DNA of 36,847 bases from Asterionella formosa. Lineage: Eukaryota. The position numbers and the translations under genes are program-made. Shown here piece after piece: positions 1 through 36,847 of the stretch. The notes beneath the pieces were generated by a model that saw only the letters and a program-made list of their open reading frames with translations, did no database searches and had not been told where the DNA came from. Location of the stretch: positions 1-36,847 of the forward strand of contig NKIB01015270.1 in assembly GCA_002256025.1 (NCBI GenBank), in the 5' to 3' direction. Positions within the stretch are counted from its first letter, which is position 1, and every line of letters begins with the position of its first letter.

Positions 1-490
1 CGAAAATTACAACAATCAACCGATAAAGGCTACTGAAGAGGCTACGTGGGTCTGATAAACCGACTAATTCTCCTATCAAACAGGCGATGGGGAGAATACT
101 GAACCTAATGTTGCAATTAGCGCTATCGAAGGGTACCACATAAAAGAAGTAATCACAAAGCAATATCCAACACAACTTGTTGGATGGGAAAACCTCGACA
201 TATTCCAGACAAGGATTACCCACTCAAGGATGACCAAAATGCACGCTGGTCCTACAGGCCGCTAGTACCAGGCGCCTGCATGTCACAAGACAGACCTCGC
301 AGGACTACACCTAACGGTTTCCCCGTTGAGCATATGCCTGAGACACCCTGACGTATACCCAGAATTTACCAAAACTGATTTACAACCATCATCTTCTCGA
401 ATTGCTTTCACGATGTCGTCGCAATGATGCACCTCGACCGCAGCAGTATAGAGAGATAATTCTACTCCAGCAGCTCCACAAACTGCAGAA

Positions 491-1621
491 ATGTCCTCGT
501 CGGTGTTTGGAACGCTAGCTGCTGCTGCTGGTCCGCTAGTGATGATTGTTGGTTTGTACATTTGGGACAAACATTGGACGAGGGGATCAGCGTTTGCATT
601 GAATTTGTTCAAGTGTTGCTTGGCGAGTATTGGATTCCTCCTAGCGAGTTATGCAGCAAGACCGGGGCGATCGTTTCCAAGAGACATATTCACAGCAGAG
701 GCAATCGGGTTCTTGTTCTTATCTTCTACGCTTGGCATACTGATTGGAGACTGGGCATGGTTGGAAGCGCAGCAGAAAATTGGGACATTGCGAGTAGTGC
801 TGGTGGATACAACCAAGCCATTTTTGGCAGCACTGCTTGGATGGATCATTTTGAAAGAGCAGCTACGATGGGAGGCATTTGCGGGCATGGCGCTAACGGT
901 GGGAGGTGTACTCGTGGTCACATTGGAAAGCAACGTCACTAGCGATGAAACTGTTTTGTCATTACAGAATCGAGAGCACACTGAAGGAATAATAGTATCA
1001 AACGAATCAAATTCAATTACTAGCATCGAAGGGCAAGAAACAATAATAGAAGAAGAAGATACGGAGACTGGAATAAAAGCGTTGGACGATGTCTCGTTCG
1101 GAGAAGCACAAGTTCCAGCGACCACCAGTAATGCAACTGCTCGTTACGGTTACTTTATGGCGACTTTGAATGTTGGTCTTGACACATATGGATCCCTATT
1201 GACCAAGGACTATGGTGTTGGCATGAATTCTTGGGAAATTTCTCTCCTGCGCTTTGGCTTTGCGGGTGCAGTCATGTTACTGGTGTCTATTATTATGCAT
1301 ACAAAGGATCACTTGATCATCACTGAAACTCCAAAAGTAATTGACAGTAGTCCTTGGTACTTAATGCCACATCTATCGAGGCGAACCTGGGGATTTGTCA
1401 TTGCCGGAGTTGCATTGGTGACTTTCTTGGCCCCTGCATTGTCCAACTATTCACTGTTCCAAATTCCTCTTGCCTTGGCCATTACATTGGGCAGTATTGG
1501 ACCGTTGTACGCTCTCCCATTGGACTTGATTATCAAAGGAAAGAGACCCACAGTACGGTCCATAGTGGGTAGTGTATTGGCAGTTACAGGAATTATCATT
1601 TTGGCAGTTAGAGGGACCTAA
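491..1621 (+). CDS. EamA/DMT-superfamily (drug/metabolite transporter) membrane protein, 376 aa
   Basis: Single ORF with about 10 hydrophobic helices in two halves separated by an acidic loop. EamA-like motifs are 'LLGWIILKEQL...GMALTVGGVLVV' and 'IIKGKRPTVRSIVGSVLAVTGIIIL'. An in-frame stop at 449 bounds the start. Confidence 0.85.
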   Translation: MSSSVFGTLAAAAGPLVMIVGLYIWDKHWTRGSAFALNLFKCCLASIGFLLASYAARPGRSFPRDIFTAEAIGFLFLSSTLGILIGDWAWLEAQQKIGTLRVVLVDTTKPFLAALLGWIILKEQLRWEAFAGMALTVGGVLVVTLESNVTSDETVLSLQNREHTEGIIVSNESNSITSIEGQETIIEEEDTETGIKALDDVSFGEAQVPATTSNATARYGYFMATLNVGLDTYGSLLTKDYGVGMNSWEISLLRFGFAGAVMLLVSIIMHTKDHLIITETPKVIDSSPWYLMPHLSRRTWGFVIAGVALVTFLAPALSNYSLFQIPLALAITLGSIGPLYALPLDLIIKGKRPTVRSIVGSVLAVTGIIILAVRGT

Positions 1622-4532
1622 ACCGCATGATGAACCAGCTACACCTGAGCCCCTCACTGCTATATCATTTTATTTTCAACATGACTCATCATGCATCAAT
1701 GAATGCCATATCCTTTTGGGCTTACAAAAATCCTGGTCATTTCATCCGGATCTGGCACCTGAGCAATGTAGTCACAATCAAAACTGCCCATTTTTAAACA
1801 AGCAATATAGGAACCAAGATTTGGGGAATTTGGCATTTAAAATAATTTTAGAACTAGATAAGTAGATCCTTGGTGATGGAAGTAGTGATGTTCACTTACG
1901 TGAGCTGCGTCTGTAGCTCATGGAAGGTGATAGCAGTGTGTGCCTGTGTGAACCGAGCCATTGGTTGCAATTACAAAGTTGTTGGGAATGATGCCTTCAA
2001 AAGGAGATGAAGGTTGAGTGGATATGTCGCTCAACTTGCCCAGAATTTGAATTTTATGTTCTACAATGTCTTAGGAAACTGGGGCTTTAGGTAGTCTTTG
2101 TATACTTAAACTTGTAGAACAAAATAATTAAATTAAGATTGCACTTGTTGCACCCAGACAGAACACACCTTCACTGCCTCAATAACGTTGCAAACAAACT
2201 TGATATAGAATGGGCAACGAAGGACCCAAAAATCAAGAAACTGAGGGAGATTAACCGAAAAGACCAAAATTCATCAAACAGCATTATTAAATTGAGGAAT
2301 GCTTTTGACAATATCCAGGCATTCAACGAAATAGACTGTTTAGGCATCACCATACCTATGTAGCATCATTAACTTGAGCATTCTTTTGACGATTTCCACG
2401 CATACAAATCAGTTCTAGATCAATTGTTCCAACATTTGTATACAGTCATACACTAGTGCCAACAGATCAACAAATTAGTACAAGAAGGGTTCACAGCAAG
2501 AAGAAATGAAAGTAGCGAGATTCACCACATTGAAGGAAATCTATCAACTAGCATTACGAAATTAAGGAATGTTTTTGATGATTTCCAACAACACATCTAA
2601 ATCAGATTCAGATAAACAATTCATGCACAATATTATATCAAAATTCACGCAGAAAAGCACGAGAGAACTCAGCAACAGTGAGAGCCTAGAAATAAGGGAA
2701 CCACAACTACAGGGTAAACAAAAACAGTCGGCTATTTTGCCGCCAACTTGATAGTAAAGTGGACAACAAGCTACTACAATTTTTAGAGAGTCCCACACAA
2801 AGGAATCAACAAGAAGGAATATCCACCACCCCACCTTCTACAGGCCAGTGAGCAGGAGTGCAATTATGGTAAATTTAGAAATAGTCCAGTAAATATTCGC
2901 TTTAAAAAAGATAAACATAAGGTTGTATATTTAGCATTATCTTGCTTCTTATACCAGTAGTTTGTTTGAAATGACTGCATTCTAACACTTACCAGTGAAG
3001 TATACATGGTGACATGAAAAAAGGACTCCGAGAGGAGGATAAGAACTGATCAATGGTACAAAAAAATTACATGCTCAAAAGCAATTTCACCCCCCTACAT
3101 ATTTCATTTTAATATAACCTTAAATTCCCAACCCTCTGACAATAAATTACCAAAGGAACTTGGTTACTTACTATGCCTAACACACAGTTCCCCCCAAATT
3201 TCAAGTCTTTTTTGCATTGTAAAAAGCCCAAGTTCCTTTCTGCTCTTTCTTACCAGATCCTATATCCTGATGTTATATATAGTTGACCTCTACCCATCCT
3301 TTGACCAATTACAATATCTAAGTGTTCATACATGGAAAGGATATCAAATGGTGAAACTCTATGTATGGCAATAAATATTATTGTAACGTCGAAAATTTTG
3401 TTTGGTTAGTGCATAGTAGGAATTGCCAGTACCGGTACTCAGAATCAATGTTAGTTTTTACCCCTAGCTCGAGCTAGGGTTTCACCTTTACTGCGAGGCC
3501 GCAACGTTGCTTCTTGTTAGTAAAAATATTTGATTTGCAAGCGAAAGCTATTGGATGTACGAACTATTGACAAAATAGGACAATGCTACGGTACTTGGTT
3601 CTCCGCGAGTTGGTCCATGACGATTCAGAATTCAGCGAGGTCGCGAAGGCATATGTCATCGGCTTATTAAATAATCGCAAATGTTTTACCTACAGGTATT
3701 AGATTGTTCAAATTGAGTTACCTGATAGGTACCAGCTTTCCGATGCATGTGGCAATAATTGCCCGGTACCAGGTAACAGGTACCAGGTACCTGTACGTTG
3801 TATATCATACCTGGTAACAAGTCAGAAATAGAATACGGAGTACTATGGGAGCTACCAGGTACCACCATGTGTGGAGAACAGTTCTTCGGAGGATGTACTG
3901 GGGAAGAGGAGCTGGCATTGTGTACCAGTACATGATGTCTTTAGGTACCTGGTACCAGGTACCTACCGGTACCCCTGGAACTTTTTGCGCCTACTTTGGG
4001 ACCAGCAACCACAACAAGAAGCTACCAGGTAACTAGTAACAGGTATCGTAGCTGCTACAACATCAATTATCACCGTTGCTAGTAGGTCACATTGTAACCA
4101 TACGTAAAAACATTGTCGCATCTACGTCATCAAGAATAGTGCCGGTAAACCCTACGTATGTAAAAGTAGATGCATACATGATTACATACAGTTATGACTG
4201 CAAAAATATTACATATGCCCTTTACAAAAGCCAAACGGGGTTTCGAAAAATGAACAAATAAATGATAACTCACTTTTTTGTCTGTTCTACACATAGCTAA
4301 AGATCAACATATAAAAGCCAGCATTAATTAAGGGTTATTGACTCCTTTAGGAAGGAAAGCAAGGAGTCATCAAACCGTACTACTCACATCATTTCCAAGG
4401 CTCGCTTCTCCCTTTCAACTTTATTGTCGACGCTGAATTCGCGACATTGTGAAAGTAACGAGGGACGACTCTTGGCTGGCTCGATACTAAAGGTCCAGCA
4501 ATTCAAACGAGCCATTATTCTGATCCACGGAA

Positions 4533-5243
4533 ATGGTCAAAAGGAAGGAGCGCGTGCAACTCCCTTTGCTGGGGGAATCGATAGAGTTTGGCAATGATGT
4601 TCTCAGAATGCATCCGCAGTCGACAAGTCCACGAGTAATTACTCCACCTCCTCCAACACTGTCACAGGATCCTATTGTTGATGAATGGCAGGAAAACTTA
4701 CAGACGAACCAACTTGGTGTCACCACGATGGTAGATCTCACGCCTCTAGTTTACAAAAATTCAACAGAGGGAAGTTCCACTGATCAAATTCATTTATTTC
4801 CATCCGATGACAAGAGCCCTCACTTAGCTACGAAAAGGACGCGAGTGGCTGGAAACTGGGATCCTTCGAGCATTGAGTTAGTCGATTCTGAAGTTGATCT
4901 CAGATATGCCACAATCAATGAGATGCTGCTGTTTTCTCACATGGTAATGAAGTCTTCTACAACTGATTCTGCAAGCATCTGCTGTCGCCATTGCAATGGC
5001 GATGCAGTTTTTCAGTGCAGCTCTCCTGCCTCTGTCTCCAATCATGTACCCAACATTGCATGTCACTTATTGACTTGTGAAGCGAGCTCCCTTTGGCTTA
5101 AACAGCAAATTTGGAACAACCGAAAGCATGTGAATGGATGCAATGTTGCATATTCTGTTCTTCTATGGAAGCGAATGCAGGAACATTGCATTTATGAAAT
5201 ACTTCAAAGCCAAAATGGTTGTTTTGCTAAAAAGGAACACTAG
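4533..5243 (+). CDS. Hypothetical protein with a diatom-type CxxC (CRHC)...HL-x2-C...W-x-R putative zinc-binding domain, 236 aa
   Basis: Long ORF whose C-terminal 'SICCRHC...NIACHLLTC...LLWKRM' resembles a Cys/His domain I recall as expanded in diatoms. A TA-footprint-rich region lies upstream, as for other genes here. Confidence 0.6.
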   Translation: MVKRKERVQLPLLGESIEFGNDVLRMHPQSTSPRVITPPPPTLSQDPIVDEWQENLQTNQLGVTTMVDLTPLVYKNSTEGSSTDQIHLFPSDDKSPHLATKRTRVAGNWDPSSIELVDSEVDLRYATINEMLLFSHMVMKSSTTDSASICCRHCNGDAVFQCSSPASVSNHVPNIACHLLTCEASSLWLKQQIWNNRKHVNGCNVAYSVLLWKRMQEHCIYEILQSQNGCFAKKEH

Positions 5244-6022
5244 GGATATTCATTGTGCGATTTATATGTTTAATATTTAATACTATAGTCACTGGCAAAA
5301 AATGACCTCACAGTACATAGGTGCTTTTAGTAAAGTGGAGATAGGTTGACAGCAACGAAGATTCATTCTGCCCTTGAAAATATGATCTGTTAGTTGATGG
5401 CTGCCATGGAGTAACAGAGAGAAATTATTGAAGCGAATAAAATGTTGGAGGGTAGGGACTGAGGTAGGGGTTGGAGACTGGTGATAAAAGCATTTGGCGG
5501 ACTTGCTAGATACTTGGAGTATGGTGGCAAAACAGTGGTGGAAGAAATTTGTAGTAAGAAAGGACTGGACAGTGGTGGTGACTTGATCAGACAAGTAATG
5601 GCCGGTATGATTTGTGGGAGGGGGATACTAAAGCAGAACCATGTCAAGGTGAAGGAAGAGTCGGCTGGACAGTTGGGAGGGTCTGGCGAGTCTGGAGAGC
5701 GACCTGGAGGGGAGGGGTAGACTCCGGTGGGAGTGGCGGTGGTGCGCTTGGATACTGGAGCAGCAGCTCACAGCGGTGTCTGTAGCTAGACATACTAGTA
5801 GTCTACTTGGAATAAGCGAAATAATATTTTCGGAGAGAATCCGGATTTGAGAAAAGATCAACTTTATAAATTATGATGTAAAATTTGTAGTACGCTATTG
5901 TTAAAGAACTCGACAATTGTGGAGGTTGTGAAGTCACATTTGGCCCCCCAGAGGGCCTTAGACCTGCTTGTTGTCTGCCTCACCACCCAGAACCCAAGGG
6001 AGGACTACAAAAACAAAGAAGG

Positions 6023-6094
6023 TGGAGAATGCGGGAATCGACGAACCCGCCACCTCGGAAGGTGAGCTAACCAACTACCGGTAAGCTATTCCCC
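6023..6094 (-). pseudogene. Degenerate tRNA-Ala-like element (tRNA pseudogene or tRNA-derived SINE head)
   Basis: Minus strand reads GGGGAAT-AGCTT[ACCGGT]AGTTGGTTAG-CTCACCTTCC-GAGGTG-GCGGG-TTCG[TCG]ATT-CCCGC-ATTCTCC-A. It has a 7-bp acceptor stem with the G3:U70 alanine determinant, discriminator A and a 5-bp T stem. The anticodon arm is collapsed, and a T5 run follows about 10 nt downstream. Confidence 0.7.
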
Positions 6095-6417
6095 ACATCT
6101 ACTTATAATATAATACATGTTATTTGCAACTGTAAAAAATGTGCGTTGTTTGTGGAACACTAACTCAAATTTTGGGGCAATGGGTACGACGATTTGTGTT
6201 GTACCGTAGTACCGGGCACACTTGATAAAATAATTTTTTAATCATGTCAGAGCGCGCCCACTTTCGTGACTGCCTACCGGTAGTCCCTAGTGAGTCACCT
6301 GGTACTGTATGTATGACAAATTTATTATTATTTTATTTGTAAATGCTGCCTCGACGGAGCATAATCATTCATTCATCAATAATTGGTTTGCCCACACTTG
6401 ACTCACCAGTATCGACC

Positions 6418-7617
6418 ATGGCGAGAACGCAACATCCTCCTCCTCTCGATGATCCCTCCACGACTGATCCTCTTGAATGCCCCCCTCTAAGATGGGGTCT
6501 TTTAGGCTGCGGCCGTGTGTCCCATGATTTTTGCCAAGCACTCAAGCATTTGCCATCGGCATCAGTGGTGGCCTGCGCCGCCCGGTCCATTGATTCTTCC
6601 AAATCCTTTGCCGCCACACATTCCATCAATAGGGCGTATGGGTCTTATGATGAGCTACTAAAAGATGACGATGTTGACATTGTATACGTGGGGAACATTC
6701 ACGCCTTTCGGCGTTCCATTGGGGAAAAGTGTTTGATGGCCAATAAACACACACTACTAGAAAAACCCTTTACGTGCAACGCACAAGATGCCGAATATCT
6801 AATTCAACTCGCCAAAGAGCGAAACTTATTTTTGATGGAAGGAATGTGGACACGCTTCTTTCCTGCCGTCGAACAAGCCCGCCGACTGGTCTTTGGTAAA
6901 CACGCCGTACTGGGCGAAGTCGTCAACGTAGTGTCTGATTTCAATTTCAATGCAGCTGACTCCGAAGCGTACCCATCGTCCTTTGTGTACAACCATGCAC
7001 TCGGAGGTGGCGCAAGTCTGCTGGTTGCACCTTACCCATTGGCTGCCTCTACGTTGTTTTTCGGAGGACGACTGCCGGAAAGTATCATGGCAGTCGGTCA
7101 ATTGGACGAAGTTACTGGAGTGGATTTGCAAGCGGCAATGATTTTGAATTTCGCTCCAACCTCCAACCTTGCGCCAGCATTGGATGAATCTTGCCCCAAT
7201 GAAAGCACACCCAAACTACCTGGCGCAGGTGTTGCTGCTTGCACAGTGGGAATGCTCTCAGAATCTGCCGAGGAAACGACTGTGGTTGGAACCAAAGGTC
7301 GCTTGACAATCCACACCCCAGGACACTGCCCTACTAAGTTATCTGTCACTATTAAGGCACAAGGAAGAGGTCAGGCAGCTCAATCCATGGAATTTGAGTT
7401 TGATATTCCTGCAGATACTCCAGAAATTCAAGCAGCTGGTGGTTTCTTTTATCCAAATAGTGCTGGGTTTGCATACGAAGCCGCGGCTGTGGCAAGGTGT
7501 ATTGCAGCCGGCAAAACAGAGGCTCCTCAATATACGCTTGATGAAACTCTGGTAAATATGAAGCTCATCGATGAGCTTCGACGTCAAATTGGAGTCAAAC
7601 CAATTGGTGGTGAGTAG
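6418..7617 (+). CDS. Gfo/Idh/MocA-family NAD(P)-dependent oxidoreductase (dihydrodiol/D-xylose dehydrogenase-like)
   Basis: Rossmann start 'LRWGLLGCGRVS', plus 'YGSYDELLKDDDVDIVYVG', 'HTLLEKP', 'FLMEGMWTRFFP' and 'LGGG'. ATG 6418 (ACCATGG context) is preferred over the upstream in-frame ATG 6343. Confidence 0.9.
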   Translation: MARTQHPPPLDDPSTTDPLECPPLRWGLLGCGRVSHDFCQALKHLPSASVVACAARSIDSSKSFAATHSINRAYGSYDELLKDDDVDIVYVGNIHAFRRSIGEKCLMANKHTLLEKPFTCNAQDAEYLIQLAKERNLFLMEGMWTRFFPAVEQARRLVFGKHAVLGEVVNVVSDFNFNAADSEAYPSSFVYNHALGGGASLLVAPYPLAASTLFFGGRLPESIMAVGQLDEVTGVDLQAAMILNFAPTSNLAPALDESCPNESTPKLPGAGVAACTVGMLSESAEETTVVGTKGRLTIHTPGHCPTKLSVTIKAQGRGQAAQSMEFEFDIPADTPEIQAAGGFFYPNSAGFAYEAAAVARCIAAGKTEAPQYTLDETLVNMKLIDELRRQIGVKPIGGE

Positions 7618-8126
7618 CACGAACCTATGGCCACAGGAAGGTCAGAGGAATGGTGCTACTTGATAGAATTACTACAAGGTCGTCTAGCAATCAACAGTTG
7701 AGAGTAGAGCTAATTCAACTGTAAGAATGCTCGCGTATTGGCTCTGTAGTAAAGTCGTTGAACTTATTTCTGTGTTGTGCAGTACTGCTTTGAAAAAACA
7801 TGGCGCCCAATGGGCTGTCGTGTAGTACCAGGTAGCACGGCGAATATATAACGGTATACTTAATACGTATCATTATGTAGCAAAGGGCGCGCCAAAAAAT
7901 TTCCACCGTCCTTTTCTCTTCGGCCAATCGGCTTCATGTATACTATATATCGTGGCACCTCCAAACATATCACACCCGGTGCCCGTACCAGGTACCGGTA
8001 CCGGTACTGGAAGTGGAGAGAGTAATACAGGAACCTGATGGTACCTGGTAAATTTATCTTTCGGATGCTTCGCTCACTTCTTCGAACAATCGCGTTCGGT
8101 TACCATCCACAAATAATACCATTGCT

Positions 8127-11100
8127 ATGCCTATTGCGAATCCATACTCGAAACCATCCAATCCCTACACCAAAGTTGGACCCGGTCAGAGTAAGGAAAT
8201 TGTTATCACCCCATTGGGGAATGGCAACGCCAGCGCCAGAAATGTTGAATGTTCAGTTCCTATTGTGAGCATCCCGTCAAAGACTCCTGCTGCATCTACC
8301 AAGCTGGCCAAAGACTTTCCCAGCAAAGCATCCAAGAAGATTCCATGCTTCAAGGAACAACTCAAAATACAAATTCAGCGACTCAAGCAAAAAAAGAAGT
8401 TGGAAAAGGAGCGAAAAGAGCACGCGATTGTCGTAGAAAGGCAAAAACGTGAACAAGCGGAACAATCGAGGTTGCAACTCGTGAAACAGCAGCACCAAAA
8501 ACGAGTGAAGCATCACAGCAATCAGACCGAAAAGATCCCTCGAGAAACGCTAATTGCAGTGACCACAGCCAAGGTTCCACAGCCTACCATCAGGCCTCAA
8601 CATCAAGTGACGCCACCTCAAACGTGTCGTGAACATGGCAACTCGAAACCAACTGATTCTTTGGTTGCGCCCTTATGTCTCTCTCAACAACCATCGGTCC
8701 ACTATGTCGATCAAGTGACACCATCCAATTCTTTTAGGGAACCATCTCACGGCAACGCGACGCCGATGGCTCCATCATTACAACAGAATAATTATACTTT
8801 GCAGCCATCGTTGATCCAGCAAACTTCGTGTCAAGTGACTCCATCTGCTTCGTATCGTGAAACCTCTCAGGGCAACTCGGTTCCAATCGGTTCGTCGACT
8901 ACACCATTATTGCTCGTTTCATCATCATTTCCGCCCCATCATAACGTTTCGCAGCAATGTTTGATCCGGAAATCTCTGTTTCATGCAGCCGATAAAGACA
9001 CTGTTAAACTAACTCTTGGACATCCTCATGTTATTCCTCCTCTATGGAACTGCTATCAGCATCCCTTCTATCCAAACTACCAGACACACCCAACATATCC
9101 AGTCAACCAGCACCACCCTTACTACAGCTATCGGCCTCACCCGATGCTACCTCAGAAACCTCTGGGTTTGCTTTCCAATGACCTCTTGAAATCCCCTTCT
9201 CCCTATTCCCGTACCCACACTCTACTCCCTATTGTTATCGAGAAACCCTTGGACGGTGTGTTTGGCATTTCCCTTCGAGTCGACACAACCTCGGTCTTGG
9301 TCGAACCAGAATTGACCGATCGTGACATGATTATAAATGTATTGCATGACATGGTGAACAACATTTCCACACGAAATAATCAAAACATCACAACCCGTCG
9401 ACGCAAACGACGTCGCCGAATGGCATTTCGTGCCATGTGTGTGGCCAAGGCAAATGGTACTCTGAAAGTTGGGGATATCATTATTTCGATTCATGGAAGC
9501 TTGACCAGTGGGCGCTCCTTCGACGAAGCGTGCAAGTTGTTTGGAGGAGGTACGGCAACGGAAGGTGGCATGATCCAATGTGAGCTTCTCGTTGGACGAC
9601 GAAAACAAGTCGTCATGCCAGTGGCACCATTAGTCAAGGCACCGACACCAGTCCTTCCCACCAAGATTCCATTCGTTTGCAGTGAAACAACAAACCAAAC
9701 ACTTCGAGGAGATTTCAGTGCTAATGAACTAATTGATCTATTTAATGGAGTTGTCAAATTGTTGACAGACAAGACACGAATTCTGGGATACAAGGCACTT
9801 GACGTTGTCGAGAAGGCTGTCTTGTGCCTTCCCCTTCGAGAGTTCTCCGATGTGAAAAAGAAATTAGCTCAAATGAATCGAGAGCTAGAACTGACCTTGA
9901 TTTCAGAAGCGAAACAGCATTGGAATGGAGCACCTTGGACGGACTCACAGCGAGCCACACTTCGTGCCCTTCCTCGACCTATCCTAGGATGTCGGTGTGG
10001 AAGCAAGGATCACACACATGTGAACAACCCCATGTGTGGCTTATACAGCAACCTTCATCCAGTTCCGTCCTTTGCACCACCACGGCAGCCACTTGAAACA
10101 TCGCTGAAAGACTTGAGTGCCCTCGAGACGGCCTACAAGGACCGGTTCATTAAGTTAAAGGAAGAACAAGAGAGGGACCAAGATGAAGCCCGATTTGTGG
10201 CCGAAATGGAACATATACAGGTTTCTACGGTGGGTAAGGCTATCTTTGTTCCATCATTTACTGCAATGATCTTGTCATCAATAGCTACTGTATCAGATGA
10301 CTTTGAATCCCAGGCAGCGGCAGCTATCAAGAAGAGAATATTGCATGCCAAGGAGCAAATACGCCCTCCAGCTGCAGGTGTAGAAAGTGATGATGATGTT
10401 CTCCTAACGTCACTGGGTAAACGAGGAACGGCTCCTACCAATGATTGCGAATCTAAGAAGGTGAACGCAAATGAATTTCCTCTACTGGATGTGGGATTCA
10501 ATATCCTCTTTCTGGCGAAGCTCTTGGTGCACATCAGTAAGACCTGGGGCCATCTATATCGCGAGCCAGTACACAAGGACTATGCATGGAGATGGGAATT
10601 ATTCCATGGTTCCAATTCTGAGCATGGAACCAATCCAGGAGGAAAGAATCCACGACGACCACGATCTGCAAGTTTGGAGAATGTTCAATTTGGATTTAAA
10701 GAGGTTCAAATGTCACGTCTGGAGGAATGGGCATTTGGGACAAGGGAACAAAGATCTGACCCTAAGGAAACCGAAAGCGAAATGAAGCAAGCAGCCCAAG
10801 ATGGTCTTGCTATTGCATATCTAGTTTCCCCAGAGAGATCTGGTCTCCTAGATGAACTCCTTGTGCTACTTCGAAGCAGGATAATTCGAAAAACAAGGAA
10901 TGGTGGTGCTGTCTTTCGACGAGACTGGGCATCTCAGGTCGATCTATTGTTGCTCAATGACATGTATGCTCACTGGTCTCTCGATGCTGACCCCGAGAAC
11001 AAGCATTGCATGCATAACAAGGTCCGATATAATCTTGCTAGCTACTGGATACGAATTGATGGCGCCTGGGCATTATCAGAAGATATGAGTGAGATCATCT

Positions 11101-11198
11101 ACATTGACGAGGAGTTCGATGAATGGCGGCAAACCTTTGAATCTAAGGCTGACATGAAGTCGAATGAAGAGGAAGGAATAGGTAGGTTTGGCATATAG
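8127..11198 (+). CDS. Hypothetical 1023-aa protein with a coiled coil, Q/P/S-rich repeats, an interrupted PDZ-like domain and a CxC-x4-H-x7-C motif
   Basis: 3-kb uninterrupted ORF. PDZ-like segments are 'IEKPLDGVFGISL' and 'AKANGTLKVGDIIISIHG...SFDEACKLF'. The Cys/His cluster is 'GCRCGSKDHTHVNNPMC'. Confidence 0.75.
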   Translation: MPIANPYSKPSNPYTKVGPGQSKEIVITPLGNGNASARNVECSVPIVSIPSKTPAASTKLAKDFPSKASKKIPCFKEQLKIQIQRLKQKKKLEKERKEHAIVVERQKREQAEQSRLQLVKQQHQKRVKHHSNQTEKIPRETLIAVTTAKVPQPTIRPQHQVTPPQTCREHGNSKPTDSLVAPLCLSQQPSVHYVDQVTPSNSFREPSHGNATPMAPSLQQNNYTLQPSLIQQTSCQVTPSASYRETSQGNSVPIGSSTTPLLLVSSSFPPHHNVSQQCLIRKSLFHAADKDTVKLTLGHPHVIPPLWNCYQHPFYPNYQTHPTYPVNQHHPYYSYRPHPMLPQKPLGLLSNDLLKSPSPYSRTHTLLPIVIEKPLDGVFGISLRVDTTSVLVEPELTDRDMIINVLHDMVNNISTRNNQNITTRRRKRRRRMAFRAMCVAKANGTLKVGDIIISIHGSLTSGRSFDEACKLFGGGTATEGGMIQCELLVGRRKQVVMPVAPLVKAPTPVLPTKIPFVCSETTNQTLRGDFSANELIDLFNGVVKLLTDKTRILGYKALDVVEKAVLCLPLREFSDVKKKLAQMNRELELTLISEAKQHWNGAPWTDSQRATLRALPRPILGCRCGSKDHTHVNNPMCGLYSNLHPVPSFAPPRQPLETSLKDLSALETAYKDRFIKLKEEQERDQDEARFVAEMEHIQVSTVGKAIFVPSFTAMILSSIATVSDDFESQAAAAIKKRILHAKEQIRPPAAGVESDDDVLLTSLGKRGTAPTNDCESKKVNANEFPLLDVGFNILFLAKLLVHISKTWGHLYREPVHKDYAWRWELFHGSNSEHGTNPGGKNPRRPRSASLENVQFGFKEVQMSRLEEWAFGTREQRSDPKETESEMKQAAQDGLAIAYLVSPERSGLLDELLVLLRSRIIRKTRNGGAVFRRDWASQVDLLLLNDMYAHWSLDADPENKHCMHNKVRYNLASYWIRIDGAWALSEDMSEIIYIDEEFDEWRQTFESKADMKSNEEEGIGRFGI

Positions 11199-11592
11199 AA
11201 AACTAAATACTACACACAATACCTAGACTGCAGTTTGACATACCGGTACCGGTACTCTACCTGGTCCTGCTTTTTTCACTTGATCTGTAGTAAAAACCGT
11301 CTTTTAGCTCAACTCCCACAGATGCCCTGGTACAACTACCAGCTACTGGAGTACCAGAACCAGGTAGTAGTACCCCAACCGTTATTACTATCCAAACAGT
11401 GCGAAGGACAAAAATAATATTCCTTACCGAAATCAGCCACCAATTTTTACATCACCGTACGATTCATATCCGGTATGCTGTGAGTACACCATTACTGCCC
11501 GTGCGTCCAGCTACTGGTACATGATACCCTACCGTAATTTGCATTGTAGTACCAAAATAGCTATTTATTAACAAAACGTTTGACTGATCACC

Positions 11593-12325
11593 ATGGCATC
11601 GATCGATGGTTCTACACCACTCTCTGCTGAAGCCTCACGGCTCTTTCGTGTCTACAAGACCATGAGTTCAATGCTGGTGAGACGTGGATACATGGTTCCA
11701 AAGGATATGAGGGAATTAACACCCAAATCCTTTGTTGATAAGTTTGGAGAAACACCTTCCCGCGAGGCCATGACTATTCTAGTGGTACGTGGTTCCATGT
11801 GGGCAGAGCCTTGTTCAAACGACAGAGACATGCTAACCGAATTTTTCTCTGCCTGACATTTCAATTTATGTACGGTAGGAAAAAGCAGATGACGAAACAA
11901 ATCAACTCTTTTGTTTCTTCCCAGAGGACGAAAAGGTGGGAGTCAAACCCATCAAGGTGTATACCGACCGCATGAGAGCTGAAAATGTGGGAAATGCCAT
12001 CATGGTCCTTCGGGTTGATATCACGCCATTTGCGAAACAAGCGGTACAAGAAATGAGCGACTCCTTTAGGATTGAACACTTTAAGGAAGCTGAGCTTCTT
12101 GTCGACATTACTCAGCATCAGCTGGTACCGGAGCATCAAGTTTTGACTCCCAATGAAAAATCAGAATTATTGAAACGCTATCGATTGAAGGAGACGCAGT
12201 TGCCCAGAATTCAACCTAATGATCCAGTGGCTCGCTACTTTGGAATGAAAAGAGGGATGGTGGTCAAAATTATTCGTCCCAGTGAAACTGCTGGACGATA
12301 TGTGACCTATCGGGTTTGTATGTAA
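11593..12325 (+). CDS. RPB5: DNA-directed RNA polymerases I/II/III shared subunit RPB5 (RPABC1), 212 aa
   Basis: Exons 11593-11784 and 11879-12325, with intron GTACGT...GCTAAC...TAG (11785-11878). Hallmarks are 'RLFRVYKT', '[15 protein letters not shown]', '[16 protein letters not shown]' and '[15 protein letters not shown]'. Confidence 0.97.
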
Positions 12326-13323
12326 GGAATTAGAGTATCCATCTCCTTCCAATTGGGCAGAAAGGAGGAAAAATTTCAAATCATAGGGTAGATCAATGCA
12401 AACTGCTGGTACGATCAACAGGATATATTTACACGATCCACATGGAAAATGTCGCGTTTGTACGGGACGCGTTGTTCCATCTAATCCTCATTTTTAAGTT
12501 TTCCTGCATTGTGATATATTTACATACCGGTTTGTGGACACGCTAGGATGCAGCCTATTCTTCCCGATTTGACCCAGAAACCTGTAGCGCCGTAGATAGT
12601 ATCTGGCCATTGGATAAAACAATTGATGAAAACACTTCGCTCATTCACCTTCGTCGTCATTCATAACAAAGCAACACGGCTAAATACCCTCTACTGGTAA
12701 AATAGTACTCAGGGATTGTATAGATAAAGCACTTCACTATAATTTAGTTTCGATTTGTGAACAATAAATCATTTTTTGATCCCTGATAATAATGCGGTAC
12801 TATGAAAGCGATTAAGCAGTTGATCTGCTACAATTGTTCGACCAAATGATTCCCTCATGTTCTGTAGATATAGAATACAGATAGGTAAATAATAGACTTC
12901 TCCATGGAAGTCTACAGTCTAGACTCTAGACTGCTCTATGTAGACTCAAGACTATACTCCGGAATGTGGCGACACCTTTGCTGGTCCTCTCGCAGTTGAA
13001 GCTAGCGACCACACTCACCCTGCTAAATTTTCTGCTGCTCACACCGACCAAAAGGAACTGCACCTACCGGTACCCCACGAATCAGCTTCAACTCAGCGAA
13101 CAAAAATGCATGGTGATGCTGTGGACCATAATTAACCATATGTAGTATCTACCGTAGTAATAGAACAGTACCGGTAATTCAAATTAAAAACCGCGCGGTA
13201 AATACATACAAAACAAGACATGCATGTGCTGTGCATGATGGGTGAAAGCGCAATTCCTTACTTTTTGAAACTGTCACATATTGTTACAAATCGCCCACAT
13301 TTTCCATTTTCCGACATTTGACC

Positions 13324-13965
13324 ATGAACACGATCGACGTTGGTGGTGGTGCGATTAAATCCTATGTTCCACCTTTTCGACGTGACGGACACCAACCATT
13401 GCCAGTAAACAAGCGGTCAGCGGGTGGCTGGAATGCAGGAGGACCGTCAAACAATGGCGGTGGTGGTGGTGGTCGTGGCGATGGCGGTGGTGGAAGCCAT
13501 TACTCGATTGTAGATTTGGAAGCCCTTGTCAGGGATAGTATCATCCGTCATGATGATCGTCTCGATGTTATAAAGAATGAACAGGATCAAGCCCTAGCGA
13601 TTGTCTTGGAAAACCAAGCTCTTCTCCTAAAAAATCTTGCCCTTGTCTTGAAGAACCAAGAATTACTTTTGACGCCGGCCTTGCAAACCACTGTAGCCAG
13701 AGTACATGAAAATTCTCCAGAAAGCAAGTATACTTTTATGGCGTCTCATTAAGATGCTTCAAATATTTCAGCTAACCATTATTTTTATACCTTAGTCTCC
13801 AATGGAATCCCTGATTACGCAAAGGCACTCAAAAAGAAGCGAAAGGCCGACCTAGTAGAAATTTGTAATGAAAATTCCGTTGATTCTTCCGGAACCATAA
13901 AGGACATGATTTCTCGGCTCTTGAAGAAGCGTGCTCGTGTTGATGATGATGGTTATGTTGGTTGA
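13324..13965 (+). CDS. Small Gly-rich/coiled-coil protein with a C-terminal SAP-like domain
   Basis: Exons 13324-13723 and 13796-13965, joined by a predicted GC-AG intron (GCAAGT...GCTAAC...TTAG). Exon 2 encodes 'LKKKRKADLVEICNENSVDSSGTIKDMISRLL', which is SAP-like and absent from the ORF track. Confidence 0.6.
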
Positions 13966-14510
13966 CATCAGTTTAATTGAGAAGCATTTCTATTGGTAGT
14001 GCCAAGTAGCTAACCTTTGAAAACAGTAATATAATAGATATTTTCGGTAACCTATGTATGTTTACCTTATTTGTTTGGAACAGTTCTCTTATCCTGCTGA
14101 TACCGGCTATAACTTTCTAGCAAACAGTTTGTTACAAAAAATCAAGCAAGCTGACTTGCAAAAATAGATAGATAAGCTGAACTGGGACCAGTCTACCATC
14201 TCAGATTTATTCTAATCATATTCTTTGTTTGAGGACTTAGTATTAATAGTATATTGACAAATGGCTTAGTCATATCATGTCGGTAACTTAAATTGCTGGT
14301 TCAGATGTCCATGCAATTCCTATTTGAAAAAATTGTATGACCAAAACCAATGCAAGTGAACCAGGTACTTTTGCCGGAGTTTGGATTTTATTGCTGCCCC
14401 AATGTAGGAATTGTAATTACAATGGAAAAAGCAGTTTAAACACAAGATTCAGTAACTAGCATCTTTGAAAGTTCTGGAACACACTACACATGTAAATAGG
14501 ACCATTAAAC

Positions 14511-15833
14511 CTAACTCTGCTGACACTGAACTCCTTGTCCACCTTGCCCTTCTTCATCACTATCATATTCATTTGCAGAACTGACAGCCCCTCCTTTGCC
14601 GAAAAAAGCAAGGTCTGCTTCTTCCATATAATGATCTTCCACTTCCTCATTCTCATACTCTTCCTCAATATTGGGATCTGGCAATACTCTTTGTAGAGTC
14701 GCAATGTCTTCAGGCGACAATTTGTCGGGGAAAGCAATCTCGAAGGCAATGTACAAGTCGCCTCTGACAAAAGGGTTTCCAAGAGATGGCATGCCTTCAT
14801 CCTTGACTTTTTTGATAAAAGGCAAGAGTTTTCCATCTCTTCGGACTTCGGCGTGAATGATTTCTCCAGGATGTGTTTTGATACACAATTGACGACCGTC
14901 CAGGTGTGTGATATGCCACTATACCGAAAATGAACAAACGGGATTTGCATGAGTGAATGTGTTCACAACAGTAAAAGGAAAATGAACAAAATAGCGATCA
15001 TCCATTCAGAATCAACGTACCGTGAATCCACAAAGCGCTTGATTCAAGGACAATTCCTTTGTCACCAGCAAGTCCGCATGTTTGCGCTTGAACAACTCAT
15101 GGGGTTTCTCTTGGACGATAAAGTTGATATCCCCAGGTTCCATTTTGGGAATTTCATCTCCCATGTTTGCAAATGAAATCTTGTGGTTGTTGGTCATGCC
15201 CTTTTGAACCAGGACTTCCAATATCTTTCGTTCCGATTTGGTTTTGGCTTCATACCCTTGTCCAGAACACTTGTCACAAGTTCGTTGCACTTGCTGAATC
15301 ATACCAGGTCCAATCTGCCGAATTTGCATAACAGCTCCTTGACCACGACATGTGTTACAAGTTGCCACATCCCCGACAATAACCTTGCGATTGACTGCCA
15401 GCTTGACAGTCTTGCCCAAATACAAGTCTTCCAAGGACACCTTGAGCGGATGATTGACAGACGGTCCCTTGCGCGGACCACTCCGCTGAGAAGATCGACC
15501 TCCTCCAAAAAACATACTGAACAAATCTCCATGGCCATCTCCACCAGCACCTCGATCCACTCCTTCCAATCCGTACTGGTCGTACTTTTCACGCGTTTCT
15601 GGGTCGCTTAAAACTTCATAGGCAGCGTTAATTTCTTTGAATTTGTGCTCGTCTCCACCTTTGTCCGGATGGTGTTGACGCGACAGAGCACGATAGGCTT
15701 TCTTAATGTCCTTGCTACTGGCTGTTTTATCAACGCCCAACGTCTCGTACAACTTCGTCGTATCGACGGGCTCTGATTGTCTCATCGAGCCACCTGCACC
15801 GGGGAAGCCATCAAAAGGAATTCCTCCAAACAT
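14511..15833 (-). CDS. DNAJA: Type I Hsp40/DnaJ co-chaperone (DNAJA/YDJ1-like), 406 aa, with CaaX C-terminus
   Basis: Exons 15833-15021 and 14918-14511, with intron GTACGT...TAG (15020-14919). Contains a J domain with HPD, a G/F region, two CxxCxGxG repeats and 'THLDGRQL', and ends in CQQS. Confidence 0.95.
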
Positions 15834-16804
15834 GGCGAAGAGTTTCTGTTTCAAACAAGTGAGGGTACAAGTAAATAGGTATTCAACGATGAGTTAGCGC
15901 CCACTTCAAGCACAACCAGTTGAGTATTAGTCCTTGCAGGAGGATTTGATTATAATCGGCAGTCGTTTATTGTGCGGAGTTTTGTCGTCGGAACAATGAC
16001 TTGCTCTGCCTCGCATGTATGTAGGAGTACCAGTATCGTAGTGGCGATATGCATTTCGTTTTCCATCGAATTTCCAGACCATTCCTGATCACAAGTCACC
16101 ACAGCCGTCGGTATGATGCATACTCCAGTGTACATGTCTACATAGATCATTGCTGCATACGTACCACGTCGACACAAGACGTCGTATGATACTGCTGTAC
16201 AAACCGGTACCCGGTACCTGGTACTTCCTCATTTTCGAATACAGTATACAGTAGGTACGTGCTGTATACATTGCCATTGTTTTGTTTTATTTTATTTTAT
16301 ATTTTTACGCTCTACAGTAGTCTACCGGTATGCTTGGTGCTGGTCCAGCGATATGTAATACCGGTACCAGTACCTGGTACGGTACAAGGTACCGGCTGTT
16401 TTTGTGTAGGCAAAGCTTCTACTTACAGGTATCACCAGTCCTCGAATCTACTTCGACCCAATAACCGACTTGTTCGACTGCCTTTCCTGAATATATTTCC
16501 GTGCGTTGTGATGATAGTTTTTTGGCTTTTTTTGTTCTGCACCAACTAATCTTTAGGCTTGTAGTACATAAGTTGGTCTTTCGATTAGCTTCGGAGATTT
16601 CCTCCCTCTGGCTCTCCTTAGCTGCAGTACCAGGCGACGCCGTCTGCATATTTGGCAAATCTCCTTGTGGGATCATGTGTGAAGTGACACGTGCTTTCCA
16701 CCCTGCCATTGTCAATTGAGAAATGAATGAAAGGGTGTTGGTCTCTCGGTTTTCTGGGGGGCAAAGAATGTGGGTTTGGTGATCATTTTCTGACTCACAG
16801 ACTT

Positions 16805-18845
16805 GGTGATTGCTGAAGGCAATACACGCCCAAGGTGGTCTCTTGCCTGCGAGTATACATGTGTTCGAGGCTGGGTGGCGTGAGTACATTGACCGTACGA
16901 GTGGCGCTGGCCATCCCAGCCGAGTACACATGTATACGAGAAGGCAAGTAGCCGCCAAGAAGGGTATTGTTGAGGCAATTCCCGCTCTAGCTATTGTCAT
17001 GTCATTCGCTTACCTACTGCCCACAAAAAAGCAAAAATGTCAATTTTAGCTTACTATTGCCCATCATATAAAATATATTTCATATATTTCCTATCTTCAC
17101 CTCGAAAATTGCCAAAGGTCTGATATTGCCCATCATTAAAATATATTTTGGATATTTCATATGTTCGCATTTTGGCAAGACAACAGACGCCAATTGCTCC
17201 TCGGTTTTCTAGCCCTGGGATTGCCGAAATTGGCAAGGGGTCTACTTAAGGAAACCATTTTATATACTATTCAGACTTTAATAATTTATATCTAGAATTC
17301 ACCGCATTTTTGTTCATCTCCTGAAAAGTGGACTCCGGCAATTCACCTTTCACCATGCCAATCGTCGTCCATCATGACCGGGTTGAAGCGAAATCAGTTC
17401 CGCGATGACGCCAGTAGCGATTCTTTGCCTAACAGATGCGGTTGATTGTTGGATTGCTTGTCTTCTCGAGGCATTCATGTAGTCGCATCGTCCATTTTTC
17501 GTCGGACAAACAATGATATCGATACATCTGATGTTGGCGGCAAGTTTTTGCTCCGGTCATGTATGTAATGATGCTTAACGGATATTCTACCGGTACCGGC
17601 AGTCATCTAGTCTACATACGTATGTGGTACTAAAAACAACCATGGATGGTTTAAGCTATACTTAAACACTTAGCTACTTTGAACATGTTATAATATTATC
17701 TCTGTAGACTCGGTATTATTTTTACAAGACCTGAATGTTAAATTATATTCTTCACATACTATTCATTGATTTTACATACCGTATGGCCGATTTCGTCCTC
17801 ACAGATATACTTCTCACTCTATCTTGCCTGCCTTTGCTCTATTCGGGCTTGCAATAGGCAACGTTTGTCTTTCTTTGATCCCATAGTCTGCTGCTTGTTA
17901 TGCTAGTTGAAGCGGATCGGTGAGTACAACAGTGAAACACTGAATGTGGATTATAGATCATTTTTATCGACTGTCTGATTTGATTGCTTCCGTGGTTTCT
18001 TTTGATCGCTTCCATCGTTGTTTGTCGTTCCGCACTGTCGTTTTGTTTCGATTGTACATATCTACATAAGAACCAATGCATTTATCAATGACTACTCATT
18101 GAAGATTTGGTATTGTGCCGTTGTTGATTTGTATAGTCGTTGACAATGATGTCAATATTGCCGCCAAGCAATGCTTTTCCTGTACTAACGCGCTTTGCTA
18201 CATTTCTACTACAAGTTCATATCAGAGGCTACGTATATTCAGCTAGAGGGAGTCGATAGTGCTGAAGCAGCCTGGTGATCATACTCAATCAGAATGGATT
18301 GGAATGGAATGATGATCAGGGTTGTTTGGTGGGAGGAACGAGGACTGTGGGCAGAGGGAATGCAACTTGGTGTGTCAGGCTCCTACAGCGATGTGCATGG
18401 TTACAACAAGCAGATCGTCTACACTACATAACGACGCAGGTCAAGATTGGGTTCAGCTTTTTCCCTTCTTATTTCGGTCATTGATTGTGTGGTGATGGAA
18501 ATTCAATTGCTTTCGTAAGTACTACAATGTCACAATGCATACATCTCCATTGAAACTCTTATTTTTTACTTTATTTCCTTTGATGCTACTTATTACATCG
18601 CATTTCATACTTTGGTTGCTCCAAACATCATGTTCAATTTTCATTGATGTTGCATGTTACAATCATTCTTGTGTGTTTTATGCTTGTTGTACCATCTCCA
18701 TGCATATTACCGATATTCTGGTTGTCATGCTAAAATCGGCAATTTTATTGCCGAAAAATTCGATGTGCCCCATATTGCCCTTAAATAAAAATTACTTAAA
18801 AGGACCCGAATGGCAAGATGATAGCTGGAGCGGGAATTGCTGTTG
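16805..18845. repeat. Interspersed repeat, copy 1 (probable non-autonomous mobile element or large tandem unit), with ~600 bp of extra sequence at ~17170-17770
   Basis: Colinear, same-orientation matches to ~30880-32520. Examples are 'caatacacgcccaaggtggtctcttgcctgcgagtatacatg' vs 'caatacacatctgaggtggtctcatgcctgcaagtatacatg', and the shared blocks 'ttgcccatcatataaaatata', 'gttgacaatgatgtcaatat' and 'cgatgtgccc(c)atattgccctt'. Confidence 0.8.
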
Positions 18846-19261
18846 ATCCCTCCTCCCAAAATCATTTCTGTTGTTTCCATTCAGGATGAAAAATGTTGTC
18901 TTTGCTGATTAATTCAATTACATGACATATACTAAATTTATAAAAATAGTGTTGCTTAATTCTGTTTCTGCAGCATTACACACAGATACACATTTTGGAG
19001 CAACAACAAAAAGTGTTGCTGGAAGCAACATAGTACCTGGATATGGGTGATACGAAAAATTGGGCCAATCAACAGAATTCACCATTTTGTATCTATGTTG
19101 AGACTGGCCTAAGCAGCAGGCAGAAGTCAGTTGCTAAGGCCAGTGACAAGATTTCTTGTTATTACCACTGTCAAGAGTACTCTTTCCAAATTCCCCATTC
19201 ACTATACCAAAAGTCTGCACCAGTTTACAAATGTGCAGGTAGTGCTGAAACAAAAACTCTT

Positions 19262-22200
19262 CTATTTGCTGGTTAATGGTCGGACACCAGTCCAACTAGG
19301 GGGGCAAATTCCGTTGCGTTTTTCCATGTAGGCCACTAGAACCTTGCATGTACCATCGCCCAACTCGTTTCTTATTCGTACAACCTCATCATTGCTATGA
19401 TGTCGGTCAAAAATCCGCCCATCGATGTCGTTAGGGTTATAGTCGATGTATCCTTCTTCAAGCACTGTTGTAATCATTATTTCGTCTGCTTCCTGCAGAG
19501 CTATGATCGCTTCCTTCCAGTCGCCATGAAGGTACGCTTTGCTACCTTCCCTGAACTTTCTCTCAAAGTCTTCCGTGACATGCTGTCTCATGGCTCGGAG
19601 ATCTTGATCGCTTTCCCACACCAATGGAGTGTACGCTTCTGCGTCAAGATCGGATTGCTCCGCAGAACGCTCAAACAAAAAGAAATCAACGCCTATGTTC
19701 CTAGCATCATACGTAAAGATCCGTTGAGCGACGCTGGATCCCTTTACAAAGACTGTGTCTAAATGGCGCAATTTATTCCGGGCCGGAGGAGAAAGGAGTT
19801 CCTCGACTGCTTGGCTGAGAAGGATGGTGACTCCATATTGTTTGGCTGCACTCATCATGCGGGATGCCATATTCACATGAGGGGAGAGGTACGTAGCATC
19901 GATCTTGTATTCACTGCCTACCGCACCTTCGACGGCCCAGCCAGCATCCATACCAATAACAATGCTGACCGTATACGCACCGACACCAGCTCCAAGGCGG
20001 AAGTCCTTCTTCCAGTTTTGAAGATTTCGATCACGATGGATACCAGCAAAGGATTTCAGCAAACCCAAAAGGGCGCGGTCAGAAAATGACTGGATACCCG
20101 GGAGCGACGCAAGTTGTAAAGTATCATCTCCACCGCCTCTAGAGCCTTTAATAACATTCACACCTCTACTTCCGTGATTGATTCCACGACTCCGGCGTTT
20201 CATGGTGTTCTTCTTTGCATTTCTCTTCTCCTTCGACCCAGAAAACAATACTTCCGTAGCTCGAGCCTTCTTTTCGTGTACTTCAGTGAAGTCACCAATG
20301 CGAAAGACCATCAAGAAAGCAGCACCAAGATTCTTGTTGCATTGGCCGCTATCGCCTAGAGCCCAACGAAAGACTTCGTCATGCACAACTTTAGCAACAT
20401 CGTTGATCAAAATCATAACATCCCGGTCGAGAGCACGCAATTGCTCGCTGAAGCCATTGATTGCAACAAAGCCAAAGAGTGCATACACACGCTTTCCTGG
20501 AACAGTTGGATTGAAAACAACAGTCTTTCCATCTTGAGTCCTAGCGAGGTTGGAGGAAATGATCCCGGCGCCTGCAACACCCCAACACTTTCGAAGAAGA
20601 TCAGCAATTTTAGAAATGGCATTGATAAGCTGTTCCGTTTCGTAGTTACCGAGTTGCGCTTTATCACCATCCTTATCAGGATCACTTTCACTCCCTTCGC
20701 CGCCAACTTCGCCGTCTCTCTTTTGCCTCTTATTTGACCTTGCAGTTGACGAGAGTGGATTTTGAGCATAACGAACTACGATCTTGAGCATTCTCTGGAG
20801 CGGATGCAAAACGAGACGACCAGCATCGCCGCGAAGGACCGTCAAACCAGTCAAACTGAGCAAAAGGATGCAAAATAATAGAATGAATGATGAAATGTTC
20901 GTAAACATAACTGCCTGGTTCTGGTTAACAAGAACCTTCACACTGAATGTAGCATTGGTCACTTCTTGCGAGCCATTGAACCATGTTAACGTGGTGGACT
21001 TTGTGTATTCCGAGATAGCTCCGACTGGTATGTCAAGTAGATCAGCGAAGAAATTCGGGGTTGCATTCGAAGGTGCTGCATTCCAAATTGCGCAGGCACC
21101 CACAACGACATCTGTATATTTGTCACATGACGATATCACACCGTCGTCGCTTTGGAAGTTACAGCGAACCGGAAGTACCTGCGCCCAAAGAATATAGGCA
21201 CCCTCGGAATAGTAGGTACCCTCCGTTGCAGGTGACAAAACCACCGCTGCCGCAGCTAGCCATGACTCGAAAGAATCCTGAAGGAATGCGCAACTGGTAT
21301 CGCTATTGTTTGTCACTAATTCACTAGTCGCTTGAAGAAAGCCAACAAATTCTGGTGCACTATTGTTGACACCGCTAATTGTCGAAATCATTGGCAAAAC
21401 TACGACAATAATTAACCTGTCGGGTCATTAGAAATGGCGTAAAATGAAAAATCAATGCAATCACTTTCAATACTTACAGAAGCAAAAGGGCGCGATGCGA
21501 GTTCACAACCATTAGAGCAGTACCGATAGTTGCCGCCTTTTTCAGACCCCTGTCATTCTCATAACTTGATTCGGACTTTCTCTCCGAGTTATCCTCTTCT
21601 CCTTGATGTATGTCCCCGACCTGAGCCTTTCGTTTCCTCGAGAAGTGTCGAGAAGTATAATATGGCTCATTCGGGTCATCAGAGCGGAAAAATTTTGGAA
21701 AATTTCCATTTTGTACCCTGTCATCGCGAAAGGTGTTGTTGATCCACATCTGCTTCCAATGACGAACAAGTCCGAAAATTCGCAATGTCCGCAACCCAAG
21801 AGCAAAGCGACCGACTGCGGAGTCCCACCTAGTAGGTCCAAGGACAGCGGACATCGAAACATCAATGCCAGAAAAATGAGTACGTGCGCCACAGGTCCTT
21901 CCATGTAAACACACAAAATCGGGAATATATAGAGCCAAAGCCACGATCTCAAACATAACGTGAAATGCACTGATATAACGGGCGGTAGATGGAGCGTATG
22001 CCTTGTCGGAAGCAATTAGTTCAAAATAATTTGAAGGCCGGATCACCAACTCCATCAAAAGCTCAAGGGCAAGCACCGTCCAGATACATCTGAGGAGAAT
22101 AACCAGTGTGAGTTGTTGACAAGCCCTGAGAATTATTCACAAAATAATCAACTTACGCCCCAAGCAAAGCAACCTCATCAAAGGAAGTGGAAGGAAAGAA

Positions 22201-23699
22201 TGCCAAGGTCGCAGTCTCAAGGAACAAGTAAATGAAACTACACATTACCAACAAGTTAATTCCAGTGCAACGTAAACTGCATGAAAAGGGTGAATCTCCA
22301 AATAGAAGAGAGGATGCAAGTTCCTTCAACTCGCTTCGGAACTTTCGGTAAAAAGGGACTAACTTATTCTTGCGGAAACGGATTGGCCAAGAAATGAAAG
22401 CAACCAACCGCTCAAAGCTCATGCTTTCCTTGTTCGTCTTTTTAACGTCAGCCATTGACCAACTTGTTTCGCGCGCGGCCCGCAATGCTGATTCGATTCC
22501 TTCTGGTGATTTGCATTGTTCCATCCAGGCTACGGCAAAATGTCAGGGAAAGGTTAGGCGCCATTTGTCCAATTTAAACAATCTGTAACACCAATAAATA
22601 ACCCACCTGTATCTGCCCTCTGCAAAGTACCAGTATCTGCTCTTGCAACTGTATAATATTTTATATCTTCGTCAAAATGCACTTTCTGCACTGTTGCCAA
22701 CACATATACAAAAGGGCCTTGCTGTTCCTCAAAGTTTCCGCCTTGACCTCGCGGATAACCAAATTTATTCACTGGTTGCACAGTAAAAGCTTCTTGGGGA
22801 TCTACAGAATTGGTATGGTTCATAATATTCAAAAACACCAGAACTTTTTCGCCTACAGCAAATTGCAAATTTGATAGGTTTTTGCTACCTGCACCGACAC
22901 CAGCAGCAACGACAGCCGCTGCCGCTGCAACGTTTTCCCATTCAGAGTTAGATGTTTGTCCCAAGCTCGAAAGTGCCGCGTCAAAAGAATCAAAATTCTG
23001 GGAAGAACTCTTCGAATGCCGATTTGAAATGCTATGAGAGGTTCTTCGACTGGCTTTTCGGCCCATCCCTATTTTCATAATCCCCGAACTGGCAGCTGAA
23101 AAATGTTCATTGTCATCCATCGAGAAATTTCCAGTTACGACTGGCTTGATATTGACGGATTTCCGCCGCACTGAGTTTTGTCGACTCAATCTTGAGTGCC
23201 CAGATCCTTCGTCGTCTGATTCTGACGCAGAAACAGTACCTCGTCGCTTGGCCATCTGAAGTGAGGGGTCTGAAGCGAAGGAGCCAGATCCGGCGCTGTA
23301 CAAAGAATTGAAACTACGTCTGGAAGCTGAGGATCGCCTCCTAGTTGGACCCGAAAAGGAGCTTCTCTTGGTAGCTCCTGCCGTAAGACTGGGGGTTGAT
23401 TCTTCACTCAAACTGTCAAAGTGACTTGAAATGTTGTAGTCCTGCGAGTTGTGGGACATGTTCTCGCTGATTTCCTCACGCGAATTCGCCCACTGAAACC
23501 CTCTGGAAGCTTTCACTTGTTCGTATTCTTCGTCTCCGAAGCTAGCGGCAGAAACGTCGTCATCGTCTCGGCAAAAGAGGACCGGAGGGTAATATGCATG
23601 GTCCATTGAACGGTCTTCCATGTCCTCCTCTTCTTCCTCTGTTATGTGTTCCATCCTGTCGAGAAGAGCATCACCTCCTTCGTCGAATGGAGATGACAT
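19262..23699 (-). CDS. Voltage-sensor/ion-channel-like 6TM domain fused to a class III adenylyl cyclase-like domain (alveolate AC-alpha type), 1410 aa; probable pseudo-cyclase
   Basis: Exons 23699-22607, 22529-22157, 22089-21478 and 21416-19262. All three introns are GT-AG and frame-preserving, giving 4233 nt. Motifs are an S4-like 'GRFALGLRTLRIFGLVRHWK', 'GWAVEGAVGSEYKIDATYLSPHVNMASRM', a TPR-like tail and the terminal 'WTGVRPLTSK'. Confidence 0.9.
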
Positions 23700-23989
23700 G
23701 CTATAAATGATGGTCTCTGGGTGTTACGGTATGTGTTCCGGTAATAATACCTTAGTATGGACAACCTGCAAGAACGCGGCTGCAGTGGTAGTCGCAATGC
23801 ATGTCGGCGACACATATATTATGGAGTGTGCCTGGAGCAATAATATGAATGGTAGTACTGGTAAGGCATACCTACTCTGTTGAAATTTGTGGCGCTTCAT
23901 CCTAGCGCGCTCCAGTACTGCCCTGAATGACCGGTCAAGATCGTTCTCGCGCCGCTCGTTTGCAAATTATTCTGCTATCATACAAGATA

Positions 23990-24900
23990 CCCTGGTACCA
24001 GGTACTGTCTGCCGAAATTTCCATTTAGACATTCCTCAGACTACATCTAGTCTTCGGACACCTGTCGACATCAGCAGCCTAACAGACAAATTCTGACAAT
24101 ACCACTCCTCCTCTGGTCGAAACCAAGGAAGCCAAACCTACATACCCGTATACCGTACTGGTACCTGGTACCTGGTTCCGGTACCATGTACCTATTATTC
24201 ACAAGCACATTACCGGTACGGTAGCCTACCCTTTTTTTACCACCAGGGTACCGCCTGGTAAAATACCGGGTTACCATCCTTACTTAAAACAAGGGGAAAG
24301 TCTTATGTAGTACCAGTATACCGGATCGTATACCGGTATTCTACGACCCCATGCTCTGCAGATGCATATCGTATTTTATCAGTCTCTGTTTATAATACCA
24401 GGTATACCGGTAGTACATTTGGTACAAGGTACCGGTACCAGTGCCGGTGTCAGGCAGTATCTTCATGCCGACAGGGAAGGTCCGGTAAAACACGTTGTTA
24501 ACTTATTTTTTAAGAAAAGATTTAGCAAAATATCGCGATTACAGGACCTTCCACAGAGGTGTCCGGAGTTTACGAAATATGTACCTTGTTACCGGTAGTA
24601 CCGGACATTCCAGGGCAGTAGGTCTACTGGCACGCGTTACATGGGAAGAAGCGCCATTCACTAATTTCGACATACCGGTATACACCGGTAGCTCATAACG
24701 GTGCGTACATAAGTAGGAATGTGATAGCTTGGTGTGCCTTAGTCATCAACAACTGTACGAGGTTTTACCTGGCACCGGTACCAGTGCCTGGTCCCTTGCA
24801 TAGGTAAACCAGGTAGTACCTGGTACCAGGTACCAGGTATCCAACCATTCCTGCTCTCAATCACTAAAACATGAAACAACAACATCAGTACGGTACATTT
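23990..24900. repeat. Densest cluster of TA-flanked micro-motifs (TACCGGTA/TACCAGGTA/TACCTGGTA) in the divergent promoter region
   Basis: Many overlapping motifs, e.g. 'gtagtacctggtaccaggtaccaggta'. Similar clusters lie at ~3715-4075, ~7820-8050, ~11240-11550, ~16170-16420, ~27700-27905 and ~36410-36680. Confidence 0.85.
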
Positions 24901-25098
24901 ACATAGTGGGTAAAGCAAGACGAAAGTCTGCCATCACCATTCAGCAAGAATCACCCCGTCAGCATGTCAGCATCATCAGACAAGAACGTAAGGGAAGAAG
25001 CGCAGAGCCAAGAAAAGACTCATGGCGATAACGGTCTCAATGGTGGGGTCAATAGCCAAGTGCCCGTTCCGCCTACTGAGAAATCCACCGCACGAAAG
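24625..25098 (+). repeat. Duplicated promoter + 5' coding segment, copy A (paralogous to ~27750-28178)
   Basis: 'gtgggtaaagcaagac(g/c)aaagtctgccatca...catcagacaagaacgtaa...ccaagtgcccgttccgcctactgag' is present in both copies. Confidence 0.9.
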
Positions 25099-26559
25099 AA
25101 AAGAAAACGCGCCAATGCCCCTTCCAAACTACAACCAGGCGACCAAGGCTATTTGACACCAACACAACTTCGGAATGCTCGTAAACGGCGTGCCAACAAA
25201 AAGACTACGACCATCACTACTAATAGTGACCCATCTGGAAAGTACTTAGGTAATCCGTTGGCAACTCCCATTTGTCAAACTGCCAAGGAATACTTCCGGG
25301 CCATCAACTCTAGTGGTACTTTTGACATTCATATCGGGCCGACCACAGAATGGAGAACTGTAGCCAAACTTGCCGTTCGAGGCAATCCACTTTCCATTGG
25401 GCTCTTTGCGCCAAAATCACATGAACTTGTTGCCGTTCCGGACTGCACTGCACATCATCAGGGCATCAATTCAACTGTCGCTCATCTTGAACAATGTTGT
25501 CATCGAGCAGGGGTCACTGCTTTTGATGAGACAACAGGCAAAGGAAATATTCGATTCGCTGCTATGAATGTGGAACGTGCGACTGGGAAAGTTCAACTCA
25601 CGATTGTTTGGAACAGTGAGCCGTATAACGTTGACAATGATTTCAGCAACAATGCTGATGCGCATGATGATGGGAAGAATCAATTAGAACGACTTGTACA
25701 AATGCTATGTCCAAAAACATCCACCTCCACTGCTACACCAAAACAACGACGAAGGGGGACCAAGAAGAAGCCATTATTGGAACAAACAGATGTGATTCAT
25801 GGTCAAGAAAACAAGGTGGAACTGCATTCACTTTGGATTCATTTCAACTCATCGTGGAAGCATTCCAACGCTATCTTCGCGATTGATGCTGGACCCAACA
25901 GTTGGAAACAAATATTTGGACCGCCTGCCATTGTAGAGCACCTGACCTTGGTGGGGCAACCCAGACCTGTTCCACTGCATTTTCCCCCAAATGTATTTCG
26001 ACAAGCAAATCTTGACGCATTTACCAAAATTGTTGCCAAAATTAGAACAAAAATATCAGAGTTCACTAATAACAACACCAACAAGATGACGCAAGAAACA
26101 TTCACATGTGTTGAACTTTATGGTGGAGTCGGTACCATTGGATTGAATGTGGCAGATCTGGTGACCACCTTGACTTCTTCAGACGAGAATCCATTCAATA
26201 AGGATTGTTTTGAGAAATCAGCAACTGAGGCAGGATTAATGTCCAGAGTTGGCTATGAATCCAAGAATGCAACAGATATGGTACTTGGAAAAAGAAATGG
26301 AGCTTTTCAACAGGCGAACATCATTCTGGTAGATCCACCTCGAAAGGGATTAGAGGAACCAGTATTGAACTCACTATGTTCATCGTCAATAAATGCGAAA
26401 TTGCTGGTATATGTAAGTTGTGGATTTGAAGCATTCAAGAGAGATTGTGGAGCCCTATTGGACTCTGGCAAATGGAGTTTAGACCAAGCAGAAGGTCATT
26501 TGCTCTTTCCAGGAAGTGATGCTATTGAAACCTTGGCCTTTTTTGTTGCTAAAAAATAG
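24964..26559 (+). CDS. TrmA/RlmD-family RNA (uracil-5)-methyltransferase, 531 aa
   Basis: Motifs 'FRQAN', SAM-binding 'ELYGGVGTIGL', 'VDPPRKG', catalytic Cys 'YVSC' and catalytic Glu 'FPGSDAIETLA'. Confidence 0.92.
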   Translation: MSASSDKNVREEAQSQEKTHGDNGLNGGVNSQVPVPPTEKSTARKKRKRANAPSKLQPGDQGYLTPTQLRNARKRRANKKTTTITTNSDPSGKYLGNPLATPICQTAKEYFRAINSSGTFDIHIGPTTEWRTVAKLAVRGNPLSIGLFAPKSHELVAVPDCTAHHQGINSTVAHLEQCCHRAGVTAFDETTGKGNIRFAAMNVERATGKVQLTIVWNSEPYNVDNDFSNNADAHDDGKNQLERLVQMLCPKTSTSTATPKQRRRGTKKKPLLEQTDVIHGQENKVELHSLWIHFNSSWKHSNAIFAIDAGPNSWKQIFGPPAIVEHLTLVGQPRPVPLHFPPNVFRQANLDAFTKIVAKIRTKISEFTNNNTNKMTQETFTCVELYGGVGTIGLNVADLVTTLTSSDENPFNKDCFEKSATEAGLMSRVGYESKNATDMVLGKRNGAFQQANIILVDPPRKGLEEPVLNSLCSSSINAKLLVYVSCGFEAFKRDCGALLDSGKWSLDQAEGHLLFPGSDAIETLAFFVAKK

Positions 26560-27749
26560 CTAAATTTGAATTGCAAGAGATGTCGCTCATGGTTTGTTCA
26601 TATACTTGTGGGTAAAAAATGTTATTGTAAATAGATCATGTCAACAAGAAGTGCTTTGTTTTACACAGCAATTGTCAACAATGTACATTTGCCACATTTG
26701 CAATGGTTGCACATCCAACCAAGTCAAATGGTGAATTGTTCACATAAATTTTGGTTGAAATTTTCTTCTCCCTTCTCATGGAGCAATATTTAATACTGCA
26801 CACGTGCTTTCCAGGAATGATGATGGCATTGTCATGAATGTGGAGAATTGACTCTATTAGATACCAACATTATTACAACTCATATTGCCTGAAGCTACAA
26901 ACATGTATAATAAAAATGGTGTCATGATGTGCTTGTATGCTGTCGATTTTTACAGGAGGTGTCTGAGAGCATTCAGATTGACGGAGATCAATAAAATCAA
27001 TATACTGGAGGACAGTTTCATGGATATTGTGGTCAAGCTTTTTGCAAGAGCAAACAGAGGGAAAATGATCGACAATGGGACTGATGCTTCAATGCCAATG
27101 CCATCAATCTACTTACTCCCAAGAGGTGCTTGATTGGGAAAAGGCAGCAATGAAGTTCAAGCGCCAGTGGGTCGCAAGGATGCCTATCAAAAGAGGAAAT
27201 TGGATTGTCTCTAGTTTTACGACATTTTCACAAAGACCTCTTGCTCAGGCACATTATGGATGCTGTTCTAAACCGCCTGCGGCTTTTGATAATCCCCTAT
27301 GGAACCAGTCATCACTGTAGCTAGAGAGTTTGCTGCTTTCGATCCTGCAATGTTCACCTTTGACACGAGCATGTTCAAAGATCTCACCAACTTCCACAAA
27401 CACCACCATCATAATGTACTGCTTGAAGCAAATACCTCATTGCATCTGGTATGGCAACATATTACACAGATGCAGCTTTCAACACCACCTACCTTGAATT
27501 GGTGAAACTTCTGGTAATGTCCTCCTTGCATTTATGGCCTTTGGATAGTGCGATGGCAGACTACATGACCATAGCCGAACCCATGATCAGGACCAATGAA
27601 ACCAGAGTCTCCGAGGCAAGAGGGATCAATCAGACTAATCTGGCAACCAGGTAGCATGCTCGTTAGTACATGTTTTTTTGCTAGATGACGAGGTCCACAT
27701 TCCTACCGGTACTACCGGTACCGTTATGCCGGTGTACATAGAAGCTACA

Positions 27750-28178
27750 GTACTGGAGCGCGCTAGAAAGAAGCGCCATGCACGCAATCATATGTTACCG
27801 GTGCGTACATGTTGGAGAGTGATGGCTTGTGCCTTCTTCATCAAGTGTACGAGGAACCAGGGTACCCTAGTACCATGCAAACCTGGTACTGGTACCAGGT
27901 ACCCCTGTGACATCCCTGCTCTCTATCTCTCACATGAAGCCAGATCAGTTCGTTTACATGGTGGGTAAAGCAAGACCAAAGTCTGCCATCATCATTCAGC
28001 AAAAATCACCCTGTCAGCAGCATGTCGGCAGCATCAGACAAGAACGTAACGGAAGAAGCGCAGAGCCAGCTAGTAAAGATTGAAGAAAAGACTCATGGCG
28101 ACGACGATCTCGTTGGTAATGTCGATGGCCAAGTGCCCGTTCCGCCTACTGAGGAATCCACCGCCATTCCACGAAAGC
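27750..28178 (+). repeat. Duplicated promoter + 5' coding segment, copy B (paralogous to ~24625-25098)
   Basis: Same blocks as copy A. Encodes [16 protein letters not shown]...[12 protein letters not shown] versus MSASSDKNVREEAQSQ...[12 protein letters not shown] in copy A. Confidence 0.9.
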
Positions 28179-30259
28179 GCTCAATTCAGAACGACCCAGT
28201 CGTTGTTAATCCCGTCATTACCCCAACCACGATGGCGCTGACGCCAGGAACAGTGTATGGTTTGCCGGAGGGAGTGTTCATTCCAGCGACGATCCATGCT
28301 GATTTACTGCAAGGAAACTTGCTCACGTCCCTTAAAGATCTTCCCACACAACTCATCAAGGACGCATTGGCAGAGTACGATGATGCCATGACTCAAAAAT
28401 CTGGAGAAATTCGCAAGCATGGAGCATATTTATTTGGTGTCATTAAACGATACAAAGCAGTCGCAGAACGTGGGACTGATGGCCTTTGCATGGGACCGGA
28501 ATTGACGCCGTTGATTAACAGTAAATTGAACAAAATGCTCGAGGACGGATTTTGCACACAAGATGAAATGAATGACAAAGTGAAAAATAAAATTAAAATG
28601 TAAGACACTTCCGGCATGAGACCACCATGATGGTCAGATCGGTTCTGGATGCCTATTGGTAATGTCGTTTAACATTTTGTTTGGCATGTTACACAGGTTG
28701 AGCGAAAAAGATGCAATTTTTGCCATTGACGAGATTTCGGGTGTGAGCCGACCTCAAATTCGGGACTTTGGGTCTTATTTCATGGGGTATGTCTGTTGTG
28801 CTGACATATGCAGGGGAAATTGCTCGGAAGATGTGACTTTTGCTCACGTAACTGTTGATACATTTTTATAATTCAGGATTTTAAATCGTTATATGCGCGG
28901 TGATTGTGGACCAAGAGACAGCACGAGACAGAATTTTGGTCGTGAACGAGGCAGCAGTAATGGAAAATTTGTGAGTAATGCTTTGGGATATTTGTGTGAT
29001 TGGCTGCCAGATGTTGTTGCGATTTCGCCACTAATGACGTGATGAACGAAACTCAGGATCACAGAGGAGGTGAACGCAGCCATGGAAATCGCAGCAAGGG
29101 TCGTTCTTCAGACAAAAAAAATCATGATCACCACGATAGCCGAGGTCGTTCTCGTTATGGCAACAGTGATTCGTTTCATCGTGAAGACAGGGAGCGATCC
29201 AGAGACCGCCATGATGGCCAACGGGGTCCTCTTGGAAATCCACAGAATTTCCAGCATCAGTATGATCCTCGTCGTGCTTCTCAAATCGTTGGAGGAGTTC
29301 CGCCACCTCCTCCGTCACATCCTCCTTATGGGCAGCAGCAGCAGCAGCAGATGCAATTCAATCCTTATCAGCCACAGCCGCAGCAACAGCAACCACCTTC
29401 TTTTGGAATGCCGAATGGTGTCGTTCTTCCTTATCAGCAACAGCAACCACTTCATCAGTCTCCTCACCTCGCATTCGTACCTGACCAGCAGCAGCATCAA
29501 CCCCTTTACATGAATCAACCACATATGGCTCATCAACAACCATTGCCCCAGTTCATGATGGGACAGCAGGGGCCAACGATGACTACTTCTCAAATCATAC
29601 CACACAATAGCTGGCAACCGTCGTCTCAGCAACAGTCATCGGCACCTCCCGATATCATCGGTATTGCTGACAAGGCAGCACAAGCTTTGGCTGCTGCAAT
29701 GGGTCACCTCTCGTCTCAACCCCAACAATCTCCACTATTGTATGGCACGCCACAGCAGGGAATGCAGCAGCAGCAGCAGCAACAACATTATGGAGGGCCT
29801 ATATATCAACAAAACATGCAGCAACAGCAACCTAATTTGGAAATCAATGCCATGCAAGGAATGATGCAACCACAGCAACCACTTCAAATAAGGTCCAAGT
29901 CGTATAGCACCAACCAGCAACAAGTTATCCCACCCACAAAACGTCGTCACATAGTTGCTCAAATCCACGAATTATCCCTCAGCGTGCAACAAGCAGTTCA
30001 CAACTTGCATGCGACAGGCGCAATCGATGGGGCGCTGGATGAGGGCATTTTGGGCATGATTAAGGATCTTCCAGAACCTCTTGCCCTTCAGTCCTTGCAA
30101 AAGTTTTCTGCCATGGATCATTCCAGCATGAGAAGCAAAACGGTGAGTAAGATTTCCTTGGTTACCCTCATATTTCATTTCTTTCCCTCATAATTTTTTG
30201 CTCAGGCCTATCTCGCTGGTTTGCTACGGACCGAACTTTCAAAGATTCATAGACGCTGA
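28022..30259 (+). CDS. Protein with three hnRNP Q/SYNCRIP acidic-domain-like repeats, an R/D/S-rich segment and a Q/P-rich low-complexity region, 633 aa
   Basis: Exons 28022-28599, 28697-28786, 28877-28970, 29057-30142 and 30206-30259 (all GT-AG, 1902 nt, frame intact). The repeated motif reads '[15 protein letters not shown]', '[15 protein letters not shown]' and '[15 protein letters not shown]'. Confidence 0.8.
29332..29830 (+). repeat. CAG/CAA polyglutamine microsatellites within coding exon
   Basis: (CAG)n runs at ~29333-29350 and ~29765-29785, within a Q-rich exon. Confidence 0.85.
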
Positions 30260-30879
30260 GTGCCCATTGTGCCATGATGTATTTTCTTGTTTCCGTTTGT
30301 TTCTACTTGTGTTTTCTCATGGTACTTGCTGACAATCTTGGCCACGAGAAGGCCTTCCTCTCTTCTCTAACATTGAAACCTGTGATAAGCATGCGCTTTC
30401 TCGCCCTCTCGCTGTCTTTTGTGCATGCTTATGGATGGCTCAATCCAAGTGCTCTGAGCGAGTATTCTTGGAATGCATCATTCGGGCTGAATGTATCATC
30501 ACCTCCTTCATTTGTAACATCAAAATCATGGGCCCTTCATGATGCAGGACCAAACCCGACTTCCAGTAGACTACCTGATACCCAGTACTGCTTTTTGGAC
30601 AATGTTATAGACCTTCCTTCCACAATTTGATATTACCTGTACTACATACCATGTGGTTAATGTAGCATGTAAGTATTTTCCATAAAAGATGATTGAGTCT
30701 CTAAAAAATAACAGCTACTCTATCAGGTACTATTTTATTGTAATGGCAACTATGCTACATACATGTACCATTGATCACTCTGCACCTGTCAAAAACTTCA
30801 CCAACTTTGATGACAATTTTACTCCTATCCTTGTTTGACGGTCCCTGCTCAAACCTAAAATTAGACTGCTGAAAAAGCC

Positions 30880-32520
30880 ACTGTGCCCCTATATACTGCC
30901 CCTAAATAAAAATTACTTAAATGCCCATAGTTCTCAATGAAAAGCAAAATGAGGTTGGGGATTGCTTAATACAATACACATCTGAGGTGGTCTCATGCCT
31001 GCAAGTATACATGAGCTTGAGGCAGGGTGACCCAAGAAGGTTAACCATGATACAATGGCATCCCTGGCATTGCAAGGAGAAGGTCACCCTACAAGTGCCA
31101 TCAAGCAGAAATGTACATATTTATGTGAGAGGGCATGTAATTTCGAGAAGGTTATTGTTGAGACAATTAACAAACTAACTAGTATCGTCGTGCCGTTCAC
31201 TTAGTACCTACTGCCCACTCATTGAGCGGAAATGTCATTTCAGTTTGCATCATTCTTACTTATCATATAAAATATACTCTAAACTATTGTTGTGCCATTC
31301 ACTTACCAGCTGCCAACTCATTGAGTGTAAATGTCATTTTTAGTTTGCTATCATCATTGCCCATCATATAAAATATATTCTGAAAATTTCCCAATGGGAT
31401 CAGTATTACCCATAATTATAATATATTTTGTGTGTTTCATTTGTTAGCCTGATTTTATCCTCACAATTATAAATCTCACTTGTTCATGTCTGCCATTGCT
31501 CAATCTTGGCTTCCATCAGGGACCTTTTGACTTTTAATTGGTCCTATCATTTTCTGCTTGTTATGATAGGTATGGCGGATCAGTGAGTATAGCACTGAAG
31601 TAAAGAATGTGGTATGCATAGCTATGCTATTTGTCCAATTTGCAATTTGATTGCTTATATTTGTTGCTGTTTTGATTACTTCCATCATTTTTTTCGTTCC
31701 ATAGTAGTACTGTTGCTTTGGTTTGTTTGTATGCATCTATTTATATAAGGGTCGATTTAGACTATTTATTAGCTAGTGCCTACTCTTTGAATATTTATTG
31801 TTGCTGAACATATTTGCTGATTTGTAGAGTTGTTGACAATGATGTCAATATCACCACCCAAGCAATGCTATTCTTACACTAACTTTGGTTTGCTATCTTT
31901 TCACTCAGAGTTTGTAACACAAATACATTTCAACATTTATCAATAATTGCTGATTCAATCGAGTGAGTCGATAGATGAGAAGCCTGGCAGTCATTTGTAG
32001 AATGAAATGATCAGGGTTGTTTGATTTGAACTCCTGTGAACTGCAGGACTTCTGCTAGCTAGTATGTGAAATATTCTGCCATCAGGCTACAGCTCACCTA
32101 CTCAATAGTGCAATATTAATCTCAATTGGTTAGAGGTTATTTCTTTGTTTTCTATGTTATTTCATCCTCCAATTGTGTGATGGAAAGTCAATGCTGGTGC
32201 CTGTCTAAGTTCTACAATGTCCTCAGATGCTGGTATTATTTGCCTCATTTCTAGCCCAAAACAGTTTTTCTTTCTCATGTAATGCTTCTCATTATATTGC
32301 ATATCATTCTCTGGTTGCTCCAAAAATCATTTTCAATTTTTATTGAGATTTAATGTTACAATCAGTCTCATGTTGTTGATGCTTGTTTTTCTGTCATCAT
32401 TGCGGACTCATTTATACACAATAGTATTTTGCTTTCTGCCATAATTCCGGTAATCATATGAACGTTGGTTATTCTTGGCTGTCGATGTGCCCATATTGCC
32501 CTTTTATAAATTTACTTACA
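30880..32520. repeat. Interspersed repeat, copy 2; CpG-depleted, with an internal ~100-bp tandem duplication (~31185-31385)
   Basis: Colinear with ~16805-18845. The motif 'gtgccc..atat(t/a)..gccc.t..ataaa..ttactta' occurs at both ends (~30883-30921 and ~32487-32520). Confidence 0.8.
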
Positions 32521-32721
32521 GCCTAAAAATTGCTGAGGAGTATACCGGTACTGGGGTATAGGTTGTACTCCTAAAATGCAACTCTCATCTCATCAGCACA
32601 TAACTATAGTATAATTAATACCCATCACTCCAACGACTTTCAGAACCCAAGATTATGCAATGCATACATCATTAAGCTCTTTCTTACAGATACAACAACG
32701 ACATCAAAACGACAAGGAATA

Positions 32722-33389
32722 ATGACTGCTATCCACTCCTTTCTCGTGAGCCTCTTATTACTCTTTGTGGGGGTGTCATGCTCGGCCGAGACTTTGACGA
32801 CCGGTGAAAATGTGGGGGAATTCGTGACGAGGAACATCAACAACAACGAGGTACGTTGCGAGAACAGGTGTGTGTGTGTGTTGTGTTCGAAAGTCATGTC
32901 GAGAGCGCCTCGCGCTGACCGGAAACAACCATTGGTCTTGTGCCCTTTTCGTCAGGTCATGGTCTTTGCGAAGAGCTATTGTCCTCATTGCCAGGCAACT
33001 AGAGCACTGCTAAAGACAATGCATTCGAGCATTGACGTTGAAATCTCCATTTTGGACCTGGACAAGATGGAACACGAAGACGGGGCCCTGGTGCAAATGG
33101 AACTCCTGCAACGTACTGGTCAACGCACTGTTCCGAACGGTAAGTGCCAAAACTCTTGACGGCTGTGTAAGGCGCTGTGTATGGTATCCCCTCTCCCATT
33201 CGATCTCTTATATCTTTTGGACATTCACGTATACTAGTGTTTATTGGAGGGCGCCATATGGGCGGAAACTCCGATTTGCAAATGCTAGCTGCCAATGGAC
33301 AACTTCAAAATCAATTGAACGATTTGTTGGCGCACAGATCCGATCACGAGAGGTCAGCACGTCAAAACGACCATCAAGCAATGTTGTAA
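32722..33389 (+). CDS. GRX: Dithiol class I glutaredoxin (CPHC) with an N-terminal signal peptide, 154 aa
   Basis: Exons 32722-32850, 32956-33139 and 33238-33389 (GT-AG introns). Motifs 'VMVFAKSYCPHC' and '[22 protein letters not shown]', with a hydrophobic N-terminus ending VSCSA. Confidence 0.92.
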
Positions 33390-33515
33390 TTCAGGACACT
33401 GCCTTGCAAATCCTATATCAGGGGCGTTGGATTAAATAGAGTAGCCACCTACACTTCGTCCTTCTAATATCCAAAACTTGTTAAACTAAGAGTTGTTCCA
33501 TGGCTCCCGTATACG

Positions 33516-34487
33516 TTAAGACAGTGTTAATTTATTTGTCTCAATGTCCTGTATGTCGTCACTTGGATGCCAAGTGACTGGAAAATCGTCATCGGAAAGT
33601 TCCACAAGCACTACATCTGTTACCCCTTCAACATGCCGTCTCCATAATTTTGATTTTGTGGCTTCTGCTGTGAAAGTGACCTCTCCCGGACAAAAATGCA
33701 ACCCAAGTCCCCGACGTGGTCTTGTTTTGCTGGTATTGGGTCCTGATCCATGCCATGTTCGGCCATGATGAATCGAAATCCCTCCTGCCCTGAGTCCTGC
33801 CATGGAAACAAAGTCTAAATCCACAATTCCTTCCCGCTCTGCTGCTGACTTGAGCAAGGCCTTGCCATTGGTGCCGAAGAATTGGTTGGAGGTTCCTACT
33901 CGGCCATCTCCCCACTTGTGAGAGCCCTTCACATACTCTAGTGGTCCCAGTTCTTCGTCCATATCGTCCAATGCCAGCCATACTGTCACAATGTCTGGTG
34001 GATTAAACATAAAGTATGGTGAATCTCTGTGAAAGACAAGGGCCGATGCTCCAGGTGGTTTTGCCCAAACTTGATCTTGGGCTAATCTCACCCCATGCTT
34101 CCATCCTGCCAGTGTGGCAACTAGTTTCCCCAAGGCTGGATCTGTGGCAATGGTGCGAAAGAGTGAATCACATTTATGTACATTAATCACCTGAAGTACC
34201 TTCACATGATGTAGATTGCCAGTGAAGCCAAGTGGTCCCTTGTACATGATGGTATCCTTGATTATTTTGGGTATCTTGTCTGGTGGCTTTGCTCGATCGT
34301 ACTGACCCCGAAGAACATGTTCCAGACGTTCTCGTAAGGAATCCACAACATTGATAGCATAGTACTGCGGGATACTAATAAATCCGTCCTTGTCAAATTG
34401 TAATTGCTTTTGTTCATCTACCATCATGGCGTGACCACGATTTGTGAGCGCGTCAACTGTTGGTGTACTATATGTGGCAGTTTCCAT
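33516..34487 (-). CDS. Phytanoyl-CoA dioxygenase (PhyH)-family Fe(II)/2-oxoglutarate dioxygenase, 323 aa
   Basis: 'QFDKDGFI', 'KPPG...FHRDSPY' (HxD), 'VTVWLALDD...GPLEYVKGSH' and 'WHGSGPNTS..PRR'. Confidence 0.92.
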   Translation of the reverse strand: METATYSTPTVDALTNRGHAMMVDEQKQLQFDKDGFISIPQYYAINVVDSLRERLEHVLRGQYDRAKPPDKIPKIIKDTIMYKGPLGFTGNLHHVKVLQVINVHKCDSLFRTIATDPALGKLVATLAGWKHGVRLAQDQVWAKPPGASALVFHRDSPYFMFNPPDIVTVWLALDDMDEELGPLEYVKGSHKWGDGRVGTSNQFFGTNGKALLKSAAEREGIVDLDFVSMAGLRAGGISIHHGRTWHGSGPNTSKTRPRRGLGLHFCPGEVTFTAEATKSKLWRRHVEGVTDVVLVELSDDDFPVTWHPSDDIQDIETNKLTLS

Positions 34488-34970
34488 TCTTCTTTTTTTG
34501 GGGATAATGTTATGTACGTATCATATTCGAATTGCTCTTTCTCACTCACTCTCTTTTGAAAAGTTTATGCAGGTTATCGAATGATGAATTGATATGTAAA
34601 TAGATTAAAGGATGATTAATTAAGTAGAAGTAGTGATGAAGCAATCGAACAATGATATCACATGAGTTTATTCACGACAGCACAATGAAGGCTGTGCATT
34701 TCGATCACTGTTGCTTCATCGTTGTATCAGCCTGTTTATCTTACGACCGGTTCTGTATGAGCGATATCATTGTTCTGTTTGATTGGTCAGGTAGTCTATG
34801 GTCAGGTAGTCTATTGTGCATTACATATACCTATATTAACGGTAGTCTGTCTGTAAGTCCGCCGCTCGTCGATACATTACAATCACCACCACCACTGGCA
34901 CAATGGAAACTGTTACCAAGAACTGAACATTGGATGTAGTCTTCAGGCAATTGGATTACCCCATCATGCA

Positions 34971-35658
34971 ATGGGCTGACCATGGCTGGGATGGAGAACC
35001 ATAGCCAAACTTGCCGTTTTCGGTGATCCACTTTCCATTGGACACTTTGTGTGCCGAAATCTCACAAACTCATTGGTGTTCCGGACTGTACTGCTGCATG
35101 ACATCATCAGAGCAATTTAATTACAATGTCGCTCATCTCAAACAATGTTGTCATCAAGCAGGGTTCCCTGCCTTTCATGAGACAACAGGCAAAGGAAACA
35201 GGTGTTGAATCTTATGCTGGAAGTTGTACCATTGGATTGAATGTGGCTGGCAGATCTGGTGACCACCTTGACTTTCTTTAGACGAGAATCCATTCAATAA
35301 GGATTGTTTTGAGAAATCAGCAACTGAGGCAGGATTAATGTCCAGAGTTGGCTATGAATCCAAGAATGCAACAGATATGGTACTTGGAAATAGTAATAGA
35401 GCTTTTCAACAGGCGAACATCATTCTGGTAGATCCACCTCGAAAGGGATTAGAGGAACCAGAATTGAACTCACTATGTTCATCGTCAATAAACGCGAAAT
35501 TGCTGGTATATGTAAGTTGTGGATTTGAAGCATTCAAGAGAGATTGTGGAGCCCTATTGGACTCTGGCAAATTGAGTTTAAACCAAGCAGAAGGTCATTT
35601 GCTCTTTCCAGGAAGTGATGCTATTGAAACCTTGGCCTTTTTTGTTGCTAAAAAATAA
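34971..35658 (+). pseudogene. Partial, internally deleted pseudogene copy of the 24964-26559 RNA methyltransferase
   Basis: ~34971-35197 matches ~25333-25547 with indels, then jumps to the equivalent of ~26104. 35281-35658 matches 26182-26559 with 8 substitutions by my count. The N-terminus is missing and the SAM motif is frameshifted. Confidence 0.9.
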
Positions 35659-36080
35659 CTAAATTTGAATTGTAAGAGATGTCGCTCATGGTTTGTTCAT
35701 ATACTTGTGGGTAAAAAATGTTATTGTAAATAGATCATGTCAACAAGAAGTGCTTTGTTTTATACAGCAATTGTCAACAATGTACATTTGCCACATTTGC
35801 AATGGTTGCTTGCATATCCAACCAAGTCAAATGGTGAATTGTTCACATAAATTTTGGTTGAAATTTTCTCCTCCCTTCTCATGGAGCAATATTTAATACT
35901 GCACACATGCTTTCCAGGAATGATGATGGCATTGTCATGAATTTTGAGAATTGACTCAATTAGATACCAACATTATTACAACTCATATTGCCTGAAGCTA
36001 CAAACATGTATAAGAAAAATGGTGTCAGGATGTGCTTGTAAGCTGTTGATTTTTACATGAGTTGCCCGAGAGCATCTGAA
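35659..36080 (+). repeat. Duplicated 3' flank of the methyltransferase (copy of ~26560-26975)
   Basis: Near-identical non-coding sequence 'ctaaatttgaattg...gctacaaacatgtataa...gagagcat'. Confidence 0.92.
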
Positions 36081-36359
36081 TGGAAACAGACAGTATTTAT
36101 ATAGTAGTAGAATGATATGCAAACCAAAGGCATGAAATTGATCTTGACAGGTTATCACTTTTAACAAAATCAAAGGTGTGAATAGGGACCCCACTCTGGA
36201 AACTCCTGGTACCACCTAAAAACTGAGAGTCATCCTTATGGGTGCTTTATACTGAGAGTCTTCCTTAAACAGGGTAATCACCACACATTTTTGAATCAAT
36301 ATTGTAAATATGATGTTTTTTTCAGACAAATCCTTATGAGGCAAAAACGATGACATGAG

Positions 36360-36530
36360 AAACTTTCATATGATCTCAAGAAATATTGACTCCACCCAAG
36401 GTGTAATCATGTACCGGTAAATAATCAGACCTAATAGTCCGGTACTAGAGAACCTGGTACAGGTAAACTTTCATATGATCTCAAGAAATATTGACTTCAC
36501 TCAAGGTGTAATCATGTACACAATCAGACC
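36360..36530. repeat. Direct repeat of ~66-72 bp (36360-36431 and 36465-36530)
   Basis: 'aaactttcatatgatctcaagaaatattgact(c/t)cac(c/t)caaggtgtaatcatgta...aatcagacc' occurs twice. Copy 1 has an extra CCGGTA. Confidence 0.92.
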
Positions 36531-36847
36531 AGTTGTACCGGTACCGGTACCAGGGTGGTACATGCAAAAAATTCAACCCCCAGTGCAACCTTTTAAGACC
36601 GTAGTGAAAGCTAGTGTACTAGCAGTCAACTAGCACTGTGTACAAAGGTAAACTACAAAAAACCCTGGTACCGGTATCAAAAGGCATTACCAAATTCATG
36701 AAACAACGTTTCGACTTCAATATCGCTCAACAGTGCAGCATAACCAGTTTGAGGCGCTTGCAAGTTGCAAACAAGTGCCACAACTGGGAGTTGATATTCT
36801 TTGGAATTCAAGCCTAATGAACAACCACATCGAATCGCAAAATGTGC

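What the first reader, a model, noticed from the sequence alone, without database searches (positions are those of the whole stretch)
19262..22529. Voltage-sensor-adenylyl cyclase fusion with both metal-binding aspartates changed to alanine (pseudo-cyclase or obligate heterodimer half)
Seen in sequence: the first catalytic motif reads 'ALFGFVAINGF' (Ala codon 20464-20462) where this family typically has FGFCDIRxF. The second reads 'NKNLGAAFL' (Ala codon 20323-20321) instead of NKNIGDAFL. The substrate-specifying Lys (NKN) and Asp (KIDA) and the transition-state Asn/Arg (VNMASR) are retained, and the 1410-aa frame is intact. Established: class III cyclase active sites form at a dimer interface, with two Asp from one domain and K/D/N/R from the other. 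Channel-like 6TM-AC fusions are known from ciliates and Plasmodium. Inference: this protein is inactive as a homodimer but is a complete 'C2-type' half. That suggests a heteromeric voltage-sensitive cyclase, or a regulatory subunit, in diatoms.
Basis: partly seen in the sequence, partly recalled or inferred. Interest (0 to 1): 0.75.

Follow-up and report, generated by a model that had tools for sequence, protein, structure and literature searches.

The report
Two-gene split cAMP enzyme in diatoms
This diatom gene encodes only half of the active site of a membrane enzyme that makes the messenger cAMP, and a sister gene in the same genome encodes exactly the missing half, so the two probably have to pair up to work, which would be a new, independently evolved two-subunit signalling enzyme in golden-brown algae.

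Summary
Observation confirmed. The four-exon, 1410-aa gene starts at 23699, outside the given range, and has Ala at both metal-aspartate sites. This is not decay: 0 of 97 long-form homologues have Asp at either site, while K, T, N, R and the VKG lysine are kept. One correction: the second adenine-specifying residue is Thr1201, not the KIDA Asp. The same genome holds a 1222-aa paralogue (L035) with the mirror pattern: both Asp and the DIR Arg kept, Asn, Arg and VKG lost, as in nearly all of its 120 listed homologues. Against the published eight-position table this gene is an exact C2 half and the paralogue an exact C1 half. The two lineages are sister clades (UFBoot 97 with catalytic columns removed) and also occur in chrysophytes. 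Both are expressed in the same RNA runs, and four searches found no complete family member in this genome. Best reading (0.72): an obligate heterodimeric ACalpha-type adenylyl cyclase. The scan noted the Asp-less clade before on another genome (e1-7503947); its short text names no partner.

The parts
22607..23699 (-).
   Evidence: full-length 1410-aa homologues
22607..22862 (-). Conserved cytosolic block, about residues 280-365, typical of the long Asp-less clade; no Pfam match; small beta-barrel by inference only
   Evidence: A3 consensus, also seen in Triparma P0098; no Pfam hit
22157..22529 (-). Exon 2 (S1 helix at about 22254-22198, start of S2)
21478..22089 (-). Exon 3 (S2 end, S3, S4, S4-S5 linker, start of S5)
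21753..22254 (-). S1-S4 voltage-sensor-like domain (spans intron 2). Conserved E498 and E536. S4 reads R589-x-x-R592-x-x-G595-x-x-R598-x-x-K601; only R592, R598 and K/R601 are conserved
   Evidence: hhalign to N-termini of complete ACalpha-type proteins, probability 97%, E 4e-11; Eimeria ACalpha there matches Ion_trans positions 16-117 of 241; column counts
19262..21416 (-). Exon 4 (end of S5, luminal or extracellular loop, S6, helical region, cyclase domain, C-terminal helical domain, stop)
20834..21491 (-). TM5 (residues 689-707), loop of about 160 aa, TM6 (869-887); no K+ selectivity-filter motif
   Evidence: hydropathy; motif scan empty
19700..20497 (-). Class III cyclase domain, C2-type half
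   Evidence: Pfam PF00211 E 9.5e-6 on P0001; CyaB and bPAC alignments
20462..20464 (-). Ala1011, in place of metal Asp 1 (AC-V D396 position)
20456..20458 (-). Asn1013, in place of the DIR Arg (phosphate-binding, C1 side, Cya2 R450 position)
   Evidence: Table 1 of PMC6005667
20333..20335 (-). Lys1054, adenine specificity (K938 position), kept
20321..20323 (-). Ala1058, in place of metal Asp 2 (D440 position)
19892..19894 (-). Thr1201, second base-specificity residue (D1018 position, Thr type), kept
19859..19873 (-). Asn1208 and Arg1212 (N1025 and R1029 positions), kept
19742..19744 (-). Lys1251 of VKG (K1065 position), kept; absent from the partner clade
19262..19627 (-). C-terminal helical region shared with ACalpha (precomputed PF26726 on homologues; boundary approximate)

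Best explanation
The window gene ('A') is the C2-type subunit of an obligate heterodimeric, membrane-bound adenylyl cyclase of the ACalpha family (voltage-sensor-like S1-S4, two further helices, class III cyclase). An ancestral homodimeric ACalpha gene duplicated before diatoms and chrysophytes parted, and the copies lost complementary halves of the shared active site. A supplies adenine recognition (K1054, T1201) and the ribose/phosphate residues (N1208, R1212, K1251). The paralogue 'B' (L035, contig C14145, 1222 aa) supplies both metal aspartates (D786, D829), R788 and the phosphate loop. An A:B dimer has one working site and one degenerate, possibly allosteric, site, as in mammalian C1/C2 or soluble guanylyl cyclase alpha/beta. 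This genome has two A genes and one B, which suggests two alternative complexes sharing one B. SHOWN: residue patterns, their conservation, sister-clade origin, co-occurrence and co-expression at sample level. INFERRED: physical pairing, cAMP synthesis, and control by membrane potential, Ca2+/calmodulin (B has an IQ-like motif) or CO2/bicarbonate.
For: (1) All eight positions of Table 1 in PMC6005667 give the C2 pattern in A and the C1 pattern in B, including the K and T that C1 keeps as non-catalytic. (2) Conservation. A clade: Asp in 0 of 97 at both sites, N in 92 of 92 covered, R in 91 of 91, VKG Lys in 92 of 93. B clade: both Asp and the DIR Arg in 120 of 120, Glu for Asn in 120 of 120, Arg in 0 of 120. 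(3) Of 74 positions at least 90% conserved in 25 complete representatives, 19 are lost only in A (clustered in the phosphate loop and the D2 hairpin), 12 only in B (SPHVN..R, VKGS, WAIEG), 6 in both and 37 in neither. (4) IQ-TREE on 49 sequences with the catalytic-motif columns removed joins the two lineages as sisters (UFBoot 97) inside complete forms. (5) Four protein queries (A, B, Eimeria ACalpha, a short A-type protein) found only A, A2 with its identical copy, and B in this genome. (6) Both types are named from Nitzschia inconspicua, Seminavis robusta, Fistulifera solaris, the SGILL assembly and taxon 33649. (7) Spliced B contigs lie in 4 of 4 RNA runs tested that also hold A.
Against: No binding or activity data. 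Complementary loss shows that selection acts on two halves, not that these two chains touch. Co-expression is from bulk samples. The genome is fragmented (15,436 contigs) and its search scores only top candidates, so a complete member could be missed. Only 5 of 9 named B-bearing taxa had an A in the listed hits (lists cut at 120 of 229 and 120 of 1205). B has Gln at the beta4 position where AC-V C1 has Arg484 (complete members: Lys 52%), so it must rely on R788. In the reduced tree the C2-like clade alone has UFBoot 76, and its sister pair (P0313, P0319) breaks the pattern. The genome has other, self-contained sAC-like cyclases, so cAMP supply does not depend on this pair.
Confidence: 0.72

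Rival explanations
1. B works as a homodimer by non-standard chemistry (invariant Glu and Phe/Tyr in place of Asn and Arg), and A is only a non-catalytic regulator of it, inhibitory or scaffolding.
For: B's cyclase domain is very conserved (72-100% identity among the 120 listed). Its Glu is invariant (120 of 120), which suggests a role rather than drift. B keeps K, T, both Asp and the DIR Arg. Some class III cyclases tolerate loss of the Asn (recalled, not checked).
Against: B lacks Asn, Arg and the VKG Lys together. A pure regulator would not need N, R and K1251 kept at 99-100% in A.
Confidence: 0.1
2. A and B pair, or act apart, as nucleotide-binding pseudo-enzymes or sensors with no meaningful cAMP output; signalling runs through conformation or protein partners.
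For: A has also changed 16 other positions that are nearly fixed in complete members (for example H to D1183, RLE to RMM). B lacks the beta4 Arg. Other cyclases in the genome could supply cAMP.
Against: The union of A and B restores every catalytic position in the published table. Pseudo-enzymes would not be expected to keep exactly one complete set between them across more than 200 sequences.
Confidence: 0.11
3. A is active alone, using other acidic residues as metal ligands.
For: Six acidic positions are conserved in the A clade but not in complete members or B (D1032, E1040, D1048, E1071, D1164, D1183). Three of 97 members have Glu at one metal site.
Against: None of the six aligns with the metal columns. 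By the known fold they lie in helix 2, its following loop, after beta3, in the helix3-beta4 loop and at the end of beta4 (inference; no model could be made). The phosphate loop is also degenerate.
Confidence: 0.04
4. A is a decaying copy or an assembly error.
For: Only the weak Pfam score (25.8 bits against a cut-off of 21.9).
Against: Intact spliced frame, near-identical 1410-aa database proteins, RNA runs holding up to 0.94 of its words, 97 homologues with the same loss, and pN 0.16 at saturated pS.
Confidence: 0.01

Closest known systems
Alveolate ACalpha, the ion channel/adenylyl cyclase fusion of Plasmodium, Paramecium and Tetrahymena (Weber et al. 2004, seen only as cited in PMC5746546 and PMC12414865); Eimeria putative adenylyl cyclase P0359 as sequence example
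   Same: Same architecture: S1-S4-like helices, two further helices, class III cyclase, C-terminal helical region. Homology over the cyclase half (probability 100%) and the membrane half (97%). Ser/Thr-type specificity residue.
   Different: ACalpha carries all canonical catalytic residues in one chain (PMC5746546 passage; P0359 has D, D, K, S, N, R). Here they are divided between two genes. S4 is reduced from about six basic positions to three conserved ones. A adds an N-terminal block and B an IQ-like motif.
Mammalian soluble guanylyl cyclase alpha/beta (GC-1)
   Same: Two genes, one giving the two Asp and a phosphate Arg, the other the base pair, Asn, Arg and Lys; one active and one pseudo-symmetric site (PMC6005667 passages and Table 1).
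   Different: GC-1 is soluble, heme/NO-regulated and GTP-specific (Glu-Cys). This pair is membrane-bound with Lys-Thr specificity and arose by its own duplication within the ACalpha family.
Mammalian membrane adenylyl cyclase C1/C2, and alveolate/oomycete P4-ATPase-guanylyl cyclase
   Same: 6+6 membrane helices feeding complementary C1 and C2 halves; identical residue split.
   Different: Those halves are in one polypeptide and their helices lack an S4 (PMC12414865). P4GC was not detected in diatoms (PMC13466520).
Heterodimeric fungal rhodopsin-guanylyl cyclases (NeoR with RGC1/2)
   Same: Sensor-membrane-domain cyclases that became obligate heterodimers after one gene duplication (PMC10622942).
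   Different: RGC1/2 keep all catalytic residues, so the need to pair is not from residue complementation (PMC8815786); light sensor; GTP substrate.

Membership tests
Class III nucleotidyl cyclase domain | PF00211 match and homology to solved class III cyclases | tested here: met
   25.8 bits against cut-off 21.9 on P0001; CyaB E 0.001; bPAC E 2.5e-6 with profile
Self-sufficient (homodimeric) class III cyclase | Two metal Asp in the same chain | tested here: not met
   Ala1011 and Ala1058; Asp in 0 of 97 homologues at either site
C2-type half (AC-II C2 / sGC beta) | Base pair, Asn, Arg and Lys kept; Asp, Asp and phosphate Arg lost | tested here: met
   K1054, T1201, N1208, R1212, K1251 kept; A1011, A1058, N1013 (table)
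C2-type half (AC-II C2 / sGC beta) | A complementary C1-type partner is encoded and expressed | tested here: met
   B on contig C14145; spliced in 4 of 4 RNA runs tested
C2-type half (AC-II C2 / sGC beta) | Physical heterodimer with activity only when paired | not testable with these tools
   Complex and structure prediction unavailable; needs an enzyme assay
ACalpha sensor-cyclase fusions | Six membrane helices homologous to channel S1-S4 ahead of the cyclase | tested here: met
   six hydrophobic peaks; hhalign 97%; no direct Ion_trans hit on P0001 or 11 other long A proteins
ACalpha sensor-cyclase fusions | All canonical catalytic residues in one chain | tested here: not met
   versus PMC5746546
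Voltage-sensing domain | S4 with basic residues every third position and S2/S3 counter-charges | tested here: inconclusive
   R592 65 of 66 (plus 1 Lys), R598 66 of 66, K/R601 59 of 66, but Gly at 595 in 55 of 66; E498 62 of 66, E536 65 of 66
Voltage-gated K+ channel | TxGYG-type selectivity filter | tested here: not met
   no such motif in A, B or Eimeria ACalpha; Ion_trans match of relatives stops at profile position about 117 of 241
Adenylyl rather than guanylyl cyclase | Lys plus Asp/Thr base pair | tested here: met
   K1054 and T1201; Lys-Asp/Thr named as the AC pair in PMC6005667; substrate not assayed
CO2/bicarbonate-regulated cyclases | Stimulation by inorganic carbon; link to the Thr-type residue is recalled, not read | not testable with these tools
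   Thr1201 present; no assay

The most novel reading that the evidence does not exclude
Ochrophyte algae evolved, independently of animals, a two-gene C1/C2 membrane adenylyl cyclase in which each subunit brings its own voltage-sensor-like domain. One calmodulin-binding C1 subunit pairs with alternative C2 subunits, integrating membrane potential, Ca2+ and inorganic carbon, and this complex is a source of the cAMP signal by which diatoms sense CO2.
Probability: 0.25. Interest if true: 0.88.

Novelty: new variant of a known kind. Interest (0 to 1): 0.72.

Why it matters
cAMP is the accepted messenger for CO2 control of carbon-concentrating genes in diatoms (PMC11142338 passages), but the passages I read name no cyclase. 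If the ACalpha-type membrane cyclase is split over two genes, single-gene expression or complementation tests will fail, and annotations of each gene as an adenylate cyclase mislead. The pairing names the exact two genes to co-express or knock out. It is also an independent replay of the homodimer-to-C1/C2 transition, with intermediates still alive: one Asp lost in chrysophyte and short bolidophyte/diatom forms, and only the Arg lost in chrysophyte and dictyochophyte partners. A 2025 review regards these channel-like cyclases as apparently restricted to protozoans (PMC12414865). A degenerate second pocket that still keeps Lys/Thr is a candidate allosteric site.

Tried and rejected
Ten paper searches listed no paper on split or degenerate ACalpha-type cyclases in diatoms or ochrophytes; subscription papers (Weber 2004, Hennon 2015) are outside the library, and no supplements were read. 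PMC5742204 has no mention of cyclase. The gene names CYCp1/2 and tmAC1/2, recalled from memory, gave only unrelated hits. ESM Atlas: the cyclase half gave PF26726/PF00211 clusters; the membrane half gave Ion_trans clusters only below 0.9, a lead at most. Regex motif counting mis-registered some sequences and was replaced by alignment columns. A chance figure of about 0.003 for the eight-position split is post hoc and rests on one evolutionary event, so it is not used. Rows lacking any scored catalytic column, and P0354, were dropped from the trees (167 tips; 49 hand-picked). Other PF00211 loci of the genome were inspected as partners and set aside: guanylyl-type KVETIGD proteins or self-contained sAC-like proteins.
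Full report
Observation. The gene lies on the minus strand in four exons: 23699-22607, 22529-22157, 22089-21478 and 21416-19262. It gives 1410 aa (a second donor would give 1415 aa). Five 1410-aa database proteins from contigs up to 4.6-4.7 kb differ from the model at 3-12 residues, which fits spliced transcripts. Alignment to CyaB and to Eimeria ACalpha places them on the two metal aspartates.

The loss is old and selected. Of the 120 homologues listed (229 found), 97 are long forms from pennate and centric diatoms, unnamed records and Triparma. Asp is present in 0 of 97 at site 1 (Ala 59, Gly 20, Thr 8, Glu 2, others 8) and 0 of 97 at site 2. Lys/Arg1054 is kept in 97 of 97, Thr in 92 of 92 covered, Asn in 92 of 92, Arg in 91 of 91 and the VKG Lys in 92 of 93. 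The other 23 are shorter forms that keep Asp1 but have Asn at site 2, 23 of 23. A second Asp-less gene (A2, L036, with an identical copy in L039) lies in the same genome; over 270 core codons pS is 0.79 and pN 0.16.

The partner. The own-genome search also returned L004/L035, a two-exon gene of 1222 aa with FLFCDIRQF, NKNIGDAF and SVERAEFLES. Among its 120 listed homologues (1205 found), both Asp, the DIR Arg, Lys and Thr are kept in 120 of 120; Asn is Glu in 120 of 120; Arg is Phe in 92, Tyr in 25, other in 3; VKGS is lost. Table 1 of PMC6005667 (passages read) lists C1 as Asp, (Lys), Asp, Arg, (Asp), none, none, none, and C2 as none, Lys, none, none, Asp, Asn, Arg, Lys. It notes that the Arg two residues after the first Asp can serve as the phosphate Arg. 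On that table A is an exact C2 and B an exact C1. The split extends beyond these residues: of 74 positions fixed in 25 complete representatives, 19 are lost only in A, 12 only in B, 6 in both and 37 in neither. Against this, B has Gln at the beta4 Arg position.

Origin. The profile search listed the best 150 of 1744 proteins at E up to 1e-30. FastTree on 167 tips gave a 60-tip clade with no catalytic Arg (support 0.99) and a 63-tip clade with no second Asp (1.0), beside complete forms that include Eimeria and Tetraselmis. IQ-TREE on 49 chosen tips, with the catalytic-motif columns removed, made the two lineages sisters (UFBoot 97). The C1-like clade had 99. The C2-like clade had 76, or 100 with the pair P0313/P0319, which shows mixed losses. 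Named C1-like members include chrysophytes, Florenciella and Chromulina (Chromulina P0419 was not placed in a tree). In that group all 120 listed keep both Asp, none of the 117 scored keeps the Arg, and 96 keep the Asn. Named C2-like members include an Ochromonadaceae strain and Triparma. So one duplication, older than the diatom-chrysophyte split, was followed by stepwise reciprocal loss (inference).

Co-occurrence and expression. Queries with A, B, Eimeria ACalpha and a short A-type protein each returned only the same four loci in this genome; the assembly is fragmented and the search scores only top candidates. Five of nine named B-bearing taxa also had an A in the truncated lists. Eight runs hold half or more of A's sampled words. 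B was laid on four of these, from three studies, and all four show contigs skipping its 75-base intron. This shows presence in the same samples, not in the same cells.

Membrane part. Six hydrophobic segments precede the cyclase. The first four are homologous to the N-terminus of complete ACalpha-type proteins (hhalign 97% for A, 99% for B), where Pfam Ion_trans covers only the S1-S4 part. No K+ filter motif is present. A's S4 keeps R592, R598 and K/R601 with Gly at 595, and the counter-charges E498 and E536, so voltage sensing is possible but unproven. B carries a conserved IQ-like motif (below Pfam's cut-off).

Mechanism. By the class III rule that active sites form between two domains (PMC8815786 and PMC6005667 passages), A:A lacks metals and B:B lacks the Asn, Arg and Lys. 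A:B rebuilds one complete Lys/Thr (ATP) site and leaves a degenerate second site. I put this at 0.72. Rivals: dead sensor pair 0.11, active B with regulatory A 0.10, A active alone 0.04, decay 0.01.

Comparison and novelty. The pair works like sGC alpha/beta or mammalian C1/C2, and descends from the ACalpha family, whose described members carry all catalytic residues in one chain (PMC5746546 passages). Fungal rhodopsin-cyclase heterodimers are a parallel case without residue complementation (passages). Ten paper searches listed nothing on this split; subscription papers and supplements were not seen. Other papers seen as passages only: PMC13466520, PMC12414865, PMC11142338, PMC10096703, PMC3727952, PMC9433096, PMC5742204, PMC13436692. 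Weber 2004, Harada 2006 and Hennon 2015 were seen only as citations. An earlier scan note (e1-7503947) reports the same Asp-less clade in another diatom genome and leaves the partner open; I had found B before reading it. Verdict: real, conserved, a new variant of a known kind, interest 0.72.

Noticed in passing
window 22862-22607 (residues about 280-365): A conserved block of about 85 aa precedes S1 in the long Asp-less clade, including Triparma; no Pfam match; looks like a small beta-barrel (inference).
   Followed up: partly
L035, partner residues 425-435 (about L035:4040-4070, minus strand): IQ-like calmodulin-binding motif (ATKIQRAWR) between S4 and S5 in most listed B homologues; none seen in A.
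   Followed up: partly
P0101 cluster and P0098 (Triparma laevis): Triparma has both the long (both Asp lost) and the short (Asp1 kept, Asp2 to Asn) C2-type genes; the short type was not found in this window's genome.
   Followed up: partly
P0313/P0319, P0384/P0394/P0352, P0393/P0377, P0373/P0375/P0398: Other unnamed family members show C1-like or C2-like losses outside the two main clades, hinting at further independent splits.
   Followed up: no
window 24696-25091 and 27795-28163: Local duplication, 74% identity over 414 bp, giving two plus-strand ORFs (24964-26559 and 28022-28603) with similar N-termini but different bodies.
   Followed up: partly
L019/L023/L024 (contig C638), L020, L021, L032, L037: Several sAC-like two-domain cyclases, two of them in tandem on C638, and several KVETIGD guanylyl-type cyclases in the same genome.
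   Followed up: partly
L036 and L039 (contigs C15187, C15265): The A2 gene's last exon is identical over 2271 bases on two contigs: an allelic or duplicated assembly segment.
   Followed up: partly
window 23900-24500: Upstream region rich in GGTACC/ACCGGT-like words; similar words flank the B gene and appear in unrelated RNA contigs, possibly a small dispersed repeat.
   Followed up: no

Follow-up and report, generated by a model that had tools for sequence, protein, structure and literature searches.

Probable excision scars of pogo-type transposons are concentrated upstream of genes in the diatom Asterionella formosa

Introduction

Excision of Tc1/mariner transposons produces 3′ overhangs and leaves footprints of 2–4 terminal bases between two TAs, as described in the accessible part of PMC6943129. 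The Sleeping Beauty footprints TACAGTA and TACTGTA show this arrangement, a TA duplication framing a few terminal bases, and the Tc1 footprint TACATGTA, as cited in the available text of PMC3520976, likewise consists of TA-framed terminal bases. Footprints of Tc1 are described as rare.

Promoters are nucleosome-poor, and the use of Tn5 in ATAC-seq relies on transposon insertion as a readout of open chromatin. Hermes, Mutator and the P-element all show a bias towards insertion in promoters.

Words of the same form are known as promoter motifs in the oomycetes, another stramenopile lineage. In the accessible portions of PMC3597505, PMC10031896 and PMC3520976, motif M94 is TACCGGTA (motif-9, GTACCGGTA) and motif M93, or motif-1, is its CA-ended sister TACATGTA. 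These over-represented words have been read as transcription-factor sites; a footprint origin of TACATGTA was raised and then dismissed, according to the available text of PMC3520976.

Here we analyse the same word in the diatom Asterionella formosa. The window is one whole contig of 36,847 nucleotides (NKIB01015270.1; C15270 in our numbering), and genome-wide counts refer to the 68.4-Mb assembly of 15,436 contigs (GCA_002256025.1) to which it belongs. Those relatives of its encoded PhyH that bear a species name come from diatoms, and the sequencing runs in which the contig occurs are for the most part of freshwater samples. Sites of TACCGGTA and of a second word, TACCWGGTA (W, A or T), are referred to as scars.

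Results

Counting of k-mers showed that TACCGGTA and TACCWGGTA were by far the most over-represented TA-framed words of the window, with 26 and 19 sites, respectively (45 in total). The interval 23990–24900 contained 12 exact sites of the two words, whereas 2,000 dinucleotide-shuffled versions of it had 0.125 on average and never more than 2. Across the genome there were 57,976 occurrences of TACC(N0-1)GGTA, and the reversed control had 3,137. TACCWGGTA accounted for about 40% of sites, and exact triple CCWGG chains numbered 750, with 0 in the control.

Ten of the 12 window genes had 1–12 sites in the 1 kb 5′ of the start codon. The initial annotation had placed clusters upstream of particular genes, and exact counts within 1 kb recovered each of them: 8 sites for the gene starting at 4533, 2 for 6418, 5 for 8127, 2 for 11593, 2 for 13324, 4 for 15833(−), 9 for 23699(−), 12 for 24964 and 3 for 28022, with a single site for the cluster before 32722, which it had called weak. 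Its description of motif-poor regions also held, there being 0 sites within 1 kb upstream of either EamA or PhyH, 0 inside any of the 12 genes, 0 in the convergent 3′ gaps 13970–14510 and 33390–33515, and one (17588) in the AT-rich repeats. The divergent promoter between 23699(−) and 24964(+) had been named as the densest; it did contain the most sites, in 23990–24900, but 3400–4050 was equally dense (9 sites in 650 bp). These nine exact sites span 3430–4031, 500–1100 bp 5′ of the ORF at 4533. Five exact sites lie at 7826–8050, 5′ of the ORF at 8127, and four at 16215–16379, 5′ of the DnaJ gene (15833, − strand). A further cluster of 4 sites, absent from the earlier list, was found at 36412–36669 near the contig end. 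To it belongs a tandem duplication at 36360–36544, with a period of 105 bp and a different scar content in each of its two units. The cluster may represent the promoter of a gene located past the contig end.

The AT-rich repeat, ~2 kb in length, occurs at 16808–18799 and about 30846–32500. Three DNA runs cover it at a contig depth of ~1,000-fold, and 34-bp inverted repeats lie at 16975 and 18807; a further copy lies within a pogo-like element at locus L097.

The divergent promoter separates a multi-exon gene on the − strand (19262–23699), whose last exon has an adenylate/guanylate cyclase domain match (PF00211, E = 7.6e-6), from a + strand gene (24964–26559) of 531 aa with only a sub-threshold Pfam match. 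When contigs of four sequencing runs were aligned to 7950–27949, they showed gaps across the promoter. A poly(A) RNA contig of the left gene extends to 23811 and one over the right gene spans 24877–26632; both ends fall outside the cluster, which hints weakly at a position of the sites 5′ of the transcripts.

Within the promoter, a TACCWGGTA scar at 23996–24004 lies inside a solo LTR, young copies of which have no motif at that site. A second, at 24162–24170, stands amid a run of degenerate neighbours. Exact TACCGGTA scars occupy 24211–24218, 24331–24338 and 24430–24437, and at 24396–24412 a TACCWGGTA is followed immediately by TACCGGTA. Another TACCGGTA scar, at 24590–24597, lies in a second LTR remnant and has a similar chain at the homologous 27704–27720 in the 28022 promoter, while that at 24673–24680 falls in a ~22-base stretch missing from this paralogous promoter. 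Three CCWGG units (T, A, A) with TA in common occur at 24817–24839, where the paralogous promoter has one exact unit; its own cluster (27704–27901) contains 3 exact sites. Differing arrangements in these duplicated promoters (24964 and 28022) had been taken as a sign of fast turnover. Since the chains are partly common to both and partly different, turnover has been partial. A partial copy of the 24964 gene, upstream of PhyH and without the promoter, was also seen at 34991–36075 (95% identical over 878 bp and 80% over a further 208 bp).

The solo LTR is an old copy (23878–24098, TG...CA ends), placed on the − strand from the primer-binding-site-like and polypurine flanks of other copies; its matching target duplication is no longer present. 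The second remnant (24513–24672, + strand, confident for ~24585–24672) is of the same family, more decayed and inverted relative to the first. It also bears insertions, and a piece of it recurs at 27748–27778 in the paralogous promoter. Bins containing this family (23878–24098) had very high contig depth in one poly(A) RNA run, a hint of family transcription.

Copies of this 221-bp repeat were exploited to see how the words arise. There are ~400 candidate copies in the genome, and the repeat was identified as an LTR because of its TG...CA ends, the 6-bp target duplications of several copies and its primer-site-like and polypurine flanks. Copies L016, L017, L028 and L029, beside that of the window, show a family with 6-base target duplications. 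Exact motifs numbered 0 in 26 young copies and 18 in 35 older copies, a count that is inflated, as most of the old copies were picked by their likeness to the motif-bearing copy of the window. Clean TA to TA-CCGG-TA insertions, producing TACCGGTA, were found in old copies L198, L211, L213 and L194. TACCWGGTA also arose as an insertion at TA with the TA duplicated, as CCAGG+TA in L002 and as stacked units in L007 and L200, and CAG+TA insertions were present in L199 and L200. In pairwise alignments, clean TA framing was lacking for 42 of the 60 short insertions seen in old copies. Motif-bearing copies showed a weak link to motif-dense flanks (10/17 versus 4/15, p = 0.09), and LTR flanks leaned towards 5′ gene ends (12 versus 5 of 37). 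A further word, TAGCTA, was enriched in the first 234-kb sample (86 versus 29 expected) with little 5′ bias, and was seen as GC+TA insertions in L209 and L211; the AT-rich repeat was rejected as its source, its inverted ends not being TA-flanked.

Fifteen old piggyBac-like copies of similar divergence contained 1 motif in 32.5 kb, and none of their 114 insertions was of scar type, intact or decayed; the 5′-leaning LTR, by contrast, had gathered many. This family (L156–L175) is ~2.55 kb long and has 4-base NTAN duplications (ATAT, CTAC, TTAT), not TTAA; 3- and 4-base insertions are frequent in its copies (62/114). As a source of scars it was discarded, its CGG...CCG ends and NTAN duplications fitting neither class.

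A likely resident source with suitable ends was found among the pogo elements. DDE_1 matches in the genome numbered at least 93, and inspection of 50 of these loci gave five families with identifiable ends, of which A, B, D and E read TA|CCGT and C reads TA|CAGT. In family A, 37 of 42 ends read TA|CCGT, and 21–24 bp perfect inverted repeats with TA were found in L056, L061 and L100. Its transposase matched PF03184 (DDE_1) at E = 1e-21 with a weak N-terminal HTH match, and in the one transposase checked the second Asp was separated from the third by 35 residues (DD35D). Recent activity is evident from resident copies at 97–100% identity; in family A, some copies reach 99–100%. Family A shares with the pogo family (IS630/Tc1/mariner) a DDE_1 domain with an HTH match, short TIRs and the TA duplication, and its Asp spacing of 35 is that of pogo groups 33–40 in the accessible part of the survey PMC7325037. 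The word ‘diatom’ is absent from the main text of that survey. A further repeat end following TA was recognised in at least 6 independent flanks (L036, L043, L069, L120, L142), possibly that of a small non-autonomous element.

The target context of TACCGGTA also agrees with that of the pogo element: a G just outside the TA was found at 13 of 38 element ends, a small sample, and at 71 of 218 TACCGGTA half-sites. Excision of CCG-ended pogo elements would leave each flank with a 3-base 3′ overhang, CCG. Joined by pairing of their self-complementary CG, these ends could yield TA-CCGG-TA, and with full overlap TA-CCG-TA; excision of the CAG-ended family would give TA-CAG-TA. The 5′ enrichment of TACCGTA and the CAG insertions in LTR copies fit this scheme. 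Overhangs of 2 bases are disfavoured, since the CAG-ended family C would then leave TACATGTA, which was not enriched in A. formosa (6 sites versus 5.7 expected); 3-base overhangs are favoured accordingly. The motifs had been called footprint-like in the initial annotation. For TACCGGTA, the insertions at TA in old LTR copies, together with the resident TA|CCGT ends, bear this out, and we judge it very probable that this word is a transposon excision footprint.

Because most 5′ gaps in the window double as the 3′ gap of the preceding gene, the window alone is a weak test of 5′ versus 3′ location. The comparison was made in 399 kb from nine other contigs, a non-random sample of contigs that were long and had been found in repeat searches. 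An ORF counted as a gene block if it reached 250 aa or had a Pfam match, and gene ends were taken from the ORFs. With five transposon ORFs taken out and 27 of the 92 blocks set aside as unconfirmed, 65 gene blocks remained, all outside the window.

In the 500 bp preceding the start codon, site density was 3.66/kb (112 sites over 30.6 kb). It was 0.46/kb in the 500 bp following the stop (12 sites over 25.8 kb), 0.43/kb beyond 2.5 kb from genes and 0.11/kb in coding DNA. Upstream density thus exceeded that after stops or far from genes about 8-fold. The signal is an upstream excess and not a deficit in 3′ UTRs. A site was present at 47 of 63 5′ ends and 6 of 54 3′ ends (Fisher's test, p = 1e-12). 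Density peaked 300–400 bp upstream of the start codon and reached background level beyond 1 kb. Among gaps of up to 2.5 kb, densities were 3.1/kb for divergent, 2.4/kb for tandem and 0.5/kb for convergent arrangements, with a site in 6 of 7 divergent and 1 of 12 convergent gaps. The bias was unchanged after per-TA normalisation and was seen in all 8 contigs with gene blocks; none of 5,000 strand-flip permutations matched it. Of 35 genes that could be paired, 23 were richer upstream and 2 downstream, with 10 ties. Equal length-normalised densities at the two ends had been named as the result that would count against promoter association; the densities are unequal, and the bias of scars towards 5′ gene ends is all but certain.

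The resident elements were distributed differently. In 1.5-kb flanks of 35 pogo ends, assessed with a codon-based ORF call, 4 of 35 outer flanks lay near 5′ ends, compared with 15% of random non-coding TA and 39% of scars; a cruder earlier test gave 8:8. Scars were present in 24 of 56 pogo flanks against a null of 25%, a modest enrichment to about twice background, and LTR flanks had no fewer (19/48). As scars are 5′-biased and resident pogo copies are not, promoters keep scars rather than elements. This complicates the reading of scars as a record of accessibility.

A rival explanation of the 5′ bias is co-option, in which words made by excision are kept upstream by selection, a factor or chromatin protein being the candidate binder. 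A sharp peak 200–500 bp upstream of starts, the chains common to both paralogous promoters and the lack of 5′ bias among resident elements would all fit, and oomycete data point the same way: TACCGGTA is the ‘high-confidence’ promoter motif M94 of Phytophthora infestans in the accessible portion of PMC3597505, and PsMyb37 has its sister TACATGTA as a binding site, according to the available text of PMC11134190. The sequences themselves, however, showed no sign of selection on the words. One-mismatch variants were in excess along the entire motif, as in neutral decay, and the number and place of sites differ between the paralogous promoters. The decayed form TACCAGTA was 5′-enriched too, as was a different word, TACCGTA (0.55 versus 0.12 per kb). 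No site was present at 16 of the 63 gene starts, nor upstream of EamA and PhyH. A metagenome search for orthologous promoters gave two distant loci only, neither with a motif; the locus of a distant homologue in another organism (L223) had 0 sites. Thus, of the properties of a binding site, positional bias was found, while conservation between paralogous promoters and intolerance of core mismatches were not. The earlier proposal of co-opted cis-elements is not supported by these data, and we consider selective retention unlikely.

Differential survival is another route to the same pattern: scars would form everywhere but survive only in promoters, CpG methylation eroding them elsewhere and younger repeats replacing the DNA. 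At the TACCGGTA CpG, 43 C>T variants were found against 4.9 expected, and in old LTR copies 12% of CpGs had undergone transitions compared with 4% of other C/G, a 3-fold difference. CpG density was 32.9/kb upstream of genes versus 23.5–26.4/kb, and the ratio of decayed to intact words was 47:52 far from genes and 44:98 upstream (p = 0.011). Such decay hints at CG methylation, although direct repair could also have produced the decayed form TACCAGTA. Little decay was seen at the inner C of CCWGG (3 versus 0.6 expected). Of the methylation targets suggested in the initial annotation, CCGG is thus supported indirectly, and neither CCWGG nor GTAC has support. In diatoms, CG methylation falls mainly on repeats.

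The size of the effect argues against survival alone. Intact and decayed words together numbered 142 in 54.9 kb upstream, compared with 99 in 192 kb and 27 in 41.6 kb, and are thus still 4–5 times denser upstream; CpG decay contributes but is too small. In addition, TACCWGGTA has the same bias without any CpG, 3′ flanks are scar-poor though presumably as old as promoters, and the old piggyBac-like copies lack even decayed scar-type insertions. A survival-only account is already weakened by these observations, and to us it seems decidedly unlikely.

TACCWGGTA forms a separate class, stacking on earlier scars through its G-TA-C context. G...C flanks were found at 92 of 146 TACCWGGTA sites and 22 of 203 TACCGGTA sites, and this context is unlike the target sites of family A. 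With so strong a target context, the class tends to insert next to earlier scars and to form chains. Orientation was mixed in 28 of the 43 triple chains listed, with a long array counted once, and adjacent W units agreed in 30 of 46 cases and were mixed in 16. One homogeneous array of about ten CCTGG units (contig C1127, 1634–1707) was likely expanded by slippage.

Neither the 50 loci inspected, of at least 93 with DDE_1, nor a de novo junction scan covering 879 kb, in which some loci overlap, yielded an element ending in CCA or CCT. Profile searches of the genome with DDE_3 and Transposase_1 gave no matches, the latter profile matching in no control genome either. Two other duplication schemes were considered. 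A 4-base GTAC duplication around CAG/CTG is disfavoured because L007 and L200 have CTAC at their left side but GTAC at their right, and a CWG duplication was rejected because the L002 insertion parses otherwise and chains are mixed. Our best guess for the maker of TACCWGGTA is a lost or unassembled element, the alternative being context-dependent repair.

That TACCWGGTA, its chains and perhaps part of TACCGGTA came from slippage or palindrome-centre repair and not from excision would suit the missing source element, the G...C flanks, the 750 triple chains and the agreement of many neighbouring units, but slippage does not give mixed chains and so accounts for part only, the CCAGG+TA insertion in L002 had no neighbouring unit to copy, and TACCGGTA is not depleted in G...C flanks (22 versus ~22 expected from half-site frequency) as conversion to CCWGG predicts, all of which makes this account very improbable.

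Discussion

The explanation that we favour, and hold to be reasonably probable as a whole, is that mostly neutral scars pile up in open promoters without the resident elements. The scars would be leftovers of TA-targeting cut-and-paste transposons, heaped 100–1000 bp 5′ of start codons; old LTR copies show that they arise from a plain TA by insertion of 6 or 7 bases. The transposase may reach nucleosome-poor promoter DNA best, for insertion and excision alike. Whole 2.5-kb elements in promoters would be excised or selected out and those in silent DNA would stay, while a scar of 6–7 bases could be tolerated and afterwards decay roughly neutrally. Scars would then act as a cumulative record of open chromatin. 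Taken by itself, the proposition that accessibility is the main cause of the 5′ bias has, on our analysis, a little better than an even chance of being right. The ~55,000 scars, set against at least 93 transposase matches, demand very heavy past transposon traffic.

As with Tn5 in ATAC-seq, Hermes, Mutator and the P-element, the proposed transposase traffic would be concentrated 5′ of genes. Unlike those systems, the record here is natural and cumulative and consists of excision scars, and the resident elements show no 5′ bias. Relative to Tc1/mariner footprints, the CAG-ended family C parallels the Sleeping Beauty-like TA-CAG-TA insertions in LTR copies, whereas the main scars are of 4 bases (CCGG), with a CCG-ended pogo, or of 5 bases (CCWGG), with no source element found in the searches above. 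They also differ from the rare Tc1 footprints in being chained.

Excision footprints and pogo elements were already known; the number of scars, their stacking and their promoter bias are new as far as we found in print. A literature search that mostly did not extend to subscription journals returned no paper describing these words as footprints in diatom promoters. New here are the quantified 5′/3′ test, the four families ending in CCGT and the finding that scars and resident elements differ in their position relative to genes.

The comparison with oomycetes is less direct. The same word is a promoter word in both lineages, and functional readings prevail there, while in the diatom a footprint origin is directly supported and functional support was not found; TACATGTA, an oomycete promoter word, is unenriched in A. 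formosa. A wider proposal is that hit-and-run pogo traffic wrote a fossil map of open chromatin, and that the same process made the oomycete words TACCGGTA and TACATGTA, at least one of which is now Myb-bound. We regard this as rather unlikely. If it were true, the promoter grammar of stramenopiles would consist in part of excision scars, later adopted as binding sites. Since TACCGGTA has been published as a Phytophthora promoter motif, in the accessible text of PMC3597505, the question of scar versus factor site is testable there too.

For motif discovery the findings carry a warning: a promoter word that is over-represented, palindromic and positionally biased need not bind a factor. Excision footprints are usually rare curiosities, and here there are ~55,000, present at three in four of the gene starts examined. 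Should the scars indeed reflect accessibility, the bare sequence of A. formosa would allow its promoters and open chromatin to be mapped, and the scars would count past transposition far above what the surviving elements suggest.

Follow-up and report, generated by a model that had tools for sequence, protein, structure and literature searches.

Stowaway-type MITEs, which are non-autonomous Tc1/mariner derivatives, target and duplicate TA, are found close to genes and attain high copy numbers in intergenic DNA. Grainyhead-type sites (AACCGGTT) are palindromic and have an ACCGGT core, and we know of no Grainyhead-type factor of this site in diatoms. For the Tc1/mariner elements themselves, the excerpted text of one account states that end joining leaves the first or last 2–4 element bases between duplicated TAs, and gives TACAGTA and TACTGTA, i.e. 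TAC(A/T)GTA, as the canonical footprints of Sleeping Beauty (PMC6943129). Here, we describe a family of TA-flanked palindromes, TACC(N0–1)GGTA, in a contig of the diatom Asterionella formosa, of which the whole 36,847-base stretch was analysed (the window). The family is real, striking and lineage-specific. Its best explanation, unproven and in our estimate a little short of an even chance, is that the units are scars or end remnants of a TA-targeting cut-and-paste element of the Tc1/mariner/pogo (IS630-like) kind.

Results

Genes and repeats of the window

The window is gene-dense, with a GC content of 0.39–0.47 and long, unbroken ORFs. Genes with named products encode an EamA transporter, a GFO/IDH/MocA oxidoreductase, DnaJ (minus strand), a cyclase-domain protein, PhyH, a glutaredoxin and Rpb5. 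The nearest named homologue of the oxidoreductase is from the diatom Fragilaria crotonensis (73% identity), and the next best named relatives all belong to diatoms (Nitzschia, Mayamaea, Fragilariopsis, Pseudo-nitzschia, Cylindrotheca and Epithemia). Among the sequencing runs listed as containing the window, which come from 13 studies, 20 of 24 are labelled as algae, freshwater or lake-water metagenome. These matches and labels place the host among freshwater pennate diatoms with kinship to Fragilaria. The gene for the RNA polymerase subunit Rpb5 (11584–12325) lies in two frames, with the N-terminal domain at 11584–11856 and the C-terminal domain at 11879–12325, an arrangement pointing to a short intron or a change of frame around 11860. 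The genes at 24964–26559, 28022–30630 and 34991–36075 form a paralogous family that matches no Pfam family; one of its members is a recent partial duplicate (35198–36075 against 26104–26972, 95% identical) that spans the 3′ coding end and the 3′ flank.

Two further repeats were seen. The first is a repeat family with two diverged copies, 16803–18840 and 30846–32518, which are ~63–80% alike and whose depth in the four sequencing runs compared below is ~1,000 times that of single-copy DNA (~200,000 against ~165 in run X2). The first copy carries 34-base inverted repeats at 16975–17008 and 18807–18840; as the likeness of the two copies runs past them, they were not taken as true ends. An ORF inside this high-copy repeat (16419–17009, minus strand, 196 residues) has a single relative and no family. 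An imperfect 34-base palindrome pair, 82% complementary and 39 bases apart, marks the repeat's edge at 16842–16948, and a stretch resembling it lies near 30990–31130 in the second copy. The second repeat is a 31-base element (TGGCGCTTC...CTAGCGCGCTCCAGTACTG) found in two promoter regions, at 23890–23920 and 27748–27778, in inverted orientation and 94% complementary. The surrounding bin, 23518–24184, has ~130 times single-copy depth, reaching 67,000 at 24045, and therefore contains a short high-copy element.

A palindrome family flanked by TA

The motif strings quoted in the preliminary description of this DNA are all present where it placed them, and the most frequent, TACCGGTA, occurs 26 times in the window, against a mean of 0.17 and a maximum of 1 in 100 dinucleotide-preserving shuffles. 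The TACC(N0–1)GGTA family comprises 46 core sites in 25 clusters, 26 of them with a half-site spacing of 0 and 20 with a spacing of 1. When all TA-X-TA words were compared, the greatest excesses were those of TA-CCAGG-TA (12 against 0.08 expected, 147-fold), TA-CCGG-TA (26 against 0.19, 140-fold) and TA-CCTGG-TA (7 against 0.08, 82-fold), accompanied by TA-CCAG-TA (6 against 0.37, 16-fold), TA-CTGG-TA (5 against 0.37, 13-fold), TA-CGG-TA (6 against 0.82, 7-fold) and TA-CCG-TA (5 against 0.85, 6-fold). No other palindromic 8-mer in the window is comparably enriched. A loose definition yields 68 sites of the form TA-X-TA, and the recognisable sites together occupy 523 bases, or 2.9% of the non-coding DNA in the window. 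Short forms such as TAGTA and TAGGTA were not counted, their enrichment not exceeding that of many other TA-X-TA words. Neither TACCATGGTA (0.03 expected) nor TACCATA (2.07 expected) occurs in the window.

The centre base of the nine-mers is A in 12 cases, T in 7, C in 1 and G in none; A or T in 19 of 20 gives P = 4 × 10−4 against a non-coding GC content of 0.41. Outside the flanking TA, the adjoining base is C in 47 of 106 flanks, and GTAC (199 against 90 expected), GTATAC (23 against 5) and GTAGTAC (12 against 0.9) are all in excess. From the GTAC-type excess and the C-rich outer flanks, the preferred context looks like G-TA-C.

Position relative to genes

Not one of the 46 core sites falls within the coding spans (19,051 coding bases; P = 3 × 10−15 if sites were uniform), and only 2 of the 68 loose sites do. 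Most sites have a start codon no more than a few hundred bases downstream; for loose sites with an assignable gene, the modal distance is 100–150 bases upstream of the ATG (9 sites), followed by 50–100 bases (5 sites). The main clusters are listed in Table 1. The short intergenic stretches before the genes at 8127 and 11584 hold ~10 sites per kb. Sites are absent from the convergent 3′–3′ spacer 33160–33515, from 3′ flanks such as 26560–27700 and 35659–36400, from the PhyH promoter (spacer 34488–34990) and from the stretch before the EamA gene. In the promoters of the paralogous genes at 24964 and 28022, which are 74% alike (24696–25091 and 27796–28164), a chain of units stands at the same relative place with different unit content, the two chains differing by GTA, by C and by one extra CCAGGTA in one copy.

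Table 1. Positions of site clusters, insertion comparisons, strain contig pieces and the inverted-end candidate in the window
Feature	Position	Strand	Remarks
Cluster flanked by the EamA gene and the gene at 4533	2952–4031	.	12 loose sites
tRNA-like element, degenerate	6023–6095	−	CCGGTA (6078–6083, + strand) splits A-box-like D-loop
Cluster upstream of gene at 8127	7826–8050	.	Includes TA CCAGG TA CCGG TA CCGG TA, 7986–8006
Sites upstream of Rpb5 gene	11241–11536	.	Includes TA CCGG TA CCGG TA, 11241–11254
Cluster upstream of DnaJ gene (minus)	16028–16384	.	Includes TA CCGG TA CCAG TA CCTGG TA CGG TA, 16359–16384
Divergent promoter region	23700–24963	.	Densest: 19 loose sites, 15 per kb; holds chain 24817–24839
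Contig piece, run X2	Overlaps 24035–25045		14 gap letters, 1 substitution, 1003 bases covered
Contig piece, run X6	Overlaps 24035–25045		14 gap letters, 1 substitution, 776 bases covered
Contig piece, run X15	Overlaps 24035–25045		6 gap letters, 2 substitutions, 384 bases covered
Contig piece, run X7	Overlaps 24035–25045		12 gap letters, 17 substitutions, 1127 bases covered
TACGGTA, promoter of gene at 24964	24889–24895	+	Insertion relative to paralogous promoter ambiguous
Cluster, promoter of gene at 28022 (paralogous to 24964)	27704–27901	.	
TTAGTACC, GTA at TA in one repeat copy	31199–31206	+	Two further copies without GTA
Duplication copy 1 (~105-base tandem duplication)	36360–36445	+	Extra CCGGTA; TACCGGTA at 36412–36419
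Duplication copy 2	36465–36544	+	catgTAcacaatc, without the 6 bases
Chain TA CCGG TA CCGG TA, tail of copy 2	36536–36549	.	Tails of the two copies not alignable
131-base stretch bounded by TA	36544–36674		Weak MITE candidate, between 36542 and the single TACCGGTA at 36669–36676

A positional bias towards promoters of this kind is a property of cis-regulatory palindromes, and the promoter-proximal position, which the preliminary description did not mention, means that the sites may have a regulatory role. On this account the family would be a selected cis-regulatory or core-promoter palindrome (ACCGGT and ACCWGGT, with GGTACC in chains) bound by a putative dimeric lineage factor, with the insertions described below merely the route by which sites arise. 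The wholly non-coding location of the core sites, their commonest distance from the ATG, the site-free 3′ flanks, the matching place of the chains in the paralogous promoters and the lack of a second strongly enriched palindrome in the window all speak for it. We nevertheless consider it unlikely as the primary explanation. Selection on binding does not predict that perfect sites are born by exact insertion at TA, spacings of 0 and 1 are both common, and forms one base shorter are also enriched 6–7-fold. Decayed copies, with a bias towards CpG transitions, equal the perfect ones in number, the densest promoter is a hot spot of strain indels, and the PhyH and EamA promoters do without any site. 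Finally, literature listings and abstracts gave no diatom factor with this site, the one paper listed being on Phytophthora.

Units arise by insertion at TA

The units had been read in the preliminary description as insertions of X plus TA at an existing TA, on the basis of four internal comparisons. Short inserts between two TA copies, as left in an excision footprint, are found at the 68 loose sites and in paralogue comparisons, and the comparisons at 36412 and 31199 bear out the insertion itself. One case lies within one copy of a repeat: in TTCACTTA-GTA-CCTACTGCC at 31199, GTA is missing from two further copies, a tandem sister (31285) and one at 17002, so the change is a derived 3-base insertion, TA to TAGTA. 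In the tandem duplication that includes 36412, the two copies are ~85% alike and differ by one 6-base indel at catgTA, as had been claimed. Its length is exact; its placement is ambiguous by one base, with both placements requiring 1–2 adjacent substitutions, and the event is not polarised by any outgroup.

The other two comparisons fared less well. The tRNA-like element has a 7-pair acceptor stem, a T arm, a short anticodon arm and an A-box-like string, TAGCTTA/GTTGG, which presumably matches the tRNA A-box consensus. The string is contiguous only when CCGGTA is removed, and it is because of this consensus that an insertion can be read at 6078–6083; the tRNA identity itself is weak, with an extra TCG in the B box (T loop), an Rfam match to tRNA-Sec below the gathering score (14.5 bits, E = 4.4) and no ARAGORN call with CCGGTA either kept or removed. 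The oxidoreductase gene begins ~250 bases downstream of the element, which may represent either a decayed tRNA gene (pseudogene) or the head portion of a repeat derived from a tRNA. For the promoter string TACGGTA upstream of the gene at 24964, an ATCAGT block does align with the paralogous promoter when a 5-base gap is opened, but identity is 11/33 with the gap and 11/38 without it, leaving the proposed insertion ambiguous. In contrast to these loci, the 95% identical duplicate of the paralogue family is motif-free, and its indels are tandem slips only (TGGC, TTGC and one T).

Chains are mixed and their units decay

That the motifs form chains, as first proposed, is confirmed, for example by the three-unit chain TACCTGGTACCAGGTACCAGGTA at 24817–24839. 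Most core chains (32 of 38) are single units standing in unique context, 4 are double and 2 triple; with shorter units counted, there are 10 chains of more than one unit, containing 15 adjacent pairs. Identical neighbours make up 4 of these 15 pairs, against 3.2 by random draw (P of 4 or more = 0.41). Neighbouring units are no more alike than random draws, which argues against slippage.

Slippage would make the chains microsatellites, (CCGGTA)n and (CCWGGTA)n, later broken by point mutation. The period of 6 or 7 in the chains, 10 of which exceed one unit, is what it predicts, the net length differences between strains in the dense promoter include 6 and 12 bases, and bacterial arrays of the same heptamer (see below) indicate that such arrays can arise without any scar-forming process. 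Against this, the units are mostly single and in unique context, and where neighbours differ they do so at the centre or in length, which would not be favoured by point decay of copies. Neither the insertion at 31199 nor that at 36412 repeats the adjoining bases in tandem, and ordinary tandem slips are what the motif-free duplicate displays. The chains do not follow the pattern of a microsatellite, in which like units stand in tandem and new ones copy their neighbour, and we give slippage very little probability.

There are 32 one-mismatch variants of TACCGGTA where 6.3 are expected, a number close to that of perfect copies; 11 of the 32 are CpG transitions, and the non-coding CpG observed/expected ratio is 0.67. 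This excess, with its CpG bias, implies that sites decay, which we count in favour of the units being transposon scars, and they probably do so in the manner of unconstrained, methylated DNA. A first reading of the CCAG and CTGG units as 3+1 footprints was dropped, as CpG transitions of CCGG fit equally well; these units may be decay products of CCGG and not separate footprints.

The preliminary description had also proposed that each insertion creates a new TA target, so that chains grow by themselves. In simulations, 68 insertions into all 1,298 TAs gave only 3.3 chain links, compared with the 15 observed, but a pool of 200–300 preferred TAs gave 12–17 links, matching the observation. Chaining is thereby reproduced for a small target pool, though not for TAs at large, which makes the proposed self-chaining quantitatively possible; such a pool fits either the G-TA-C preference or a limit to open promoter DNA.

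Strain differences and dispersal in the genome

Contigs of four runs (X2, X6, X7 and X15) were placed on 16848–36847 for strain comparison. Uncovered parts, and the many joints that link one motif chain to another, reflect cross-matching of repeats and were excluded from the evidence. Single-copy bins have a depth of ~161–177 in X2, compared with 21,699 at 23518–24184, 8,266 at 36191–36847 and ~200,000 at 16848–18848, bins that contain chains and repeats. At the chains at 24816, 24839 and 27903, 26–58 contigs per run diverge from the chain into unrelated sequence (agreement 0.36–0.40); the chains are therefore dispersed genome-wide. No consensus for a shared element end next to the chains was found in these run-offs.

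Gap letters between the strain contigs and the window are concentrated in the densest promoter region: of the 72 in the 32 listed pieces, 46 lie within the four pieces overlapping 24035–25045 (Table 1). On balance, three of these pieces are shorter, by 12, 12 and 6 bases, and one is longer by 2. The 12 indels listed individually, out of 108, all lie in high-depth repeats, and those of 24035–25045 are given by size alone. Indel turnover in the densest promoter is fast, with sizes compatible with whole units. Pieces over 27014–28320 and 27734–29200 have no gap letters despite the motif cluster there.

Search for a source element

In agreement with the preliminary description, no transposase was found in the window: Pfam detected no transposase or DDE domain in any of the 75 ORFs scanned (two sets, of 15 and 60) from these 36.8 kb. 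The search of the window for an element flanked by TA and having the matching ends was likewise negative, the 11 TA-bounded candidates with inverted ends, like the other inverted repeats examined, being motif-built or unrelated palindromes. The 131-base stretch in Table 1 has 13-base inverted ends, CCGGTACCAGGGT, that are themselves made of motif units, and it has no second copy in the window.

These results bear on a reading in which no transposon takes part: where promoter chromatin is open, TA or GTAC sites would suffer recurrent staggered breaks, whose fill-in would duplicate TA and which would be rejoined with short templated or hairpin palindromic filler from neighbouring copies, so that the motif seeds its own spread. 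Besides the lack of a transposon in the window, it would account for TA duplicated around variable short filler (including GTATAC, with zero filler, and GTAGTAC, both in excess as given above), for tight promoter-proximal clustering and for units that are perfect palindromes with a centre of 0–1 base. Local templating, however, predicts seeds that differ from locus to locus, and one family dominates the window and, judging by the loose contig ends, the genome; other palindromes are not enriched. To our knowledge, moreover, no enzyme adds CC(A) to DNA ends in repair, which we also count against it. Break repair of this kind is, in our judgement, improbable.

The motif in other genomes and in the literature

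A metagenome scan with the protein of 24964–26559 returned two loci only, with 30–36% protein identity and a GC content of 0.38. In their 16.6 kb, there are 0 motif sites and no comparable TA-X-TA word, and we count this absence from two loci of a distant relative in favour of transposon scars. The 14-mer TACCGGTACCGGTA was rejected as a specific probe because at least 120 stretches in unrelated viral contigs contain it; a three-unit heptamer chain was not found in the viral contigs.

In prokaryote genome contigs, TACCWGGTACCWGGTACC occurs at 103 loci or more, with 107 arrays of 2–7 units in the 103 loci. Diatom contamination was considered and rejected as their source, as these are bacterial heptamer arrays, at whose loci TACCGGTA occurs no more often than chance predicts (17 in 1.03 Mb, compared with 26 in the 36.8 kb of the window). 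The bacterial MAG contigs (L123–L225, labelled Chitinophaga, Acidimicrobiia, Gemmatimonadaceae and others) carry the CCWGGTA heptamer arrays in intergenic DNA, often on several contigs of one MAG, and in L166 (9996–10060 and 16607–16900) they stand beside GGGTTTC and CGGACTA heptamer arrays.

Word searches of the literature for the motif strings gave primers and unrelated papers. In listings and abstracts, neither this family of motifs nor chains of footprints are described for diatoms, and there was nothing relevant on diatom transposon footprints, mariner-like inverted repeats, TA-duplicating MITEs or palindromic promoter motifs.

Discussion

The units are real, TA-flanked and born by insertion; their core sites are non-coding, they are mixed within chains, and they lie in a region rich in strain indels. 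We infer a transposon as their source, together with the sequence of its ends. Such an element would have ends 5′-CC(A/G)G...C(T/C)GG-3′ and would duplicate TA upon insertion; its loss would then leave two TAs with 4–5 terminal bases in between. Loss could proceed by transposase excision followed by end joining of near-complementary overhangs, or by a deletion that joins the near-palindromic junctions TACCNGGT and ACCNGGTA, which, given palindromic ends, would be direct repeats of almost identical sequence; the data do not tell the two routes apart. A mismatch of the ends at the central base would give the A or T at that position. The scars would create new TAs in a G-TA-C context, apparently a preferred target, so that chains build up, and would subsequently decay, partly by CpG transitions.

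The preliminary description had proposed both the transposon and ends of the form CC(A/G)...(T/C)GG. For the transposon, the TA-flanked insertions, the A/T centre and the independence of the units within chains are as expected, although the window contains neither an element nor a transposase. For the ends, the set of units fits their imprecise rejoining, but TACCATGGTA and TACCATA, the forms expected of CCA...TGG ends with 3-base overhangs, are missing. Other observations also count against transposon scars. The 5-base remnant exceeds the 2–4 bases quoted for Tc1/mariner elements in the excerpted source, the sites are concentrated upstream of start codons, and some motif clusters (27014–28320 and 27734–29200) are free of strain indels. 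A chain kept at one place in two promoters that are 74% alike could reflect selection. The explanations weighed here are not mutually exclusive, since scars can be co-opted; whatever weight is left beyond transposon scars, regulatory selection, break repair and slippage falls to something else.

In a broader reading, to which we give a limited though appreciable probability, promoter-proximal DNA across the diatom genome would be receiving one palindrome family from an insertion process that is still running and reinforces itself, and the chains would have become part of promoter architecture. The agent could be a very active TA-targeting element whose scars recreate its preferred GGTACC-like target, or a transposon-independent repair reaction at GTAC. 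If so, a mutational mechanism, and not selected point mutations, would build a large share of the regulatory sequence of this lineage. If the units are transposon scars, excision footprints would be a major writer of diatom intergenic and promoter sequence (~3% of non-coding bases), the process would still be active, given the differences between strains, and the birth of promoters by transposition would be directly observable in natural populations. If, on the other hand, no matching element exists, the family would suggest either a novel break-repair reaction acting on TA/GTAC or a promoter element peculiar to this lineage.

Among known systems, the diatom units resemble the Sleeping Beauty footprints, as the excerpted source gives them, in having a few near-palindromic bases with an A/T centre between two TAs, and the Tc1/mariner footprints of the same source in having shorter variants from imprecise joining. 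They differ from Sleeping Beauty, as quoted there, in a remnant of 4–5 bases (CCGG, CCWGG) instead of 3 and in a donor element that is not known. Their extreme density, ~2.9% of non-coding bases, also sets them apart from Tc1/mariner footprints, as do their promoter-proximal position and their chains, for which we found no like description in the literature. With hexa- and heptanucleotide microsatellites they share the head-to-tail arrangement and the period of 6–7, the heptamer being identical in the bacterial MAG contigs; unlike the bacterial (CCWGGTA)n arrays, they are mainly single, with heterogeneous neighbours, and TACCGGTA is far above chance among them, compared with chance level in the bacterial loci. 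Like Stowaway MITEs, the units are TA-targeted, near genes and numerous in intergenic DNA, but they have no internal sequence, and the sole inverted-end candidate (Table 1) is built from the motif itself. Finally, in being palindromic, with a CCGG centre, and located in promoters, they recall Grainyhead-type sites, from which they are distinguished by T/A in place of A/T flanks, by variable spacing and by their birth through insertion.
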